A stretch of 64,000 nt of DNA from an uncultured Pirellulales bacterium. Lineage in GTDB: Bacteria > Planctomycetota > Phycisphaerae > Sedimentisphaerales > Anaerobacaceae. Both the position numbers and the translations under genes were made by a program. Position 1 is the stretch's first letter; the number at the start of each line of letters is the position of its first letter. Shown piece by piece: positions 1 through 64,000 of the stretch. The notes beneath the pieces are model-generated. The model saw nothing but the letters and a program-made list of their open reading frames with translations, was not told the origin of the DNA and made no database searches. The DNA is taken from NCBI GenBank assembly GCA_964431695.1, contig CAYSKI010000020.1, positions 1,877 through 65,876 of the forward strand. The letters are read 5' to 3'.

Positions 1-126
1 AGCACGGCGGAGAACCAAGCAGTATCGACTTCTGTCACCGTGTCGGCATGAACTACGTCTCATGCTCACCGTTCAGAGTCCCAATCGCAAGATTAGCCGC
101 AGCACAGGCAGCAGCGAAAGAAAAGT
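1..126 (+). CDS. ppdK: pyruvate, phosphate dikinase, C-terminal end (5' part outside window)
   Basis: Frame 3 is open from the window edge to TAA at 124-126. It translates to ..[34 protein letters not shown], which matches the conserved PPDK C-terminus as I remember it (YVSCSP[FY]RVP[IV]ARLAAAQA). Only 41 codons are visible. Confidence 0.7.
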
Positions 127-133
127 AAAAAAT

Positions 134-154
134 CAAAACGCAAAACGCAAAATT
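134..154. repeat. heptanucleotide tandem tract (CAAAACG x2 plus one degenerate unit)
   Basis: caaaacg caaaacg caaaatt, read directly. It lies between the ppdK stop and its terminator. Confidence 0.6.
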
Positions 155-163
155 GTGGATAAA

Positions 164-196
164 GTGAAGCGTTCTTCGGGACGCTTCACTTTTTTA
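164..196 (+). terminator. rho-independent terminator of ppdK
   Basis: 9-bp stem gtgaagcgt/acgcttcac with loop tcttcggg, followed by tttttta. Confidence 0.8.
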
Positions 197-346
197 TGCG
201 CTTCATGTCATTGCGAGGCTTCGTAGCTTCAGCGAAGTAGCCGAGGCAATCTTCATTATTAATCATTTGAAAATATCAAATCTGTAGATAGAATATTCGA
301 ATTGAACATTAAATGTTCCCGGCCATCCATTTGGAAAGGAACAATT

Positions 347-556
347 ATGAAAAAGAACTCGGCTCACAAAATTATCAATCCGATTCTGTTTGTATTGATT
401 ATCAGTCAGGCAATCACGGGCTTGCTGCACTTGAAGCTTTCGCCGGAGACATTCGAGACTATTCACGAAGGCGGCGGAATGATTTTAGTCGGCCTTGTCG
501 CTGTCCATTTAATATTGAACTTCAACTGGATAAAGGCAAGCTACTTCCATAAATAA
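347..556 (+). CDS. small two-TM membrane protein (DUF4405-like)
   Basis: The ORF-track 302..556 ORF is trimmed to the internal ATG at 347 (MKKNSAHKIINPILFVLIISQAITGLLH...VGLVAVHLILNFNWIK). It has two hydrophobic helices with conserved His. The family name is from memory. Confidence 0.5.
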   Translation: MKKNSAHKIINPILFVLIISQAITGLLHLKLSPETFETIHEGGGMILVGLVAVHLILNFNWIKASYFHK

Positions 557-851
557 CATACGATTCATTTTCGAAACACATCAAAGCCAACCCGGCAGTA
601 AACTACCGGGCTAAATATCAAAAACAAATACGGCGAACACTAAACCCTAAACCCTATTTGCCAAACGCAACTTTTTTCCTTGCTTTTCCAATAATTCCGA
701 CCATAATAGAATTCACATTGCGGAAACATCTTGATGAGGAAGTATATCTATTACTGTTGTACAGCGAGACTGTTATGAGGAAATTGTGTCCATTAATAAT
801 CTAATATGGATTATAAACGAAATTTATTTATCTGAATTAAAATTAAAATAA

Positions 852-877
852 TTAGCCCCTTAATTTATTAAGGGGTT
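852..877. repeat. left inverted repeat / hairpin
   Basis: ttagccccttaatttattaaggggtt; the hairpin core is 856-875. Confidence 0.85.
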
Positions 878-983
878 AGAATGAACAATGTGAATCCCGC
901 TATAAACAATACTCCCGCTCTGCAAACCGGGAGGTTAAATATAAAAGTATACATAAATGCAACAATATAAATACGGAGAGGTG

Positions 984-1433
984 ATGGCAAAGACACTTGG
1001 TTATATGATCACATGGACGACATATGGGACGTGGCTACAAGGAGATAAACGCGGCTATGTTAAAAATGGAACGATTCGTCCAGCCAATCCGGAACTTGCC
1101 ATGTCAAATCAACAAAACCTCATCAAAAATCCTGTTACATTGTCCAAGGCTCATCGTACAATTGTGGAAAAAGCCATATATGAAAAAGCCCATAATCTCA
1201 ACCAACAAATTCATGCCCTGGCTGTGCGCTCGAACCATGTCCACCTCGTAGTTGATTATATTCATAGACCGGTCGGCTCGATTGTTAGGCTTTATAAAAT
1301 CGTAGCTCAGGTTGCACTTCGCAAAGTTGGAATATCAGGTCGAGTCTGGACAATAGGATTCGATAAGAGATATTGTTTCGATCAACAAACTCTGAAAAAG
1401 AGAATTGATTACGTCAATTCCCATAAAAAATAA
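984..1433 (+). CDS. IS200-like (Y1, HUH) transposase family protein
   Basis: MAKTLGYMITWTTYGTWLQGDKRGYV..; HUH motif in SNHVHLVVDY; candidate catalytic Tyr in RIDYVNSH. The ATG at 984 is preceded by GGAGAG. The ORF-track ORF is 957..1433. Confidence 0.7.
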   Translation: MAKTLGYMITWTTYGTWLQGDKRGYVKNGTIRPANPELAMSNQQNLIKNPVTLSKAHRTIVEKAIYEKAHNLNQQIHALAVRSNHVHLVVDYIHRPVGSIVRLYKIVAQVALRKVGISGRVWTIGFDKRYCFDQQTLKKRIDYVNSHKK

Positions 1434-1444
1434 AATAAAAAAAC

Positions 1445-1470
1445 AACCCCTTAATAAATTAAGGGGCTAA
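1445..1470. repeat. right inverted repeat / hairpin
   Basis: aaccccttaataaattaaggggctaa, the reverse complement of 852-877. It overlaps the stop codon of the HNH-AP2 gene (1467-1469). Confidence 0.85.
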
Positions 1471-2138
1471 ATATTTATTAGATTCAACGATGCGAATTCG
1501 CCGTGGTATTTTTGTGCTGCATTGTCGTATGCATTAGCGGCGGAAAGCTCATCGGTGAAATAGCCGAGATGATAGGTCTTGTTATCGCAGGAGATTTGAG
1601 CGGCCCATTTCTTGCATCTTTTATTCCAGTGGACTCCTTTGTATTTCGAAGTTTTGCAGCGGCTGCTTCGCAGGTTGCGGCAGTTCTCGGCAAACGTACA
1701 AATGCGCAGATTCTCCTTTCGATTGTTCAGGCCGTTATGGTCGATGTGGTCCACGACGAGATTATCCGGAGCGTCCATAATCCAGCGGTGCATTTTGATA
1801 CTTTTGCCGTTTTCCTTTCGAACGGCGTAGCAATTCTGACCCGTCCCTTCGGTGAACCACGTATATTGGCTAAGCCGCGGATAGTCCTCGGCATCGACAA
1901 TCGCAAACAGTCCTCGGGTCAGAGGAATCCGCCGGGGCGCACGGTATGTCGGGCTGGCGAGACGTGAAGGATAAAAGTTGGCGCAGCGGTCCCTTAAAGA
2001 GCGGATATTCCAGCGGCCTTCGGAGCCTTTTTTCTGCCGGCATATCAAAGCCGCCCTGCCGGAGCTGGTGGCATAGGTAGAAAAGCAGCAGTTGTCGCAT
2101 CTGGGTTTCGCCGTCTTATGAAGTTTCTCCCGGGACAT
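1467..2138 (-). CDS. HNH endonuclease with C-terminal AP2 DNA-binding domain
   Basis: HNH_3-like KMHRWIMDAPDNLVVDHIDHNGLNNRKENLRICTFAENCRN. AP2-like SKYKGVHWNKRCKKWAAQISCDNKTYHLGYFTDELSAANAYDNAAQKYHGEFASLN. Start placed at the ATG at 2138 (GGGGGA upstream); the longest ORF starts at a TTG at 2165. Confidence 0.8.
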   Translation of the reverse strand: MSREKLHKTAKPRCDNCCFSTYATSSGRAALICRQKKGSEGRWNIRSLRDRCANFYPSRLASPTYRAPRRIPLTRGLFAIVDAEDYPRLSQYTWFTEGTGQNCYAVRKENGKSIKMHRWIMDAPDNLVVDHIDHNGLNNRKENLRICTFAENCRNLRSSRCKTSKYKGVHWNKRCKKWAAQISCDNKTYHLGYFTDELSAANAYDNAAQKYHGEFASLNLINI

Positions 2139-2400
2139 AAGTTTCCCCCCTGCAGGCAAGATCAAGTGAACAAAAAAGTTATATTGAAATGTACTATGCT
2201 ATACTCCCATTTTGGCGGGTATTATACCACAAGGTGCGGGATTTTCAAGTGAATTTTCTCCGGCACGAACAGGGGAAAACCCGCCAAATTATCCAGCTAA
2301 GTGCTTTGTTTACAAATGATTATATATATATCATCCGGAAAAAAAACGATTCGGGCCTTAAAAAAAAACTCATGATTTTCGGAGGGATAATACGAAAATA

Positions 2401-2429
2401 TTGACAATATCCGATAATTATGTTAAATT
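2401..2429 (+). promoter_or_regulatory. candidate sigma70 promoter for the pseudopilin gene
   Basis: TTGACA (2401-2406), 17-nt spacer, TAAATT (2424-2429). Confidence 0.4.
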
Positions 2430-2515
2430 TTAACTGTGTCAATTGTTGGAGCGATTTGTTATCTTAATTGTTAAGTTTATTAACAATCGATATATAAATT
2501 CGGAGTCTTAAAGCA

Positions 2516-3325
2516 ATGTCAAACAATAAAAACAAAGCCTTCACACTCATAGAACTTCTGGTAGTAATTTCAATAATCGCCTTACTGATGTCAATCCTGA
2601 TGCCGACTCTGAACCAGGTAAAAAAACAGGCAAAAACAGTGATGTGTCAGGCGCGGTTAAGAGAATGGGGTTTGCTCTTTAAGCTTTATACAGATGATTA
2701 TCAAGGCAATTTCAATCCGGGCTGGGATGTCGCCGACGGGTCAGCATTATGGATGAATGCCCTGAGACCTTACTACAATGACAACTGGGAAATGCTGCTC
2801 TGTCCAACTGCTGAAAGACTCATGTTAAATGCATCCGACTGGGGCACTTTTAAGGCGGCGTCACGAGAAATACCCACACCGGGAGGTGGCAGGCAAAATT
2901 ACATATTCAGTTATAGCATTAATTCCTGGACGAACAATATGAAGGGGGACCGCGGAACTCGCAAGGTCGAATGGTTTTGGAAGAATGTCAACAATGTAAC
3001 AAGAGCAGATCAAATACCTGTCTTCGCGGATTCTACATGGCATGATGCCTGGCCGCTCCATACGGACAACCCGCCGGAAACAATGGACGCTTTCGGAATC
3101 GGCGACCAGGGCACAGAAGGGGAGATGGATCATTTTTGTATCAACCGACATGACGGTTTTATCAACTCCATGTTCATGGATTGGTCCACAAGACGCGTGG
3201 GACTGAAAGAATTGTGGACATTGAAGTGGCATCGTGATTTCAATACTCAATACGTATGGACGAAAGCCGGCGGTGCGGTTGACGAAAATTGGCCTCTTTG
3301 GATGAGACACTTCAAAGCTTACTAA
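2516..3325 (+). CDS. prepilin-type N-terminal cleavage/methylation domain protein (DUF1559 / H-X9-DG-like pseudopilin)
   Basis: MSNNKNKA|FTLIELLVVISIIALLMSILMPTL class-III signal. Near the C-terminus, INRHDGFINSMFMDWS resembles the H-X9-D(G) box. Confidence 0.85.
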   Translation: MSNNKNKAFTLIELLVVISIIALLMSILMPTLNQVKKQAKTVMCQARLREWGLLFKLYTDDYQGNFNPGWDVADGSALWMNALRPYYNDNWEMLLCPTAERLMLNASDWGTFKAASREIPTPGGGRQNYIFSYSINSWTNNMKGDRGTRKVEWFWKNVNNVTRADQIPVFADSTWHDAWPLHTDNPPETMDAFGIGDQGTEGEMDHFCINRHDGFINSMFMDWSTRRVGLKELWTLKWHRDFNTQYVWTKAGGAVDENWPLWMRHFKAY

Positions 3326-3438
3326 AAAAGTGCGCATAATTGAGAGAGCACTTTTTAGAAGCGATCCCATACCTGTTATATCTTAATAAACATCACAAAA
3401 CGTCCCTTCTTCGGGATGATTATTACCGGATAAAAGCG

Positions 3439-3467
3439 TTGACGCAAACCGGCGTGCCTGATACAAT
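3439..3467 (+). promoter_or_regulatory. candidate sigma70 promoter for tRNA-His
   Basis: TTGACG (3439-3444), 17-nt spacer, TACAAT (3462-3467), about 27 nt upstream of the tRNA 5' end. Confidence 0.6.
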
Positions 3468-3493
3468 AGTCGTCCCGGTGGGCAGAAAATTGT

Positions 3494-3568
3494 GGTGAAA
3501 GTAGCTCAGATGGTTAGAGCACCAGATTGTGGATCTGGGGGTCGGGGGTTCGAGTCCCCTCTTTCACC
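3494..3568 (+). tRNA. trnH: tRNA-His (anticodon GTG)
   Basis: The cloverleaf was folded by hand. It has an 8-bp acceptor stem including an encoded G-1 (ggtgaaag/ctttcacc). D arm is gctc..gagc. Anticodon stem is ccaga/tctgg with loop ttGTGga. T arm is ggggg-ttcgagt-cccct. No CCA is encoded, and a T-run follows. Confidence 0.9.
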
Positions 3569-3777
3569 CTTTTTTTAGTGCGGCGGTCTTTTCCCCGGCA
3601 ATTCGGTCAAACCGCATGACAATCATCTCTACGGCGGAGGAATCGCGAGGAAACACATAAAACCAGCCTCGACGAACATGAGGAATATTTGCATGAATAA
3701 GTATGATGTGGTAACTTTACAGTTTTCTTTCGGAGGAATCGCTCAGAGAGCGCAAAGTTAAAGGTGAAAAGACTAAA

Positions 3778-4482
3778 TCAATTGTTCTCGGAAGCGCTGA
3801 TTTGTGCTTTTCGCCCCTGCCCCCGGCAGCTTTCGCAATTGCAGGCACCCACCAGCCTTAAATGTGATAAGCCGGCGAGTTTTTTGGTCTCGATTACTTT
3901 TGCCCCTTTTGTCTCCATCTTTCGCAGTGCCAGCTTTGCATCGCCGGTATTACGCGAACCGATCGCATCGATTATGACGGTCACTTTCTTACCTCGCTGC
4001 AGCAGTCCGAGTGCCGTTGCCTTGACGGCGCCTTCGAGACTGGTGCCGACCAGAATAAACTCACTTGCCCTCAATTCGCTCAAAAGTCTGTCAATGCGCG
4101 GCTCATCGAACGGATCGACGCATCGTTTATAGAGAATCACCTGCCTGTATCTCCGCAATATGTCTCTCGGTAAATCGGTGCTACCGTCAGCGGCCAAAGA
4201 TATCCTGTTATCGACAAGTGTGTATTGAATTTTCTTCTGCCCCTCGGTGCCATCGATGCAGTGGCTCGGCGTTCCGTTACCGTTATCATTGGAGTAAACT
4301 TCCGCCGTCGAGATGATAGGAACACTGTGGCGTCTTGCCCAGGCCATCACCCTGCGGATATTCGCCAGAACTCTTCGGTGGTTTCTGATACACGACTTGC
4401 CTCTGACCAAGAGAAAATCTTTTTGCGTATCGATATCTACCAGAATCTGCTTTCTTCGTGTTCTGATTAATTGTAAAATCAT
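3778..4482 (-). CDS. isochorismatase/nicotinamidase-family (cysteine hydrolase) protein
   Basis: ILVDIDTQKDF near the N-terminus is typical of the isochorismatase fold. The C-terminal tail carries CNCESC. Confidence 0.55.
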   Translation of the reverse strand: MILQLIRTRRKQILVDIDTQKDFLLVRGKSCIRNHRRVLANIRRVMAWARRHSVPIISTAEVYSNDNGNGTPSHCIDGTEGQKKIQYTLVDNRISLAADGSTDLPRDILRRYRQVILYKRCVDPFDEPRIDRLLSELRASEFILVGTSLEGAVKATALGLLQRGKKVTVIIDAIGSRNTGDAKLALRKMETKGAKVIETKKLAGLSHLRLVGACNCESCRGQGRKAQISASENN

Positions 4483-4699
4483 TTTTCAGATTTCCTTATC
4501 GACGCATCAGCGATTCCGTCCTATAAAGAATACGCATCAGCGAGTAATCAGGTTCACTCCCTCATATCGAACACTATTTACCGACACTTTAATTGCAGCA
4601 GAACGCCAAAAAACAAATCAGGCTTCGTAAAAAGGGATATTTTCCTGTATAATAGGACTTTGGAATCCTTATTTCATTTACGTATTTAATGTTGCGAAC

Positions 4700-5335
4700 A
4701 TGGTTAGGCTAATGGCACGAATTTTGAAAGACTACGAGTCCGTATCTTTTAAAGAAAAAGAATTGGACGGTAAAATAGACTTTGTCCGGCTTTTCGGACG
4801 TTCGGGCCCGGTCCATATCGAAATCGGCTCCGGCAAAGGAACATTCCTTCTCAACCAGGCCAGGACCATGCCCGGTGACAATTTCCTCGGTATTGAATGG
4901 GCACGAAAGTATTACCGTTACGCCGTTGATCGAATCGGCCGATGGGGCCTGACGAATGTGCGCATCATTCGCACGGACGCCGCAGTTTTCATCGCCGAGT
5001 TTGTGCCGGACAACTGCGTGGATTGTTTCCATATTTATTTCCCTGATCCCTGGCCGAAAAAACGTCACCACAAAAGACGTTTTGTTTGCCCTGCCAATCT
5101 GGAGCATCTGATTCGCTGCTTGAAGAGCGACGGACAATTGCGAATTACCACCGACTACGCCGATTATTTCGAACAAATAAAAATGGTCTTGGCCGCACGC
5201 AGTGACATATTGGAAGAAATCGATTTTCTATCCGCCGCAGGAGCCGAGAGAGGCGAATGGGTCGGCACAAACTTCGAGCGAAAATACCTCAAAGACAACA
5301 GACCTATCTACGCCCTAGCCGCAAGGGAAAAATGA
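4700..5335 (+). CDS. trmB: tRNA (guanine46-N7)-methyltransferase
   Basis: IEIGSGKGTFLL (SAM motif I), FLGIEW, HIYFPDPWPKKRHHKRR. Confidence 0.9.
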   Translation: MVRLMARILKDYESVSFKEKELDGKIDFVRLFGRSGPVHIEIGSGKGTFLLNQARTMPGDNFLGIEWARKYYRYAVDRIGRWGLTNVRIIRTDAAVFIAEFVPDNCVDCFHIYFPDPWPKKRHHKRRFVCPANLEHLIRCLKSDGQLRITTDYADYFEQIKMVLAARSDILEEIDFLSAAGAERGEWVGTNFERKYLKDNRPIYALAAREK

Positions 5336-5342
5336 TATACTT

Positions 5343-5738
5343 TCAATTTACTTGTGAAATAAGATGAATGACATTTTCTCTGAAACTTTCAGCTATCTCT
5401 ATGCACTTCCGGCAGGTTTGTAGGTCCGGTTCAAAATCAGGCAAAACACTACCGACAGGATATTTAGAGGGTATATATATTGAGTCAAGAAGATCACGGT
5501 CGTCTTCGCTAATATCTACTTTCTGACCATGTTCTGTGAGAATCATAACCAGCTCGTTGATACTGTGAGTCTTTTTTATCTTAATCCCGTATTCTATCAA
5601 TACGGCTTTGAGCATTTTTTCAACCGCTTGCTGTACATTTTGCAGGCACGGATTGAAAAGCTGATTTTCAAAAAGCAACTTAGCCGATTGCAGATTATCG
5701 TCGGCGTTTGCAAGCCACTTTTCAGTCTGCTCTTTCAT
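5343..5738 (-). CDS. HEPN domain protein (toxin partner of MNT)
   Basis: MKEQTEKWLANADDNLQSAKLLFENQLFNPCLQNVQQAVEKMLKAVL is a typical HEPN N-terminus. Start chosen at the internal ATG at 5738 (longest ORF runs to 5780). It overlaps the MNT stop. Confidence 0.75.
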   Translation of the reverse strand: MKEQTEKWLANADDNLQSAKLLFENQLFNPCLQNVQQAVEKMLKAVLIEYGIKIKKTHSINELVMILTEHGQKVDISEDDRDLLDSIYIPSKYPVGSVLPDFEPDLQTCRKCIEIAESFRENVIHLISQVN

Positions 5739-6033
5739 AGATAACCTCTCCGCTTTCAATTTCGTCCATAAAAAAACCATCCTTTACGCCTGCTTTCAAC
5801 GGAATGATATCTAATGGAATAATCCGTGCAAGCTCCCTTGTTTTTTTTCTATATTTCATGGCAAGCGGAAGGTATTTGTTATCGCTGTCCTGAAATACCG
5901 CAACATCAAGATCGCGTGGATTGTCAGAATTTACGAACGAGCCGAAAATGACAATACGACAGATTTCGCTTTCGGCCCTGAGTGAATCAACCAACTGCTG
6001 CTTCAATAATTGTTTTTGCTTTTCTGTAAGCAT
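5722..6033 (-). CDS. minimal nucleotidyltransferase (MNT) domain protein
   Basis: VIFGSFVNSDNPRDLDVAVF matches the GS-X10-DxD polymerase-beta-type NTase motif. It sits immediately upstream of and overlaps the HEPN gene. Confidence 0.8.
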   Translation of the reverse strand: MLTEKQKQLLKQQLVDSLRAESEICRIVIFGSFVNSDNPRDLDVAVFQDSDNKYLPLAMKYRKKTRELARIIPLDIIPLKAGVKDGFFMDEIESGEVIYERAD

Positions 6034-6142
6034 ATCAAATAAGTTTTAACAACCGATATTCATATACATTTCAATAACTATTATTACTTTATCTCCGCAT
6101 GCCTTCAAGAACAATAATCTTGCCTTTCAACTTATTCTTCAA

Positions 6143-6475
6143 TCATCCTGATAACCAGTTAATCAATAATCCTCCGAGTAATCCACTAAGAAAACTGACA
6201 ATGATCCATATCCAGTGGTTTTTTATGTACTCTGCGTACCATAGATTGCTACGTGACCACCAGGAAGTGTATTTTTGTGCAAGGTTTATCCCCTCAGCAG
6301 TGAGACTAATTCGCCCTCCGGGGATATTAAAGTCGATTACGATTAAGCGTAGGTCACGAAGATGCAGATGTGCCGCTTCGTCCAGTGGCTTTTCAAACGA
6401 AAAGGAGCTTTTTCCGGCAATCCACGTGCGATAGTAAGAAATCAGCAATTTTCTTTCGTTTTTTGGCAACAACAT
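6143..6475 (-). CDS. hypothetical protein with C-terminal TM anchor
   Basis: ATG at 6475 preceded by GGGGGAG. The C-terminus WIWIIVSFLSGLLGGLLINWL is hydrophobic. I recognise no family. Confidence 0.5.
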   Translation of the reverse strand: MLLPKNERKLLISYYRTWIAGKSSFSFEKPLDEAAHLHLRDLRLIVIDFNIPGGRISLTAEGINLAQKYTSWWSRSNLWYAEYIKNHWIWIIVSFLSGLLGGLLINWLSG

Positions 6476-6542
6476 AATAATCTCCCCCAATTCTATTACA
6501 GGCCGGATCCATTCGATAAGCTCAGGATGACACTTTTCGGTG

Positions 6543-9500
6543 TCATCTCGCGAGCTGGAAGTTTTCGTCGCCGACGAGCTGTTTCATCTTCCGGCAGAAC
6601 TCCGAATCGGGATTGACACTCAAGGCTTTATCGGCAGCGGTATAAACCTTGCCTTTTTCAGTATGCACAGCGACATAAACGGGACTTTTTCCTCTGTGGT
6701 GCTGACAGATGCTTTTAATCATCGTCACCTTCTCTTTGGTGACGTCCCTGGCGACCAGCCGGAGCCTGACTTTTGCGGCCAATTTATCGCGAACCTCATC
6801 AAGAGTGATTAGCTCATCAGCGATTATATTTGGGGTTTCCCTCCGATAATCGGCTTTGCCTTTTACGAATACAACCGTATCCGGGACCAATTTTTGACCA
6901 TAACGACTAAGCACTTCCGGGAACATGACGACCTCGATTTGGCCCTGCAAATCTTCGAGCGTGAAAACGGCCATTTTCGAACCGGCGTTTCGGCCGGACT
7001 TCGTAATATTGTATCTAATTTTCAACACCATACCGCCTATCACCACCTGTCTCTCGCCGTTGGCCTGCTGCAAATCCGAACTGTTACAGTTTGAAAAAAT
7101 GTTAATCGTCTCGGCGTGGTGACTCAGCGGATTGCTGGTGACATAAAAACCCAGAACCTCCTTTTCGTATGCGAGCATCTGCGGCTCCGGCCAGGGCGCT
7201 ACGACGGGCAGACGCTGATGGTCCCTGGAATAATCATTCCCGCCGGTTATCTGGCCGAAGAAATTCATCTGGCCCGCCTGCTTATCGGCCTGCAGGCCCG
7301 AGCCGCTTTCCATGGCCCTTTCCAGACCGGCCATCATTTGTGCACGATTTCCACCGAGCTTGTCGAATGCGCCGGCCTTGATAAGCGCCTCGAGCACCTG
7401 TTTATTGGCGGCCCTCAAGTCCACGTTTTCACAGAAATGGAAAAGGCTCTGAAACCGACCGACCTGTTTACGGGCGGCGATGATTTGCTCGACCGCTTTT
7501 TCGCCGACCCCCTTGACGGCGGCCAGTCCGAAACGGATTACTCCCTTCTTTCGTCGGCCGTCGGCATCATTTTCATAAAGCGGCGTGAAATCCACACCGC
7601 TTTCGTTGATATCGGGCGGCAGAACCTCGATATCCATCTGATTGCACTCATTGATATAATCAACAACCTTGTCGGTGTTGTCCATTTCAAAGGTCAACAG
7701 GGCCGCCATAAACTCAACGGGCCAGTGCGTCTTCATATAAGCGGTTTGATACGCTATAAAAGCATAGCGGGTCGAGTGACTCTTGTTGAAACCGTAGCCA
7801 GCGAACCGTTCGATCAACTCGAAAATCTGCTCGGCCTGCTTTGTCGACAGACCTTTATCCACGCAACCGGCAATAAATCGCTCCTTCTCTTTTGCGATTG
7901 TCTTGGCCTTCTTTTTGCTGATGGCCTTGATAAGGGTATAGGCCTCCCGCAGCGGGATGTCACCGAGGCGGTTGCAAATCCGCATGACCTGCTCCTGATA
8001 GGTCATAATGCCGTATGTCTCGTCGAGGACTTCGGTCATAATCGGATGCGGCAGGCTCCATTTGGCCCCGTGCTTGCGATCGATGTAATCGGGAATCAGA
8101 ATCATCGGGCCGGGCCGATAAAGCGCGTTCGCCGCTATCAAATCCTCAATCCGGTCCGGCTTCATTTTCATCAGGAGGTTTTGCATCCCGCCCGACTCGA
8201 ACTGGAAGATTCCCTTTGTTTTGCCGGCCGAAAAAAGCTCAAACACCTTATGGTCGGCCAGATCCACTTTTTCCAGGTCGATTTCTTCGCCGTGAATCTC
8301 CCGGACCAGAATGCAGGCCCTGTCCAGCACGCTGAGTGTCTTTAGTCCCAGAAAATCCATTTTCAGCAGGCCGACCTTTTCCACCGTCGGTCCGTCGAAC
8401 TGAGTGACAATGTCTTCCGAGCCGGACGCCTGATACAAGGGCACAAAATTCGTCAAAGGCTCATCGGCAATCACGACGCCAGCGGCGTGGACCGAGGCGT
8501 GACGTGCCAGGCCTTCGAGTTTTTTGCCTATGTCAATCACCTTTCGGATAAGCTCGTTTTGCTCGTAAGAGCGTTTCAGCTCGGGTTCGGTTCCCAACGC
8601 TTTTTCGAGCGTCATATCGAGCGAGAACGGCACGAGCTTCGCTAACCGGTCGGCTTCAATCAGCGGCACACCGAGCACCCGGCAAACGTCGCGAATTACC
8701 GCGCGCGCCTTCATGGTCCCGAACGTGATAATCTGGGCGACGTGCCCGTATTTTTGACGGACGTAGTCGATAATTTGGCCCCGATGCGCCTGGCATATAT
8801 CGATATCGATATCGGGCATTTCGTTGCGGTGCGGGTCCATGAATCGCTCGAAAAGCAAATCATAACGAATCGGATCCACATCACACAGACCCAGACAGTA
8901 ACCGACTAATGTCCCTACGCCGCTGCCGCGGGCGCCGATGGCGATATTATTCTCGTGTGCGAATTTACAAAAATCCCAGACAATCAGAAAGTAACTCGCA
9001 AAGCCCTTGGATTCGATTACCTTAAGCTCCCTGTCGAGCCTCTCTTTAATCTCGTCGGAGATTTCGCCGTAGCGTTCTTTCACCCCTTCGTAGCATATTT
9101 CGGTAAGGTAATCTTCCGGTGTTTTTTCATCCGGCGGCTCGAAACGCGGGGCGTGACGTGTCTTCAAATCGAGCTCCACGTTGCAGCGCTCGGCGATAGC
9201 AAGCGTATTGTCACAGGCCTCATCCACTTCGGCAAAAAGCTGCCGCATCTGGCCGGGACTTTTAAGATACACATCCGAGGGATAAATCATCCTGTCCGGG
9301 TCGTCGGCCCTTTTGCCGGTACTGATGGCACACAGGCAGTTATGGGCCTCGTGGTCCTCCTCTTGAAGGAAATGCACGTCATTTGTCGCCACCAGGCCGA
9401 CGCCTAATTTTTGTGCTATCTCTATCAAGCCCTGCCGGACGCTTGTTTCATCCGGCTCGTGATGCTGTATTTCTATGAAATATCTTTCGGGTCCGAAAAT

Positions 9501-10013
9501 CTTCAGGTAACTTTCCGCCGCGGCGAGGGCGCCCTTTTCGTCGCCTCTAAGAAGTGACATCGCAACCTCGCCTTTAAGACATGCGGAAGTGCAAATCAAT
9601 CCCTCGCTGTATTCGGCCAGAATCTGCTTGTCTATCCTCGGGCGATAATAGAATCCCTCGGTGAAACCGGCACTTGCAAGCTTGAGAAGATTCTGATAGC
9701 CGGTAATATTTTCCGCCAACAATATCAGGTGGTATGCAGCGTCGGATATGCTGGTTTTCGTCCTGTCGAACCGGCTGGCAGGCGCGACATACGCCTCGAT
9801 ACCGATGATGGGCTTGATATGTGCGGCAACCGCCTTGGTATAAAATTCGATAGCACCGAACATATTGCCGTGATCCGTTACAGCCACCGATTTCATATCA
9901 AGCTTTTTGCACTCCTTTAGGAGCTTATCGAAAGATATCGCGCCGTCCAGCAGCGAATATTGACTATGCAAATGAAGATGTGTAAATCCTTTATCCGTCA
10001 TAACTTGCACCAT
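6543..10013 (-). CDS. dnaE: DNA polymerase III subunit alpha
   Basis: 1156 aa. PHP domain FTHLHLHSQYSLLDGA; palm/fingers GRGSGVGTLVGYCLG, PDIDIDIC, FNKSHSTRYA; OB fold and C-terminal tail. The start could also be the ATG at 10001. Confidence 0.97.
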   Translation of the reverse strand: MVQVMTDKGFTHLHLHSQYSLLDGAISFDKLLKECKKLDMKSVAVTDHGNMFGAIEFYTKAVAAHIKPIIGIEAYVAPASRFDRTKTSISDAAYHLILLAENITGYQNLLKLASAGFTEGFYYRPRIDKQILAEYSEGLICTSACLKGEVAMSLLRGDEKGALAAAESYLKIFGPERYFIEIQHHEPDETSVRQGLIEIAQKLGVGLVATNDVHFLQEEDHEAHNCLCAISTGKRADDPDRMIYPSDVYLKSPGQMRQLFAEVDEACDNTLAIAERCNVELDLKTRHAPRFEPPDEKTPEDYLTEICYEGVKERYGEISDEIKERLDRELKVIESKGFASYFLIVWDFCKFAHENNIAIGARGSGVGTLVGYCLGLCDVDPIRYDLLFERFMDPHRNEMPDIDIDICQAHRGQIIDYVRQKYGHVAQIITFGTMKARAVIRDVCRVLGVPLIEADRLAKLVPFSLDMTLEKALGTEPELKRSYEQNELIRKVIDIGKKLEGLARHASVHAAGVVIADEPLTNFVPLYQASGSEDIVTQFDGPTVEKVGLLKMDFLGLKTLSVLDRACILVREIHGEEIDLEKVDLADHKVFELFSAGKTKGIFQFESGGMQNLLMKMKPDRIEDLIAANALYRPGPMILIPDYIDRKHGAKWSLPHPIMTEVLDETYGIMTYQEQVMRICNRLGDIPLREAYTLIKAISKKKAKTIAKEKERFIAGCVDKGLSTKQAEQIFELIERFAGYGFNKSHSTRYAFIAYQTAYMKTHWPVEFMAALLTFEMDNTDKVVDYINECNQMDIEVLPPDINESGVDFTPLYENDADGRRKKGVIRFGLAAVKGVGEKAVEQIIAARKQVGRFQSLFHFCENVDLRAANKQVLEALIKAGAFDKLGGNRAQMMAGLERAMESGSGLQADKQAGQMNFFGQITGGNDYSRDHQRLPVVAPWPEPQMLAYEKEVLGFYVTSNPLSHHAETINIFSNCNSSDLQQANGERQVVIGGMVLKIRYNITKSGRNAGSKMAVFTLEDLQGQIEVVMFPEVLSRYGQKLVPDTVVFVKGKADYRRETPNIIADELITLDEVRDKLAAKVRLRLVARDVTKEKVTMIKSICQHHRGKSPVYVAVHTEKGKVYTAADKALSVNPDSEFCRKMKQLVGDENFQLAR

Positions 10014-10333
10014 CCTTCATAAGAGTTATGTTTATAAAAGGATGATAGATTCCATTACCGCTATTGTCAAACGAAATATCTTTGTGGAAAAAGTCATTAC
10101 AAGCTTTTCGAAGAACAGAGCGGCAATCCTCCATTAATGAAATAAATGAATCATGCACAATTTGTTTTAGTCCACCATTTAAATATCGCATCATCAATGA
10201 AAGTAAGGCATGCCATCGAACCTAATGCAATAATAAGCAAAGTATAATTTTTCTTCTTTCCGTATGATAAACATCATATATAATTTACGACAATCACGAT
10301 AAGTCTTTATTTTTTAACGAAAGGGATAGGATT

Positions 10334-10783
10334 ATGTCTAAGAGTCTGTTTTTGCAAATTTTTACATTCTGTACTTCTTTTCTGCTTGTTTCCTGCGCCA
10401 CAAATCCCCCTCAAAAACATACTCCGGGGCCGACTGAAATTAACATCAAGTCAAGTCTGGGTCTTAGTTTACCTGATGATACGGCAGCCCAGCTTAAGAT
10501 ACCACCAAAATTAAATGGCAGCTTGAGTATCAAAGTAAATGCAGAAGCACTCGAAGATGAGCCGTTACGTTCACACTTTCTCGGCAGCATAAGCATCATA
10601 TTCACCGATACAGAAACCAGACAGAATTACCTGAATTTCGAAACTACCGTCGAAGGAAATGCCGACGGCAGCCCAGACGAGGGCGTCACTGAGGCATTCA
10701 AAAAATTCTTTGATGCAATAATGTTACTACATAATTCTACGAATCAATTTGTTCCAAAGAACCAAAGCAAATCAGATAACTAA
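10334..10783 (+). CDS. hypothetical lipoprotein
   Basis: Signal peptide with lipobox LLVS|C. No family recognised. Confidence 0.6.
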   Translation: MSKSLFLQIFTFCTSFLLVSCATNPPQKHTPGPTEINIKSSLGLSLPDDTAAQLKIPPKLNGSLSIKVNAEALEDEPLRSHFLGSISIIFTDTETRQNYLNFETTVEGNADGSPDEGVTEAFKKFFDAIMLLHNSTNQFVPKNQSKSDN

Positions 10784-10841
10784 GAAACCGAAAACCTCCA
10801 GAAAAACAATAATAAACATAATAAACAAAACGGAGAAAGCT

Positions 10842-11357
10842 ATGAGGATATCATCAATAAAATCACATCACTTTTTACTAACATCTATATGTCTGTTAAC
10901 TGCTATCTTCTCAGGGTGTGCATCAAATGCGAGAGTGTTTTATGAAGGAACAAGAACAACAAAGACTGTTGCAAAGGCAACTTTAACAGCTCAAACGCCC
11001 ACGGAGCTGCAAAACGCCGGGTATATTCAAATAGGAACATTCGAATCGGAAACTACCACGCATGGATTGTCGGTCTCAAAAAAAGATTTTGAAAAAAATC
11101 CCAAAGCCATACTCGATTCGATTGCACCCGAAAACTGTGATACGTTTGCAGATTACTATTCATCATTGGATAAAGAGGTTTGCCGAGAAGCTGCAAAGGT
11201 CGGAGGCGAGAAGGTTCTCCTGGAAGAAATAAAACACGATTACTCATTTTTATCTGAAGATCAGACAAAAGTGATGGAAAGTGCAATGACCGAGGACATA
11301 ACTGTAAAATTTGTTACGAGCATTAAAGTCTGGTCAGTGTGGAAAAAAGCAAATTAA
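10842..11357 (+). CDS. hypothetical lipoprotein
   Basis: ATG at 10842 after GGAGAAAGC. MRISSIKSHHFLLTSICLLTAIFSG|C lipobox. Confidence 0.6.
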   Translation: MRISSIKSHHFLLTSICLLTAIFSGCASNARVFYEGTRTTKTVAKATLTAQTPTELQNAGYIQIGTFESETTTHGLSVSKKDFEKNPKAILDSIAPENCDTFADYYSSLDKEVCREAAKVGGEKVLLEEIKHDYSFLSEDQTKVMESAMTEDITVKFVTSIKVWSVWKKAN

Positions 11358-11398
11358 CTTGCAAGAATCTACATCTGTGTTTTGTCACAGATGAATAA

Positions 11399-12142
11399 AT
11401 GGATTTAATGAAGCTCTCTAAGCAAAAATTCATGTCGCTGCTGTTGCCTGCAAAGGGCGCGGAGGTTTTGACGAATATCCCGGTGCTTGCTCTCTTGGCG
11501 GCGAATGTAATCCCCTTAGTTGGTGTGTTGTTCCTTAACTGGAGCGCGGTCTATATCGTGCTGCTTTACTGGGCGGAGAATTTAGCAGTGGGATTCTACA
11601 ATGTCCTGAAGATGGCCTTCGCCAAAGTCAGTCACCCAATCGAGCATTTGGGCAAGCTGTTCCTGATCCCGTTCTTTATCGTTCATTACGGCGGATTTAC
11701 CGCCGTCCACGGCTTTTTCGTGCTGGCGATGTTCAGCAAGGGCGAACAGGGCCCGCCGATGGGCGGCAACGAAAGCTGGCCCTGTTTTCTGGTCTTCGTG
11801 CAGATGCTGTACAATATCGTCAAACATATCATGCTGACCATCCCGCCGGCGGTACGATTAGGCGTGCTTTCGCTATTCGCCAGTCACGGCGTTTCATTTG
11901 TTTATAACTACCTAATCAAGGGTGAATACGCCCGTGCCAATATCCGCGACTTAATGGGCCAGCCTTACGCCCGCGTTTTCGTGATGCACATTACAATCTT
12001 GGGCGGCGGATTTCTCTCAATGGCCCTCGGCTCACCGGCCGCTTTGCTGCTGATCCTGGTTATTCTAAAAACAGCCATCGACGTTAAATTCCATATCCGC
12101 GAGCATAAAAAAGCCGCTAAAAAACAAAAAGCCCATGAGTAA
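11399..12142 (+). CDS. polytopic membrane protein (possibly DUF6498)
   Basis: About 6 predicted TM segments. LFLNWSAVYIVLLYWAENLAVGFYNVLKM resembles DUF6498 as I recall it. Lys-rich C-terminal tail. Confidence 0.55.
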   Translation: MDLMKLSKQKFMSLLLPAKGAEVLTNIPVLALLAANVIPLVGVLFLNWSAVYIVLLYWAENLAVGFYNVLKMAFAKVSHPIEHLGKLFLIPFFIVHYGGFTAVHGFFVLAMFSKGEQGPPMGGNESWPCFLVFVQMLYNIVKHIMLTIPPAVRLGVLSLFASHGVSFVYNYLIKGEYARANIRDLMGQPYARVFVMHITILGGGFLSMALGSPAALLLILVILKTAIDVKFHIREHKKAAKKQKAHE

Positions 12143-12161
12143 AATGATTTTCAAAAAACAA

Positions 12162-12189
12162 TTGCATTTGTTTGTGATTGTTGTATAAT
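12162..12189 (+). promoter_or_regulatory. candidate promoter of the thi4 leader
   Basis: TTGCAT (12162-12167), 16-nt spacer, TATAAT (12184-12189). Confidence 0.5.
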
Positions 12190-12204
12190 CCTCTTATGAA
12201 AATT

Positions 12205-12310
12205 GAATAGGCCAGGGGAGCAACCGGTTGGCCTGAAACAGTTCGGCCGGAAGCTGAGAAATTACCCTATGAACCTGCTCGGGATAATGCCCGCGAAGGA
12301 AGGCTGATTG
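12205..12310 (+). promoter_or_regulatory. TPP (THI-box) riboswitch aptamer
   Basis: ..GGGGAGC..GCTGAGAAATTACCCTATGAACCTGCTCGGGATAATGCCCGCGAAGGAAGG closely matches the THI-box consensus (CUGAGA ... ACCCnnUGAACCUGaucnGGaUAAUGCCnGCG). Boundaries are approximate. Confidence 0.85.
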
Positions 12311-12322
12311 ATTGCGAATTCA

Positions 12323-12350
12323 GGCACTCCTTTTGCAGGGGTGCTTTTTG
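12323..12350 (+). terminator. riboswitch expression-platform terminator
   Basis: Stem ggcactcc/ggggtgct (with G-U pairs), loop ttttgca, then TTTTT at 12345-12349. It lies 58 nt before the thi4 start. Confidence 0.6.
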
Positions 12351-12407
12351 TTTATAACAAGATGCCCCTGGCGCAAACGGGACTTTTTTAGAGAAAGGGA
12401 CAAGGAA

Positions 12408-13160
12408 ATGATAGAGACGGAAATTTCCAAAGCGATCATCGAAGAATACAACAAGAAGCTGACTGGACATCTTGTGAACGACGTGGTTATCGTCGGCGCC
12501 GGGCCGGCCGGTCTGGCAGCCGGTTATTACCTGGCAAAAGCCGGAATAAAAACCGCCCTTATCGAGAGGAAGCTGTCCATCGGCGGCGGAATCTGGGGCG
12601 GAGCAGCGGGATTCAACGTCATCGTCACCCAGGACGACGAGATACCGAACGAATTCGGCATAACTTCCGAAAAACAAAAGGGGCTGTACGTGTTCGATTC
12701 GATAGAATTCGCAAGCGCTCTTGCATTTCAGGCGAAAAAAGCCGGGCTGGAAATCTTCAACCTTACCGAAGCCGAAGATGTAATTATCAAAAAAGATGCT
12801 GTCGAAGGCGTGGTGGTGAACCACTCGCCCATTACCATCGCCGGCCTGCACGTGGACCCGTATTGTATCGCAGCGAAATGTATTATCGATTCGACCGGTC
12901 ATCCGGCGGAAGTTGTTCACATGCTGCGCAAGAGAAAGCCGGAGCTGTTTCCCGAAGGGATACAGGAAGGTTTCATGGATGTGGAAAAGGCCGAAGCCGG
13001 CGTCGTTGAAAAGACCGGTGAAATCTTTCCCGGCCTTTATATCGCGGGGATGGCGGTTTGTGCAGTCTATGGCCTGCCGCGGATGGGGCCGATTTTCGGC
13101 GGGATGCTAAAATCCGGCAAAAAAGTCGCCCGGATGATTATCAAAAAGATACAATCCTGA
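12408..13160 (+). CDS. thi4: thiazole synthase, Thi4 type (ADP-thiazole synthase)
   Basis: VVIVGAGPAGLAAGYYLAKAGIKTALIERKLSIGGGIWGG dinucleotide fold plus the STGHPAEV region. ATG at 12408 after GAAAGGGACAAGGAA. The longest ORF (12312) would run through the riboswitch terminator. Confidence 0.85.
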   Translation: MIETEISKAIIEEYNKKLTGHLVNDVVIVGAGPAGLAAGYYLAKAGIKTALIERKLSIGGGIWGGAAGFNVIVTQDDEIPNEFGITSEKQKGLYVFDSIEFASALAFQAKKAGLEIFNLTEAEDVIIKKDAVEGVVVNHSPITIAGLHVDPYCIAAKCIIDSTGHPAEVVHMLRKRKPELFPEGIQEGFMDVEKAEAGVVEKTGEIFPGLYIAGMAVCAVYGLPRMGPIFGGMLKSGKKVARMIIKKIQS

Positions 13161-13175
13161 AAAAGTCCTGGTGGT

Positions 13176-13802
13176 TTATTCTTTACCCGCCGCCTGTTTC
13201 CAGGAGCTTCGCTGGGTCGCCCGAAGGCCGGAGAATACCGTCACGGCAATCATAATCGTGAACGTCACCGTCGTGAACCAGTATCCCCATGTAGCCGTCT
13301 GAACGTGCGCCATTTTGACAAGGACGGTACCGATGGCAAAAATCTGCGTGAACATTTTGATTTTGCCGGATACGGTTGCGGCGAAATTAATGCCCTTCGC
13401 CTCGGCGATATGCCGCAATACCGTCACGTACGCTTCCCGTGCAATCAGGATACCGGCTACGGACCATTGAATGGCGGCTAACGTGCCAGGGCCGAAATCG
13501 AAAAGTCTCGGCTGTCCTATCAAAGCAAAACAAATAAACGCCCCGCAGACCAGGACCTTATCGACGAGCGGGTCTAGCATCCTGCCGAACTTGCTTGTTA
13601 CGTTGAGCCTGCGGGCTGCCATGCCGTCGAAAATATCGGTCAGTCCCGAGACAACGAAGAGAATAAAAGCCACATCGAGAAAACCGGGAAACGGAATTTC
13701 ACCGTCAGTGTAATACCGCGGCGCTAAAAGAATCATAATTAAAAAAATTACGGTCAGGACAAGACGGCCGAGAGTCAGAATGTTCGGAATTTGCTTTAAC
13801 AT
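13176..13802 (-). CDS. pgsA: CDP-alcohol phosphatidyltransferase (PgsA-like)
   Basis: DGMAARRLNVTSKFGRMLDPLVDKV matches D-G-x2-A-R-x8-G-x3-D-x3-D. Start at the ATG at 13802 (MLKQIPNILTLGR); the longest ORF begins at a TTG at 13838. Confidence 0.85.
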   Translation of the reverse strand: MLKQIPNILTLGRLVLTVIFLIMILLAPRYYTDGEIPFPGFLDVAFILFVVSGLTDIFDGMAARRLNVTSKFGRMLDPLVDKVLVCGAFICFALIGQPRLFDFGPGTLAAIQWSVAGILIAREAYVTVLRHIAEAKGINFAATVSGKIKMFTQIFAIGTVLVKMAHVQTATWGYWFTTVTFTIMIAVTVFSGLRATQRSSWKQAAGKE

Positions 13803-13840
13803 AGCATCAAGTTTACTTTGCTTTTCGAAACAGTTCAATA

Positions 13841-15217
13841 CTAAATCCGCTCTACGATTAAATCATAATCTTTTGTCCCGACTACCTTTGTCCGGATAAA
13901 TTGTCCCGGCAGTATTGGATGTTTTCTTTGCCGGTCGACGGTTTTTATCAAACACAGACTGTCAATTTCGGGGGCCTGGCCGTAGTAGCGCCCCTTCGCC
14001 AGAAATTCACTCTCTACCGAATCGACAAGACAGGTTATTTCACTGTCGATTTTGTTTCGATTTTTTGCAAAGGCGATTTCCTGCTGGCAGAGCATCAAAT
14101 CATCGAGCCGTTTCTGTTTGACTTCGTCCGGGACCTGGCCCGGCATCTCGGCGGCGGCTGTTCCGGCTTCGGGATAAAACTTGAAGCAGCCTAAAGCGTC
14201 GAACTGCGCCCATCGGACAAAATCCATAAGCTCGTTGAAATGCCGGTCGGTTTCGCCGGGATAGCCGACTATCATCGTTGTCCGCAACACGATGTCCGGC
14301 ATCGCCGAGCGAAGGTCCTCGATTAACCTTTGGATTCGTCTTTTCGTATCCGGCCGGCGCATCGACTTGAGGATATCATCGCTGATGTGCTGTAAAGGAA
14401 TATCCAGGTAATGCACGATTTTTTCACTTTTCACGATCGTTTCAATCAGTTTTTCACTGATTCCTGTCGGATACGAATACATCAATCGAATCCATACAAG
14501 CGAGGGGATTTTTTCGAGATCGGCCAGAAGGTCCGCCAGACCATTTTTCAATTTCAGGTCGCGGCCGTAGAAGGTCGTATCCTGCGCAATCACATTCAAT
14601 TCCAACACGCCGGCGGAAATCAATTCCCCGGCTTCGGCCAGGACAAGCTCCCGCGGCTTGCTTCGGAACCGGCCGCGAATTGCCGGTATCGTACAAAAGC
14701 TGCATCGATGATCGCAGCCCTCGCTGATCCGCAGGTAGGCCCAATGCCCCGGTGTTATAAGTAATCTCGTCCGGTCATCCAGAATCCTTTGCCTGTCCGG
14801 GTCGTCGGATTTATCAAAAGGTGGTATCGGCCTCTCGGACGAAAGTACTTCCCGGATGATCTTTGCTATATTGTCTCTCTGGCTTAAGCCGATTACTGCA
14901 TCGATGCCGTCGATCTCACTATAGATATCGGGCCCTAATCTCTCCGGCAGACAGCCCGCGACGATTACCTTGCCGACCCTCTGTTTCGGATCGGCTTTAT
15001 CGGCCACGGCCTGCTTAATTGCTTCGAGCGATTCGGCCTTTGCAGGAGCGATAAAAGCGCAGGTATTGACTACGATAACGTCGGCATTATAGGACTCGGG
15101 TGAAATTAGAAATCCCGCCTCGGCAATTTCAGCGAGCATCCTTTCGCTGTCAACGGTGTTTTTCGGGCAGCCCAACGAGATAAAACCAACAGTAATTCTA
15201 TGTTTTTTTCGTGCCAT
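13841..15217 (-). CDS. rimO: ribosomal protein S12 methylthiotransferase
   Basis: ISLGCPKNTVDSE (UPF0004), radical-SAM CDHRCSFC, and a C-terminal TRAM region. ATG at 15217 (MARKKHR..). Confidence 0.9.
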   Translation of the reverse strand: MARKKHRITVGFISLGCPKNTVDSERMLAEIAEAGFLISPESYNADVIVVNTCAFIAPAKAESLEAIKQAVADKADPKQRVGKVIVAGCLPERLGPDIYSEIDGIDAVIGLSQRDNIAKIIREVLSSERPIPPFDKSDDPDRQRILDDRTRLLITPGHWAYLRISEGCDHRCSFCTIPAIRGRFRSKPRELVLAEAGELISAGVLELNVIAQDTTFYGRDLKLKNGLADLLADLEKIPSLVWIRLMYSYPTGISEKLIETIVKSEKIVHYLDIPLQHISDDILKSMRRPDTKRRIQRLIEDLRSAMPDIVLRTTMIVGYPGETDRHFNELMDFVRWAQFDALGCFKFYPEAGTAAAEMPGQVPDEVKQKRLDDLMLCQQEIAFAKNRNKIDSEITCLVDSVESEFLAKGRYYGQAPEIDSLCLIKTVDRQRKHPILPGQFIRTKVVGTKDYDLIVERI

Positions 15218-15412
15218 AAACCCTAAAAATAGCAAATAATCGGGATTTCGTCTAAAAGAAATGCGTTATTTTGCTAATTATTCACCTACATCCTTGACGA
15301 TATGAGGCCAGGGGATATAATATTTTGTTATTCTGCCTACACTTATGGCAGCTTCATTCTGTATAGATGAGCACACCGTGGAGCGTAGGTTTTTTAGATT
15401 GGTCATTAGATT

Positions 15413-17182
15413 ATGATTGGCAACAGCCAAAAAACATGCCACGGCAAATATATCACGTGGACTGTGGCTTTTGCAGTTGTTTTATGGGCTGGAGGGTATG
15501 TACACCTCTCGGCTCAGACAAACACAGAAGACGAAGCCACGGAAACTCTCAACAAGCTCCAAATCCAAATTCAGGACGTCGCCGAACCAAATGTTCCCAT
15601 GCCGGAAGTTTATAAAAACCCGCCGGAGATCATCGAGCAGATTGTCGGCGGCAAATCGGAGTGGAAATTATTTTATTTCTGCAAATATCAACCATCCGAT
15701 GAGTTAAAAAAGATTATTCACGAGCAATTCGCAACGAAGCTTTTTGATAAAAAAGGAAAAGATACACAAATCCCGGACTACAATATCAGCAGTAATCCTG
15801 CGACCAATCAGCTAATCGCCAGATGCCCGGCCCGCGAAGATGCCGAAGCGGTGCTCGAAACGCTAAATCAGGTAGATGTCCCTCCGATCCAGGTCAAGAT
15901 AGACTGCCTTATCTCCGAGATTTATGCGGATTTCACATTCGACCGGGAAACAACAATCGCTATTGAAAATTTAGTCGGCGAAAACGTTTCGTTAAAACCG
16001 GGAGGGACGGCTTTCGGCGACGATGTCCAGCAACTCATAGCGGACGATGAATATCTGGCGGCCTTTCCGGGTGCGTCTCTGAGGGAACTTATTCGTTCGA
16101 GAATGGGGCTCAAAATCGGATATTCGAGCACAGCCCATGAATTTACGGCCCTGGTGGACCTGCTTGAGTCAAGAGGATTTCTGAAAATCCTGATGAATCC
16201 CACACTCGAAATTGTCAACGGCAAAACAGCCATTGTTAAATCCTCCCAGCATGTCCCTTTACAAAAAGTTACCAAGACCATACCCGGTGCCGGTGCGACA
16301 TCAGTTGTCCTGACCGAAACGGAATATGTCGATGTCAACGATTCCCTTCAAATCACACCTCATGTCTTTGCCGACGGTTATATCGGTCTTGAAACCAGCA
16401 TCGTTCTCGGCGCAAAAAATACTCCCGACGGTGTCAAGCAGGTACCTATCCTGACCAAAAAGCAAATCAACAGCAAAGAAAACCGCATACGACCCGGCGA
16501 GAGTCTTATTATAGGCGGAATAAGGAAGACCGAAAAATTTGGTGTCGCCCGCGGTGTCCCGCTACTCAAGGACCTCCCCCTTATCGGCTTTCTCTTCTCC
16601 GGCGAAGATACCGAGCAGCGGGCCGTCGAGACTGTGTTCATCCTGACTCCGACCATTTCCACAAACGGCAGGCCGCGGGAGGAAATCATGGCCGAGATTC
16701 GAAGAAAACACGAAGCGACACCATCCGCCAATGGTATTGCCGATATGATAATGGATCCGTTCGGCATAAAAGACCGAGAACATGCCCAGGAACAAAAGAC
16801 GATTGAAGCCGAGCAGGCTCGCCATAAGGCCGAAGTGGAAAAGGCAGATGCCCAAATAGCCGTAAGGCAGGCCGACGAGCGTCTCAGGAAGGCCGAAGAA
16901 GAACTCCAGCGAACGAAAAACGAGGCAGAGGAAACTAAAGCGGCAGCGGAAAAAAAGGCTGCCGAAGCCGATGAAAAAACCAGGGCCGCCGAACAGGCCA
17001 TAACCGCCGCAGACAAGGCGATAGCCGATGCCAAACAGGCACAGGAGCGGACAGATCAAAATAAAGCAGAGAATGATGAAAAGAGCAGTTCTGATAAACC
17101 CGCGGCGGTAGAAGCGAGAAAACCACAGGAAGAATCAGAAGAAGTAAAAAACGAAAACGCCAAGGATGATTCCGAAGCTTAG
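15413..17182 (+). CDS. secretin (type II/III secretion system family, CpaC/PilQ-like) with long C-terminal coiled-coil tail
   Basis: Signal peptide; one secretin_N-like module (NQLIARCPAREDAEAVLETLNQVDVPPIQVKIDCLISEI). Secretin core ENRIRPGESLIIGGIRK..GVPLLKDLPLIGFLFSG..ETVFILTPTI. It ends with about 160 aa of K/E/A-rich heptad-like sequence. Confidence 0.85.
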   Translation: MIGNSQKTCHGKYITWTVAFAVVLWAGGYVHLSAQTNTEDEATETLNKLQIQIQDVAEPNVPMPEVYKNPPEIIEQIVGGKSEWKLFYFCKYQPSDELKKIIHEQFATKLFDKKGKDTQIPDYNISSNPATNQLIARCPAREDAEAVLETLNQVDVPPIQVKIDCLISEIYADFTFDRETTIAIENLVGENVSLKPGGTAFGDDVQQLIADDEYLAAFPGASLRELIRSRMGLKIGYSSTAHEFTALVDLLESRGFLKILMNPTLEIVNGKTAIVKSSQHVPLQKVTKTIPGAGATSVVLTETEYVDVNDSLQITPHVFADGYIGLETSIVLGAKNTPDGVKQVPILTKKQINSKENRIRPGESLIIGGIRKTEKFGVARGVPLLKDLPLIGFLFSGEDTEQRAVETVFILTPTISTNGRPREEIMAEIRRKHEATPSANGIADMIMDPFGIKDREHAQEQKTIEAEQARHKAEVEKADAQIAVRQADERLRKAEEELQRTKNEAEETKAAAEKKAAEADEKTRAAEQAITAADKAIADAKQAQERTDQNKAENDEKSSSDKPAAVEARKPQEESEEVKNENAKDDSEA

Positions 17183-17203
17183 CTGTTCTTAAAAAAAGGA
17201 AAT

Positions 17204-17238
17204 AAAACTTTCGATAAAATCTTATCGAAAGTTTTTTT
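17204..17238 (+). terminator. rho-independent terminator after the secretin gene
   Basis: 14-bp stem aaaactttcgataa/ttatcgaaagtttt, loop aatc, followed by a T-run. Confidence 0.85.
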
Positions 17239-17302
17239 ATAACGTTCCGTCATAATCCCGTTACAATAACGGAAATAAAAATTCTTTTCTGGAGAGAGTT
17301 CT

Positions 17303-17728
17303 ATGGATAACTTCGAAAGCGGCAATCTTGATAACCTAAACTTAAACAATCCGACACCAATCGATAACGACTCCGACAAACCGATTCCTCTCGACGCCGC
17401 CGGGGCCGATGAAACGGGTATTTCGCATTCCCCTCTGGATTTGGGCAGCAGCAGAGCAGTGGAAATCCCAAAGTCCGAAGCACCAAGACAAGTCGCAACA
17501 ACAAAGCCCACACCAAAAACGGGCCCGGTAGTGACCGGTGAACGAATTATAGGCGTCAAAACCTTCTTTACAAAGCTTCATCCCGGAGCAATCAATTTTC
17601 TTGACGAACAGATCACCGAATGGCTGAAAAAAAATCCGGATATTTCAATAAAACGAACAAACGTGACCGTCGGTGAAATTCAGGCCAAAAAAACCGAGCC
17701 TAACATCCTGATTACCGTCTGGTATTGA
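17303..17728 (+). CDS. hypothetical protein (disordered N-terminal half, compact ~60-aa C-terminal domain)
   Basis: ATG after GGAGAGAG. The N-terminus is D/N/P-rich. The C-terminus is GVKTFFTKLHPGAINFLDEQITEWLKKNPDISIKRTNVTVGEIQ..ILITVWY. Confidence 0.55.
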   Translation: MDNFESGNLDNLNLNNPTPIDNDSDKPIPLDAAGADETGISHSPLDLGSSRAVEIPKSEAPRQVATTKPTPKTGPVVTGERIIGVKTFFTKLHPGAINFLDEQITEWLKKNPDISIKRTNVTVGEIQAKKTEPNILITVWY

Positions 17729-17994
17729 TGAAATACCTCTCTAAAGCCCTTAACCGAGGCCTCTGCCGGGCTTAGGATGGACTTCCGGGAATTGCAGCTA
17801 CCGAAAATTTTCTCTATTAGAGCAATCCGGAACCTCTATTTTAACATCCTCACAGGGAAAAAACCCTCACATACGGAAAAAAATCTTCTTATAAAAATTC
17901 TTGACAATTTTTACAATTTATATTAGTTTCTTACGTTTGTCCGTTTGTGTAGGGCATGATAAGCCTGATTTTATAAGTTTTTTTGGAGATTTTT

Positions 17995-18855
17995 GTGGCT
18001 AAAGAGCTAACTCGGAAATTGATCAATGCAGGGGTGCATTTTGGACACGCAGTGAGCCGATGGAATCCTAAAATGGCTCCGTTTATCTTCGCAAAGCGCG
18101 GTACTATTCACATTATCGATGTCAAAAAAACTCTGAAAGGACTGCTCATAGCCAAGAAACTCCTCGCCGAGGTTGTCTCTTCCGGCAAAGATGTCGTCTT
18201 TGTGGGTACAAAACGTCAGGCTCAAAAGGCCGTCGAGGTCGCGGCTCAAAAGTGCGGGATGCATTACGTTTCTCAGCGCTGGCTCGGCGGGATGCTCACG
18301 AATTTCAGAACGGTTCGGTCCCGCCTTCAGCGACTCGAACAGCTTGAAGCCATGATCGAGGACGGAACCCTGGACAGCGAGAGTAAAAAGCAGGCATCGA
18401 GACTCAAACGCGAAATGAGAAAGATCAAATCCAACCTCCAGGGAGTGCGAAATATGTCTCGTTTGCCCGGCGCCGTTGTGGTGATTGATGCGAAAAAAGA
18501 ATATCTTGCTCTGCGTGAGGCCAAGAAACTCGGGATCGCCACCGTAGGAATTCTCGATACCGATTCGGACCCCGACACGGTAGATGTGGCCATTCCGGCC
18601 AACGATGATTCCATCAGATCCGTTGACCTGCTCCTTAACGAGCTGGCCGATGCGGTTGCGATTGGCAAAACAATGGTTGCCGCCCGCCAGGAACAGACAC
18701 CACGTCCCAGACGAACCCGCTCGAAGAGAGCTGTGCTGGCCCGTGCAAAAAGAGACAAACCGGAAACCGATGATACGATCGACGAACAAAGCCGGATTCT
18801 GGCCTCCGATCCAGGTTCACAAAGCCATCCGGCCGAACAACAGGAATCCAAGTAA
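17995..18855 (+). CDS. rpsB: 30S ribosomal protein S2
   Basis: LINAGVHFGH, RWLGGMLTNF, VVVIDAKKEYLALREAKKLGI. GTG at 17995 lies 6 nt after GGAG; the longest ORF starts at a TTG at 17983. There is a basic/acidic C-terminal extension. Confidence 0.95.
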   Translation: MAKELTRKLINAGVHFGHAVSRWNPKMAPFIFAKRGTIHIIDVKKTLKGLLIAKKLLAEVVSSGKDVVFVGTKRQAQKAVEVAAQKCGMHYVSQRWLGGMLTNFRTVRSRLQRLEQLEAMIEDGTLDSESKKQASRLKREMRKIKSNLQGVRNMSRLPGAVVVIDAKKEYLALREAKKLGIATVGILDTDSDPDTVDVAIPANDDSIRSVDLLLNELADAVAIGKTMVAARQEQTPRPRRTRSKRAVLARAKRDKPETDDTIDEQSRILASDPGSQSHPAEQQESK

Positions 18856-19011
18856 ACAGATAAAAGAGCAAACAAGGCTCTATTATTAGCGGCCTCTTTC
18901 GATTTTGAACCGGATTTCTGAACACCGGTTGGTCTAAATGCAAATATCGAATTCCAGTTAGGGAAATTTCCTTATAACAAAATAAGCGATACGAAAACAG
19001 GAGTTTTTAAG

Positions 19012-19878
19012 ATGGTGGAAATTTCAGCAGCAATGGTTATGAAGCTACGAAAAATGTCCGGACAGGGAATGATGGATTGCAAAAAGGCGCTTCAGGAAGC
19101 CAACGGAGAGATTACTGAGGCTATGAATATACTTCGAAAAAAAGGTCTTGCAACTTTAGCCAAGCGTGCCGAGCGGGAGACATCTCAGGGTCTGATCGTA
19201 AGCAAAAGCAGCGCCGACGGCAGGACGGCTGCGATGGCAATGCTTTGCTGCGAGACCGATTTTGTAGCCAAAAGCGACGACTTCATGGCGACGGCTAAAA
19301 CTTTAGCCGAATACGCTCTTGCCTGCCCGGCCGATAAGGGCCCGGAGAATATTCTGGAGACAACCGTCGATGGGAAAAAATTCAACGACCTGCTAACCGA
19401 AACGGTCAGCAAGACCGGCGAAAAAACACAGGTCGGAGACTACTCAAAATACAAACTCGACGGGCCGGGCCTGATAAGCACATATATCCACTTCAACGAA
19501 AAAGTCGGTACAATGGTTCAGATCGATACCTCCGATGACAAAACCGCCGATGCGGATACTTTAAAGCGCACGGCAAATGATATAGCAATGCATATTACTG
19601 CGACCAAGCCGCTGGCCTTAAACAAGGACCAGATCGATGCCGAGACAATCGAACGCGAGAAGGCAATTTTCGCCGAACAGGTGAAAAACAAGCCCGAGAA
19701 CATCATCGAAAAAATCGTCCAGGGCAAAATACAGAAATTCTTTGCCGAGAATTGCCTATTGCAGCAGCCGTTCGTAAAAGACGACAGTAAAACCGTCGAG
19801 CAGGTTCTCGCCGAAGCCGCAAAACAAGCGGGAGGCGAAGCTAAAATAGCAAGATTCGTACGTTTTGAAGTTGGATAA
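19012..19878 (+). CDS. tsf: translation elongation factor Ts
   Basis: ISAAMVMKLRKMSGQGMMDCKKALQEANGEITEAMNILRKKG UBA-like N-terminus, in the conserved rpsB-tsf context. Confidence 0.95.
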   Translation: MVEISAAMVMKLRKMSGQGMMDCKKALQEANGEITEAMNILRKKGLATLAKRAERETSQGLIVSKSSADGRTAAMAMLCCETDFVAKSDDFMATAKTLAEYALACPADKGPENILETTVDGKKFNDLLTETVSKTGEKTQVGDYSKYKLDGPGLISTYIHFNEKVGTMVQIDTSDDKTADADTLKRTANDIAMHITATKPLALNKDQIDAETIEREKAIFAEQVKNKPENIIEKIVQGKIQKFFAENCLLQQPFVKDDSKTVEQVLAEAAKQAGGEAKIARFVRFEVG

Positions 19879-19976
19879 AAATCGTATCTCGAACGATGGA
19901 TCAGAGGTCCGAAAGTAGAAGGCCGAAGACAGAGGTCTGATTTCCGACCTTCGACTTCCGGCTCCCGACAAAACAA

Positions 19977-20699
19977 ATGGAAAAAAGTAAATATAAACGT
20001 GTGTTGTTGAAACTCTCCGGCGAAAGTTTTTGTAAGCCCGGACAATTAGGAATTGACGGCGCCGCCCTTGCCTCCATAGCCGAGAGGATCGCCGAAATAT
20101 GCAAAATCGGCCCGCAGGTCGCGGTCGTCGTCGGAGCCGGTAATTTCCTTCGCGGAGAGAATTTCTCCCAGGTCAGCCAGATACCGAGAAACACGGCAGA
20201 TTACATGGGTATGCTGGCCACGATAATCAACGCCTGCGCGCTTCAGGAAACACTCGAGAAAATCGGCCAGGAAACAAGGGTCCTAAGCGCAATAGAAGTT
20301 CCCGCTATGTGTGAGGGATTCATCCGTAGAAGAGCACTTCGTCACCTTGAACGCGGCAGAGTCGCTATCTTAGCCGGCGGCACAGGAAATCCTTTCTTTA
20401 CCACCGACACCTGTGCGGCTCTGAGGGCCTCGGAACTCGATGTGGACCTGCTTATCAAAGCAACAAAGGTCCAGGGCGTTTACAGCGACGATCCCAAGAA
20501 AAATCCGGATGCAAAACTCTTTGACGAATTACCATACGAACAGGTCCTGGCTCAAAACCTTCGCATAATGGATCATTCCGCCATCAGTCTCTGCCGGGAT
20601 AATAATATTCCTATTGTCGTGCTGAATATTTTCGAAAAAGGAAATATAACCAAAGCCCTTTGCGGACAGCAGGTCGGCACACTAATCGTTGCGAAATGA
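19977..20699 (+). CDS. pyrH: UMP kinase
   Basis: YKRVLLKLSGE, VVVGAGNFLRG, AILAGGTGNPFFTTDTCAALRA. Confidence 0.95.
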   Translation: MEKSKYKRVLLKLSGESFCKPGQLGIDGAALASIAERIAEICKIGPQVAVVVGAGNFLRGENFSQVSQIPRNTADYMGMLATIINACALQETLEKIGQETRVLSAIEVPAMCEGFIRRRALRHLERGRVAILAGGTGNPFFTTDTCAALRASELDVDLLIKATKVQGVYSDDPKKNPDAKLFDELPYEQVLAQNLRIMDHSAISLCRDNNIPIVVLNIFEKGNITKALCGQQVGTLIVAK

Positions 20700-20707
20700 G
20701 GTTGAAT

Positions 20708-21268
20708 ATGCCTACGAAAGAAATAGTCTCCGATACGGAATCCAAAATGAAAAAAGCGGTCGAAATTCTGCATGACGAGCTAAAGGCGGTACGCAGCGGC
20801 AGGGCCTCGACCGGACTTGTCGAAAATATCAAGGCCGATTTCTACGGGACGCCGACACCTTTGAAACAAATGGCGACACTGGCGACACCACAGGCGGACA
20901 TGATTGTGATTAAGCCGTTTGACCCGAGTTCGGTTAAAGATATAGAAAAGGCTATCAAAAACAGCGATTTGAGTATCGCTCCGATTATTGACGGAAAAAT
21001 AATCAGACTTAATATCCCGGCACTAAGCGAGGAAAGAAGACGGCAATTAGTTCAACAGGCCAAACAAAACGGCGAACAGTCAAAAGTCATTGTTCGTAAT
21101 ATCCGAAGAGATGCGATCAAGCATCTCGAAAAACAGCAAAAGGACAAAATCATCACCGAGGATGATCTCGAAAAAGGAAAAAAGCAAATCGACGATATCA
21201 CCAAGCAATACACCGACAAAGTTGACGAAGTAGTTCAACACAAATCAGACGAGATTATGCTCGATTGA
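20708..21268 (+). CDS. frr: ribosome recycling factor
   Basis: MKKAVEILHDELKAVRSGRAS..LNIPALSEERRRQLVQQAK..VIVRNIRRDA. ATG at 20708; the longest ORF overlaps pyrH. Confidence 0.95.
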   Translation: MPTKEIVSDTESKMKKAVEILHDELKAVRSGRASTGLVENIKADFYGTPTPLKQMATLATPQADMIVIKPFDPSSVKDIEKAIKNSDLSIAPIIDGKIIRLNIPALSEERRRQLVQQAKQNGEQSKVIVRNIRRDAIKHLEKQQKDKIITEDDLEKGKKQIDDITKQYTDKVDEVVQHKSDEIMLD

Positions 21269-21356
21269 TTTATGCCATAAGTTTCGAAGCACATGTGCTC
21301 AGGGTAAAACCGAAGCACGTAATATTCTCGCTCACAATTTTTTGGGGGCTACGAAG

Positions 21357-24300
21357 ATGAAAGCAGAAAAAAGCACACAAGCCAAACGGCCCAAAAAAAC
21401 CGGCAGACGAATCATCCAGATTGTATCGGCTCTATTCGTCGTTCTAATCGTATTCGTATTTCTGCTGGCGCCCGTATTTATTTCCTCCGAGAAAGGCCGG
21501 CAGATAATCCTGGCACAGATAAACAAATCGATCGAAGGCCGGGCCGATTTCACCGATCTGTCGATGGGCTGGTTTAAGGGAATCAAGATTGCAGACCTGA
21601 GCTTCGATGACACTTCCGGCGAAATTTCCGTCAAGGTCAAACAAATCGCCACTGAACCACATTATGGCTCACTTTTGACAGGCAACCTGTCATTCGGCCA
21701 AACCACCATCGACGAGCCAAGAGTCCGGATAAATCTCAAGGAAAAGCCGCCTGCCGAAATCACTCCCGCGACGGAACCTAAAACCGTTCCGAAGGAAACG
21801 GCGGGTATCGCGCTTGTCACTGATATCACGGTCAACAACGGCAACGTAAAAGTCACGGACACAAAAAATAAAACCGTCGAGCTGGCACAGATAAACTCCA
21901 ATATAAATTTAAAACCTCCGGGAAAACAGTCGAGCTTCGATTTGAATATGATTGTGGCGGCCAATGACAAACAATCCAAAGTCCAGGCCGAAGGTCGAAT
22001 CACACCCGTTAAGACAAAAGAAAAATCCGGCTGGACCTTCGAAGCCGCCGACGGCGACCTGACTGTTGAGGTCAACGACCTGGACCTCGAATCCCTGGAG
22101 TCGTTCTTTGCTTTGGCAGGTGTTGACATCCAGACCAAAGGTGATATTTCAGCCAACCTTAAAGGTCAACTGGTTAACGGCCAAATCGAAAATGTCACCG
22201 GAACAGTCAGGGGAACAAACCTCGATATAACCACAGCGGCATTAAAAGGCGATCATTTGAAAACCAAGGTTCTCGACGCCGATATAAATCTCGCCCGTAA
22301 AGGTCAAATGATGAACATCAACAATCTAAATGTTACAACCGACTGGGCTAATCTACAGGCCACGGGCTCACTGCCAACAACCATAGAATCAATGGACAGC
22401 TTCCTCGCATCCGATTCGAATTATGATTTAAATGGAACGTTCAATTGCAACATCGCCTCGCTTGCTTCCCAGATGCCTCATACCATAGGACTCAAAGAAG
22501 GCACGACGGTATCATCAGGCATAATAAACGGCACAATTAAAACCGCGACGCAAAACGGAAAAAAACAAATCCAGGCCGAAGCGGAATTGACGAATTTAAA
22601 AGGCCTTGTGGAAGGAAAGGAAGTCTCACTTTCTCAGCCAATAAGGGCTTCCGCGCGAGTTTCTCCCGATAAGGCCGGAATAAATATTGATAATTTCGAC
22701 CTAACGGCCTCGTTCGCGAAAATTAACGCCAGCGGCAATCTCGATCAGATAAAATTCGATGCTCAGGCCGACATGGCCAGGCTGCAGAGCGAGTTCGGAC
22801 AATTTGTTGATATCGGCCCCTACAAAATCGCCGGGCAGTTGACAGAAGCCGGAGAAGTCTCGCTCAACGATAAAACAATTACCCTTTCCGCATCCTCGAC
22901 CGTCAAAGGGCTGAATATCACAGGGCCTAACAATGTGACTGCTTCCGTACCAACCGGCGAAGCGACTTATGCCCTTAATTACGACAGGGAAAACAGTATC
23001 CTTAATATTAATTCACTCGACGCCGGAATGAGTTTCGGCCGTGTTAATATCAAAGACGCGGTTGTGCCTCTCAAGAAAGAGACCTCCAAGGCATTCGACA
23101 TGATTGTCAATGCCCAACAAATAGACCTTGGCAAGCTGCGGCCTTTCGCCGTTTTGTTCGGCGGGGTACCTGAGAAAATAGAGCTGTCCGGTATCGCAGA
23201 ATCGCAGGTTTCAATTAGTTCCCAAAAACAGATATATACGATCAAGTCCGACTCGACAAAAATCACAAATCTTAAGTTTGCTTATCCTGAAAAGAAACCT
23301 TTTGAGCAAAAAGAGGTTTCGATGGCTTTTGATGCCGAAATTGATCCCGTAAAGGAAAGATTCAAATTAAATGGTTACCAGTTGGATAGCCCTCAATTCA
23401 AAATCCGCAAAGGAACGTTCAGCATGATGAACAAGGACGGGAAAACCGAACTGGCCGGGCAACTTGATTTGGAATATGACTGGTCGGCGGTAAGTGCCCT
23501 TGCCGGTCAGTTTTTGCCCGAGGACCTTGTACTCCAGGGGACAAGAAAAGACAGAATAAGTTTCGCCAGCGAATATCCCACCGACCAGAAAGATCAACTT
23601 TTATCAAACCTCAGCGCCAACGCCGGACTTGGTTTCGAGAAAGCCGATTACATGGGTCTTGATTTCGGGCCCACGGATGTGAATATTGTCGTCCAAAACG
23701 GCCTGCTGAAAATTGTGCCGTTCAAAACAACCGTCAACGAAGGCCAATTTAATTTCGGCGCCCAGGCAGACTTCAAGCAACAACCTGCGTTGTTTAAGAC
23801 GGCCGAACCAATGCAGATTATGAAAGACATAAGAATCAACGACCAGACAACCGGAAAGCTGCTGAAGTATCTTAATCCTATTTTTGCCGATGCCGCAAAC
23901 GTCAATGGTATTGCAAATCTTAACTGCGAGAAGCTCAGCATACCACTGAATGCAGCGGCCAAGAACAAGGCGGAGATTGTCGGCACGGTTTCCATAAGCC
24001 AATTGAACCTTCAGACCTCCGATTTTCTCGGGCAGCTTCTTACAGTGGTCGGGGGTGGTGTCCGGGGAACTATCATAACAATTCATCCCACAAGGTTCGT
24101 TTTACGCGACGGGTATCTCAGATACGACGACATGCAAATGGACATCGGTGACAATCCGGTTAATTTCAAAGGTGTCATCGGCCTGGATAAATCCATAGAG
24201 GAAATGTCAGTGACATTACCTTATACGACTGAAGGCAGGACGATAAGGACAGGAAGTCAAAGCGCCAGAAGAATTACGCTGCCTATCACCGGCACTGTCG

Positions 24301-24398
24301 ATAATCCGAAGCTCGATGTTGGAAAACTGCTCGAAAACCAGCTCAAACAGGAACTGGAAAACCAGATATTAAAAGGCCTTGAAGATATATTCGGGTGA
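21357..24398 (+). CDS. AsmA-family / TamB-like large envelope protein
   Basis: N-terminal TM anchor (IIQIVSALFVVLIVFVFLLAPVF), a long beta-rich repetitive body, and a C-terminus ITLPITGTVDNPKLDV like the AsmA C-terminal motif. Confidence 0.7.
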   Translation: MKAEKSTQAKRPKKTGRRIIQIVSALFVVLIVFVFLLAPVFISSEKGRQIILAQINKSIEGRADFTDLSMGWFKGIKIADLSFDDTSGEISVKVKQIATEPHYGSLLTGNLSFGQTTIDEPRVRINLKEKPPAEITPATEPKTVPKETAGIALVTDITVNNGNVKVTDTKNKTVELAQINSNINLKPPGKQSSFDLNMIVAANDKQSKVQAEGRITPVKTKEKSGWTFEAADGDLTVEVNDLDLESLESFFALAGVDIQTKGDISANLKGQLVNGQIENVTGTVRGTNLDITTAALKGDHLKTKVLDADINLARKGQMMNINNLNVTTDWANLQATGSLPTTIESMDSFLASDSNYDLNGTFNCNIASLASQMPHTIGLKEGTTVSSGIINGTIKTATQNGKKQIQAEAELTNLKGLVEGKEVSLSQPIRASARVSPDKAGINIDNFDLTASFAKINASGNLDQIKFDAQADMARLQSEFGQFVDIGPYKIAGQLTEAGEVSLNDKTITLSASSTVKGLNITGPNNVTASVPTGEATYALNYDRENSILNINSLDAGMSFGRVNIKDAVVPLKKETSKAFDMIVNAQQIDLGKLRPFAVLFGGVPEKIELSGIAESQVSISSQKQIYTIKSDSTKITNLKFAYPEKKPFEQKEVSMAFDAEIDPVKERFKLNGYQLDSPQFKIRKGTFSMMNKDGKTELAGQLDLEYDWSAVSALAGQFLPEDLVLQGTRKDRISFASEYPTDQKDQLLSNLSANAGLGFEKADYMGLDFGPTDVNIVVQNGLLKIVPFKTTVNEGQFNFGAQADFKQQPALFKTAEPMQIMKDIRINDQTTGKLLKYLNPIFADAANVNGIANLNCEKLSIPLNAAAKNKAEIVGTVSISQLNLQTSDFLGQLLTVVGGGVRGTIITIHPTRFVLRDGYLRYDDMQMDIGDNPVNFKGVIGLDKSIEEMSVTLPYTTEGRTIRTGSQSARRITLPITGTVDNPKLDVGKLLENQLKQELENQILKGLEDIFG

Positions 24399-24427
24399 TA
24401 ATAATTACGATAAACCTTCCACGTTAA

Positions 24428-24589
24428 AACCTGCCGGGACTGGGAAAGCCCGCGAGTGACATCGATATCGAGGCTAAATCCGCCGGACAGATTTCTTACG
24501 CACAGGATTGGGAATTCGAGAACGTCACTATCAAGACGACCGACAACAGCACATTGGACGTCGGAAATTCCAGTGACATGAATCTGTAA
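24428..24589 (+). pseudogene. possible remnant of the C-terminus of a beta-helix glycoside hydrolase (GH28-like)
   Basis: A start-less 53-codon frame reads ..DIDIEAKSAGQISYAQDWEFENVTIKTTDNSTLDVGNSSDMNL*. This resembles polygalacturonase/pectin-lyase-fold C-termini. It is very short and the assignment is from memory only. Confidence 0.3.
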
Positions 24590-24623
24590 TAAAAAATGGC
24601 CGAGTTTCAAGCTCGACCCTTTA

Positions 24624-24965
24624 ATGAATTTACAAAAGTCGGAATCTCTGGAGCTGCGCACCGTTGAAGAACTGCTTAGACATTTAGCAGAGACGATAGT
24701 CCCGCAGACACAAATACGATTCAGCTTATACGAAGAACCGCGTTATCGAGCCGCCCTGCGAACGCAGCTCGGTGACAATCCCATACCGGCGGCCATAGCA
24801 GGTGTCCTGAATCCACGACCGAAAATCTACGGCGACGGCATTATCGCCGCTGCCGTCATCTACCTCGAGCCTTGGGCCGCGACACAATCAGGACAAAAAA
24901 TCGAGCTTTCAGATTTCTCCCCTCTGCTCGATTTGCTGCCAAAAAAAGAAAACAAGTCTCAATAG
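24624..24965 (+). CDS. hypothetical protein
   Basis: 113-aa ORF followed by a strong hairpin terminator. No family recognised. Confidence 0.45.
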   Translation: MNLQKSESLELRTVEELLRHLAETIVPQTQIRFSLYEEPRYRAALRTQLGDNPIPAAIAGVLNPRPKIYGDGIIAAAVIYLEPWAATQSGQKIELSDFSPLLDLLPKKENKSQ

Positions 24966-24989
24966 CAACTAATTTAACCTTACACAAAA

Positions 24990-25019
24990 AAAAGGCCGGA
25001 CTAAACGGCCCGGCCTTTT
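24990..25019. terminator. bidirectional hairpin terminator between convergent genes
   Basis: aaaaggccgg (24990-24999) pairs with ccggcctttt (25010-25019), with A-/T-runs on both sides. Confidence 0.75.
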
Positions 25020-25046
25020 GGATTATATTGCGTTTGGGTTTGTCTG

Positions 25047-25943
25047 CTATGGCCCTACGACCCCCGGCCTTTGGACCTTCTCGTAGTCCGGCGGGATATT
25101 CAGCTCCAAGATGCTCGAATCCAGCTCCACGTCCCACTGGAACTGATCTATTACGCACCCTGATTCGTCCCACTGTCCTTCATACTCGCCACTCATTTTA
25201 CTCTCGAACAGAACGGGGTACCCTGTTTCAACGCTGACCCACAATCGGAATTCCACTTGAAGATTATTGACCGGTCCCGGTAAGGAGCCAAAGCAAGCCG
25301 GGTCGGTAGTTTCGATACCTTCGCACAATACGCCCTCGATGGTTTTCCGCCCGAGTTTACTATGCTCACCGGACAGGATCGTCTGAACTAAGAAACTGGG
25401 ATTCGTCCAGTCATTGCGCCACTCCAGGAAAAGTCCATTCTCGCTTTTCTTAAATGTGGTAGTCATGCATAACTTGTGTATGTGAAAGACGTCTATGAGA
25501 GTATTTGTGTCGGAGCCTGTGAAGTCAACGTAGGCGGTACGGATAATCTGCCCATCTTTGTAGAAGTCCTTTCGGCAGTATCTCGGTGAGGTGTATGCGA
25601 TTGAATAGTCATATTCATCGGACGCAGTGGAGTCCGTACATCGGAAGATCAACCCCCGGCTGGCCTCCACTTTTCTGGCGACCTCGGCCCAGACGACACT
25701 TGTGCCAGATCCGCCGAACTGGTTTATGCCTAAGAGCACAGCAACAATTATTACCGCCGCAACGGCTAATTTTACAATTGGACTTTTCATGGTAATTCTC
25801 CAAATCCCCGGTATAGCCGGAGTTTTTGTTGTTATTTTTTGCCGAGCCTGGAATACATCCTGGAATACCTTTTCGTCAGCATTGGGATTGATGCCCAGCT
25901 CTGCTTTTTCGAACAATCTTTTTATCTTATCTGCGGAGTTCAT
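25047..25943 (-). CDS. putative anti-sigma factor / single-pass membrane protein
   Basis: Its start overlaps the stop of the ECF sigma gene by 4 nt (ATGA). One TM (IVKLAVAAVIIVAVLLGI), then a ~220-aa extracytoplasmic domain. Confidence 0.6.
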   Translation of the reverse strand: MNSADKIKRLFEKAELGINPNADEKVFQDVFQARQKITTKTPAIPGIWRITMKSPIVKLAVAAVIIVAVLLGINQFGGSGTSVVWAEVARKVEASRGLIFRCTDSTASDEYDYSIAYTSPRYCRKDFYKDGQIIRTAYVDFTGSDTNTLIDVFHIHKLCMTTTFKKSENGLFLEWRNDWTNPSFLVQTILSGEHSKLGRKTIEGVLCEGIETTDPACFGSLPGPVNNLQVEFRLWVSVETGYPVLFESKMSGEYEGQWDESGCVIDQFQWDVELDSSILELNIPPDYEKVQRPGVVGP

Positions 25944-26539
25944 TTATCCACCTCGCTATTCAGTAATGAACGCAGTCTGTTTATGCCGTACCGGTATCGG
26001 CCTTTTACTGTATTAACGGATGTTCTCTGTAACCTCGCAATCCGGCGAAACGGTAAATCCGTTTCCATGCGAAGGCTGATTACTTCCCTTTGCTCGTACG
26101 GCAATTCCTGCATGGCACGGCTCAGAAGCTCAAGCCGTTCGCTAAGAACGGCCCACTGCAAAGGGCCTCGCTCGGCCGATGTAACTAAATCCACCTTGTC
26201 AAGTCCGATTTCAGAACGCCGACGATTGTCACGCCGATAGTTTCGAGTCCGGTTAATCACACTCGTAATCAAATAGTTCTTAAGACTGCCGGTCAGCCTG
26301 ATACGATCGGCCGATTGAGCGAACTTGACAAACACATCGTGAACCATATCCTCGGCGGCATTCACATCGCCGGTTAGCACAATAGAGAGCTTCAGCAATT
26401 CGACTTTATACTTGTCATAGATCTGCCGTAAGGCTCCGTTACGGCCTTGTTTAAATCTTAAAATAAGCAGCTTATCTTCTATCATCGTGCACAATTCTTT
26501 GGGCGGATTCCCGAAAAGCGGGATCCCAAAAATGATCAT
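25940..26539 (-). CDS. RNA polymerase ECF-type sigma-70 factor
   Basis: Region 2 (ALRQIYDKYKVELLKLSIVLTGDVNAAEDMVHDVFVKF) and region 4 (LPYEQREVISLRMETDLPFRRIARLQRTSVNTVKGRYRYGINRLR). The start may instead be the ATG at 26485. Confidence 0.9.
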   Translation of the reverse strand: MIIFGIPLFGNPPKELCTMIEDKLLILRFKQGRNGALRQIYDKYKVELLKLSIVLTGDVNAAEDMVHDVFVKFAQSADRIRLTGSLKNYLITSVINRTRNYRRDNRRRSEIGLDKVDLVTSAERGPLQWAVLSERLELLSRAMQELPYEQREVISLRMETDLPFRRIARLQRTSVNTVKGRYRYGINRLRSLLNSEVDK

Positions 26540-26763
26540 TCTTCAACCTATTACACACCGAAGATGTATGTTTGGGTATAAAAAATTGATCCGGCCGACC
26601 TTCGGGATCGCTTATAATTAGTACCCTCGGTTTTCATGACCAATCTATGATTAAATCCTGAGACGACAAAAAGCTGTCTGTTTAACGATTGCATTCCTGT
26701 TATTTCTGTATTATCTTGATTTCCTTAAAGTTAATATATGCATAAACAAAAGGAGTCTTTACT

Positions 26764-28761
26764 ATGAAAGCCACAGTGTCACTTATCTGTTTGATTTCCA
26801 TCTTTTTGTCTCTGGTTGGTTGTCTGGAAGAAAAGACACCAAATGATATCACTCCGTCGGTATCTGATTTGAAACTGCCCGCTCTGTTTTCGGATCACAT
26901 GGTCTTACAGCAAAAAATATCATGCCCTCTCTGGGGCTGGGCCAAGGACGGCACTCCGGTTACGGTTGAAATCAACGGTAAAAAGGTTAAGGCCACGGCC
27001 CGAAACGGACGCTGGCAGGTCAAACTGCCGGTTATGAAGGCCGGTGGTCCATATACACTCACCGTGCGTACGCCTGAGCACACGATCGAACTGAAGGATG
27101 TCTTAGTGGGTGAGGTCTGGGTGTGCAGCGGTCAATCCAATATGGAGTGGCCGATCGAATCCTCCAACAACGCCCGGGCCGAGATCACCGCAGCACAATA
27201 CCCTAACCTGCGTCTGTTCACGGTGGAGAAGGCCACGTCCAGCGAACCATTGCAGGATGTCACGGGACAGTGGGTGGTTTGTACGCCTGAGACCGTGGCC
27301 GATTTCTCCGCGGTGGGTTATTTCTTCGGACGTGACCTGCTCAAGAGCGGTGTAAAGCCCATCGGGCTGATCGATACCACCTGGGGCGGGACACCGGCCG
27401 AGGCCTGGACCAATATCGAGGCCTTAAAGAGCGATCCCGACTTCGCCCCTATTCTGACCCGCGAAGAGGATTCAAAGCGAGTCCAGACCGAGCTAAAGGA
27501 AAAATTCGGGACAAAACTGATTACAGACGAACGCAATTCCGACGTTATCATGGCCGATGCCACAGCCCTGGATAAGGGCTGGGCCAAGGTGGATGCCGAT
27601 CTGAGTGAGTGGGAGACCATGGAGTTGCCGACCCTCTGGGAAAACACCGGACTGAGTATCGATGGGGTTGTCTGGTTCCGCCGGGAAGTCACTATCCCGC
27701 AGGCATGGGCCGGCCGTGACCTTACCCTAAAACTGTCCACTATTGACGATATTGACCTGACCTATTTCAACGGCACCCAGGTCGGCCGGACCCTTTATGA
27801 TACCCCCGGCCCGTGGATGGCACCGCGAATCTATACCGTGCCCGGCGACCTGGTGCGGGCGGGTAAAAACGTTATTGCCGTGCGCGTGTTGGATAGCCAG
27901 GGCGGCGGCGGCATTTATCCCAGCAACACGCCCATGCAAATCGGCCCGGGCGACGATGCAAGCCCTATTGATCTGAGCGGCCCCTGGAACTATCGCATCG
28001 AGCGCATCATGTCCCTGGGATCGGGCCAGCAGAATTCCCCGGCACGCTTGTACAATGCCATGCTGGCCCCGTTAGTGCCCTACGGCATAAAAGGCGCCAT
28101 CTGGTACCAGGGTGAGTCCAATGCCGATAGAGCCTACCAGTACCGCAAGCTTTTTGCGGCCATGATTCACAACTGGCGTCGGGTGTGGAACATAGGAGAT
28201 TTTCCCTTCTACTTCGTCCAATTAGCCAACTATATGCAACGCAAGGCCGAACCCGGTGACAGCGAGTGGGCCGAATTGCGCGAGGCCCAGCAGATGACAC
28301 TGTCCCTGCCCCATACAGGCATGGCCGTGATTATCGATGTGGGTGACGCTGATAACATCCACCCCCGTGACAAGCAGACTGTGGGCAAGCGCCTGGCCCT
28401 GATTGCTCAGGCCCGGGACTACGGTCAAGACGTCGAGTACTCCGGCCCGGTGTACAGCTCCATGGCCGTGGAGGGCAACCAAATCCGGCTGCACTTCGAC
28501 CATGTTGACAGCGGCCTGGTCGCCAAAGACGGCCCGCTAACAGGGTTTGCCATTGCCGGAGCAGATTGGAAATTCCATTGGGCCGAGGCCGCAATTGAGG
28601 GCAAGACCATTGTGGTCAAGAGCGACCAAGTAGCCGCTCCGGTGGCCGTGCGTTATGCCTGGGCGGACAATCCCGCCTGTAATCTATACAACGGTGCCGG
28701 TCTGCCGGCATCGCCCTTCCGCACGGATGATTGGCCCGGTATCACCATTGACAACAAGTAA
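26764..28761 (+). CDS. sialate O-acetylesterase-like carbohydrate esterase (SASA/DUF303) lipoprotein
   Basis: Lipobox LSLVG|C. GEVWVCSGQSNMEWP catalytic Ser motif. A central galactose-binding-like insert and a second half with WYQGESN. Confidence 0.85.
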   Translation: MKATVSLICLISIFLSLVGCLEEKTPNDITPSVSDLKLPALFSDHMVLQQKISCPLWGWAKDGTPVTVEINGKKVKATARNGRWQVKLPVMKAGGPYTLTVRTPEHTIELKDVLVGEVWVCSGQSNMEWPIESSNNARAEITAAQYPNLRLFTVEKATSSEPLQDVTGQWVVCTPETVADFSAVGYFFGRDLLKSGVKPIGLIDTTWGGTPAEAWTNIEALKSDPDFAPILTREEDSKRVQTELKEKFGTKLITDERNSDVIMADATALDKGWAKVDADLSEWETMELPTLWENTGLSIDGVVWFRREVTIPQAWAGRDLTLKLSTIDDIDLTYFNGTQVGRTLYDTPGPWMAPRIYTVPGDLVRAGKNVIAVRVLDSQGGGGIYPSNTPMQIGPGDDASPIDLSGPWNYRIERIMSLGSGQQNSPARLYNAMLAPLVPYGIKGAIWYQGESNADRAYQYRKLFAAMIHNWRRVWNIGDFPFYFVQLANYMQRKAEPGDSEWAELREAQQMTLSLPHTGMAVIIDVGDADNIHPRDKQTVGKRLALIAQARDYGQDVEYSGPVYSSMAVEGNQIRLHFDHVDSGLVAKDGPLTGFAIAGADWKFHWAEAAIEGKTIVVKSDQVAAPVAVRYAWADNPACNLYNGAGLPASPFRTDDWPGITIDNK

Positions 28762-28879
28762 CATGAAAAATGGGGTCAGGAGCATTTTTTAGACCCAAGT
28801 AGCGAGTCATGGACATTTTTCGGTTAGAATCGTGGATTTTAGTTGCATTAAGGCGGTTTTTGAGTAAAATAAATAAAAA

Positions 28880-28914
28880 ACAGAATACACAATACAGAAC
28901 ATAGAAGACAGAAA
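28880..28914. repeat. degenerate heptanucleotide tandem tract (5 units)
   Basis: acagaat acacaat acagaac atagaag acagaaa, in a 440-bp AT-rich convergent intergenic region. Confidence 0.6.
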
Positions 28915-29204
28915 AAGGCAAATCTTAAAAATCAGGGGGCAGAAGCATATCAAATTCAATGAAACGAAAAGTCATTTATTTAGCCGCCAGGCCTGCCTGG
29001 TGGGAAAATCCGGCTTCGTAACACGAAGTTTACCCTGAGCGGAGTCGAATGGGCCTCGGTTAAAAAAATGCAAAACAAAGCCAATGTTAAAATAGGTAAT
29101 TTAATGTAAGCTCTTTGAAATAAAAAGATTATGAGAAAAATGGCAGTTTCTGGGTATTTTACCGACGAAAAAACAAAGCCAATTTTCAGATTCGCTTAGA
29201 TTAT

Positions 29205-30869
29205 TTATCGGTAGCGATAAAGCGTGATATGCTGAATGTCGAAGCGGCCGGCTGGGATTCGCAGGTGTCTGCCCTGATGGCTCTGGTCGCCGTTCATCCA
29301 CCGCCCGGGGACCCATTTACCATCCACATATTCGCCTTCCCGGATGGCGGCTATTCCGGCAATAGGTTCACCCGGCGAGTTCGGCGTAAACGTCACGATA
29401 ATACCGGTGCCGGAGATGATATATTCATTCGGCCCGACGGAAATGATGATGCCACCTGCTTTCGGCCATGGTCCCGATTGACCCGCCCCGGCCGACCATC
29501 CCCAGGTATAATCGTGGGAGACATTCAGCATGTAGTCGCCGAGAGCCACCTGTTGTGTCCGGTTCTCTTTATCCAGCAATACGCCGGTCATCGTCCCTTT
29601 GCCCTGATTTTCCAGAATCAATGGTGACAGTTGCGAAAGCACATCATAAGCCTTCGCAAGAGGCGCATTATCAGGGTCCTCAATCGATTCGATGGAGAAG
29701 GGACAAAAACCGATGGCGTCGTGCAGTCCGAAGGCGTAAAAAGCGTTAGCGGCACTTTCAGCGCCACGACCGGCTTCCGGGATGAATAAAGGATTGCCGG
29801 ACCGATGGTATTTTACGCACCACTCGGCGAAGTTCGGGAAATAAATGTCCGGCGAAAAAAAGTCTATCAACGGCCCGCCTGCCCGCCAGATGTCCATAAT
29901 ATGAGGCAGCGGCCCGGCGCTTGGATATTGGCCCGGCTTGTAGTTCGGGCGAACCAGTGCCGCATTGATATACATCGCAAGCGGATATTCGGCTTTGCCG
30001 GCCTCTATTATACGGTTGACATAGCGGGCATAATGCCACGCCATAAAAATTTCGTCCGTCTCAGGGCCGGCGCCGAAGACTTCCTCCCATGTCCCGGAGG
30101 TTTTCAAACCGGCGGATTCCCACATCCGGCGAAATTCCGGCATTAACGAATCCTTATGAACGACAAGATAATCCATCAGTTCTTTCGGTACCTGTCCGTT
30201 GAACAACTCGGTCGCAACGGGGCTATAGTCCCTCGCTTCCGGTATCATGCCAATTTCGTTCTCAACCTGTATCATGATTACCGTATGCTTCCGGCCGTCA
30301 ATCCGACGAATATGCTTCATCAGGGCGACAAAAGCTCGGGCATCGGCGTCTCTGTTTTCATCACTAAAGGACGAGAGAATCTCCATGCCTTTTCCCTGGC
30401 TGTCCCGGGCACGTGGGAAACGCTCCTGATTTGTTTTAACCCAGACGGGAGCATAACATGACATGCTGTTCTTCCAGCTTGCGAACCACAACAGAACCAG
30501 TCGCATATTGTGCCGCCGGGCGTCTTTAACCAGACCATCCACGAGTGAAAAATCAAATGTCCCCTCCTGTGGCTCAATAAGATCCCAGTACACAGGGGCA
30601 AGGACGGTATTGAGGTTCAGCTTCTCCAACCGTGGCCAGATCGGTTCCATATATTCAAGAATGGAGGAGCTGGAGTTACCCAATTCCCCTCCCAAAATCA
30701 GGAACGGTTTGCCATCGACTATAAGCTGCGTGGCGGAGCCCTGTTTACGAAGATGGGGGAGGAAATCGTCCGATACGGTTCCACTATACGAAACGGCAAA
30801 ATCCGCCGATACAAAAATTATCATACACATTGTAGCTATGAACGACTTTATGAAGTTTCCAACTGACAT
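29205..30869 (-). CDS. GH35-like glycoside hydrolase (beta-galactosidase family; DUF5597-type C-terminus)
   Basis: DGKPFLILGGELGNSS..LNLNTVLAPVYWDLIEPQEGTFDFSLVDGLVKDARRHNMRLVLLWFASWKN, plus the QVENEIG catalytic-acid motif. ATG at 30869 preceded by AGGAGG; signal peptide present. Confidence 0.7.
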   Translation of the reverse strand: MSVGNFIKSFIATMCMIIFVSADFAVSYSGTVSDDFLPHLRKQGSATQLIVDGKPFLILGGELGNSSSSILEYMEPIWPRLEKLNLNTVLAPVYWDLIEPQEGTFDFSLVDGLVKDARRHNMRLVLLWFASWKNSMSCYAPVWVKTNQERFPRARDSQGKGMEILSSFSDENRDADARAFVALMKHIRRIDGRKHTVIMIQVENEIGMIPEARDYSPVATELFNGQVPKELMDYLVVHKDSLMPEFRRMWESAGLKTSGTWEEVFGAGPETDEIFMAWHYARYVNRIIEAGKAEYPLAMYINAALVRPNYKPGQYPSAGPLPHIMDIWRAGGPLIDFFSPDIYFPNFAEWCVKYHRSGNPLFIPEAGRGAESAANAFYAFGLHDAIGFCPFSIESIEDPDNAPLAKAYDVLSQLSPLILENQGKGTMTGVLLDKENRTQQVALGDYMLNVSHDYTWGWSAGAGQSGPWPKAGGIIISVGPNEYIISGTGIIVTFTPNSPGEPIAGIAAIREGEYVDGKWVPGRWMNGDQSHQGRHLRIPAGRFDIQHITLYRYR

Positions 30870-30976
30870 GAACTTTACCTCCTTTATTAAAAGAACTTGT
30901 TCATTCAACCGTACCGGTATTTTAATGATACAATAATAAATTGTTAATACAACATTTTATGTTTATACTTTCGGTC

Positions 30977-31912
30977 ATGCTGAAAAAGGTATTGGGTTTT
31001 TATACGAAATATTTTGCCGTCTGGGTAATTATTTTCGGTATAGTGGCATACCTCTGTCCCGGCCCATTCGTTACCTTGAAGCCTGGGATGGATTGGTTCT
31101 TTGCCCTTACAATGTTCGGCATAGGAGTTGTGCTGCAGGTCGAGGATTTCAAGCGCATCGCACAAAGGCCGGTCATCGTGCTCATCGGTTCGGTGGCACA
31201 ATTTACAATCATGCCTTTGGGAGCATTTCTGTTAGCCAGGCTTTTCCATTTGCCGCCGGAAATCGCGGTTGGTTTGATCCTGACCGGCTCGGCCCCCGGA
31301 GCAATGGCAAGCAATGTAATGAGCTATATAGCCAAAGCCGATACGGCGTATTCGGTTTCTCTGACGACGGTCTCGACGCTTTTATGTCCGATACTGACGC
31401 CGGGACTGACTTTCCTTTTGGCGCGGTCGAAACTGGAAATTCCTTTTATAAATATGATGCTCAGTGTTGTCAAAATGGTTGTCCTGCCTTTGTTCGTGGG
31501 ATTCGGAGTGCGGCATTTTCTCAAAGAAAAAGTCGAGAAGATTCTGCCGGTCTTCCCGGCCATCTCGGTGACGTTTATCATCTTTATCTGCTCCCTTGTA
31601 ATCGCTCTGAACAAGGAGAATCTCGCCGCTGTTACCGGCATAATCTTATCGGCGGCGATAATCCTGAACGTTTACGGGATGCTCGCCGGCTATGGCGTCG
31701 GTTCTGTTTTTCGGTTCAATACCCCCCGCAGACGTACCCTGGCGATTGAAATAGGGATGCAGAACGCCGGGCTCGGAACCATTCTCGCATTGAAACATTT
31801 CGGCGAGAAGGCGGCCATGCCCGCAGCGATTTTCGTATTTATCTGCATTATTACAGCCTCAGCGATGGCGGCTATATGGCAGAGAGAAAGCCAGGAACCA
31901 TCAACAAATTAA
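30977..31912 (+). CDS. bile acid:sodium symporter (BASS) family transporter
   Basis: Polytopic; LILTGSAPGAMASNVMSYIAKAD and IEIGMQNAGLG motifs. The start is ambiguous (30941 TTG, 30959 or 30977 ATG). Confidence 0.8.
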   Translation: MLKKVLGFYTKYFAVWVIIFGIVAYLCPGPFVTLKPGMDWFFALTMFGIGVVLQVEDFKRIAQRPVIVLIGSVAQFTIMPLGAFLLARLFHLPPEIAVGLILTGSAPGAMASNVMSYIAKADTAYSVSLTTVSTLLCPILTPGLTFLLARSKLEIPFINMMLSVVKMVVLPLFVGFGVRHFLKEKVEKILPVFPAISVTFIIFICSLVIALNKENLAAVTGIILSAAIILNVYGMLAGYGVGSVFRFNTPRRRTLAIEIGMQNAGLGTILALKHFGEKAAMPAAIFVFICIITASAMAAIWQRESQEPSTN

Positions 31913-32056
31913 ATAACTATTATTAGCAGGATAGCTATTGCATTTTACAGGATAAGGAGTTATAATTTGCCGATAATATTAGGGTCATAGTCGTCCGGGC
32001 AGCCTTTATGGGCTGCCCTTAAGTTTGGGTAAAATTTTATTCAGGAGATAAAAGGC

Positions 32057-33058
32057 ATGGGCTGTAACGTGGCAATAGCCGGAGTAACCGGTGCCGTAGG
32101 ACAGGAATTTTTGAAGATTCTCGAAGAGCGGGATTTCCCATTCGATTCTCTGAAAATGCTCGCCAGCAGCAGGTCGGCAGGAAAGAAAATCGAATTTAAA
32201 GGCAAAACATATATCGTCGAAGAACTAACGAAGAAAAGTTTCAGCGGGATCGATATCGCCCTGTTCAGTGCCGGAGCGTCACGAAGCAAGGAATTCGCGC
32301 CGGCCGCAGTCGAGGCCGGTGCCGTCGTCGTGGATAATTCCTCAGCATTCAGAATGGATCCGGATGTCCCGTTAGTGATTCCGGAAATCAATCCGCAGGC
32401 AATTAAACAGCATAAAGGCATCATCGCCAATCCTAACTGCTCGACTATTATCGGGATTGTGCCGGTCTGGCCGCTGCACAAGGCGAATCCCGTAAAAAGA
32501 ATGATCATTAGCACCTATCAGGCCTCCAGCGGAGCAGGACACTCGGCGATGGTCGAATTAGAAGAGCAATCACGTGAAATCTTAAACGGAAAAGAGCCGA
32601 CTTGTGAGGCGTTCCCGTACCAGATAGCTTTCAATGTCTTCAGTCATAACTCGGCGCTCGGTCCGAACGGATATAATCTGGAAGAGACAAAAATGGTCCT
32701 TGAGACCAGAAAAATCTTCGACTGCCCCGAGATTATGATTACATGCACCTGCATCCGTATCCCGGTTTTCCGGGCGCACTGCGAGAGCATCAATCTCGAG
32801 TTCACCGATGCGATGACACCCGAGCAGGTCAGAAACCTCTTGAGCACGGCTCCGGGAGTCTCTGTCCTCGACGACCGTGAGCATAACCGCTTTCCCATGC
32901 CGATCGACGCCGACGGCAAAGACGATATTTACGTCGGCAGAATCCGACAGGATGAATCTCTGCCTGAGAATCGCGGCATAAATATCTGGGTCGCCGGGGA
33001 CCAGTTGCGAAAAGGTGCGGCACTAAACGCTGTTCAAATCGCGGAGAAATTGCTTTAA
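32057..33058 (+). CDS. asd: aspartate-semialdehyde dehydrogenase
   Basis: VAIAGVTGAVGQEF, IANPNCSTI (active-site Cys), STYQASSGAG. Confidence 0.93.
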   Translation: MGCNVAIAGVTGAVGQEFLKILEERDFPFDSLKMLASSRSAGKKIEFKGKTYIVEELTKKSFSGIDIALFSAGASRSKEFAPAAVEAGAVVVDNSSAFRMDPDVPLVIPEINPQAIKQHKGIIANPNCSTIIGIVPVWPLHKANPVKRMIISTYQASSGAGHSAMVELEEQSREILNGKEPTCEAFPYQIAFNVFSHNSALGPNGYNLEETKMVLETRKIFDCPEIMITCTCIRIPVFRAHCESINLEFTDAMTPEQVRNLLSTAPGVSVLDDREHNRFPMPIDADGKDDIYVGRIRQDESLPENRGINIWVAGDQLRKGAALNAVQIAEKLL

Positions 33059-33067
33059 TAGCCACAC

Positions 33068-33904
33068 ATGGCTATTCGAAAGATAAAACTCACAGTCCAG
33101 TATGACGGCAGCAGGTACAGCGGCTGGCAAACTCAGCCGGGCAAAAGAACCATACAGGGCGAGCTGGTCGAGGCGCTATCAAATCTCGTAGGTGTCCGGG
33201 TTCCAATCCACGGTGCAAGCAGGACTGATGCCGGCGTCAGCGCGCTGGGTCAGGTCGCCCTTTTCGAGATCGATAGTCCCATCCCGACCGAGAATTTCCC
33301 GGAGGCGCTTAACGGACGACTGCCGCGTAATATCGTTGTCACCTCCGCCGAGGAAGTTCCGCCGAAATTCGATTTGTTAGGCGATGTCAAGAGCAAGCTC
33401 TATCGCTATACGATTTATACCGGCCGATACCGACCCGTCATGAAATTAAATCAATGCTGGCACCTGCACAAAAAACTCGATGTAGCTGCGATGAATTCCG
33501 CCTCACAATTATTAGTAGGGACAAAGGATTTCAAATCCTTCGCTTCCGCCGCCGACAAACGCGAAAGTTCCATCCGAACCATTTTCCGCTGTGAAGTCGT
33601 TTCGTCGTGCGTGACGCGAGATGCGTCGCGCAAAGCAAAGATAAAAACAAACAACAATGACATACACAGCACGCAATACGCAACACGCAATACACAACAC
33701 GAGAAAAGGTGGATATATATAGATGTCGAAGGGGACGGCTTTTTGTATAATATGGTCAGAAATATCGTCGGCACTTTGGCTGAGATCGGCTCAGGTAGAT
33801 GGAAACCGGAAAAAATCAATGAAATCCTCGAAGCAAAGGACCGAACCGCAGCCGGACGACTCGCACCACCGCAGGGATTGTGCCTGATGTGGATAAAATA
33901 CTAA
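33068..33904 (+). CDS. truA: tRNA pseudouridine(38-40) synthase
   Basis: YDGSRYSGWQTQ, GASRTDAGVSALGQV (catalytic Asp), FLYNMVRNIVG. It contains a ~30-aa insert (see findings). Confidence 0.92.
   Translation: MAIRKIKLTVQYDGSRYSGWQTQPGKRTIQGELVEALSNLVGVRVPIHGASRTDAGVSALGQVALFEIDSPIPTENFPEALNGRLPRNIVVTSAEEVPPKFDLLGDVKSKLYRYTIYTGRYRPVMKLNQCWHLHKKLDVAAMNSASQLLVGTKDFKSFASAADKRESSIRTIFRCEVVSSCVTRDASRKAKIKTNNNDIHSTQYATRNTQHEKRWIYIDVEGDGFLYNMVRNIVGTLAEIGSGRWKPEKINEILEAKDRTAAGRLAPPQGLCLMWIKY
33664..33705. repeat. degenerate heptanucleotide tandem tract (6 units) inside truA
   Basis: acacagc acgcaat acgcaac acgcaat acacaac acgagaa. That is 42 nt, or 14 in-frame codons (..HSTQYATRNTQHEK..). Confidence 0.65.
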
Positions 33905-33926
33905 AAACAAGAATATAGGACACGCA

Positions 33927-35108
33927 TTGAAGATCGTTCATATTATAACTCGATTAATACTCGGTGGAGCGCAGGAAAATACATTGATAACCTGTAAGAT
34001 GCTGGCGCAGAGGGGTCATGATGTCACGCTGATAACCGGCCCGGCCATCGGCCCGGAAGGCGAGCTTTTCGAGCAGACAAAAAACGAGAGCTATAAGGTG
34101 ATAGTCATCGACAGGCTCCGCAGGGCCATAAATCCATACAACGATACAATCAGTTATTTTCAAATCAAAAAACATCTGCGGCAATTACGGCCGGATATCA
34201 TCCACACCCATTCGGCCAAGGCGGGAATTCTCGGCCGATTCGCAGCTCACAGCCTAAATCGAGCGACGAGTCACGAGCGACGAGCAACGAAGATTGTCCA
34301 CACCATTCACGGCCTTGCCTTTCATCCGTACCAAAGCCAATGGCTGAACAAATTCTATATCGCCGTAGAAAAATCCGCCGCCAGGCGTACGGATTATTTT
34401 ATTAGCGTAGCCGATGCCATGACTGCCCAGGCAACCGCGGTCGGTATCGGCCAGCCGGAGCAATTTGTCACAGCATATTCGGCAATCGAGGAAAATGATT
34501 TTTTAGAGCCGATCCCCCAGGAGCAAAAAAAACAATTCCGACAGAAATACGGTATTGCCGAAGACGCCGTTGTCCTTGTAACTATTGCCCGGTTGTTTAT
34601 GCTCAAGGGACACGATTATATAGTTGAATCGGCAAAAGAACTTTCGAAACGGTTTGAAAACTGCGTATGGCTGTTTGTCGGTGACGGCAATTTGTCCGAC
34701 CAATACAAACGGCAGGTTCAGGAATTAGGACTGGCGGAAAAAATCAGGTTCACCGGACTTTTGCCACCGGACGAGATTCCATTAGCCATACAATCATCGG
34801 ATATTCTCGTACATTGTTCGCTGCGGGAAGGCCTTGCCCGAACGCTGCCGCAGGCTATGCTGTGCGGCAAACCGGCAATTTCGTTCGATGTTGACGGAGC
34901 CAGAGAAGTCGTCAATGAAAACACCGGCCGACTGATTGAGCCAAAGAACGTCGAACAACTGACCAAAGCCTGTGCGGAATTAATCCAGGATGAAGATTTG
35001 AGAAAACGACTCGGCGAACAGGGCAGAGAATCGGTGAAAACCAAATTCGCTCCCGAAACGATGGTCGATACCATCGAAGCAGTTTACCGGAAATTAATGC
35101 CGGATTAA
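33927..35108 (+). CDS. glycosyltransferase family 4
   Basis: MKIVHIITRLILGGAQ, HTHSAKAGILGR, and C-terminal E-x7-E region CSLREGLARTLPQAMLCGKP. TTG start. Confidence 0.85.
   Translation: MKIVHIITRLILGGAQENTLITCKMLAQRGHDVTLITGPAIGPEGELFEQTKNESYKVIVIDRLRRAINPYNDTISYFQIKKHLRQLRPDIIHTHSAKAGILGRFAAHSLNRATSHERRATKIVHTIHGLAFHPYQSQWLNKFYIAVEKSAARRTDYFISVADAMTAQATAVGIGQPEQFVTAYSAIEENDFLEPIPQEQKKQFRQKYGIAEDAVVLVTIARLFMLKGHDYIVESAKELSKRFENCVWLFVGDGNLSDQYKRQVQELGLAEKIRFTGLLPPDEIPLAIQSSDILVHCSLREGLARTLPQAMLCGKPAISFDVDGAREVVNENTGRLIEPKNVEQLTKACAELIQDEDLRKRLGEQGRESVKTKFAPETMVDTIEAVYRKLMPD
34260..34294. repeat. degenerate heptanucleotide tandem tract (5 units) inside the GT4 gene
   Basis: cgagcga cgagtca cgagcga cgagcaa cgaagat, encoding ..RATSHERRATK.. 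Confidence 0.65.
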
Positions 35109-35148
35109 GAGGCAGAGATAATCAAAAAAAATTAAAAGGTCGCGAAAA

Positions 35149-36093
35149 ATGAGTAAAAAATTAAGACCCTGCTGGTTGAATTGCTTCGGGCCGGATGATA
35201 AAAGCTTTCTCGACGATAAGGAGTTGCTTTCGATTGATGCGATGGAAGATTCCATCAGTCCATTGGATGAACAGACAAAAGCTGTCAGGGGAATTATTAC
35301 GCGATTCGAAGCTTGCTATCACGAGGCGGACAAAGAGGCTGAATACATTATCAAATCCATCGCCGCCGGGCACTGCCTTGAGCAATCGAAGGAACGGCCG
35401 CCCGAACGCAAGAGAGAGCTGGAAAATGCCCGCCGAATACTTTCAATGTGGTGTGAAAACCAAAACATAAAGAATGTGAAACTTGATGTCGGCGGAGTAC
35501 CGGCGGAAAAATTAATAAGCTTCATTGGAAAAGCAGACCCTGTTAAAATATGGCAGGTCCAGCGACTAATCGATAGAATCGACCAGGCTCTGGACCCGAA
35601 TCATACGTACCACAACCTTGCCCTGGACCTCGGAGAGTACGGCGAACCGGGCGCAAAGCCCGCAGGAGAGTACTATAAAGACAACTCAGCCTTCCTTGAG
35701 CAGACAAAGAAAACCATCATTCACGACACCGCCGATGGGCATCCATCCGGCGTATCTCTGGGCTACGCTATTGACCTTTTCATGCCGTGTCACTGGGACT
35801 TGGTCGGCAGCTTAGTTACTATTCTTAAGGCAATCGGCGGAGACCTTTATCCGGACAAACCGTTTACATGCTGTATGCGAAATATCCATCTTAGTCCGCT
35901 TTGCAATAGATTGAAGACGATTTCAAACACGCTCGGAGTCTTTTGGAAAGGCGAGAAAACAGATCAAAATATCGACCGGGACATTCTCGCGTCGCTGGGA
36001 GAAGCTACACCGAAAAAACGCTGGCTTGCGGCATCTTTGGATAAAACGATAAGGCTGCATCTTAGCCTGCCTTTTGGAATAGAACTGATATAA
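35149..36093 (+). CDS. hypothetical protein
   Basis: 314-aa ORF with compact spacing to its neighbours. No family recognised. Confidence 0.5.
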   Translation: MSKKLRPCWLNCFGPDDKSFLDDKELLSIDAMEDSISPLDEQTKAVRGIITRFEACYHEADKEAEYIIKSIAAGHCLEQSKERPPERKRELENARRILSMWCENQNIKNVKLDVGGVPAEKLISFIGKADPVKIWQVQRLIDRIDQALDPNHTYHNLALDLGEYGEPGAKPAGEYYKDNSAFLEQTKKTIIHDTADGHPSGVSLGYAIDLFMPCHWDLVGSLVTILKAIGGDLYPDKPFTCCMRNIHLSPLCNRLKTISNTLGVFWKGEKTDQNIDRDILASLGEATPKKRWLAASLDKTIRLHLSLPFGIELI

Positions 36094-36108
36094 GAAAGAG
36101 GTGAAAAA

Positions 36109-36462
36109 ATGGAAGATAATGTATCCTATTGCGGACTTGTTTGTGAAACCTGCGTAATCTATCTGGCAACGAGAGAACAGGATCCCAAGAAAAAACTTCA
36201 AATGAGAGTCGATATTGCACAGCAAATCAAGGAGCACTACGGCCAGGAAACCAGGCCGGAAGACGTCGGTGATTGCGACGGCTGCAAAGCGGAGACAGGA
36301 AGTATATATTGTACAAGTTGTGAGATACGAACCTGTGCAGCAGAGAAAGGCCTTGAAAATTGCGCGCATTGCAGCGAATATGCCTGTGAAAAGCTTCAGG
36401 AATTTTTTACCAAGGATCCACAATCCAAAGAGCGATTGGATGCTATAAACAGATCACTCTAA
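36109..36462 (+). CDS. Cys-rich DUF3795-like protein
   Basis: [49 protein letters not shown]. Confidence 0.7.
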
Positions 36463-36490
36463 TTTGAGCTGTGTCAGGAGAAGAAACAAC

Positions 36491-36907
36491 ATGAAAAGCT
36501 ATCGAAAAGAATTGTGGTTCGATACCTCAAGCAGGCGGGAATACATAAACATCACGCCGAAGGTCGAGCAATGCCTGGCAGAAAGCGGCATCAAAGAAGG
36601 ATTCCTGCTTTGTAACGCGATGCATATTACCGCCAGCGTCTTTATAAACGACGACGAATCGGGACTTCATCACGATTTCGAAGTATGGCTGGAAAAACTG
36701 GCGCCGGAAAAACCCTACTCGCAGTATCGCCATAACGGCTACGAGGACAACGCCGATGCACACCTCAAGCGCAGCGTCATGGGCAGAGAGGTAGTCGTGG
36801 CTGTTACCGGAGGAAAACTCGATTTCGGACCGTGGGAGCAGATATTCTACGGCGAATTCGACGGTAAAAGAAAAAAGCGAGTACTGGTAAAAATCATCGG
36901 TGAGTAA
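36491..36907 (+). CDS. yjbQ: YjbQ/UPF0047 family (secondary thiamine-phosphate synthase) protein
   Basis: [78 protein letters not shown]. Confidence 0.85.
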
Positions 36908-36919
36908 GCAGGTGACATC

Positions 36920-37546
36920 GTGACATTGCTGATTTTCTTAGGTGAAGTATTCATCATCTCTTTCACCGGCGCTCTGCAGCCGGGACCTGTAACGGCAACC
37001 GCCATTACGATGGGCACACGCAACCGCTGGGCCGGTACACTCATGGCCCTCGGCCACGGCATTATCGAATTTCCCCTGATCGTCGTGATTGTTCTGGGTA
37101 TGGGGAAATTTTTTCAAATCCCGAAAGTCCAGATTGCCATCGGTCTTGCCGGCGGCGCATTTCTAATATTAATGGGAGTACAGACTTATCTCGGCCTCAA
37201 AACTGGTGCCGACAGCAAACCGAAAGCCCTCCATGGCAAACCCATCCTTGCCGGGATTATATTGTCGGCCAGCAATCCGTATTTTCTCTTATGGTGGGCG
37301 ACAGTCGGTCTGGCCTTAGCCAACCATGCCCCCGCCGAATGGGGAATCTGGGCATTTGTCTTTTTTGCCCTGACTCACTGGTTCGTTGATTTGATTTGGC
37401 TGCAACTTTTATCCTGGGCAAGCTTCAAAGGCTCCGTCCTACTCGGGCGTCACGGCTTGAAAATAGTCCTTGCTTTTTGTGCGGCGGCACTTTTCGGCTT
37501 CGGAATATATTTTATCTCCAACGCTATCATTACTTTGGCGAAATGA
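36920..37546 (+). CDS. LysE-family amino-acid exporter
   Basis: About 6 TM segments. N-terminus ISFTGALQPGPVTATAI and NPYFLLWW motif. GTG start. Confidence 0.7.
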   Translation: MTLLIFLGEVFIISFTGALQPGPVTATAITMGTRNRWAGTLMALGHGIIEFPLIVVIVLGMGKFFQIPKVQIAIGLAGGAFLILMGVQTYLGLKTGADSKPKALHGKPILAGIILSASNPYFLLWWATVGLALANHAPAEWGIWAFVFFALTHWFVDLIWLQLLSWASFKGSVLLGRHGLKIVLAFCAAALFGFGIYFISNAIITLAK

Positions 37547-37610
37547 TATAAGGACGAACGTTGCTGAAATACAAATGAACTTGCTCGACAGCAATGGCAC
37601 AGGCGGAGAT

Positions 37611-39176
37611 TTACTTCGAGGATTCCTGCTCAGTATGGGATTGCAATTCGGCGATTAACTTTTCGATGATCTGCCTTGGTATTCGCCCCCTGGCAGACAG
37701 ACTTAGTGCAATCTTTGCCTCCTTCAAGGCTTCGTTTTTCGCTTCCGGCTTGTGCTTAGCCAAAAACTGGGCCAGCCAGAAATGAACAACCGAATTATCA
37801 GGTTCTATTTTCAATAGCTCTCGAAAATGCATCTCCGCACCATCTAATTTGCCGGTTTGTTCCATCATACTTGCCAATTGGCCTCGGAACGGCCCTCTTT
37901 CGGGAAAAAGCTCCACCGCCCTGGCCATTGAAGTGACAGCATTCTCTGTGTCACCCATATAAAATTGAGAAGCTCCAAGACTAAACCACAAATAAGCATT
38001 ATCAGGATTAATCTTGATCGCTTCATTGAGGAATTCACTACAATGCTTATACTCACCGCGTTCGAAAAGAATATTATACATTAGCATCGCACTATAGGAT
38101 CTATATTTGTCAAGTTGCCACAACTGCCTCAGGATTTCCAGGGACTTATCCGGTTGTCGTTCTGAAAGAAACCGAGCATAATAAAACTTCGCAGTAGTTC
38201 CCTCAGTATCTAACTTGAGGGCTTCTTGATAGAATTCTTCTGCCTGTTCCGTTTTGTTCTTCTTTTCGGCTGCACTTGCAGCCAGGCTGTAAGCAAAAGC
38301 TGAATTGGGTCGTACATCCATTAACTTCTGTGCATGTTTGAATGCGAGATTATATTCGTCTCGTAAGTAATTATGATAGGTTTTAAGAATGAGTAAAAAA
38401 ACCTCGGTTCCATCCGACGGCCTTGAAAGAATTTCTCCCATTGGTACCAAAGATTTCGTTTGACCACCCTTTTCGGCAAAGCGTTTCACCTGTGATATTG
38501 ATGGACCTTGAGCGGATATAGGCTCTTGTCCTTTTCCATGCACTCGAACGAAGCAACCAATCACCTCGGTTGTCGCCGGTATTAACATCGGCGAACCGCT
38601 CCAACCCGAGCCGAGCTTACCGACTCCGGACAGCGATATGAACAGCGGGATTTGCTGCTGAGTCGCTACAAAACCGATGGGTAAACGCTCATGTTGAAAA
38701 TCTAATCCATCTCCAAAAGGCTCATTAACATCAGAGGCGAAGCTGAGAATAACTTCCGGCATACCGATGATCTCAACCTCCTTGAGGTCAGAAATTTTAT
38801 CATCAGCAACTAACTTCAGCGCAGGGTGTCCCAGCCAGGATACCTTAACAATAGCAAGGTCAAGTGCCCTATCGGCAGCAATAATTTCGCCGTCACACTC
38901 ATCTCCAAGATAAGGACTGAATACCTTGATAAGCCCAGGCATTTGATGTTCGCCCTGTTCGGATCCTTCAAATACCAGATGGTGTGCGGTGACCACCAAC
39001 GTTCCGTCTCCAATTACGAATCCATTTCCGGAACGTTTTCCTGAAGGAGGATTGGATATTACCAATACAATAGAATCCTCCGGATCTACTTTGACAGCTT
39101 CCTCTGCCGAGATAAAAACAGGACTGCATACCACGATGAGTAAGGACAAGATAAAAGTATTTTTTATACCAGCCAT
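37611..39176 (-). CDS. secreted trypsin-like serine protease fused to TPR repeats
   Basis: GNGFVIGDGTLVVTAHHLV (His), DLAIVKV (Asp), GSGWSGSPML (Ser), then about 6 TPR-like repeats. ATG at 39176; signal peptide present. Confidence 0.75.
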   Translation of the reverse strand: MAGIKNTFILSLLIVVCSPVFISAEEAVKVDPEDSIVLVISNPPSGKRSGNGFVIGDGTLVVTAHHLVFEGSEQGEHQMPGLIKVFSPYLGDECDGEIIAADRALDLAIVKVSWLGHPALKLVADDKISDLKEVEIIGMPEVILSFASDVNEPFGDGLDFQHERLPIGFVATQQQIPLFISLSGVGKLGSGWSGSPMLIPATTEVIGCFVRVHGKGQEPISAQGPSISQVKRFAEKGGQTKSLVPMGEILSRPSDGTEVFLLILKTYHNYLRDEYNLAFKHAQKLMDVRPNSAFAYSLAASAAEKKNKTEQAEEFYQEALKLDTEGTTAKFYYARFLSERQPDKSLEILRQLWQLDKYRSYSAMLMYNILFERGEYKHCSEFLNEAIKINPDNAYLWFSLGASQFYMGDTENAVTSMARAVELFPERGPFRGQLASMMEQTGKLDGAEMHFRELLKIEPDNSVVHFWLAQFLAKHKPEAKNEALKEAKIALSLSARGRIPRQIIEKLIAELQSHTEQESSK

Positions 39177-39203
39177 GATATCTGTCCCCAATATAAATAT
39201 TTC

Positions 39204-40547
39204 TTATTCGTCTTCGATTCGTCCCTCTTGAGCCAAGATTTGTTTGAGACTGTACCGAGCTAAAGAATCTTGCTGGGATCGGGCTATTTGCTGCAAAGCA
39301 GGCAACTGTTCAATTGCCGACTGGGCAAGGCCTACATCAGCCAATGCTTCGGAGATATCGGAGAGCTTGATCTTTGCCGGATCTTTAGCCGGCATAAAAC
39401 CTGCTCTGGGTTCGGAAGTCCTGACGATAAGGCCGCTCTTAACAAAATGGTTGAGAATTTTGTCCGCAAACTCGGCGGGAATATTCAACTCGCTGCATAA
39501 TACCTCGGCTTCAACCGGAGCCTGGTTCTTCTCGAAAGCAATGGCGATTCCTCTGACTATATTGATAGCTGTAAGGTCATTTGCAATAAAATATTCTTCT
39601 GTTTTTCTGGCGGCGGCAATCTCGGCGGCGTCGAGGCTCTTTAAATGCTGGGTTGTATATGTCAACTGCAGACCAAACAGCACTGTTAACCAGGTAATAT
39701 AAATCCAAACCACTGTCATGGGAATCAGTGCCATTACTCCATAAACTGTGCGGTACAGTCCTAATTCTGTTATACAATATCCGAAGATGCTTTTAGCCGC
39801 CATCCAGACCAGGGCCGCTACAGCCGCACCCCAAATGGCAGCCTTGAAATTAATTTTGGTGTTAGGCATAACAAAATAGAGCAGAAAAAAGGCGACGGTT
39901 GCTACAAAGTAGGACAGGATTACCGGGGCTATATGTGATAATACGGTTTCTTGTATGTTCGCGAGTTTCGAATATTGTGTGATGACGTATATACCGGTTC
40001 CAAGAAGCAGAGGTCCGAGGGTCAGAAGCGCCCAGTAGCTGATAATTCGATGCAGGAAGTTTCTGCCGGTTGCGACGTGCCAGATATTGTTGAACGATTT
40101 CTCTATCGTTGCCAGCAGTGCCAACGCTGCCCAAATCACAATCAATATGCTGAACAACCCGATTCGCCCTTTATTTGTCTCTGAAAAGAACCGAGCAACG
40201 ATAGCGTCAAGGTGCTCGGTAAGCTTGATTGTTTCCTCGGGATTTTCGCTGCTTTGGACCGGGCTGTTGAAAGCTGTAAAATTGGCCTGGTCATATATGA
40301 AATTCTTTACCCTCTCACCTATGTAGCTATAAGATGGAAACAACTGAAATATCATAAGCGTAACAATCGCCAAAGGGACAATTCCGAAGATTGTGTGATA
40401 CGACAGAGCGGCGGCCTGCTGACCGGCACGATTAATTCTCAGCAATCTGGCACAATGCGACCAGAGCTTAATTTGAAAGACGATAAAACGACTGGCTCTG
40501 CCAAGCTGGGTTGAGGGGGTTGTCAGAAGCTCCGTGAGTGTTAACAT
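39204..40547 (-). CDS. YihY/BrkB-family membrane protein with C-terminal winged-helix-like domain
   Basis: AAALSYHTIFGIVPL and polytopic core. The C-terminal ~130 aa (VRGIAIAFEKNQAPVEAEVLCSELNIPAEFADKILNHFVKSGLI) look like a wHTH. ATG at 40547. Confidence 0.75.
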   Translation of the reverse strand: MLTLTELLTTPSTQLGRASRFIVFQIKLWSHCARLLRINRAGQQAAALSYHTIFGIVPLAIVTLMIFQLFPSYSYIGERVKNFIYDQANFTAFNSPVQSSENPEETIKLTEHLDAIVARFFSETNKGRIGLFSILIVIWAALALLATIEKSFNNIWHVATGRNFLHRIISYWALLTLGPLLLGTGIYVITQYSKLANIQETVLSHIAPVILSYFVATVAFFLLYFVMPNTKINFKAAIWGAAVAALVWMAAKSIFGYCITELGLYRTVYGVMALIPMTVVWIYITWLTVLFGLQLTYTTQHLKSLDAAEIAAARKTEEYFIANDLTAINIVRGIAIAFEKNQAPVEAEVLCSELNIPAEFADKILNHFVKSGLIVRTSEPRAGFMPAKDPAKIKLSDISEALADVGLAQSAIEQLPALQQIARSQQDSLARYSLKQILAQEGRIEDE

Positions 40548-40716
40548 CTTTGTTCCCTTCAATAATAAAAGAGAATATCGACCGATTCAAAATCAAATCT
40601 TAGACAAATTTCCGAAGAAAATAAAGAACCTTTTTCCACCACTATCAATTAAGAACCGAAGCACCCTCAGTACTACCCCCAGCAATTCACCGCACTGCCG
40701 AGCGAGTTCAACCGAC

Positions 40717-42570
40717 TTAATACGTTAGGCCGTAACCGAATTCAAAAAGAGGATCATAATCACTGTCGCCGATATTGATGGGAACCTGGTCAATCGAGCG
40801 AGGCCAGGTAAATGAGAGCTTGCCGGTCGGCTTGTAATCACCGAAAAGCATATCCGCCACTCCCTGACCTTCGGTCCCGGGCAGCCATGCGGCGATAAAT
40901 GAGTTCGCCTCATCAAGAACGTCGTTGATAATCATCGGCCGCCCCGATATCAATATGACAACCACGGGAATTCCGACACTTTTGACATTCATAATCGCTT
41001 CGATATCCGCCTTATCGAGCGCGAGATCGGCGCTGTCACCTCTTCCCTCGGCGTAAGGTGCTTCACCAATCACAACTATTCCTATATCGGCACCGGCAGC
41101 ACCCGTACCATCCGGCGAGAAGGTCACCTTAATATTCTTAGAGACCGTATTTTTTATAGCGGTCAGAATAGTAGTGCCTCCTGTTGTGACCTGTCCGCTC
41201 CGGCCCTGCCAGTCGATGGTCCAGCCGCCGCACTGATTGCCTATGTTGTCGGCGTTTTTGCCGGCGACATGAATCCGTGAGGCCTGCTTCGAGATCGGGA
41301 GAATCTTACCTTCATTCTTGAGCAGCACAAGAGACTGTCGAACTGCTTCGCGCGCGACCTGTCGATGTTCGTCAGAACCGAACTTATTTTGAAGACTCCT
41401 GTCAGCCAACGAAGAGCGTTTCTTATCCAAAAGTCCCATAGCAAATTTGACACGAAGGATCCGCGTCACCGCGTCGTCGATTCGGGAGACCGGCACCACA
41501 CCTTCTTCCACCAGCTCTTTAAGGTAAGTGAAGAATTCCTTGTATTTGCTGGGAATCATCCCCATATCCATTCCGGCATTTATCGAAATCCCGATGGCCG
41601 TCTTGTAATCCCGGTCAAGCTGGTCTATAGCACGGTAATCGGAGATAAGAAATCCCTCGAAGCCAAGCTCCTGCTTTAGAATCTCGGTAAGCAATCGCTT
41701 ACTTGCCGAGCACTTCAGGCCGTTCCAACTGCTATATGACGGCATAATCGTGCCGACACCCGCATTAACAGCCGCGACATACGGCGGCAAATGAATTTGC
41801 CGGAGTGTTTCCTCATTCATTTGCGTATCTCCCTGGTCCAGTCTGATACCGCGCCTTCCCCGCAAGACCGCCGTTGTGCCGCCGTCACCGACATAGTGCT
41901 TGGCGCACGCCAGAACCGAAACCGAATCTCCCAAATCACCCTGAAAACCGCGTATCGATGCTTCACCGAGAATTTTGACAAGTTCCGGATCCTCGGAAAA
42001 ACCCTCGTATGTCCTGCCCCACCGCTCGTCCCGAGGGACAGTCACGCAGGGAGCGAATGTCCACTGAACGCCCGTAGCTCGCATTTCCAGTGCCGTTATT
42101 CGGGCTATCTTTTCCACGAGGTCGGGATTACGCGTACAGCCAAGACCAATATTGTGTGGGAAGATAACGGCACCGATGACGTTATTATGCCCGTGCACGG
42201 CATCAACACCGTAGAGAATCGGGATACCCAGCCGGGTTTTGAGCGCATGCTGCTGATAACCGTCATACATATCCGTCCACGCCTGCAGGCTGTTACCGGC
42301 TTTCGGATCTGAATTTCCGCCGCTCAAAAGAGACCCGAGACAGTATTTCTCGATATCCACCGGGTCCTGGAGATGCTCCTGGTCGGCCTGAATCATCTGG
42401 CCTATTTTTTCCTCCAGAGTCATCTGAGACAATAACTCTTTGACCTGATCATCGTAAGATGACAGCGGCTTAGGATTCGATACTTTAGACATAACTTGAC
42501 ACGATACCGAAAGAACACTCATGCAAGTCAAAATCACAAAAAATCGTGAAAAAAAAAGTGGTCTAATCAT
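40717..42570 (-). CDS. glycoside hydrolase family 3 (beta-glucosidase-like)
   Basis: [31 protein letters not shown], and [10 protein letters not shown] nucleophile region. Signal peptide; ATG at 42570. Confidence 0.9.
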
Positions 42571-42643
42571 TAATACACTCCCTGACAATTTAAGTCATCC
42601 TATACTATCGAGAATTTACAAAGTCCTCCGAGCCATGAAATCA

Positions 42644-43702
42644 TTAATGCCTCGCAAACTTATCGAACACCGTAATCACCGGCAATGCGTTGCCGTCGTC
42701 GCCGAACATTCCCCGACTGCGAAGACCGCCGGTGACTGCAGGTTCCCACCAAAAAATACCTTTGCCTTTGTTGTTCGGGGTCTCCAGAACAATTCGATTC
42801 ACCTCGTCGAGAAACTGCCTCTGTCCTTCCGGAGTCTCCGGGAAAGGTGCTGGTTTGTTCCTGTACTCGCTCGGGCGCCAGTTGTAAGCCACCTCCACCA
42901 GAATGATGTCCTTTTCGTACTCGTTGGCCATGAATATCATATTTTCCCGAAGGTCGAGCAAACTGCCGTGCCACCACGGGTAATAAGATTGACCGATGGC
43001 ATCATAATCAATTCCGTAAGAATTCCATTTATCGAAAAAAGTTTGTGTTCCTTTTTTGTCCCCGCCTCTGTCGATATGAACCATTATCAAAGGTCGAGCA
43101 GCATCGCCCCGACCTGCATCGATGCCGTCAATTCCGGCCTTCATCAGTTCGGCAAAATTGTCCCAGTTGTCAGGCAGTTTTCCATCCGGCCACAACATGC
43201 CGTTGATGATCTCATTGCCGGGCTGGACCATATCCGGCATAATTCCGGCTTCCCGAAAAGCAACAATAGTATCACGAGTGTATTCGAATACCGCCTGGAC
43301 AAGCTCCTCGTGCGGCTTTCCCTCCCATGCTACGGGGATGTATTGCTTACCGGGATCGGCCCATGTGTTGGAGTAATGGTAGTTCAACAAAAACTTGAAG
43401 CCGAGTTTTTTCGCATCCCGGGCAAGAGCGATTGTGTATTCGAGGTTGTTCGGCAGCCGTCTCGGGCTATGGAACAGCCTCAGGCGAATCCAGTTGTATC
43501 CGTGGTCTTTGAATATCTCAAGTCCCGGCCTGGCCTGGTTGCTGTCTTTGAAAACTGTGCCGCGGTCTTCGGCCTGTTTGAGGAAAGATAGATCCGCACC
43601 CATGGCATAATCCAGGGCATATATCAAAGCCGGATTCCATAGCTGGGTCAGGAATAAAAATACTACAAACAGAAATATTTTGCGGGATTCATCCTTGCTC
43701 AT
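42644..43702 (-). CDS. arabinogalactan endo-beta-1,4-galactanase (GH53)
   Basis: MGADLSFLKQAEDRG..GYNWIRLRLF..HYSNTWADPGKQ..VQPGNEI..ILVEVAY. Confidence 0.85.
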   Translation of the reverse strand: MSKDESRKIFLFVVFLFLTQLWNPALIYALDYAMGADLSFLKQAEDRGTVFKDSNQARPGLEIFKDHGYNWIRLRLFHSPRRLPNNLEYTIALARDAKKLGFKFLLNYHYSNTWADPGKQYIPVAWEGKPHEELVQAVFEYTRDTIVAFREAGIMPDMVQPGNEIINGMLWPDGKLPDNWDNFAELMKAGIDGIDAGRGDAARPLIMVHIDRGGDKKGTQTFFDKWNSYGIDYDAIGQSYYPWWHGSLLDLRENMIFMANEYEKDIILVEVAYNWRPSEYRNKPAPFPETPEGQRQFLDEVNRIVLETPNNKGKGIFWWEPAVTGGLRSRGMFGDDGNALPVITVFDKFARH

Positions 43703-43746
43703 TATAACGTCACATTTCCCTTTTTTACAAAACTGGAAATACTAAC

Positions 43747-45228
43747 CTACAATTCCCATCCGGTACGGTAAGGCGGATCGATCAAATCATTAGCCTGCCT
43801 GTTGTTCGTTATACGCATTTTCTCGGCATCCCACTGGAGTACCCTTCTTGTGCGCAGTGCCACCGAGCCAAGTAAAGCCAGCTCGGTCATCTCACAGCCG
43901 AAAGTAACCGGACAAACCGTCTCTTTGCCCTCCTTACAGGCTTGTGTCCATTCGCCGTAGTGGTCGTCAACACGGCGTAATGTTTTCGGCGGCGGCTGGA
44001 AGTCCCGGAACTTTTCCTGCGGCAATAATATCCCCCCTTCGAGTGCACCGGGCCCGTCTCTATCGCTTCTTCTCCGATTACCCAAAGGATTTCCACCATA
44101 ATAACCTGCGATCAGCTTGCCCTTTTCACCGACAAAAAGCAATCCGCTGTTCCTAAATTCCATGCCGGGATCGAACTCGGGCGGACGATGAGGTTTCATG
44201 CCTCCGTCATACCAGAACAATTTCAAAGGCGGCAAATTACCTCTTGCCGGATACTCCCAGGTCACCATGTTCGCATTGGACTGGCATTCCGTCGTTGGCT
44301 GATTTTGGAAGAACCCGACATTCCGGGTAGAAGCATAACCGTAAATGGTCCGGGGCGCACTCAGTTGTAGCTCTTTAAAGAATATATGCAAAGTATGGCA
44401 GGCCATATCCCCCACAGTACCCGAACCGAAATCCCACCATGGCCGCCAGTTCTCGGGATGATAGGCCGAATTAAACGGCCTGTACGGCGCCGGGCCTATC
44501 CACAAATCCCAATCCATTCCCTGCGGCGGTCTCTGTTCGTCGGTCGGCCTGGTCAAAGAACACGGATAAGTCGGATGGTCGCACCAGATATGTAACTCTC
44601 GCACCGGGCCGATGGCCCCGCAGGTAAGCAGCTCCGTTGTGCTTCGAGCTTCTTCCGTGGCGGCGGACTGAACACTCGAGAGAGTAACGAGTTTGGGATT
44701 TTTGAGCAGTGCTTTTTTGAAACGTCTGGCTTCGCCGATGGTGTGCGTAATCGGCTTTGCGCAGTAAATATGCTTGCCGAGATGAATGCCGGTGTTGAGA
44801 AGATGCGCGTGGCTATGGTCCGGAACAGCGATAATAAGCGCATCGAAGTTTTTCGCCTCTTTATCGAACATCTTACGGTAATCATGATAGCGCCCGGCAT
44901 CCGGATATTGTTGGAACACTCCCCTTTTGTTCACTAAATCGTGGTCGAGATCGCACAAGGCAACGATTCTTTCTTTCGCGCAACCGGCAAGATAGTTGCG
45001 GCCCATGCCGGTAACACCCACACAAGCGATAGTTAGAGTATCGCTTGGCGCCTGATATCCGGGACCTCCCATGACGAAACGAGGAACAATAAATGGTGCG
45101 GCAAGCCCGGCAGCTAAAACACTACGCCGTGATATCCCATTACCGGTGCTCTTGCCAACATTGTCGGATTGCTTTGGATGATCGTTTTGCAACAGCATTA
45201 GAATTACTTCCCTTGAGTGCATGAGCAT
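43747..45228 (-). CDS. Gfo/Idh/MocA-family oxidoreductase with Tat signal
   Basis: SRRSVLAAGLAAPFIV twin-arginine-like signal. IACVGVTGMGRNY Rossmann motif and YCAKPITH. The start is ambiguous (45228/45222/45198). Confidence 0.8.
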   Translation of the reverse strand: MLMHSREVILMLLQNDHPKQSDNVGKSTGNGISRRSVLAAGLAAPFIVPRFVMGGPGYQAPSDTLTIACVGVTGMGRNYLAGCAKERIVALCDLDHDLVNKRGVFQQYPDAGRYHDYRKMFDKEAKNFDALIIAVPDHSHAHLLNTGIHLGKHIYCAKPITHTIGEARRFKKALLKNPKLVTLSSVQSAATEEARSTTELLTCGAIGPVRELHIWCDHPTYPCSLTRPTDEQRPPQGMDWDLWIGPAPYRPFNSAYHPENWRPWWDFGSGTVGDMACHTLHIFFKELQLSAPRTIYGYASTRNVGFFQNQPTTECQSNANMVTWEYPARGNLPPLKLFWYDGGMKPHRPPEFDPGMEFRNSGLLFVGEKGKLIAGYYGGNPLGNRRRSDRDGPGALEGGILLPQEKFRDFQPPPKTLRRVDDHYGEWTQACKEGKETVCPVTFGCEMTELALLGSVALRTRRVLQWDAEKMRITNNRQANDLIDPPYRTGWEL

Positions 45229-45411
45229 TCTTTAATTCAGCCCACGCCGAGAATTAATCATCACATTTCGTTATATTCCTGTGTTTATGCTTTCCCACAG
45301 GAACCAGGTTATTATAACCATTTTTACATGATTTGAAAGATTATTGTCCGCAGTGAATTGCAACAACGCGGGTATTACGGCAATAGCCGGATTTTATTAA
45401 CCTGTAATCAA

Positions 45412-45957
45412 TTATAAAGGTTGTCGTTCGGCTAAAATGTCTTTATAGTCGGCACAAAATCCCTTGCGTCCACATCGGCTGCAGTAATTTCCCCTCCATA
45501 TATTGTCGAATTGATCCATAATCTTAGCGACAATTTCACTGTCGTCGGTAATAATCCCTGATTCGAAATTTCGTTTATTCTCACTTTTCGCCCCCATCCC
45601 GGCACCGGTAAGATTGGCACTGCCACTATAAGCAAAATCACCGTCAACTACTACGGCCTTAAGATGGACTCTCGGGCAAAGGATACGCTCTACGCCGTTT
45701 ATCAAATTCGGGTATTTGTCAAAATCCTCCCGAAAAGCCTTTCCAGGCTCCTTTGCATGTAACAGCCTTATTTCGACATGCCTGCCGGACAAATCGGACA
45801 GAATCTCAAGAAACGGCACCATCCTGCCATGCTTTTCCACGTAAAGGTCTTTCAAATCCGATGTTGCGATCCACACAAACCTCTGGGCTTTCATAAGCGG
45901 CCCACATATTACCTTTTCATATATGTCCCTGTCTGTAATGAACTCAAGCATCTCCAT
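45412..45957 (-). CDS. single-HKD phospholipase D-family (Nuc-like) protein
   Basis: HLKAVVVDGDFAYSGSANLT is one HxK(x)4D(x)6GSxN motif. C-terminal CSRCGRKGFC cluster. 181 aa. Confidence 0.75.
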   Translation of the reverse strand: MEMLEFITDRDIYEKVICGPLMKAQRFVWIATSDLKDLYVEKHGRMVPFLEILSDLSGRHVEIRLLHAKEPGKAFREDFDKYPNLINGVERILCPRVHLKAVVVDGDFAYSGSANLTGAGMGAKSENKRNFESGIITDDSEIVAKIMDQFDNIWRGNYCSRCGRKGFCADYKDILAERQPL

Positions 45958-46060
45958 TCCACTATATTGCCCTTAAAATTCATACCTCAAAAATTAAACG
46001 GGCAAAAAATAATATTTCTCTGAACCAGTGTTTGACCGTCCGGACCATTGTACAGGTCTA

Positions 46061-46140
46061 TTAAAGTGCCTAAAGTTGAAAGTGAGCTAAAGTCGACAGT
46101 TATTAACTTTAGTGGCTTTAGCTCACTTTAGACACTTTAG
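46061..46140. repeat. dyad-symmetric array of CTAAAG / CTTTAG motifs
   Basis: (T/C)TAAAGT at 46062, 46071, (GAAAGT 46078) and 46088. CTTTAG at 46107, 46116, 46126 and 46135, with 9-10 bp spacing. aaagtgagctaaag (46079-46092) pairs with ctttagctcacttt (46116-46129). Confidence 0.7.
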
Positions 46141-46154
46141 TTCATTTTCAACTG

Positions 46155-47276
46155 CTATTCAACCGTACTGGCCGAGCTCTGCGGAGAACCGACCAGATAT
46201 ATTCTGTTTTTTCCGCTCCTTTTCGCCTCAAGCAACGCCTTATCGGCCTGCTCAAAAAGTTCCTGTATCGAAGAGCCGTCACGGGGAAAACTTGCAAGGC
46301 CGCCGCTGATAGTCAGGACGCCCTTGCCCTCGGGGCCCAGGCTGCCGCCGCTGCTATTGCCCAGGGACGCCGGAGCTTTTTCCAATTCCTTGACAAACCG
46401 TCTCGCTATTAATATCGCTTCCTCAGGATGATCTGTTGTTGCCGAACGTCTCTCGCGATTTGTATCTCTCATTTCGTATCCGGTCTTCAGTGGATCACTT
46501 GTTTCCTGAATATAAGGATCGTCCCAGAAAATCACGGCAAATTCGTCACCGCCTATTCTGCCGACAACATCGTGACTCCGACAGCAGCGTCTCATTAAAA
46601 CACCGACTTGCCTTAAGATTTCATCTCCTGCATAATGGCCGTAGAGGTCGTTGTAATTTTTAAAATCATCTATATCGAAAATCAACAACGTCACCCGTTC
46701 ATTTTCAACACGGGCATGCTCTATAATCTGCCTGGAAAATTCCCAGATATATCTTCTGTTCTTCAAACCCGTCAAATCGTCTTCCGTGGCCAGTTTTTCC
46801 AGGTGCTTAATCCTCGTCTCCATCGTGGGATCAATAATGGTAGATTTTTCAGGTTCGGCCGCCCCACCGCCGCTCGGATTCAAAAGAAACTCGACGAATT
46901 CATCCGCCCGGACCGGACATATCATATAATCATCCACCAAAGGCATTCCGTTATAACCCGAGGATACCATGCGGATCGCAATCGGTTCTTCGTACATTTG
47001 TGCCAGTAGGACAATCCTTGAATCGCAGGTGTTTCTTATGGCTTTGATACCTGAGTTTAATTTGAGAATGTTTCCGGACATTACCACCGCAATTGCGGCA
47101 CAATCTTCAAGTACTGCGGCACCAATCGCGTCACCCAGTGAGGGCATCGTGACCAGCTCGCAGTTTACAGATAAATTCCGATCCACAAATGATGAACAAT
47201 AAAAGGCTTTGCTGATATCGCCTATCAGTAAAACTTTCTTGTCCGAACTCAGAGATTCTTCTTTTTTGACTGCCAC
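46155..47276 (-). CDS. diguanylate cyclase (GGDEF) with degenerate receiver-like N-terminal domain
   Basis: RSHDVVGRIGGDEF has an intact GGDEF plus an RxxD I-site 5 residues upstream. The N-terminal ~120 aa are CheY-like in layout, but I see no obvious phospho-acceptor Asp. GTG start after GGAGGTGG. Confidence 0.85.
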   Translation of the reverse strand: MAVKKEESLSSDKKVLLIGDISKAFYCSSFVDRNLSVNCELVTMPSLGDAIGAAVLEDCAAIAVVMSGNILKLNSGIKAIRNTCDSRIVLLAQMYEEPIAIRMVSSGYNGMPLVDDYMICPVRADEFVEFLLNPSGGGAAEPEKSTIIDPTMETRIKHLEKLATEDDLTGLKNRRYIWEFSRQIIEHARVENERVTLLIFDIDDFKNYNDLYGHYAGDEILRQVGVLMRRCCRSHDVVGRIGGDEFAVIFWDDPYIQETSDPLKTGYEMRDTNRERRSATTDHPEEAILIARRFVKELEKAPASLGNSSGGSLGPEGKGVLTISGGLASFPRDGSSIQELFEQADKALLEAKRSGKNRIYLVGSPQSSASTVE

Positions 47277-47345
47277 CTTTTACCACCTCCGGGTGAGTCC
47301 ATAGCCCATCGATAAAAATTTAATCAATGAACTACAGACATTATA

Positions 47346-49247
47346 TCAATTTGCGGGTAAACCGTCCAGATTCTTTTGGACCTGCTCGACATAAAAGCTA
47401 TTGGGATACAAGCTCAGGAAGCTTGCCAGAATTGCTCTTGCCTCACCGAGACACTTCTTCTTTAGCTGCTGATCCGATTCATCCTGCCGCCGCCAGAGAC
47501 TAATTTTCAAAAGACCAAGCTCGTACAACGCCTGAATTCCACCATCGGTGTCCCGATATTCCCTGTGCAGGTCGTCTAATTTCTCCGCTCTAAGAACTTC
47601 ATTATTAATTAGTTTAGCCTGGGCCAACAGAATATTATCTCGTAGCGGGCTGCTGTCCTTTGTCTGTTGAAGCAGCCTGTCTAATTGCTGTGAATAACTC
47701 AGAGAATGAGGATTAAGCATAGCAAATCGAGCAAGAAGCTCTTTAGATTCGGGCTCACCTGCCCGATTTTCCTGTCCTATCAGAGTCCGAAGATGATCCA
47801 GTCTTCTTTGCAGCTCGTTTAACCTCGGTATCGTCATCACGGTATCAATGGGGGAACGAAATAGTCCGAATATCGATTCGTTCGGCCTCTGTTTTTCCCT
47901 GAGTAACTTAATTTGCTCGTTCACAATCGTTTGGGTTTCGATAAGAAGCGCATCAGCCTGTTCAAATATACCTCTTCCGGCCCAAAGCTTCGCAATACGC
48001 CATCTCGCTTCAAGCGATTCCGGGCTGTTCCCAAAATCCCGATACAGTCTAAACCAGGTCTCAGCCGATTTGTCCTGGGGGTAATCACTATAGAAACGCA
48101 ACACTTCCTCGTCACCAAGGTCTTTTATATCGGGACTGTATTCACTTAAAATAGCTTTGAAGTAAAGCGCGATGGGCATTCGACGGCTGTTGGGCCGGTT
48201 GGTAATAAACATATCGTACTGTTCATCCAGCCATTGTTTTTTCGCCTGATACTTCAATTCCGCCGGTACGATAAACCAGGTAGGCCAACGGTCGTAACTT
48301 AGCTGAATCTGAATTTCCCTTTTCAATTCCGCTCGCAGTGCGGCTTGTTCGGTAGGGTAGAAAAAACTTTGCAGATATTTCTGAATTGCAGGATCCCGGG
48401 TCGTTTTGTCCAGTGCTTCCGTAATGCTGCGGTCGTGAAATTCGCTGACGTGTTCGGGATTATTTTTAGCAATATAAAGCTGATAGTCCAGCTCATCGAA
48501 ACCAATAGCAACCTCGAATACTATCACAGCTATTAAAAGTGTAAGAGTGGTGAAAATCCAGACCAATCCCGGCTTATACCGTGTAAAATGACCGATACCA
48601 AGAACAAATCCTGCAATTATTAAACTTTCCAGCCAGGCACAAATCCAGGGGGCGAAAGAAAAACCCCATTCAATCGGCTCCACTCCCCTGGCACCGCCAA
48701 AATACCCCCAGTACGCCAACTGCGGAGCAGCACACAAAGCGACCGCGATAAAGCGTGAACGAAAACGAAGCGGCCGACATGCCACCGCAAAACAGCTTAT
48801 TAACAAACAGAGTGCAAAGCCCGGCAGATTGGCAAAGAAAACTACTTCCAATATGAAAGGAAGACTATATTCGAAACTCATCAACTGCGAGATCAATACA
48901 GGTGTAATCGCCAGGATTCCCATTAACAGTCCCAAAACGAGAATCTGCCAGGGGTACTCAAATATGCTTACGACGGTGACAAGAGATTTATCCAGACGCC
49001 AAAATTCCGGCGTGGATACCGCTTCAATCTCGAATGACAAAAACGATCCGGTGGCTATTTTCGACCAAAACAGACAGCTTATACCAAAAGCCACGATTGC
49101 AAGAAGCCAGCATCTTTGAACGTTTTTATGGCTGTAATGCAGTGTGGGACCGAATGTTATAAAAGACTTCGTGACTACGATGGGCGCCTTTTCGGTCTCT
49201 TTATTTTCCATGAGCTTCACCTCATCGCTGCTTGTCAGCCACGACAT
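47346..49247 (-). CDS. hypothetical polytopic membrane protein with helical-repeat (TPR-like) C-terminal half
   Basis: About 8 TM segments in the first 250 aa, then about 380 aa of helical repeat-like sequence. No family recognised. Confidence 0.55.
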   Translation of the reverse strand: MSWLTSSDEVKLMENKETEKAPIVVTKSFITFGPTLHYSHKNVQRCWLLAIVAFGISCLFWSKIATGSFLSFEIEAVSTPEFWRLDKSLVTVVSIFEYPWQILVLGLLMGILAITPVLISQLMSFEYSLPFILEVVFFANLPGFALCLLISCFAVACRPLRFRSRFIAVALCAAPQLAYWGYFGGARGVEPIEWGFSFAPWICAWLESLIIAGFVLGIGHFTRYKPGLVWIFTTLTLLIAVIVFEVAIGFDELDYQLYIAKNNPEHVSEFHDRSITEALDKTTRDPAIQKYLQSFFYPTEQAALRAELKREIQIQLSYDRWPTWFIVPAELKYQAKKQWLDEQYDMFITNRPNSRRMPIALYFKAILSEYSPDIKDLGDEEVLRFYSDYPQDKSAETWFRLYRDFGNSPESLEARWRIAKLWAGRGIFEQADALLIETQTIVNEQIKLLREKQRPNESIFGLFRSPIDTVMTIPRLNELQRRLDHLRTLIGQENRAGEPESKELLARFAMLNPHSLSYSQQLDRLLQQTKDSSPLRDNILLAQAKLINNEVLRAEKLDDLHREYRDTDGGIQALYELGLLKISLWRRQDESDQQLKKKCLGEARAILASFLSLYPNSFYVEQVQKNLDGLPAN

Positions 49248-49286
49248 TCAATCCAAACCACCAACATCAAGAAACGCAGTGCGAAC

Positions 49287-50546
49287 TTATGTACCTTCAC
49301 CGCTCGAGGCAAGATAGGCAATTTGTTCGGCAGTGAGTTTATCAATCTTTAACGACATGGATTTAAGTTTTAGCCTGCTGACCTGATGTTCGATCTCCAT
49401 CGGAACATCATAAACGTCAACGGACAGCTTACCCTGATTTTTAATTACGTGTTCGGCCTGTAGCGCCTGTGTAGCAAAACTCATATCCATCACACTGGCG
49501 GGATGCCCCTCGGCGGCGGCAAGATTAATCAGCCGTCCCTCCCCGAGAAGATAAATGCGCTTATTATTTTTCATGATATATTCATCAACACAGTGACGCA
49601 CATTCCGGACAACTTTTTTGCTTAGTTTCTTAAGGGCCGGGATGTCCAGCTCGACATTGAAATGGCCGCTGTTAGCAACAACCGCTCTGTCTTTCATAGC
49701 CCGGAAGTGCTCGGCGCGTATAACATTTTTGTTACCGGTCAGCGTGACAAACAACCCGCCCACCTTTGCCGCTTCGGCCATGGGCATGACCGAAAAGCCA
49801 TCCATCGATGCTTCAAGGGCCTTTACTGCGTCAACTTCGGTGACAATAACGATAGCCCCCATTCCTCTGGCCCGCATGGCGAAGCCTCGCCCGCACCATC
49901 CGTAACCGGCGACAACAACTTTCTTGCCCGCCATGAGAAAATCCGTCGCCCGGATTATTCCGTCAACAGTCGATTGGCCAGTACCGTAACGATTATCGAA
50001 TAAGTGTTTGGTCGCTGCGTCGTTTACCGCAATGACCGGAAAGTTCAGCTTGCCTTTGTTGGCCATTGCCCGCAAACGAATGACACCGGTCGTGGTTTCT
50101 TCCATACTTGCAATAATCCGACCGGCATCCTTTTTCCTGCGAGTATGCAGCTCGTTAACAAGGTCGGCCCCGTCATCGAATGTAATTACCGGCTTGTGAT
50201 CGATGGCCGCATTGATATGTTTGTAGTACGTGCTTCGATTCTCCCCGCAAACGGCAAAAACCGATATCTTAAAATCCTTGACTAAAGAAGCCGCAACATC
50301 ATCCTGAGTGCTCAGCGGATTGGACGCGCAAAGAACAAGGTTCGCCCCGCCCGCTTTCAGCGCCCGGGCCAGGTTTGCCGTCTCAGCGGTAATATGCAGG
50401 CAGGCCGAGACGTTTTTACCCTTCAAAGGCTTTGATTTTGCAAATCTTTCACGAATCGCCGCTAAAACCGGCATATCGTTGTCCGCCCAGAGTATGCGTT
50501 TTTTACCTGTGCCGGACAAAGACAAATCAGCTACATCATATTTCAT
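49287..50546 (-). CDS. ahcY: adenosylhomocysteinase
   Basis: [21 protein letters not shown].., [17 protein letters not shown] motif, [12 protein letters not shown] at 50546; the longer ORF to 50648 is unlikely. Confidence 0.93.
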
Positions 50547-50582
50547 ATTTTGAACCCTTTCATAGAATAGGCAAGAATCACA

Positions 50583-50611
50583 AATATATGATGTTTCAGT
50601 ACATTTTGCAA
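50583..50611 (-). promoter_or_regulatory. candidate ahcY promoter
   Basis: On the minus strand: TTGCAA (50606-50611), 17-nt spacer, TATATT (50583-50588). Confidence 0.5.
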
Positions 50612-50678
50612 CCTTTATTTGCCCAAATCTATCCCTCATATTTACCACGAAAAATTATGTAAATTTAGGAAAAATAGC

Positions 50679-50707
50679 TTGACAGAACCATAAAAACGTA
50701 CTACAAT
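50679..50707 (+). promoter_or_regulatory. near-consensus sigma70 promoter heading a ~560-nt leader
   Basis: TTGACA (50679-50684), exactly 17 nt, TACAAT (50702-50707). This is the same architecture as the tRNA-His promoter. Confidence 0.6.
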
Positions 50708-51273
50708 CAAAATAGAGACAGGTAGGTTTGACTTAATATCATAATTTAATCTGTCATCATATATTTTTGTAATATCATATCTTAAACCCGCCTGCCTGAC
50801 AGAAGGCTCATTTATATTTTGGATTGGCTTTTTTGTCGATGGCAATTTTGCGCGTTGAACCAGCGCCGAAAAGACAGACAGGCATAAAAGAATTATAACA
50901 ATCTCCGTCGTCATTATATTTTAGTTGTTTCATTTCTCTGACCTGCCTGCCGACAATCGGCATAAGTCTCATGGTACCAGGATTACTCCGAACGATAAAC
51001 GAGCGGATTGCGCAAAACTTATCGGCGAATTTACCAGATTTGGATGTACCGACCGTTTTTGAGCGAAAAAAAAGAACTCTGGAGATTCGCGAAAAAACGG
51101 CGTTAAGTTTTATCCGTAATTTCTTTGGCAGTCCCGTAAGGGACGCCAAAGGCGGGATGGCTTAACCGCGATCCCGATAATTAGCTGTACTTATTTATCA
51201 ACAGATAGAATATCGAAATGTGCTCAGAAACGCTCGGCCATGCGAATCTCCGAAAATTGAAAGGAGAATTAAA

Positions 51274-52551
51274 ATGAAACGCAAAGGTTTTACACTGGTT
51301 GAGCTTCTGGTCGTTATCGCGATCATAGCTCTGTTAATGGGCATTTTAATGCCCGCACTGTCGAAGGTTCGGCAGATTGCCCACAGGTTAGTCTGTGGAA
51401 CCAATCTGTCCGGCATCGGTAAGGCAATGATGGTCTATGCCAACGAGTACGAAGACGAATTCCCGCGAGCGGGCGGCAGAACCACCGAATGGGCCGACAA
51501 GATCAATAACTGGCAGGCACTCAACCGATATGAAGCTTTCGGTATTGCCGCTGATGGTACGGGTGGTCACGCATCCGTTACATCCAGCCTTTATCTTTTG
51601 GTCAAGTATACCGAGGTCACACCACAATCATTCGTTTGCAAAAGTGATTCAGGAGTATCTGAGTTTAATCCGGTTGATTATGGAGTATTGGACAGGGACA
51701 TAACCCAGCTTTGGGATTTCGGTCCCTATAACAGTCAAGAAGATAATCCCGGCTCCCATTGCAGCTACTCCTATCACATGCCCTACAGCCTCTATGCCCT
51801 GACCACATCGAGTGACCCGTCTCTGGCAGTTGCAGCCGACAGGAATCCCTGGATTAAATCCCCGTCGGGGGCCCAAAAGATATTTCCTGATGCATATATC
51901 GCCGGCGGCGGCTCTGAGGCCGTAAAAGCAGGCAATTCTCCCTCGCATCAGGGCGATTCACAAAACGTGCTGTTCGTGGACATCCATGTTGACCAGGAAA
52001 AAACTCCTGCCTGTGGTGTGCAGGAAGACAACATCTACACCTATTGGGGTACAAGCCAGGATCCACGGCTGGGATGCGCACCGGCATCAAACACCAAGCC
52101 CTCGGGCAGACTGGATTCATACCTCGTAAACGACGGTCTCGGACCGAAAAACAGGAGTTGTTTTACCGGTGACACTCCCGTGTGGATAAACGGGACAATG
52201 GTTGAAATTTCCAAGGTCGTCACAGGTCAAATAATCAACGCGCTCGCATCTGCCCCGGTTGAAAAACTCGAAGAGCACGATGGTTTATTCGAATGTCGGG
52301 ATATCGTGCTCGAAAACGCCAATTGCGTCAGTGTTGTCGATGCACACAGATTCATGCTCGAAAATGGAAATTGGGCCGCCGCCCAAAACTTAAGAAGCGG
52401 TTTCAGACTGAAAACCCTGAACGGCACAATCGGAATCAAGAGCGTTACAGTCAGAGCGATGCCCTATATGGGTAAAGTTTATAATTTGAAGGTTCAAAAT
52501 TCAGAGCAATACGCAGTCGGTCAAGATGGGCTTATCGTACGTGATTGGTAA
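51274..52551 (+). CDS. prepilin-type (DUF1559/H-X9-DG-like) pseudopilin with C-terminal Hint (intein-like) domain
   Basis: MKRKG|FTLVELLVVIAIIALLMGILMPAL; HQGDSQNVLFVDIHV box. From nt 52159: CFTGDTPVWINGTMVEISKV..VDAHRFML..KVYNLKVQNSEQYAVGQDGLIVRDW*. ATG at 51274 after AAAGGAG. Confidence 0.85.
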   Translation: MKRKGFTLVELLVVIAIIALLMGILMPALSKVRQIAHRLVCGTNLSGIGKAMMVYANEYEDEFPRAGGRTTEWADKINNWQALNRYEAFGIAADGTGGHASVTSSLYLLVKYTEVTPQSFVCKSDSGVSEFNPVDYGVLDRDITQLWDFGPYNSQEDNPGSHCSYSYHMPYSLYALTTSSDPSLAVAADRNPWIKSPSGAQKIFPDAYIAGGGSEAVKAGNSPSHQGDSQNVLFVDIHVDQEKTPACGVQEDNIYTYWGTSQDPRLGCAPASNTKPSGRLDSYLVNDGLGPKNRSCFTGDTPVWINGTMVEISKVVTGQIINALASAPVEKLEEHDGLFECRDIVLENANCVSVVDAHRFMLENGNWAAAQNLRSGFRLKTLNGTIGIKSVTVRAMPYMGKVYNLKVQNSEQYAVGQDGLIVRDW

Positions 52552-52641
52552 TCCGTCCCTAATGACCAAGTTCTCAAACATAAGCCCCTCTGGGTCCGTC
52601 TAATCGGATTGCGTTAAAACAGTCCATGTGCTGATTGCTTT

Positions 52642-52682
52642 CGGGCGGCTTTGTGTGGCGGAGCGCAAGGCCGCCCGTTTTT
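52642..52682 (+). terminator. rho-independent terminator of the pseudopilin-Hint gene
   Basis: cgggcggc (52642-52649) pairs with gccgcccg (52670-52677), followed by TTTTT. Confidence 0.7.
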
Positions 52683-52716
52683 AAAAATATGTCTGATAAC
52701 TACAGGAGTACATCTA

Positions 52717-55700
52717 ATGACGATTATTTCGCAACAGAGCTTTGAAACCGAACCGAGGTCGAACAGCGCAGCCATCACATTCAGCAACCAGGCAAGCATT
52801 AACTGGCTGATGATGATATATTTTGCTTCCGGTATATGCTCGCTGATAGACGAGGTCATCTGGGTACGACTTCTTAAGCTGACTATCGGTAATACGGTGT
52901 ATGCAACAAGTATTGTGGTATCGACGTTTATGGCAGGATTGGCGCTGGGTGCTTTTATCATGTCCCGATACTCGGACCGCATTAAAAAACGACTGCAACT
53001 TTATGCCATCATAGAGACCCTTATAACCATTTCCGCTTTGCTGTTGCCGTGGGCCCTAAATATTGCAGATAAGATATATGTCTGGTTCTACCGTACTTAT
53101 GCACCAACGCCAAAAGAGCTGCTGGTTGTCCAGGTCGTTATCTCCGGATTGCTTGTGCTTGGGCCGTCCATGCTTATGGGAAGCACATTCCCGCTTTTAG
53201 GCAGATACGTGACCTCACTTGAAAACCAGACCGGCCGTTTGGTCGGCAGACTTTACGCCCTCAATACTCTCGGTGCAGCCGTTGGTTGCTTTATGGCCGG
53301 ATTCGTTCTGATCCGCTCGATGGGGATTATGGGTACATTGTACACAGCGGCAATAATCAATCTTTTTGTGGCTTTTGCCGGATGGCTTTTATCCCGATTT
53401 TCCAGGACTACTGCCGGAGAACATTGCCAGGAAACTCAGATTGTAAATGTGGAGATTATTGGGGCCTCTTCAGGTGGCGGTCGGATGTATCTGCTTCTTT
53501 TCGCTTTTTTTCTGAGCGGCTTAATCAGCATAGGCTATGAGCTGCTTTGGATGCGAAGCATCGTACATTTGCTAAGCGGATATACCTACGTTTTTTCGTC
53601 CGTTCTGACTATATATCTGCTTGGAAACGTTATCGGTGCGGGCATCGGCAGTGGACTTGTCAAAGAATTGAAAAGTCCCGCCGCCGGATTCGCCGTGACA
53701 CTATGCCTGTTGGGAATATACGGAATTTTGTATCTGCCCTTATTAATTCACTGGACTTCTGATATTCTGCCGGGTATCGATAGGGAAGTAGAGCTGGCAA
53801 GCAGAATCTTTTCGTTTTCAACATATATGATCCGGCCTCTCGTACAAAGCGCATTTTTGTTCCTGCTGCCGTCAATTATAATGGGAGCAGGCTTTCCTTT
53901 AGCACTACAAGCCTGGGCCGGCCACGTGCACAAAGTAGGCCGAACCACAGGATCGGCTTATGGAACGAATACTATAGGGGCAGTCGTTGGTGGAATCGCT
54001 ACCGGCTTTATTTTAATCCCGCTTCTGGGACTGCAGCTTACGATGTCCATCCTCTCTTTGGCGGGGATTTGGATTGCCGCTTTTATATGGATGCTGTTCG
54101 CCCGCCGCAACAAGGCATCGATCCGTCCGGAATTGTTGGTAGTCGCGGCAATTTCGACGTCGATTGTTGTTATAATGCCGCCGGATTTATTTAATACTGT
54201 GATTCAATGTAATCCGAGACTTCCCAGACAGCTCGAATTTGTTGCGGCCAAGGAAGGTGTCGCCACAACTGTATCTCTGCACAGAGACCACCAGGAGGAT
54301 ACTCTGTATCTTTGCACATCCGGCCAGAGAGTGGCAGGTGACACATACTTTTGGCGCAGCGACCAGAAAATGTTGGGGCACTTCGGAGTATTACTCAATA
54401 GTAAGGCGAAAAAAGTCCTGTCTATCGGATTCGGCTCAGGTGAAAGTACGGCCTGTATGGCACTCCATAAACTCGAAAGGGCCGATTGCGTGGAGATTGC
54501 CCCGGAAATCGTGGAACTTTCTTCCAGTTTTTTCAGGCATATTAATCTCAGTGACAGGCTGAACGATGAAATCGGTATGATTTATATGGACGCAAAAAAT
54601 TATATCCATCTGACAGACCTCAAATACGATGCTATCGTCAACGACTCCATCCATCCGAAGCATTTTGCAGAAAACTCGTCTCTTTATTCAAAAGAATACT
54701 TTGAAGACGCGAAGAAGCGCCTCGATGAAAACGGATTGTTTATCTCATGGATACCCACACACAATGTTGAGCCGGTTTATGTAATCAACAGCATCATCGG
54801 CACGATGATGGAGGTATTTCCTCACGTGACAATATGGTATATGACGCCGGACCCGGCCCAATATTTCCTCGTAGTCGGTTCGGAGAAGCCCCAGTATTTT
54901 TCACCCAGGCATATAGAGAAAGAATTATCGAAAGACGGCGTGCGTGAGAGCCTCTCCGAGATAAACATCAACAATAGTATGGATGTAATTAGCTGCTACA
55001 TCGGCGATGAGAACGACATGAGATGCTTCATCCGTTCATATACTACCAACAGTGACTTCCGACCTTTCATTGAGTTTACCACAGCCGACCAGCCCTCCGG
55101 CAGCTCGATGTTCCGGCGGTTTATTTCCAGTATCAGGAGTAATTCCGTTTATGAACATATTGACTGGAATGGATTCGGCCGGGAGCAAAAGAGCAAATGG
55201 CTTTCGGAATATGCGATTGTTCACAACGCCTCGAACTACCTGCTCGCCTCGAACGGGACCTCGAATCCCCTGGAAAGGTTGAGCTGCTGCATGGAGGGAC
55301 TTGCCATCCTGCCGGACAATCCCGCCCTTTCTAACCTGAGAAGAAGGACCGAGAAAGAGATTTTCACCGTTTATTCGAGCAGGATAAATTCCTATAGAAC
55401 AGAGGAGGCCTTGTTACAAGCGGAGAAAATGCTGAAAATCTATCCTCGCTCGGCGGTGGCGTGGCTGATTAAGTCGTTGTCCATGCAGCAAAAAGGCGAA
55501 ATTCAGGGAGCGCTCGAAGCGGCAAAGACAGCCGTCCGGCTGTCGCCTGAAACAGCGGATGCCCACTTTGTCCTCGGCACTATTTTATGCCGTAGCGGGC
55601 AAATGAATGCAGCAATCACCGAGTACAACAACGCAATGCGGCTTTCTGAACGGCCCCAAAAGTCTGCCATCTATAGTCAGGCAAAGATGTTGGATATTCT

Positions 55701-55818
55701 GACAAATTCTCGTATCGGTTCCGTCGAAAATATCGAGGCTAAATCCACCTCCGAGAAAAAAATGCTGGGATTGACCGGCGTACTCGAAAGAACCGCTGAT
55801 GAGACATCGGCAGATTGA
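52717..55818 (+). CDS. fused polytopic membrane / spermidine synthase-like methyltransferase-fold / TPR protein
   Basis: About 14 TM segments, then VLSIGFGSGESTACMA..VEIAPEIVELS..DAIVNDSIHP (SpeE-like class I fold), then C-terminal TPRs. ATG at 52717 after AGGAG; the longer ORF start lies inside the upstream terminator. Confidence 0.75.
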   Translation: MTIISQQSFETEPRSNSAAITFSNQASINWLMMIYFASGICSLIDEVIWVRLLKLTIGNTVYATSIVVSTFMAGLALGAFIMSRYSDRIKKRLQLYAIIETLITISALLLPWALNIADKIYVWFYRTYAPTPKELLVVQVVISGLLVLGPSMLMGSTFPLLGRYVTSLENQTGRLVGRLYALNTLGAAVGCFMAGFVLIRSMGIMGTLYTAAIINLFVAFAGWLLSRFSRTTAGEHCQETQIVNVEIIGASSGGGRMYLLLFAFFLSGLISIGYELLWMRSIVHLLSGYTYVFSSVLTIYLLGNVIGAGIGSGLVKELKSPAAGFAVTLCLLGIYGILYLPLLIHWTSDILPGIDREVELASRIFSFSTYMIRPLVQSAFLFLLPSIIMGAGFPLALQAWAGHVHKVGRTTGSAYGTNTIGAVVGGIATGFILIPLLGLQLTMSILSLAGIWIAAFIWMLFARRNKASIRPELLVVAAISTSIVVIMPPDLFNTVIQCNPRLPRQLEFVAAKEGVATTVSLHRDHQEDTLYLCTSGQRVAGDTYFWRSDQKMLGHFGVLLNSKAKKVLSIGFGSGESTACMALHKLERADCVEIAPEIVELSSSFFRHINLSDRLNDEIGMIYMDAKNYIHLTDLKYDAIVNDSIHPKHFAENSSLYSKEYFEDAKKRLDENGLFISWIPTHNVEPVYVINSIIGTMMEVFPHVTIWYMTPDPAQYFLVVGSEKPQYFSPRHIEKELSKDGVRESLSEININNSMDVISCYIGDENDMRCFIRSYTTNSDFRPFIEFTTADQPSGSSMFRRFISSIRSNSVYEHIDWNGFGREQKSKWLSEYAIVHNASNYLLASNGTSNPLERLSCCMEGLAILPDNPALSNLRRRTEKEIFTVYSSRINSYRTEEALLQAEKMLKIYPRSAVAWLIKSLSMQQKGEIQGALEAAKTAVRLSPETADAHFVLGTILCRSGQMNAAITEYNNAMRLSERPQKSAIYSQAKMLDILTNSRIGSVENIEAKSTSEKKMLGLTGVLERTADETSAD

Positions 55819-55858
55819 CCGGGTACGAACAAACCTTCACTACCTCGGTCATCCACAG

Positions 55859-55901
55859 GGCGGCTTTGCAAAACTCAGCGCAAAGCCGCCGGTTTTATTT
55901 T
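55859..55901 (+). terminator. rho-independent terminator
   Basis: ggcggctttgc (55859-55869) pairs with gcaaagccgcc (55880-55890), followed by ggttttatttt. Confidence 0.8.
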
Positions 55902-55992
55902 AAATTCACTTTTGGCAAAGTAAAAATCTGTCGTTAAAATACACTCTCAGTTTTCAATTGAATATTAGCTTCTCTTGTATGGGAGCCGAATA

Positions 55993-57960
55993 ATGGGACA
56001 AACGTTAGTCTATAAAATACTCGACAAACATCTGGTCGAAGGCAAGCTCGCGCCTTCTGAGCGTATTGGCATTCGCATCGACCAGACGCTCACACAGGAT
56101 GCCACAGGCACAACGGCTTTTCTGCTGTACGAATCCATAGGCATCGGGACAGTTTTAACCGACCTGTCAGTCAGCTACGTTGATCATAATTTGGCGGGTT
56201 TCGGCCCGGAGAACCACAATGACCACCTGTACCTGCAAACAGCCGCGGCAAAATACGGCGTTTATTTTTCACGGCCGGGAAACGGCATCTGCCATCAGGT
56301 GCACTTGGAGCGGTTTGGCAAACCAGGCGCGACACTCCTTGGCAGCGACTCACATACGCCGACCGGCGGTGGAATCGGTATGTTAGCTATCGGAGCCGGC
56401 GGTCTGGATGTGGCGGTCGCTATGGCCGGAGGGCCGTTCTACCTGCAATGCCCGAAGGTCCTGGGAGTACAATTAACCGGTGAGCTGAACGACTGGGTTG
56501 CAGCAAAAGATGTGATTCTCAAGTTGCTAAGCATCCTATCGACGAAAGGCAATGTCGGCTGGGTGGTGGAGTATTTAGGTGAAGGAGCGGAAAAACTTTC
56601 CGTACCTCAGCGGGCGACAATCACAAATATGGGGGCCGAATTAGGCGTGACGACGAGCGTCTTTCCCAGCGACCAGCAGACACAGAAATTTCTCACCGCA
56701 CAGAAACGCCGGAAGGATTATCAACCTTTGACAGCGGATACGGACGCCGAATACGACCGCATAATCGAAATCAATCTGGCCGAGCTTGAGCCAATGGCGG
56801 CGTGCCCATCTTCGCCGGACAACATCAAAACTGTAAAAGAAATCACCGGGCAGAAAATCTCCCAGGTCGTAATCGGCAGTTGCACGAATTCCAGCTTCAC
56901 CGACTTGATGATGGTCGCCGGGGTACTCAAAGGCAGGTGCGTAGATAAGATGGTCGAACTTGCAATTGCTCCGGGCAGTAAGGAAGTTCTGAATATGTTA
57001 GCCGACAACGGAGCTTTGGCGGACATGATCTCCGCGGGGGCAAGGATTCTGGAATCCGGCTGCGGGCCATGCATCGGCCAGGGTTTATCACCGGCAAACG
57101 ACACGGTGACTTTGCGGACATTCAACAGGAACTTCGCCGGCCGGACCGGTACAAAAGCAGACCAGTCCTATTTAGTCAGCCCGGAAACGGCGGTCGCTTC
57201 CGCCCTGACAGGCCAAATCACAGACCCGCGTAATTTACCGGAATTGTTCGCCATTAAATATCCGAAGATAGAATTGCCGGACGAATTTACCATCAACGAT
57301 AATATGATAGAAAAACCTTTACCCGAAAAAGAAGCGGCCAAGGTAGAGGTTCTGCGGGGGCCCACAATTGTGGTACCGGAGGCGGCCAGTCCGTTGCCGG
57401 AGAAACTAACGGGCAAGGTGCTGCTTAAATGCGGCGACAAAATCACCACCGATCATATTATGCCGGCGGGAACTTTTCTGAAGCTTCGCTCGAATGTTCC
57501 CGAATACGCAAAGGTTGTTTTCAACTGTTTCAACGAAGACGGCAAACCGACTTTCGCCCAGCGCGCTATCGAATTAAAAAAGAACGGGATCGCCGGTATT
57601 GTTGTGGCCGGTGAGAGCTACGGCCAAGGCTCGTCGAGAGAGCACGCGGCCCTGTGTCCGATGTATCTGGGCGTCAGGGTCGTTATCGCGAAAAGCATCG
57701 AGCGGATACACAAGGCGAATTTGATTAATTTCTGTATTGTCCCGATAGAATTCACCGAGCCGGCGGATTACGATAAAATCACTCCGGATGACGAGCTTCG
57801 AATCGACAATCTGCTCGAAGCAATCAAGAGCGGCGAAAAAGTAAAAATCACCACCGCTGACGGTTCGTTCGAATTCACCGGCAAGCTGGAACTCTCCGAA
57901 CGAGACAGGGAGATTTTACTTTCCGCAGGTTTGTTAAACTTTATACGAACAAAGGCATAG
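55993..57960 (+). CDS. aconitate hydratase (~650-aa short form)
   Basis: DQTLTQDATG, GNGICHQVH, GSDSHTPTGG, GSCTNSS, CGPCIG, and swivel domain GESYGQGSSREHAA. Confidence 0.88.
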   Translation: MGQTLVYKILDKHLVEGKLAPSERIGIRIDQTLTQDATGTTAFLLYESIGIGTVLTDLSVSYVDHNLAGFGPENHNDHLYLQTAAAKYGVYFSRPGNGICHQVHLERFGKPGATLLGSDSHTPTGGGIGMLAIGAGGLDVAVAMAGGPFYLQCPKVLGVQLTGELNDWVAAKDVILKLLSILSTKGNVGWVVEYLGEGAEKLSVPQRATITNMGAELGVTTSVFPSDQQTQKFLTAQKRRKDYQPLTADTDAEYDRIIEINLAELEPMAACPSSPDNIKTVKEITGQKISQVVIGSCTNSSFTDLMMVAGVLKGRCVDKMVELAIAPGSKEVLNMLADNGALADMISAGARILESGCGPCIGQGLSPANDTVTLRTFNRNFAGRTGTKADQSYLVSPETAVASALTGQITDPRNLPELFAIKYPKIELPDEFTINDNMIEKPLPEKEAAKVEVLRGPTIVVPEAASPLPEKLTGKVLLKCGDKITTDHIMPAGTFLKLRSNVPEYAKVVFNCFNEDGKPTFAQRAIELKKNGIAGIVVAGESYGQGSSREHAALCPMYLGVRVVIAKSIERIHKANLINFCIVPIEFTEPADYDKITPDDELRIDNLLEAIKSGEKVKITTADGSFEFTGKLELSERDREILLSAGLLNFIRTKA

Positions 57961-57977
57961 AACAGGAAAAGAAAATA

Positions 57978-58499
57978 ATGCCGGAAAAAATAGTGACAAT
58001 TTTCGGTACGGGACGAGCCGGACCGGGAGATTCCCCTTATGAGATTGCAGTAGAGACAGGCAAGCTGCTGGCCCGGGCCGGTTTTACAATCGCCAACGGC
58101 GGTTACGGCGGCACAATGACCGCCGCGGCCAAAGGGGCGGCCGAAGCCGGCGGCGAAATTATCGGTGTTACATGCTCGGCCTTCAAGGGCAAAGCCAACA
58201 AATACATCACCCGGGAAATTACTACCGTCTCACTCGACGAACGGCTGGATACACTGATAAAGTTGGGTCAGGCCTATATCGTTCTGCCCGGCGGAACGGG
58301 AACACTGCTGGAATTGGCGAAGGTGTGGGAATTAAAAAACAAAGGCTTTCTCGAATCACAAAAACCGATTATACTTATAGGCGGATTCTGGAAGCCGCTT
58401 GTCGAGCTTCTTGATACTGACGATCCGGACAGCGGCAGAGGCGTGAAACAGGTGGACGAGCCGAAACAGGCCGTTCGATTAATTGTTGATAATTGTTAA
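57978..58499 (+). CDS. LOG-family / TIGR00725-like Rossmann protein
   Basis: NGGYGGTMTAAAKGAAEAGGEIIGV..LPGGTGTLLEL. Confidence 0.8.
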   Translation: MPEKIVTIFGTGRAGPGDSPYEIAVETGKLLARAGFTIANGGYGGTMTAAAKGAAEAGGEIIGVTCSAFKGKANKYITREITTVSLDERLDTLIKLGQAYIVLPGGTGTLLELAKVWELKNKGFLESQKPIILIGGFWKPLVELLDTDDPDSGRGVKQVDEPKQAVRLIVDNC

Positions 58500-58545
58500 C
58501 TCAAAAAATTTCTGTAAACTGTTGTTTCCTTATTAGATACGTACT

Positions 58546-59406
58546 ATGAGCACGAAACTGTTAATTCTAATTTTGGCTCTTTCATCCGGCACCAATATAC
58601 CGAATATACAAACTCCACCGCCGGCTCCGTTACGTGACGGTTTTATCCTCAGAGATATCGACGGCAGATTAACATGCCCCGACAGCAATGACGTATGGTT
58701 CTTTGAGCTGGACTCGGATGTAACCGATAATGAAACTGTCATTAAAGCCCGGACAAAACTGAGGCTGCTGCCGTCGGCCACACTCGAAAAGATTATTACC
58801 GATGCCAATGAACGTTCCGTAAAACACTACAGGCTCGATGTCAGAGTTACACAATATAAAGGCGGGAATTTTCTGTTCCCATTTTATTTTCTGCCCATAA
58901 GCACCCCCAAAACATCCGAGTCAACTTCGCCGGATAAAACAGCTCCCGCGAAAGATTCCACAGATGACCCGAATCTCAATGATGAGAACAATATACTGAC
59001 CATACCGCCGGATGTATTGGAGAAGATTGAAGCAGCAAGAGCAAAGATAGCGCAAAGCGGGCAGCGCATATCCAACAGCGATGAAATTTCCACCGACAGA
59101 CAGAAATCGGCGACTGAAAAACAAAATCCGCCTGTTTACGATTCGGCTTTGATCGACAGAGCCGCGATTTTGGTCGAGCAAAAAAACGGTGGATTCACCT
59201 TCGTACTGGATGCCTTAGGTCGAAACGCACCTCAGGTCTGGTTCCAACTGCTGCCATGCGAAGCGCTGGAGCTGAGCGAGTTGATACAATCTGCCGTACC
59301 GGACCCCGTACGATTCAAAATAGCAGGTATCGTAACCAAATATAAAGGCACCAACTATCTGCTGCTGCAGAAGGCAACCCGGATTTATAGCCAGGGAAAT
59401 TTTTGA
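58546..59406 (+). CDS. hypothetical secreted protein with an internally duplicated ~90-aa module
   Basis: Signal peptide. The modules end ..LRLLPSATLEKII..YRLDVRVTQYKGGNFLF and ..FQLLPCEALELSELI..FKIAGIVTKYKGTNYLL, separated by a low-complexity linker. Confidence 0.55.
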   Translation: MSTKLLILILALSSGTNIPNIQTPPPAPLRDGFILRDIDGRLTCPDSNDVWFFELDSDVTDNETVIKARTKLRLLPSATLEKIITDANERSVKHYRLDVRVTQYKGGNFLFPFYFLPISTPKTSESTSPDKTAPAKDSTDDPNLNDENNILTIPPDVLEKIEAARAKIAQSGQRISNSDEISTDRQKSATEKQNPPVYDSALIDRAAILVEQKNGGFTFVLDALGRNAPQVWFQLLPCEALELSELIQSAVPDPVRFKIAGIVTKYKGTNYLLLQKATRIYSQGNF

Positions 59407-59422
59407 ATACAAAGGATAAAAA

Positions 59423-60736
59423 ATGCCCCACGAACTCGATAAAATTCTTATCTCTGCATCAAAGCCGGATTTCGAAAAACGAATGGGAAAATTTCGCTCG
59501 ACCATAATGCGGGCGGCGCGGTCCACCAGTCTGGGAAGCAGGGAAAACAAACAGGTGACCGATATACTTCGCAATGTTATCAAGCGCGGCGACCAGGCGG
59601 TAGCGGAATATACGGAAAAGTTCGACGGGGTAAAACTGACACCCGAACAATTCCGGGTAAGTAACATCCGGATGAAAAAAGCTTACATGGAAATCGACAA
59701 AAATATTTTAACTTCACTGCGTCAGGTGATCGACAATGTCAGGAACTATCAAACAGAAATTTTCATCGGCAATTTCGAACATCCCGGAATAAAATATACT
59801 CCCATTCAGAGGATCGGCATCTGTGTACCGGGGGCTTCTGCCCCCCTGCCGTCCACAGTAATTATGACCGCCGTACCGGCCCAGGTAGCAGGCGTCAAAG
59901 AGATAGTCGTCGTTTCTCCGCCAAGACATGAAAGCAGTATTCACCCAGCTATTCTGGCCGTTTGTCACGAATTGGAAATAGAGGAAATCTATCAAATCGG
60001 CGGAGTTCAGGCCGTCGGGGCTTTGGCCGCCGGGACTGAGACTATCAAAAAGGTAGATATGATTGTTGGACCGGGCAACAAGTGGGTGCAGGCAGCCAAA
60101 AAGATCGTATCCGGTGACTATGTCGGTATCGATTCGCTCGCCGGTCCGAGCGAAGTCCTTATCATCACAAACGAAGATGCCAATCCGGCGTGGGTGGCAG
60201 CCGACATGCTCAGCCAGGCAGAGCACGCCACGGACAGCAGTGCCATCGTTGTCACGGACTCGCAGCAGCTCGCGAAGGAAACGCTCGCGGAACTGAAAAA
60301 GCAGGTCAAAGAATTACAACGAGCGGAAGAAGTAAAACAATCCCTCAAGAAATTCAGTGCCATTGTTGTAGTGGACGATATCGCCAAAGCCATCGAGATG
60401 GCGGACGATTTTGCCTCGGAACATTTGGAAATTCAATGCGGCGACAAAAGCAGAGAAATAGCCCAAAAGATAAAAAACGCCGGTGCAATTTTCATCGGCT
60501 CCTATACACCCGTAGCGGTCGGGGACTATTGGGCCGGACCAAGCCACACCCTGCCGACCGGGATGCGGGCGAAATTCGCAAGCGCGGTGACAAGCAACGA
60601 CTTTATAAAATCCACCAGTATTATCGAATACGATAACGACCAGCTGGCTCAATGTGCCGCGGATATTATTCGCCTGGCCGAAGTCGAGGGACTTAACGCC
60701 CACGCAAAAAGCGTGAAAATACGACATGAAACATAA
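59423..60736 (+). CDS. hisD: histidinol dehydrogenase
   Basis: GICVPGASAPLPSTVIMTAVPAQVAGV, GPGNKWVQAAK, AGPSEVLII, QAEHA, HLEIQ. Confidence 0.95.
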   Translation: MPHELDKILISASKPDFEKRMGKFRSTIMRAARSTSLGSRENKQVTDILRNVIKRGDQAVAEYTEKFDGVKLTPEQFRVSNIRMKKAYMEIDKNILTSLRQVIDNVRNYQTEIFIGNFEHPGIKYTPIQRIGICVPGASAPLPSTVIMTAVPAQVAGVKEIVVVSPPRHESSIHPAILAVCHELEIEEIYQIGGVQAVGALAAGTETIKKVDMIVGPGNKWVQAAKKIVSGDYVGIDSLAGPSEVLIITNEDANPAWVAADMLSQAEHATDSSAIVVTDSQQLAKETLAELKKQVKELQRAEEVKQSLKKFSAIVVVDDIAKAIEMADDFASEHLEIQCGDKSREIAQKIKNAGAIFIGSYTPVAVGDYWAGPSHTLPTGMRAKFASAVTSNDFIKSTSIIEYDNDQLAQCAADIIRLAEVEGLNAHAKSVKIRHET

Positions 60737-60751
60737 CTGCTGATATACCTG

Positions 60752-61789
60752 TCACACATCCCAATTCAATTGTTGCCTGTATCGATTATAAAACCACCCT
60801 AATATATGAGCCGTGACCATCAGCAGATACATCACGACGCAGAGAATAATAAAATTCTGAATGAGTGTAAAATCCATGTCCTGCGTGATGGTGATAATGA
60901 AAAAACCTGCAGTCAAAAAAACCAGTATCATCGCGCAGTACGGCAAAAAAGCGCTGCGAATCGAGCCGGCTAAGAGAATAGGATTAAGGCCGGACAATAA
61001 AGAATCAAACATGACAAACGCCAAAAAGCTCATCGGCAGAAGCAATACTCCATATACAAACCAAATCCAGAATACCGTATCGATCCGCCGAGTGGAAAAA
61101 TAATAGGCCAGAGACGGTGCCACAAAAATTACGAAACAAACAACAGACCTCATCAACCAAAGCAATTCCCAAAAACCGGGAGTTTTATGAATTGTTTCCG
61201 GCGCCCTTATGCCGCCTTCGGCGCTGTCGCGGATACATTCACACAAATACCAGTAAAAAAACACATATAAAACAATCCGGACAAGAATAGATATACACAA
61301 CAATGGAACAACAATAACAACCATCGGCGATAACGCGGGAGTCGCAAAGCCGAGACTCCTTATAACTATTATTGAAAACCATCTTATCACAATAATAACT
61401 CCGAGGATCACCAGCCCGGACCGATTGGCCGGATAAAGGAAGATATCTATCGGCCAGGGAAACTTCCGTCCGGGCACGGATTCTTCCTCGTATCGCTCTG
61501 AACTTTGTGCAATCTTGTCTGGAGGCTCGGTAGCTTTACCGGATTCGCCGGTCCGTTTCTCCAGAGCCTCGCCAATCTGAGGCACTTCCAGAAGTGTCAA
61601 ATCGAAGGCGGAATATCTCGGGCCGTCCTTCGGCTCACTGGAACTGTCCTGTTTCGATACCGGAGCCGATTTCTGTGCTTCGGGAATAAATACAATATTC
61701 TTGCACTTCGGGCACCTGCCACTTTTACCGGCACTGCCTTCAGGCACATTGAATTTCTGGCCACAGTTGTTGCAGTGAAAATTAATCAT
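60752..61789 (-). CDS. zinc-ribbon + polytopic membrane protein, paralogue 1 of tandem family (DUF4013-like?)
   Basis: N-terminus MINFHCNNCGQKFNVPEGSAGKSGRCPKCKN (CxxC..CxxC), an acidic linker, then KFPWPIDIFLYP, YLCECIRDSAEGGIRAPE, FDSLLSGLNP and C-terminal GWFYNRYRQQLNWDV. Confidence 0.7.
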   Translation of the reverse strand: MINFHCNNCGQKFNVPEGSAGKSGRCPKCKNIVFIPEAQKSAPVSKQDSSSEPKDGPRYSAFDLTLLEVPQIGEALEKRTGESGKATEPPDKIAQSSERYEEESVPGRKFPWPIDIFLYPANRSGLVILGVIIVIRWFSIIVIRSLGFATPALSPMVVIVVPLLCISILVRIVLYVFFYWYLCECIRDSAEGGIRAPETIHKTPGFWELLWLMRSVVCFVIFVAPSLAYYFSTRRIDTVFWIWFVYGVLLLPMSFLAFVMFDSLLSGLNPILLAGSIRSAFLPYCAMILVFLTAGFFIITITQDMDFTLIQNFIILCVVMYLLMVTAHILGWFYNRYRQQLNWDV

Positions 61790-61824
61790 AAAAACTGTTT
61801 CTTCTTTACTTTAATACCGACATT

Positions 61825-62571
61825 TTACAGGCCCCAGTCAATTTTTTCCTTATACCACCAGTAGAACCAGCCCAACCGGTGCGCCAGAACAAAGACAAGA
61901 TATACTCTAAGAGCTTGTCTGAGAAATTCCCATAAGGGGAGCTTCGGTATGACCGCTGCAACGAATCCGCCAACAATGAGAAAGAACAGCACCAGCCCAA
62001 AGTACGGAAAGAATGCCCGGCATATCGACCGGACTATTTCTATCGGATTCAGGGCGTCAAAAGCATCGAACATAATTCCTCTAAGCAATGACATCGGCAG
62101 GAAAAATATTCCGTAAGCCGACAATATCCAAAACAACAAATCAGTCCGTTTAACGAAGACCGAATATAGCAACATCGGCGCTATACAGATGGCTACACAA
62201 CCTATAACAATAAATAACTGAGAAATAAAGTCACCTATGCTAATTGTATTCGGCATCGAGACATCCGTAGCCCGCCGATGACCCCTGGCACTGCCAGTTA
62301 CACAGTCTGCAATGTAATAGAACACATAGCTATAGAAAATGATATAAAGAACAAAAGCAACAGGCTCGGTGATCTCAGCAGTCGCTTGCCCAAGAATCGG
62401 CCCAAGGAAATGCCCAATTAATCCGACGAACCCAGAGATCAACAGTGGCACAATTACAAAGACCGCAAGGTGTATCATGCCGGATGCGCTAACAGGATAG
62501 AGAAAGGCATCGATAAGCCAGGGCAGCTTACATTCATCCGCCAACGGTGGTTCTTCTTCGAGTATTTTCAT
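61825..62571 (-). CDS. polytopic membrane protein, paralogue 2 (no zinc ribbon)
   Basis: KLPWLIDAFLYP, YIADCVTGSARGHRRATD, FDAFDALNP, GWFYWWYKEKIDWGL. Confidence 0.7.
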   Translation of the reverse strand: MKILEEEPPLADECKLPWLIDAFLYPVSASGMIHLAVFVIVPLLISGFVGLIGHFLGPILGQATAEITEPVAFVLYIIFYSYVFYYIADCVTGSARGHRRATDVSMPNTISIGDFISQLFIVIGCVAICIAPMLLYSVFVKRTDLLFWILSAYGIFFLPMSLLRGIMFDAFDALNPIEIVRSICRAFFPYFGLVLFFLIVGGFVAAVIPKLPLWEFLRQALRVYLVFVLAHRLGWFYWWYKEKIDWGL

Positions 62572-62601
62572 CGGACCGTCTTCTTTATTCGAAACAAAAT
62601 A

Positions 62602-63621
62602 TCATACTTCCCAGTTAAGTTTTTTCCTATACCTATGATAGAACCTGCCTAATAATCCAACTGCAACAAATATCATATAAAGCTGAATCGCCCGAAGGAA
62701 GAATGGCACAATCGGCAGAGGATGAAAACTATAAAAGCGGGAGTTTATCTTGAAACAAATATATGAACCGACAAAGAATATTATGATCAATCCACAATAA
62801 GGTATAAAAGTACTTAATATAGACCGTACTATTAACAACGGATTCAAAGCACTAAACGAATCAAAAAACACTACGGCAAGCAAAACCATCGGAAAAAAGA
62901 ATCCGCCAGAAGCTAAGAGCAACCAATAAATCAAGTCACTTCGTTCGGTAGCGATATAATATATAGCCACAGGACAAAAACAGACAGCGATAGAACCAGC
63001 CACAACAAATAATTGCGATACGCAATCCCACTTATCGGTATCAGTCGGATGCATCCAAAAATCCGGTGCACGACAATGACCTTGAGCACCGTCACGAATA
63101 CACTCGGTAAAGTAATACAGCATATATGAAACCGGAAAAAAATACACGATCGGCGCATATTCTGTACCTAAGCCCACCCTTGCCATGATGAGCGGACAAA
63201 GCAGAAATATTAGAAGCCACAAACTTATAAGATGGATAACACCTGCCAAATTAAACGGGTACAGAAATATATCGATAAACCACGGCAGCTTGGACACAGT
63301 TTTGTCCTCAGGTTTTGTTTCCTCTGCATCCGTGATTTCTCCTGGTTCCTGAAGACCTTTGCACGACCCATCAGGCAATTGTTGTTGAGCAATCGATTCT
63401 ACTGCCGTCTCTCTATTTTGTACAATATCAAAAAGAGAGGAGTCTATGCCGGACACTTTCATATTCTCCTCTACTCCACTTGTGTCTGTGCGTGAAGCGC
63501 TATCATGTAGCCCGGGAACAATGACCCCTTGCCTGCACTTCGGGCACACGACTTTTTTACTGACGTGACTTTCGGGTATATTGAATTCCCGGCCACAGTT
63601 GTCGCAGTGAAACTCAATCAT
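62602..63621 (-). CDS. zinc-ribbon + polytopic membrane protein, paralogue 3
   Basis: MIEFHCDNCGREFNIPESHVSKKVVCPKCRQ, KLPWFIDIFLYP, YFTECIRDGAQGHCRAPD, FDSFSALNP, GRFYHRYRKKLNWEV. Confidence 0.7.
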   Translation of the reverse strand: MIEFHCDNCGREFNIPESHVSKKVVCPKCRQGVIVPGLHDSASRTDTSGVEENMKVSGIDSSLFDIVQNRETAVESIAQQQLPDGSCKGLQEPGEITDAEETKPEDKTVSKLPWFIDIFLYPFNLAGVIHLISLWLLIFLLCPLIMARVGLGTEYAPIVYFFPVSYMLYYFTECIRDGAQGHCRAPDFWMHPTDTDKWDCVSQLFVVAGSIAVCFCPVAIYYIATERSDLIYWLLLASGGFFFPMVLLAVVFFDSFSALNPLLIVRSILSTFIPYCGLIIIFFVGSYICFKINSRFYSFHPLPIVPFFLRAIQLYMIFVAVGLLGRFYHRYRKKLNWEV

Positions 63622-63637
63622 AAATAAAGTTCTCTTG

Positions 63638-64000
63638 TTAAGACTTTAAATCCCATTTTAATTTTTTCTTATACCGCCAGTAAAATCTCCCTGTAAGATG
63701 AGCAAGAATAAAAGCCGCATAAAACATCACAAGCCGAAGGACAAAATCCCAAAATATCGATAACCGCAATTCCAGAAAAATTATACGGACCATTCCGGCA
63801 AAAAGGACAAACAGCAATACAAGTCCCATGTAAGGCCAAAAGGTATTGAGTATCGAGCGCAGTAAAACTCGTGGGTCAAGACCGGAAACGGAATCATGCA
63901 GTATAATCGATAAAAAACTAATCGGATAAAAGAAAATCGCAGCAATCAACAGCATCCAGGCGATAATATCTATCCTCCCGGTAAAAAGGATATAGAGCAC
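63638..64000 (-). CDS. polytopic membrane protein, paralogue 4 (N-terminus outside window)
   Basis: C-terminal 120 aa are visible: HDSVSGLDP..RSILNTFWPY..GRFYWRYKKKLKWDLKS. Confidence 0.65.
   Translation of the reverse strand: MLYILFTGRIDIIAWMLLIAAIFFYPISFLSIILHDSVSGLDPRVLLRSILNTFWPYMGLVLLFVLFAGMVRIIFLELRLSIFWDFVLRLVMFYAAFILAHLTGRFYWRYKKKLKWDLKS

Follow-up and report, generated by a model that had tools for sequence, protein, structure and literature searches.

The LPXTG/sortase, PEP-CTERM/exosortase and T9SS C-terminal domain systems use lineage-specific C-terminal tags that need a separate processing enzyme. In phage tailspikes and endosialidases, S74 domains are C-terminal chaperones that are cut autocatalytically after aiding folding or assembly, and the protein upstream of them is often a right-handed beta-helix. 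A-type bacterial intein-like (BIL) or PT-HINT domains have a terminal His-Asn and release the toxin or variable region that follows them at the C-terminus (PMC3482391, PMC7765530). BIL domains have been described in hypervariable regions of non-conserved proteins and, in Hog domains, an Asp or a His activates cholesterol (review PMC7765530). Among pilins, modular forms are exemplified by Streptococcus sanguinis PilB and PilC, whose vWA or lectin modules are permanent effectors (adhesin, lectin); the InterPro survey of Raynaud et al. 2021 counted 264 architectures, among which are fusions of a pilin with the self-cleaving S74 chaperone domain IPR030392 (PMC8179133). We found no description of self-processing pilins in the literature, and to this extent the first-pass annotation of the DNA studied here, which knew of no self-processing pseudopilins, was right; the one exception is a single supplementary-table line ('IPR012902 - PF07591') in which a pilin with PF07591 is tabulated without comment or analysis (PMC8179133).

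The gene described here lies in a 64,000-nt window, the whole stretch of DNA that was analysed (contig CAYSKI010000020.1, assembly GCA_964431695.1); all positions refer to the forward strand of this window. It comes from a sediment planctomycete, and its product is a type IV pilin-like (pseudopilin-type) precursor, in which a class III signal peptide and its hydrophobic helix are followed by a body (about 250 aa) and its flexible linker; the Hint domain, 130 aa long, lies strictly at the C-terminus. The features of the gene and of its pilin part are as follows.

50679-50707, + strand: candidate sigma-70-like promoter, TTGACA-17-TACAAT, the best upstream match (11 of 12 consensus positions)
51262-51266, + strand: Shine-Dalgarno sequence AGGAG, 7 nt 5' of the ATG, read from the sequence
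51274-52551, + strand: pilin-Hint ORF, 425 aa, with ATG at 51274 and TAA at 52549-52551
51274-51288, + strand: prepilin leader MKRKG, with a putative prepilin peptidase cut after Gly5; PF07963 and TIGR02532 above cut-offs
51289-51384, + strand: hydrophobic pilin helix, aa 6-37, nearly invariant in the family (columns 6-29 invariant)
51385-52122, + strand: globular pilin body, aa 38-283, containing the motif HQGDSQNVLFVDIHV (aa 225-239)
52123-52158, + strand: linker and junction LVNDGLGPKNRS, aa 284-295, with the predicted scissile bond between Ser295 and Cys296
52642-52682, + strand: terminator-like hairpin (15-bp stem, 10 of the pairs GC), then TTTTT, about 90 nt 3' of the stop codon

Homologues share the MKRKGF start. 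The 625-bp intergenic region 5' of the gene gave no Rfam match and no RNA element was found there, while at the other end the terminator previously placed at 52642-52682 is indeed present, as a 15-bp stem and a T-run at 52642-52677. The gene is flanked by genes for AdoHcyase, a spermidine-synthase/TPR membrane protein and aconitase; there are no type IV pilus assembly genes among these neighbours, and a secretin gene is located 34 kb away (15413-17182).

As can be seen from the N-terminal sequence, MKRKG followed by FTLVELLVV has all the elements of a class III signal peptide, namely a short basic leader, Gly at -1, Phe at +1, Glu at +5 and a hydrophobic helix. Both PF07963 (N_methyl; 33.5 bits, cut-off 21.2) and TIGR02532 (29.6 bits, cut-off 16.3) pass their curated cut-offs, confirming the prepilin signal proposed in the first-pass annotation. 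The N-terminal part of TIGR01710 (GspG) aligns to aa 4-57, and a helix spanning aa 8 to 37 or 41 is predicted in both AlphaFold models of the protein. The globular body was modelled with low confidence in two runs, the body model having a mean pLDDT of 61, and a Foldseek search of the body model against the PDB returned no match better than E 2.6. The body had been said to carry a sequence resembling the H-X9-DG box of DUF1559 pseudopilins of the PVC group; this likeness holds at the level of the motif only, which in this protein reads H-X10-D-x-H rather than H-X9-DG. None of 31 family members matched PF07596 (DUF1559) or TIGR04294 at E<=0.01, the best relative (P0400) scoring 13.8 bits against a cut-off of 19, and membership of the DUF1559/H-X9-DG group was rejected. 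The gene at 2516-3325, previously called a paralogue, was likewise rejected as a close relative, since the part in common is the N-terminal helix (first 62 residues) and nothing beyond it.

The C-terminal part of the protein contains the following features.

52159-52548, + strand: Hint domain (BIL/PT-HINT-like), aa 296-425, extending to the final residue of the protein
52159-52161, + strand: Cys296 codon TGT, predicted nucleophile at Hint position 1; present in 114/114 pilin relatives and 92/92 modules
52300-52302, + strand: Asp343 codon, acidic residue on the strand preceding block B; 114/114 pilin relatives and 84/92 modules
52345-52347, + strand: His358 codon, block-B His (TxxH, here V-D-A-H); 114/114 and 92/92
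52540-52551, + strand: Arg423-Asp424-Trp425-stop, with Arg-Asp in place of the block-G His-Asn, then one aromatic residue

Evidence for the Hint domain from this single sequence is sub-threshold, but the assignment is solid once relatives are included. PT-HINT (PF07591) scored 19.4 bits with the whole protein and 22.1 bits with the domain alone (gathering score 27.7), the intein_Nterm model gave a sub-threshold match (E 0.0026), and the C-terminal 140 aa as a single sequence found no match among PDB sequences. The two Pfam models suggested earlier for aa 296-425, PF01079 and Hint_2 (PF13403), did not match the window protein at E values up to 10; it is PT-HINT, below its cut-off here, that was matched by 30 of 31 relatives at E<0.01 (best 8.4e-7). 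Two carriers of the module, P0160 and P0164, scored 28.1 and 27.9 bits. For many relatives the PF07591 assignment was already precomputed. Aligned with the family profile from end to end (E 2e-5), the Clostridium thermocellum BIL domain 2lwy is the nearest known domain by both sequence and fold (TM 0.77). For aa 300-425, AlphaFold gave pLDDT values of 70-88, and the top 50 PDB matches in a Foldseek search with the Hint model were all inteins, BIL domains or Hedgehog domains (E down to 6e-8, TM 0.61-0.77), including the Hedgehog structures 1at0 and 6tyy (E 3e-5). Both the profile match and the fold comparison thus bear out a Hint-like C-terminal domain as first proposed. We conclude that its closest kin are the A-type BIL/PT-HINT domains and that the domain is BIL/PT-HINT-like with a Hedgehog-like layout.

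The reading frame runs without a break into this domain from the Cys codon at 52159, as had been noted. Cys296 aligns to residue 1 of 2lwy and His358 to the His of its TFDH sequence, so that the N-terminal nucleophile and the block-B His are retained; Asp343, which may act as a general base, is matched by a His in the C. thermocellum domain. These three residues together with Phe297, Asn404, Arg423 and Asp424 are invariant in 114/114 pilin relatives. With BIL/PT-HINT domains the module has in common Cys at position 1, the block-B His, a VYN...Y.VG block F and its occurrence in exported bacterial proteins, and both would be expected to cut at their own N-terminus via a thioester. It differs from them in that a conserved P-P-P-K-G-R linker is part of the unit and in that the chain ends with Arg-Asp, one aromatic residue and a stop; since nothing follows the module, the 'cargo' is the N-terminal protein. 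The 'ivr' of the family C-terminus aligns to 'LVH' of 2lwy. Unlike canonical inteins, the module lacks a C-extein starting with Cys, Ser or Thr, the last residue being Trp (61), Phe (28), Tyr (23) or Asn (2) in the 114 pilin relatives, all of which have Arg423-Asp424 instead of the block-G His-Asn. The chain of the window protein ends ...IVRDW, in agreement with the earlier reading that a C-extein and a terminal His-Asn are absent. In Hedgehog proteins, too, the cargo is exported, a small residue precedes Cys-Phe, and a Hint domain without C-extein stands at the C-terminus, a layout in which only the N-terminal acyl shift is possible. With His-Asn and a +1 nucleophile missing, only this shift and cleavage are predicted here, as was originally suggested.

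The sub-threshold scores of the window protein were the sole initial reason to suspect that the fusion is an assembly chimera, a frameshifted gene pair or a decaying pseudogene, a reading to which we now give a negligible chance. The query is covered completely (100%) by at least 120 clusters, with identities of 59-93%. More than 120 independent full-length relatives come from JGI, ENA, NCBI and Logan assemblies, and uninterrupted pilin-Hint ORFs are found at 8 genome loci and 51 metagenome loci. The dN/dS ratio is about 0.1-0.2 in both halves; for the Hint part it ranges over 0.11-0.40, similar to the pilin body, indicating purifying selection on both. A chimera or pseudogene is refuted by these observations, and the pilin-Hint fusion is a real gene rather than a chimera or an ORF joined to a separate 3' gene. 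The gene occupies two conserved loci flanked by housekeeping genes, and around 160 related loci we found only such genes, with no conserved partner gene and no pilus machinery.

Word-indexed homologue searches with the Hint domain or its profile returned short fragments only, and the survey of architectures is based on an exhaustive search of representatives. This survey revealed that a unit made up of a Pro-rich PKGR linker, Cys-Phe, the Hint domain and a terminal VRD-aromatic-stop ends about 100 unrelated families of exported proteins. The cassette was matched at E<1e-30 by 103 representative clusters, in nearly all of which the module runs to the final residue of proteins 200-1500 aa long; counted over strong matches, it does so in about 95 of 117, and over metagenome ORFs in 83 of 84, the remaining one being cut by a contig end. 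Pilins make up 51 of these 84 ORFs. The other carriers contain NosD/beta-helix, WD40, PQQ-propeller, LVIVD, Laminin_G_3, dockerin, FGE-sulfatase or lectin domains. Cys-Phe begins the module in 92/92 cases on diverse carriers, and a comparison of unrelated carriers shows conservation of 85% or more at some 45 of its 130 positions, among them the invariant Arg-Asp-aromatic end. The search also gave PT-HINT matches of lower similarity; these lie inside their proteins and finish with VHN (P0260). Variants reading D|Cys-Ser-Lys exist as well (P0239, P0227). Linker and Hint domain therefore constitute a portable unit on many unrelated exported proteins of Phycisphaerae/Sedimentisphaerales. Since the cassette is common to about 100 unrelated exported families of this lineage, its role is generic, and the original framing of a pilin-specific device was wrong; the cassette has the appearance of a general tag for C-terminal processing that has not been described before. 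Like the LPXTG, PEP-CTERM and T9SS tags, it is a C-terminal cassette with a Pro-rich spacer, predicted to be removed in maturation, on many unrelated surface proteins; it differs from them in carrying its own catalytic residues, and no partner gene was found.

The cassettes of otherwise unrelated carriers can be 93-96% identical, raising the possibility of a selfish or near-neutral BIL element that spreads by recombination to the 3' ends of genes and is tolerated because it cuts itself off, with no benefit to the host. The hypervariable setting reported for BIL domains (PMC7765530) and the existence of orthologues that function without the cassette are consistent with such an element. However, a single stop codon could remove the Hint domain, yet it has been kept at two orthologous loci in many genomes with a dN/dS of about 0.1-0.2 at dS values reaching more than 2, and there are no homing endonuclease or mobile-element genes nearby. 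We consider it very improbable that the cassette is maintained in this way.

The linker before the predicted junction is modelled with pLDDT <50. In the wider cassette it reads P-P-P-K-G-R-x, with Lys in 72/92, Gly in 56/92 and Arg in 64/92 modules on unrelated carriers, and Arg294 is present in 112/114 pilin relatives. The residue preceding the Cys is mostly Ala, Gly, Ser or Thr. Pro occupies this position in 17/114 pilin relatives (15%); Pro at -1 is poorly tolerated by canonical inteins, which counts against uniformly efficient cleavage. Hint-less orthologues of the pilin occur in the same syntenic slot and, as a tandem copy, in a 90%-identical relative (L001). They are homologous to the window protein only as far as aa 287-294, and they terminate at the predicted junction, as would suit a removable unit (...GRH, ...GRSY, ...GRQRNN), that is, 1-4 residues past the conserved Gly-Arg; no Hint remnants were found when looked for downstream of them. 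The pilin can thus function without Hint, a point against the propeptide reading set out below.

The Pro residues at -1, together with the loss of the Thr of TxxH (47 Ala and 44 Val at this position in 92 modules), could alternatively mean that the Hint domain is not cleaved at all but stays attached, displayed on the filament or at its tip, where it would serve in binding or structure. Modules grafted onto the C-terminus are widespread among pilins, and modular pilins such as S. sanguinis PilB and PilC resemble the present protein in joining a pilin to an extra C-terminal module via a short linker (PMC8179133). Here, in contrast, the module is predicted to remove itself and is common to non-pilin proteins: it also ends enzymes, propellers and beta-helix proteins unconnected to filaments. 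Cys296 and His358 are absolute (114/114, 92/92) on carriers with unrelated functions, and the natural Hint-less forms stop at the junction. A permanently attached module is for these reasons quite unlikely.

Our preferred reading, slightly more probable than not, is that the Hint domain is a self-removing C-terminal propeptide acting by an N-to-S acyl shift at Ser295-Cys296. The domain would carry out this shift once the C-terminal part has crossed the inner membrane, with the assistance of His358 and possibly also of Asp343, His335 and Arg423, the catalytic chemistry being deduced from conservation throughout. In the absence of a +1 nucleophile and a terminal Asn, splicing could not follow. 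The thioester would most simply be resolved by water, yielding a pilin that ends ...PKNRS and a separate Hint fragment of 14 kDa; it is this release through a thioester that would make the domain a self-removing propeptide. Until export, the Hint domain may keep its cargo unassembled, soluble or correctly folded, in the manner of the self-cleaving C-terminal chaperone domains of tailspikes. The S74 domains are comparable in being strictly C-terminal and self-cut, and many carriers of the cassette are beta-helix proteins; they differ in using a Ser-Lys dyad instead of a Hint thioester and in having an unrelated fold, and for the Hint domain a chaperone role is a prediction.

The conservation of about 45 of 130 positions exceeds what self-cleavage would appear to need and hints at a partner or a second chemical step. 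Considering that Asp343 is invariant in the pilin relatives, such a step might be Hedgehog-like ligation, in which the thioester at residue 295 is attacked by a nucleophile other than water, for instance a hydroxyl of a lipid or polysaccharide, an amine of peptidoglycan or of a lipid, or a Lys in a different subunit, resulting in C-terminal anchoring or cross-linking of surface proteins. The layout (exported cargo, any residue before Cys-Phe, terminal Hint) matches that of Hedgehog, the carriers are typical surface or adhesin-type proteins, and the junction is preceded by a Pro-rich spacer resembling the wall-spanning spacers ahead of sorting signals. On the other hand, the chain stops one residue past the Hint domain, leaving no sterol- or adduct-recognition region of the kind that follows Hint in Hog proteins, and PF01079 is not matched. 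The family is confined to one bacterial lineage, and a transfer to lipid would be hypothetical here. Hedgehog sequences gave no profile alignment with the family profile, and the equivalence of Asp343 with Hedgehog Asp46 is thus not established. Moreover, Hint-less orthologues at the same locus have no alternative anchoring signal, and the neighbourhood contains no conserved gene for a transferase or other partner. Taken together, ligation of this type is unlikely. It is equally doubtful, and perhaps a little more so, that the cassette as a whole is a bacterial counterpart of Hedgehog serving enzyme-free sorting, its thioester being taken over by some component of the envelope or by a Lys on an adjacent subunit; if it were, surface proteins of these bacteria would be anchored covalently, and their type IV-like filaments might be cross-linked in the same covalent way.

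If the predicted cleavage by the self-removing propeptide takes place, this would be the first self-processing pilin and, beyond pilins, a lineage-wide C-terminal tag with its own processing enzyme, found on dozens of unrelated proteins that anaerobic sediment Planctomycetota export. The compact Hint domain of 130 aa, with a defined upstream linker and no C-extein, may also be of use in protein engineering as a self-cleaving tag. The pilin-Hint protein provides a prokaryotic example of the Hedgehog layout of cargo, Cys-Phe and terminal Hint, which bears on the origin of Hog domains, and it makes testable the use of Hint thioesters by bacteria for the C-terminal maturation or anchoring of their surface proteins.

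We took the ATG at 51274 as the start of the pilin-Hint gene, a biologically sensible choice since an AGGAG lies 7 nt upstream and homologues begin at the same MKRKGF; the frame runs uninterrupted to the TAA at 52549-52551 and encodes 425 aa. Residues 1-26 scored 33.5 bits with PF07963 (curated cut-off 21.2) and 29.6 bits with TIGR02532 (curated cut-off 16.3), confirming the prepilin signal proposed in the first-pass annotation, and the GspG model aligns with aa 4-57 over its N-terminal 54 positions. The prepilin site, MKRKG/FTLVE, has Gly-1, Phe+1 and Glu+5.

The C-terminal part, from Cys296 (TGT, 52159-52161) to the end IVRDW-stop, had been read as a Hint/intein-like domain. Taken alone, this part of the window protein only grazed the Hint models: PT-HINT reached 22.1 bits, below its gathering score of 27.7, intein_Nterm matched with an E of 0.0026 and PF01079 gave no signal. 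No PDB sequence was matched by it. The proposed block assignment thus needed independent support. A family profile of the C-terminal part and the Clostridium thermocellum bacterial intein-like (BIL) domain 2lwy aligned end to end (E 2e-5), pairing Cys296 with residue 1, His358 with the TxxH His, VYNLKV..Y.VG with block F and IVR with the LVH of block G. AlphaFold modelled aa 300-425 with a pLDDT of 70-88, and in the comparison with intein and Hog folds the top 50 Foldseek matches of the model in the PDB were all Hint-fold proteins, including a C. thermocellum BIL domain (TM 0.77), Hedgehog 1at0, a Tetrahymena BIL2 domain and the DnaB, gp41-1, DnaE and RecA inteins. We conclude that the C-terminal part is a Hint domain and that the ORF at 51274-52551 is indeed a pilin fused to it.

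Searching with the full-length protein gave at least 120 clusters that span the whole query (100% coverage) and are 59-93% identical to it. These relatives, of 417-446 aa, derive from JGI, ENA, NCBI and Logan assemblies, and many carry a precomputed assignment to both PF07591 and PF07963. Cys296, Phe297, Asp343, His358, Asn404, Arg423 and Asp424 are each kept in 114/114 pilin-Hint relatives, and every one of these proteins finishes on a single W, F, Y or N. In six pairs (dS up to >2), the pilin body had a dN/dS of 0.08-0.24 and the Hint part one of 0.11-0.40. The full-length relatives and the dN/dS values exclude a chimera, a frameshift or a pseudogene.

The gene had been described as an isolated unit with its own terminator, and it does look monocistronic, lying between two signals:
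50679-50707, promoter-like site (11/12 positions)
52642-52677, strong terminator-like hairpin

No Rfam element was found in its leader. Here and in 160 related loci the neighbours are housekeeping genes, and neither pilus or type II secretion machinery nor a conserved partner gene adjoins the pilin-Hint gene. A secretin gene (PF00263), of a kind that serves type II secretion or type IV pilus systems, is located 34 kb upstream, at 15413-17182. Two genes upstream, 47346-49247 (minus strand) encodes a 633-aa multi-pass membrane protein that is kept in L001, the closest relative of the window, and has no Pfam family at E<1e-5. Another prepilin-type protein (2516-3325, 269 aa) had been called a paralogue; it has only its first 62 residues in common with the pilin-Hint protein, and no Pfam or NCBIfam family matches its globular part. 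Membership of the pilin body in DUF1559 also had to be abandoned: no member of the pilin-Hint family reaches PF07596 or the H-X9-DG model. Modelling and structure search gave no fold for the pilin body.

The Hint domain forms a portable cassette. When 1.84 billion representative proteins were searched exhaustively with the Hint profile, 103 clusters matched at E<1e-30, and the match nearly always reached the very last residue (proteins of 200-1500 aa). The carriers are related neither to each other nor to pilins, which removes the pilin-specific framing of the first-pass annotation, and most begin with a Sec-type signal peptide, as judged by eye. The carrier domains comprise:
NosD / right-handed beta-helix / Disaggr_assoc
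WD40
PQQ-type propellers
LVIVD repeats
Laminin_G_3
Big_7
dockerin
FGE-sulfatase plus CarboxypepD_reg

All 92 complete modules keep Cys1, Phe2, the block-B His, Gly400 and Asn404, while 85/92 have the terminal Arg and 89/92 the Asp; the preceding linker is a conserved Pro-rich P-P-P-K-G-R-x (K in 72, G in 56 and R in 64 of the 92). Less similar PT-HINT matches from the same search are internal, end in VHN and are followed by more protein (e.g. P0260), marking the terminal Arg-Asp-aromatic family as a discrete subfamily. All recovered source names are Phycisphaerae, Sedimentisphaerales, Phycisphaerales, Planctomycetota, or subsurface and sediment metagenomes.

Cassettes can be 93-96% identical between proteins sharing nothing else, for example the NosD/beta-helix protein P0154 and the WD40 protein P0157 (P0155 was compared with them); such identity points to 3' ends of genes having recently undergone cassette shuffling or gene conversion. 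At locus L024, a 543-aa signal-peptide protein (1142-2773) has a Disaggr_assoc/beta-helix region, with the same cassette at its end (...PPPKGRG/CF...VIVRDY); before it comes a pilin-like ORF (175-990), and after it an 856-aa beta-helix protein without the cassette (2933-5503). Many non-pilin carriers (P0170, P0175, P0181-P0183, P0164) have at least one copy of a ~90-aa domain directly before the cassette, with the motifs SW.PG..A.SHDVYFGT and YYWRIDE..T.G..W.F.T, often accompanied by dockerin-like DINGD..V.F.DFA repeats.

In a minority, the chain does not stop after Arg-Asp-aromatic; these cassettes instead have Asp, a +1 Cys and a short tail of 7-14 residues, ending ...VAAVD/CSKLPGE-stop or ...VALD/CSKTTWETLEKARK-stop (P0237, P0239, a pilin, P0247 and P0252; P0227, a pilin, P0242, P0246 and P0253). 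This end looks like an intein-type C-terminal junction with Asp replacing Asn, and such variants might be capable of splicing on a short peptide or of cleavage at both ends.

The pilin can also exist without the Hint domain. In a species-representative genome collection, pilins 42-58% identical to aa 1-287/294 lack it and end ...PTGRH-stop or ...PPGRSY-stop (L009), at the predicted cleavage point. L001, which has ~90% DNA identity and synteny to the window over 44301-57734, has its pilin-Hint gene immediately preceded by a Hint-less copy in tandem (7014-7910; 298 aa, 73% identical), whose protein ends ...TQGRQRNN-stop. This copy is missing from the window (compare 50938-51273), and the window's leader, 51048-51273, is homologous to that of the Hint-less copy. 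No Hint remnant was found after any of these Hint-less genes. Both Hint-less and Hint-bearing pilin genes occupy the slot upstream of aconitase; another conserved slot is flanked by a UDP-sugar pyrophosphorylase-like gene and by smpB/trpC/glnS, and pilin-Hint genes are also found as tandem pairs (L096, L108, L109, L134). The window gene is of the aconitase-slot type, with an extra gene before aconitase (52651-55818) whose product is a membrane protein of 1055 aa with a spermidine-synthase domain and TPR repeats at the C-terminus; its absence from the corresponding L001 position indicates that an insertion or deletion took place recently.

In sequence and fold, the Hint domain is a divergent relative of the A-type BIL/PT-HINT domains, but it lacks two of their defining features, a His-Asn end and a position before a toxin or variable domain (PMC3482391). 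Hedgehog/Hog proteins offer an analogy for the layout by which the protein would work, but the window domain has neither a sterol-recognition region nor any PF01079 signal. By its carrier, the protein is a modular pilin. A supplementary table of Raynaud et al. 2021 has a single, uncommented entry 'IPR012902 - PF07591', and the survey also noted pilins fused to a self-cleaving S74 chaperone domain. Apart from that entry, full-text searches, which covered a minority of subscription papers, turned up no account of self-processing pilins and none of a terminal Hint cassette in Planctomycetota, in line with the earlier remark that none was known for pseudopilins.

The domain and layout first proposed stand, and the Hint fold, disordered linker, purifying selection and strictly terminal position all bear on the mechanism. 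A Hint domain first performs an N-to-S acyl shift at the N-terminus of the domain itself; if a C-extein nucleophile and Asn cyclisation are lacking, the one reaction left is N-terminal cleavage, as in Hedgehog and cleavage-only BIL domains (PMC7765530). Here, position-1 Cys and block-B His are invariant, Arg-Asp replaces the block-G His-Asn and the +1 nucleophile is absent. A thioester would form at Ser295/Cys296 after export, and the pilin body would be set free, ending ...PKNRS. Caution over this predicted cleavage is called for by Pro at -1 of the junction in 15% of relatives and by loss of the TxxH Thr in the cassette modules. Transfer of the thioester to another nucleophile would suit the generic distribution of the cassette on surface proteins, the Pro-rich spacer and the unexpectedly strong conservation of the whole module, including the invariant Asp343 and the Arg-Asp-aromatic end, and we regard it as an unlikely fate. 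Hydrolysis would be the most economical one, and the cassette would then be a self-removing C-terminal propeptide.

Follow-up and report, generated by a model that had tools for sequence, protein, structure and literature searches.

An array of four paralogous genes for predicted polytopic membrane proteins in a Sedimentisphaerales bacterium and its putative tie to DUF4013

The gene array and its surroundings

One end of the window (the whole stretch of 64,000 nucleotides analysed here) is occupied by four open reading frames, P1 to P4, all on the minus strand. P1 (60752..61789, 345 aa), the last gene of the array, encodes a predicted zinc ribbon, an acidic linker and a core of six transmembrane (TM) helices; P2 (61825..62571, 248 aa) encodes a core lacking the ribbon, and P3 (62602..63621, 339 aa) has the ribbon. 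Only the C-terminal 120 aa of P4, the first gene, lie in the window (63638..64000); on the extended contig the gene runs on to window-equivalent position 64657, giving a full length of ~339 aa with its probable start at the ATG of MIEFYCENCG. The genes form one co-directional block with spacers of 35 nt (P1/P2), 30 nt (P2/P3) and 16 nt (P3/P4), in agreement with the 16–35 nt given in a preliminary description of this DNA. That description also counted at least four genes, took the array to continue past the window edge, and proposed that the contig be extended to count family members; the 3.8 kb of contig beyond the window hold the remainder of P4, then a plus-strand tRNA-Thr and no further member, and the array thus has exactly four tandem members.

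The spacing by itself suggests that the four genes constitute an operon. Terminator-like hairpins are absent from the short spacers, and a weak -35/-10 candidate (TTGTCC-17-TACAAT) lies just 5' of the P4 ATG in a promoter scan that performed no better than on shuffled sequence. Downstream of the array lies the convergent hisD (59423..60736, plus strand; Pfam Histidinol_dh, E = 2.4e-147), which is a conserved flank outside the system, being the convergent neighbor in 66 of 81 family loci. In more than 60 loci the array position is syntenic between alaS (upstream) and hisD (downstream), and the locus is a stable one, inherited vertically. Neighborhood conservation, a check that had been proposed, is therefore strong; yet the conserved neighbors (gltX, pfkB, thpR, recA, alaS and hisD) are housekeeping genes and so offer no clue to function, and the neighborhood was set aside as a functional lead.

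Shared motifs, zinc ribbons and predicted fold

Pairwise identity among the four proteins is 32–41%, and their alignment contains 22 invariant columns. In a within-genome search P2 retrieves the other three at E = 9e-43, 5e-42 and 5e-33 (33–41% identity), and the family HMM matches P1 and P4 at E = 6.7e-92 and 2.2e-93. With similarity this far above chance the genes are evidently true paralogues, as first described; a lack of significant pairwise similarity, named at that time as grounds for giving up the claim, is not the case, since P2 matches every other member at E = 5e-33 or better. The motifs then listed as shared were all recovered (KLPW-ID-FLYP, Y..ECIRDSA.G..RAP, FF.PM.LL, FDS...LNP..RSI..F.PY and G(R/W)FY.RY..L.W). 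P3 has Gly at P2 position 231, where other members have a conserved His. P2 has 228 homologues, and its orthologues are almost all exactly 248 aa long.

A predicted zinc ribbon occupies residues 1–33 of both P1 (61691..61789, minus strand; CNNC-X16-CPKC) and P3 (63523..63621, minus strand; CDNC-X16-CPKC). Matches to curated ribbon families are sub-threshold (Zn_ribbon_4 and Zn_ribbon_8 for P1, Zn_ribbon_8 and FmdB for P3), and a ribbon HMM matches P1 at E = 6e-19; among 133 family members Zn_ribbon_8 matches 35, the window's own proteins scoring below the cut-offs. The extended contig shows that P4 also has a ribbon and an acidic linker, and both CxxC knuckles of the predicted beta-ribbon are present in P1, P3 and P4. 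The ribbon attributed earlier to P1 and P3 is thus upheld and its spacing of X17-19 is corrected to X16. In the AlphaFold model of P3 the ribbon forms four short strands (pLDDT ~92) that superimpose on LysW (5eio_C; Foldseek) with an rmsd of 2.2 Å over 39 residues (prob 0.98). The acidic low-complexity linker described for P1 and P3 is borne out in P3, where it covers residues 44–92 (63346..63492, minus strand) and is predicted to be disordered (pLDDT <50 for residues 44–62 and 64–92); the N-terminal 115 residues contain 20 Asp and Glu as against 12 Lys and Arg. P2 had been described as lacking the ribbon, and only 1 of 42 members of its orthogroup carries one.

The AlphaFold models (P2, pLDDT 83 and pTM 0.80; P3, from a 112-sequence alignment, core pLDDT 94–98) comprise six long helices and a short interfacial helix in addition to the ribbon and the disordered linker. 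From these models and the charge distribution we infer that each protein has about six TM helices with both termini in the cytoplasm, and with periplasmic loops of 2–5 residues only. Every conserved motif would then lie at the cytoplasmic face, and the ribbon would be carried in the cytoplasm on a flexible acidic tether. Foldseek searches with both models against PDB, and a further one against BFVD, give no match at E<=1e-3, and a profile search of PDB found nothing; the core is thus a confidently predicted fold whose model has no significant solved neighbor.

Family assignment, clades and a sister gene beside pilT

Scans of the four proteins against Pfam, NCBIfam, PADLOC and PHROG return sub-threshold ribbon matches only, those from PADLOC and PHROG (anti-phage defense and phage families) being at chance level. 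The core is left uncovered, and the view that the proteins have no assigned function, which an HMM match of the core to a characterized family was to have overturned, therefore holds for these libraries. Scanning 133 members of the family with Pfam likewise finds no family for the core; stray matches were to DUF7937 in one member and DUF6095 in four. The family nevertheless amounts to 1,703 clusters at 50% identity.

The suggestion that the core may be DUF4013 (PF13197) fails in its direct form and holds in a transitive one. The Pfam HMM matches none of the four proteins at E<=1, nothing at the array genes in a six-frame genome search even at E<=10, and 0 of 133 family members at E<=0.01. An HHalign comparison of the family core with eight canonical planctomycete DUF4013 domains yields a non-significant probability of ~1% (E = 0.056, C-terminal 77 columns only). 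The absent HMM match and this direct profile comparison rule out direct membership. However, four bridge sequences score above the DUF4013 gathering cut-off of 26.9 bits (27.7–32 bits) and cover nearly the whole model; in HHalign they match the array family with 98.5% probability (E = 3.7e-15) and canonical DUF4013 with 94.7% (E = 5.8e-8), and the family HMM matches three of the four (E = 1.8e-23 to 5.7e-10). These profile comparisons place the array family in a DUF4013-like superfamily, as a divergent branch that Pfam leaves uncovered, the homology being transitive only. As DUF4013 has no known function, membership would explain nothing, and a literature search on DUF4013 and on PilT with a zinc ribbon in Planctomycetes turned up nothing relevant.

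A quick tree and a FastTree run separate the array proteins into clade A (P1 and P4) and clade B (P2 and P3, the latter with its ribbon retained), with a support of 98 for the split and an A-B-B-A order from P1 to P4. Of 46 multi-gene arrays across the family, 41 contain both A and B, five contain A only and none B only; the median spacer is 45 nt. These data indicate two old clades, A with the ribbon and B having mostly lost it, that are normally kept adjacent, in keeping with the earlier remark on gain or loss of this domain among the paralogues. Key residues are conserved to a similar degree in A and B (C90, 99/95%; R100, 100/96%; Y190, 100/100%), so that both clades look functional and neither appears to be a decayed copy. 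The four genes are ancient paralogues within a family centered on Sedimentisphaerales, of whose near-complete genomes ~81% have at least one member.

Each paralogue has its own orthologues, at 63–82% identity overall (69–78% for P1, 63–66% for P3), and dN/dS lies between 0.13 and 0.33 (P1, 0.20–0.33; P2, 0.13–0.23; P3, 0.18–0.24; P4, 0.18–0.25), indicating purifying selection on all four genes. The preliminary description had offered either a hetero-oligomeric assembly or a diversifying family: these values rule out diversifying selection and, with the separate orthologues, argue against the second option, while the joint presence of A and B in most arrays makes the first a reasonable reading.

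A fifth, distant family member, which belongs to a sister clade (clade C), is present as a single copy on another contig of this genome, 61 nt after a T2SSE/PilT gene. Of the loci in the window's taxonomic family, 30 of 30 have the clade C gene directly behind a dedicated pilT-type ATPase gene. So do 12 of the 16 loci from other families, although the remaining neighbors are different there and clade C identity is down to ~30%. One genome (G024) has no clade C gene, and there an A/B-type member follows pilT instead. The A/B array itself is not adjacent to pilT or any ATPase gene, and co-occurrence of A/B with clade C is weak (OR 2.1, p = 0.018, a statistic that ignores phylogeny). The T2SSF domain (GspF, PF00482) is absent, by Pfam, from the four proteins, the 133 family members and the clade C protein.

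Possible function and comparison with known systems

Our best guess, which is weakly held, is that the paralogues form a hetero-oligomer in the membrane that serves as a docking platform to some cytoplasmic machine. A and B paralogues would assemble into an inner-membrane platform whose cytoplasmic face, together with the tethered ribbons, would dock a soluble partner. The position of clade C behind a dedicated PilT-type gene across the order, and of an A/B-type member in that same place in G024, make a PilT-like hexameric ATPase the most likely partner, with the membrane protein serving as its anchor or platform. A heteromer is not required by the family as a whole, since many genomes carry just one A/B-type gene and 86 of the 201 genomes lack any. 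A broader generalization is in our estimation unlikely: the superfamily would be an unrecognized class of inner-membrane anchors or platforms, unrelated to PilC/GspF, for PilT-type hexameric ATPases. In that case clade C would serve one dedicated PilT paralogue, and the A/B array would be derived from it as a hetero-oligomer whose tethered ribbons connect this type of motor, or a different cytoplasmic machine, to the membrane.

The paralogues might instead be independent and subfunctionalized, each working singly or in homo-oligomers with a partner or substrate of its own, the tandem order reflecting duplication history. This is possible, if doubtful: single-copy genomes are common (three families, f5, f7 and f8, have one copy in nearly every case), array make-up varies within one genus (P4>P1 in one genome, P4>P3 in another), and there are the five arrays with clade A only. 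However, A and B occur together in the great majority of arrays, the spacers are short and free of terminator-like hairpins, and one genome (G009) keeps both A and B although its locus is split across two contigs.

A role for the A/B proteins as enzymes embedded in the membrane, or as metal binders, is rather improbable. Here a site near the cytoplasmic leaflet, built from Asp21, Cys90, Ser94, Arg100 and His231, would act on a lipid or cytoplasmic substrate. These polar residues are 85–100% conserved in A, B and basal single-copy members, and in the model they lie at cytoplasmic helix ends or in the TM2-TM3 loop; but none is conserved in clade C, the bridges or canonical DUF4013, which retain no more than Pro, Gly and Tyr positions, P3 lacks the His, and there is no similarity to a known enzyme fold. 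Being A/B-specific, the Cys-His-Asp site is ruled out as a feature of the superfamily.

A role as CysZ-like small-solute transporters or channels is less credible still. The first model's only geometrically plausible PDB neighbor was 3tx3 (TM 0.46–0.49, prob 0.92), which resembles the array proteins in its number of helices and in having a short interfacial helix, but the match was not significant (E = 0.55) and weakened with the better model (prob 0.23, TMt 0.43). The lead is ruled out at profile level, HHalign against 25 planctomycete EI24 domains giving at most 2.5% probability; the EI24 HMM (PF07264) matches neither the four proteins nor the 133 members, a search of this genome at E<=1e-8 finds no EI24, no charged residues are conserved in the membrane, and neither sulfur nor transport genes are linked to the array in its neighborhood. 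A diversifying or defense-type membrane family undergoing rapid duplication, to which a copy number varying from 0 to 4 and the gain and loss of domains might point, is largely refuted by the low dN/dS values and old orthogroups, the stable syntenic locus and the PADLOC and PHROG results, and hardly merits consideration.

The family is uncurated, with ~1,700 clusters at 50% identity and a predicted fold without a solved relative, and its definition together with the DUF4013 tie would make for better annotation of an anaerobic sediment lineage about which little is known. The fixed pairing of clade C and a single dedicated PilT paralogue provides the DUF4013-like proteins with their first lead on function. 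The A/B tandem pairs are a natural test case for the way in which a homo-oligomeric membrane protein may turn heteromeric. Should the PilT pairing hold up, it would point to a novel mode of membrane coupling for secretion-superfamily ATPases; if the link is incidental, what is left is an ordinary, though well-described, domain of unknown function.

The platform proteins of the secretion-ATPase superfamily, PilC/GspF and the paralogous pair TadB/TadC, are polytopic proteins of the inner membrane whose genes lie next to those for PilT/GspE-type ATPases; TadB and TadC act jointly. The likeness to these platforms is by analogy only, in that a polytopic membrane protein is concerned and the clade C gene lies behind a PilT-type gene; the array family differs in lacking T2SSF, in topology and motifs, and in that the window's four genes are not beside an ATPase gene. 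CysZ/EI24 proteins (PF07264; 3tx3, 6d79) are close to the array proteins in size and helix count and differ in profile. DUF4013 proteins, uncharacterized and found in bacteria and archaea, share the polytopic core, often behind an N-terminal CxxC...CxxC zinc ribbon, and have Pro, Tyr and Gly positions in common with the array family (P159, Y190 and G234 in P2 numbering), whereas the motifs ECIRDSA.G..RAP and AH..GRFY are peculiar to A/B. Finally, the N-terminal 33 residues resemble the FmdB/Zn_ribbon_8 and LysW ribbons in their CxxC-X16-CxxC pattern and short beta-strands; unlike those ribbons, the array ribbons, which score under curated cut-offs, are predicted to be tethered to a membrane core through a disordered acidic linker.

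The four-gene array and its surroundings

The four co-directional genes seen on the minus strand at the end of the window were all recovered as ORFs, namely P1 (60752-61789, 345 aa), P2 (61825-62571, 248 aa), P3 (62602-63621, 339 aa) and P4 (63638 to beyond the window end, about 339 aa after contig extension), with intergenic spacers of 35, 30 and 16 nt. Their paralogy is equally clear: P2 as query against its own genome retrieves P1, P3 and P4 (E = 9e-43, 5e-42 and 5e-33) and nothing further, identity to P1 is 32-36%, and a four-way alignment contains 22 invariant columns and every one of the shared motifs originally listed. The preliminary description also had the array running on past the window edge; however, between the window (C20:1877-65876) and the contig end at 67,777 there is only P4's remainder and, on the plus strand, tRNA-Thr(UGU), and the array thus has exactly four members. 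P4 carries a zinc ribbon too (probable start at MIEFYCENCG), and the two CxxC pairs of the ribbon are 16 residues apart (CxxC-X16-CxxC), where X17-19 had first been read. Upstream of the array, on its own strand, is a strong terminator-like hairpin with 14 pairs and then a T run (locus L005, 7718-7750, minus; window-equivalent about 65841-65873), suggesting that transcription of the array begins separately beyond this point.

Across 81 array neighbourhoods, alaS is the immediate co-directional upstream neighbour in 62, with recA, thpR, a pfkB kinase and gltX ahead of it, and a convergent hisD lies downstream in 66; beyond hisD come a secreted protein without assigned function, a LOG-family gene and then a conserved gene of ~660 aa that by eye resembles aconitase. 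Since the whole block is syntenic, the locus is a stable one, inherited vertically; these neighbours offer no clue to function. In the window's own genome alaS and recA lie apart from the array on another contig, C4, where a 44-aa ribbon-only ORF (MIRFCCEQCGHNIRVRDQSAGKQGKCPKCGNNINCPTPSTYYIL; about 23300-23433, minus) directly downstream of alaS (26304-23566) matches the family ribbon at E = 2.7e-14. This ORF is probably a remnant from when the array stood after alaS, its ancestral place; the array now adjoins tRNA-Thr. Between the LOG-family gene and hisD the window encodes a 286-aa protein without Pfam match (58546-59406, plus), and since homologues are similarly placed in 52 of the 81 related loci this ORF is a conserved gene and not spurious. 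The ribbon also heads a small soluble protein on contig C43 (165 aa counted from the ribbon) and a one-TM protein on C64 (135 aa), and gives dozens of ribbon-only matches among relatives, in ORFs of about 170-330 aa; this lineage thus reuses it as an N-terminal module.

Distribution and descent of the family

An exhaustive profile search, clustered at 50% identity, yields 1,703 clusters at E<=1e-3, 294 of them at E<=1e-30, and the genomes with names are, with few exceptions, MAGs of Sedimentisphaerales, Phycisphaerae or Planctomycetota. Sampling the phylum evenly gave matches in 20 of 301 genomes: seven belong to the window's order (its own genome counted), none of the ten genomes from other orders of the class matches, and the remaining 13 matches are elsewhere in the phylum and weak. 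The sole tandem-pair locus outside Planctomycetota (L103) is in a MAG labelled Candidatus Aegiribacteria; mis-binning or lateral transfer might explain it. Among 201 near-complete genomes of the window's order, 115 have a gene of the array type (clade A or B), which many small genomes lack; copy number is nearly always one in families f5, f7 and f8 and 1-4 in the window's own.

In a tree built from 135 core domains these two clades separate with support 98. Clade A, with P1 and P4, has the ribbon in 76 of 80 members, and clade B, with P2 and P3, in 13 of 55 (just 1/42 in the P2 orthogroup), so that the window array reads A-B-B-A in transcription order. Multi-gene arrays (median spacer 45 nt) combine A and B in 41 of 46 cases, five being A-only and none B-only. 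The same conserved residues are kept in both clades, with the one exception of Gly for His231 (P2 numbering) in P3, and thus neither clade looks decayed. Rooting the tree with DUF4013 (PF13197) puts the single-copy genes from other families at its base, which places the duplications inside the window's own family.

Predicted structure and a PilT-linked sister clade

AlphaFold gave a model of P2 with pLDDT 83 and pTM 0.80 from a 10-sequence alignment, and one of full-length P3 from 112 sequences with pLDDT 94-98 in the core blocks, about 92 in the ribbon and below 50 in a disordered linker (residues 44-92). The modelled core comprises a short amphipathic helix bearing KLPW.ID.FLYP, six long helices whose turns on one side are merely 2-5 residues, and an extra short helix beyond the FDS..LNP motif. 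Because the array proteins have no signal peptide, an even number of helices, a strongly basic C-terminus and a ribbon that needs the cytoplasm, the predicted topology is N-in/C-in; all conserved motifs would then lie at the cytoplasmic face or inner leaflet, with periplasmic exposure close to nil.

A ribbon HMM run across the whole genome found a fifth family member, of the distant clade C: a 308-aa protein with a ribbon and about six TM (contig C115, L164, 3513-4439, plus; family HMM E = 1.4e-14). Its gene follows, after a gap of 61 nt, a gene for a PilT-type T2SSE ATPase (2283-3452, plus). Clade C occurs in 129 of the 201 genomes, across five families, and pilT is directly upstream and co-directional in 30/30 loci of the window's family (gaps 7-350 nt) and in 12/16 of other families, where the remaining neighbours differ and clade C identity is about 30%, with PilT still at 65-70%. 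With at least six PilT-like paralogues in the genome, the linked PilT is a dedicated one. One genome (G024) has no clade C gene, and an array-type member takes its place after pilT. Co-occurrence of the two types is mild (both in 82 genomes, array type only in 33, clade C only in 47, neither in 39; OR 2.1, with no phylogenetic correction). In three genomes a conserved co-directional cluster (L022 of G024, 3109-10016; also L030 and L032) precedes or flanks family members; its order is rhomboid, radical-SAM, AAA ATPase, DUF1257, a ribbon+membrane+S26-peptidase-like protein, a TPR protein and a PilT-type ATPase.

On the favoured but tentative reading, the array paralogues might join as a hetero-oligomeric inner-membrane platform on which a soluble machine would dock, by way of the cytoplasmic face and the tethered ribbons; homology with clade C makes a PilT-like ATPase the most plausible such machine. 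Interest would grow if the PilT link proves physical.

Alternatives and relation to known families

The paralogues may instead be independent and subfunctionalised, a reading only slightly less likely, against which stands the prevalence of mixed A and B arrays. The family core had been tentatively linked with DUF4013. The Pfam model does not match the array genes even at E<=10, nor any of 133 family members, and canonical planctomycete DUF4013 domains give no significant alignment to the family profile; yet among the DUF4013 matches (20 of 251 sampled genomes of the phylum) four, weak yet above cut-off, visibly carry the array family's motifs, and these bridge sequences align by HHalign with both the array family (98.5%, E = 3.7e-15) and canonical DUF4013 (94.7%, E = 5.8e-8). 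The family, real, uncharacterised and well defined, is thus a branch that has diverged within a DUF4013-like superfamily and that Pfam leaves uncovered. In the bridge members at loci L049, L050 and L054, from other planctomycete families, the ribbon is replaced by an N-terminal region resembling a TPR-type soluble domain by eye; if so, the cytoplasmic head domain would be exchangeable. The positions that survive superfamily-wide are all Pro, Gly, Tyr or Met (P132, P159, M160, Y190, G234), whereas polar D21, C90, S94, R100 and H231 are restricted to the window's clades. An enzymatic or metal-binding Cys/His/Asp site peculiar to these clades would draw on the latter and is unlikely, P3 having Gly for His231.

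A CysZ-like transporter is quite improbable: CysZ was the geometric standout with the first model (Foldseek TM 0.46-0.49, prob 0.92, E = 0.55), its prob fell to 0.23 with the better model, and HHalign against 25 EI24/CysZ (PF07264) domains gave a probability of 2.5% or less. A diversifying family, as initially proposed, or a defence family is scarcely credible given dN/dS of 0.13-0.33 and separate orthologues for each paralogue at 63-82% identity, compared with 32-41% among the paralogues themselves; the array is an old, maintained paralogue set.

That the family has no assigned function was borne out for the core, which is outside every curated family and solved structure searched: Pfam, NCBIfam, PADLOC and PHROGs scans gave sub-threshold zinc-ribbon matches only, a profile search of PDB sequences and a viral structure library gave none, and Foldseek against the PDB found nothing at E<=1e-3 for either model, leaving the predicted fold without a PDB match. 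Solved look-alikes exist for the ribbon alone, which resembles LysW (rmsd 2.2 A over 39 residues) and RNA polymerase ribbons.
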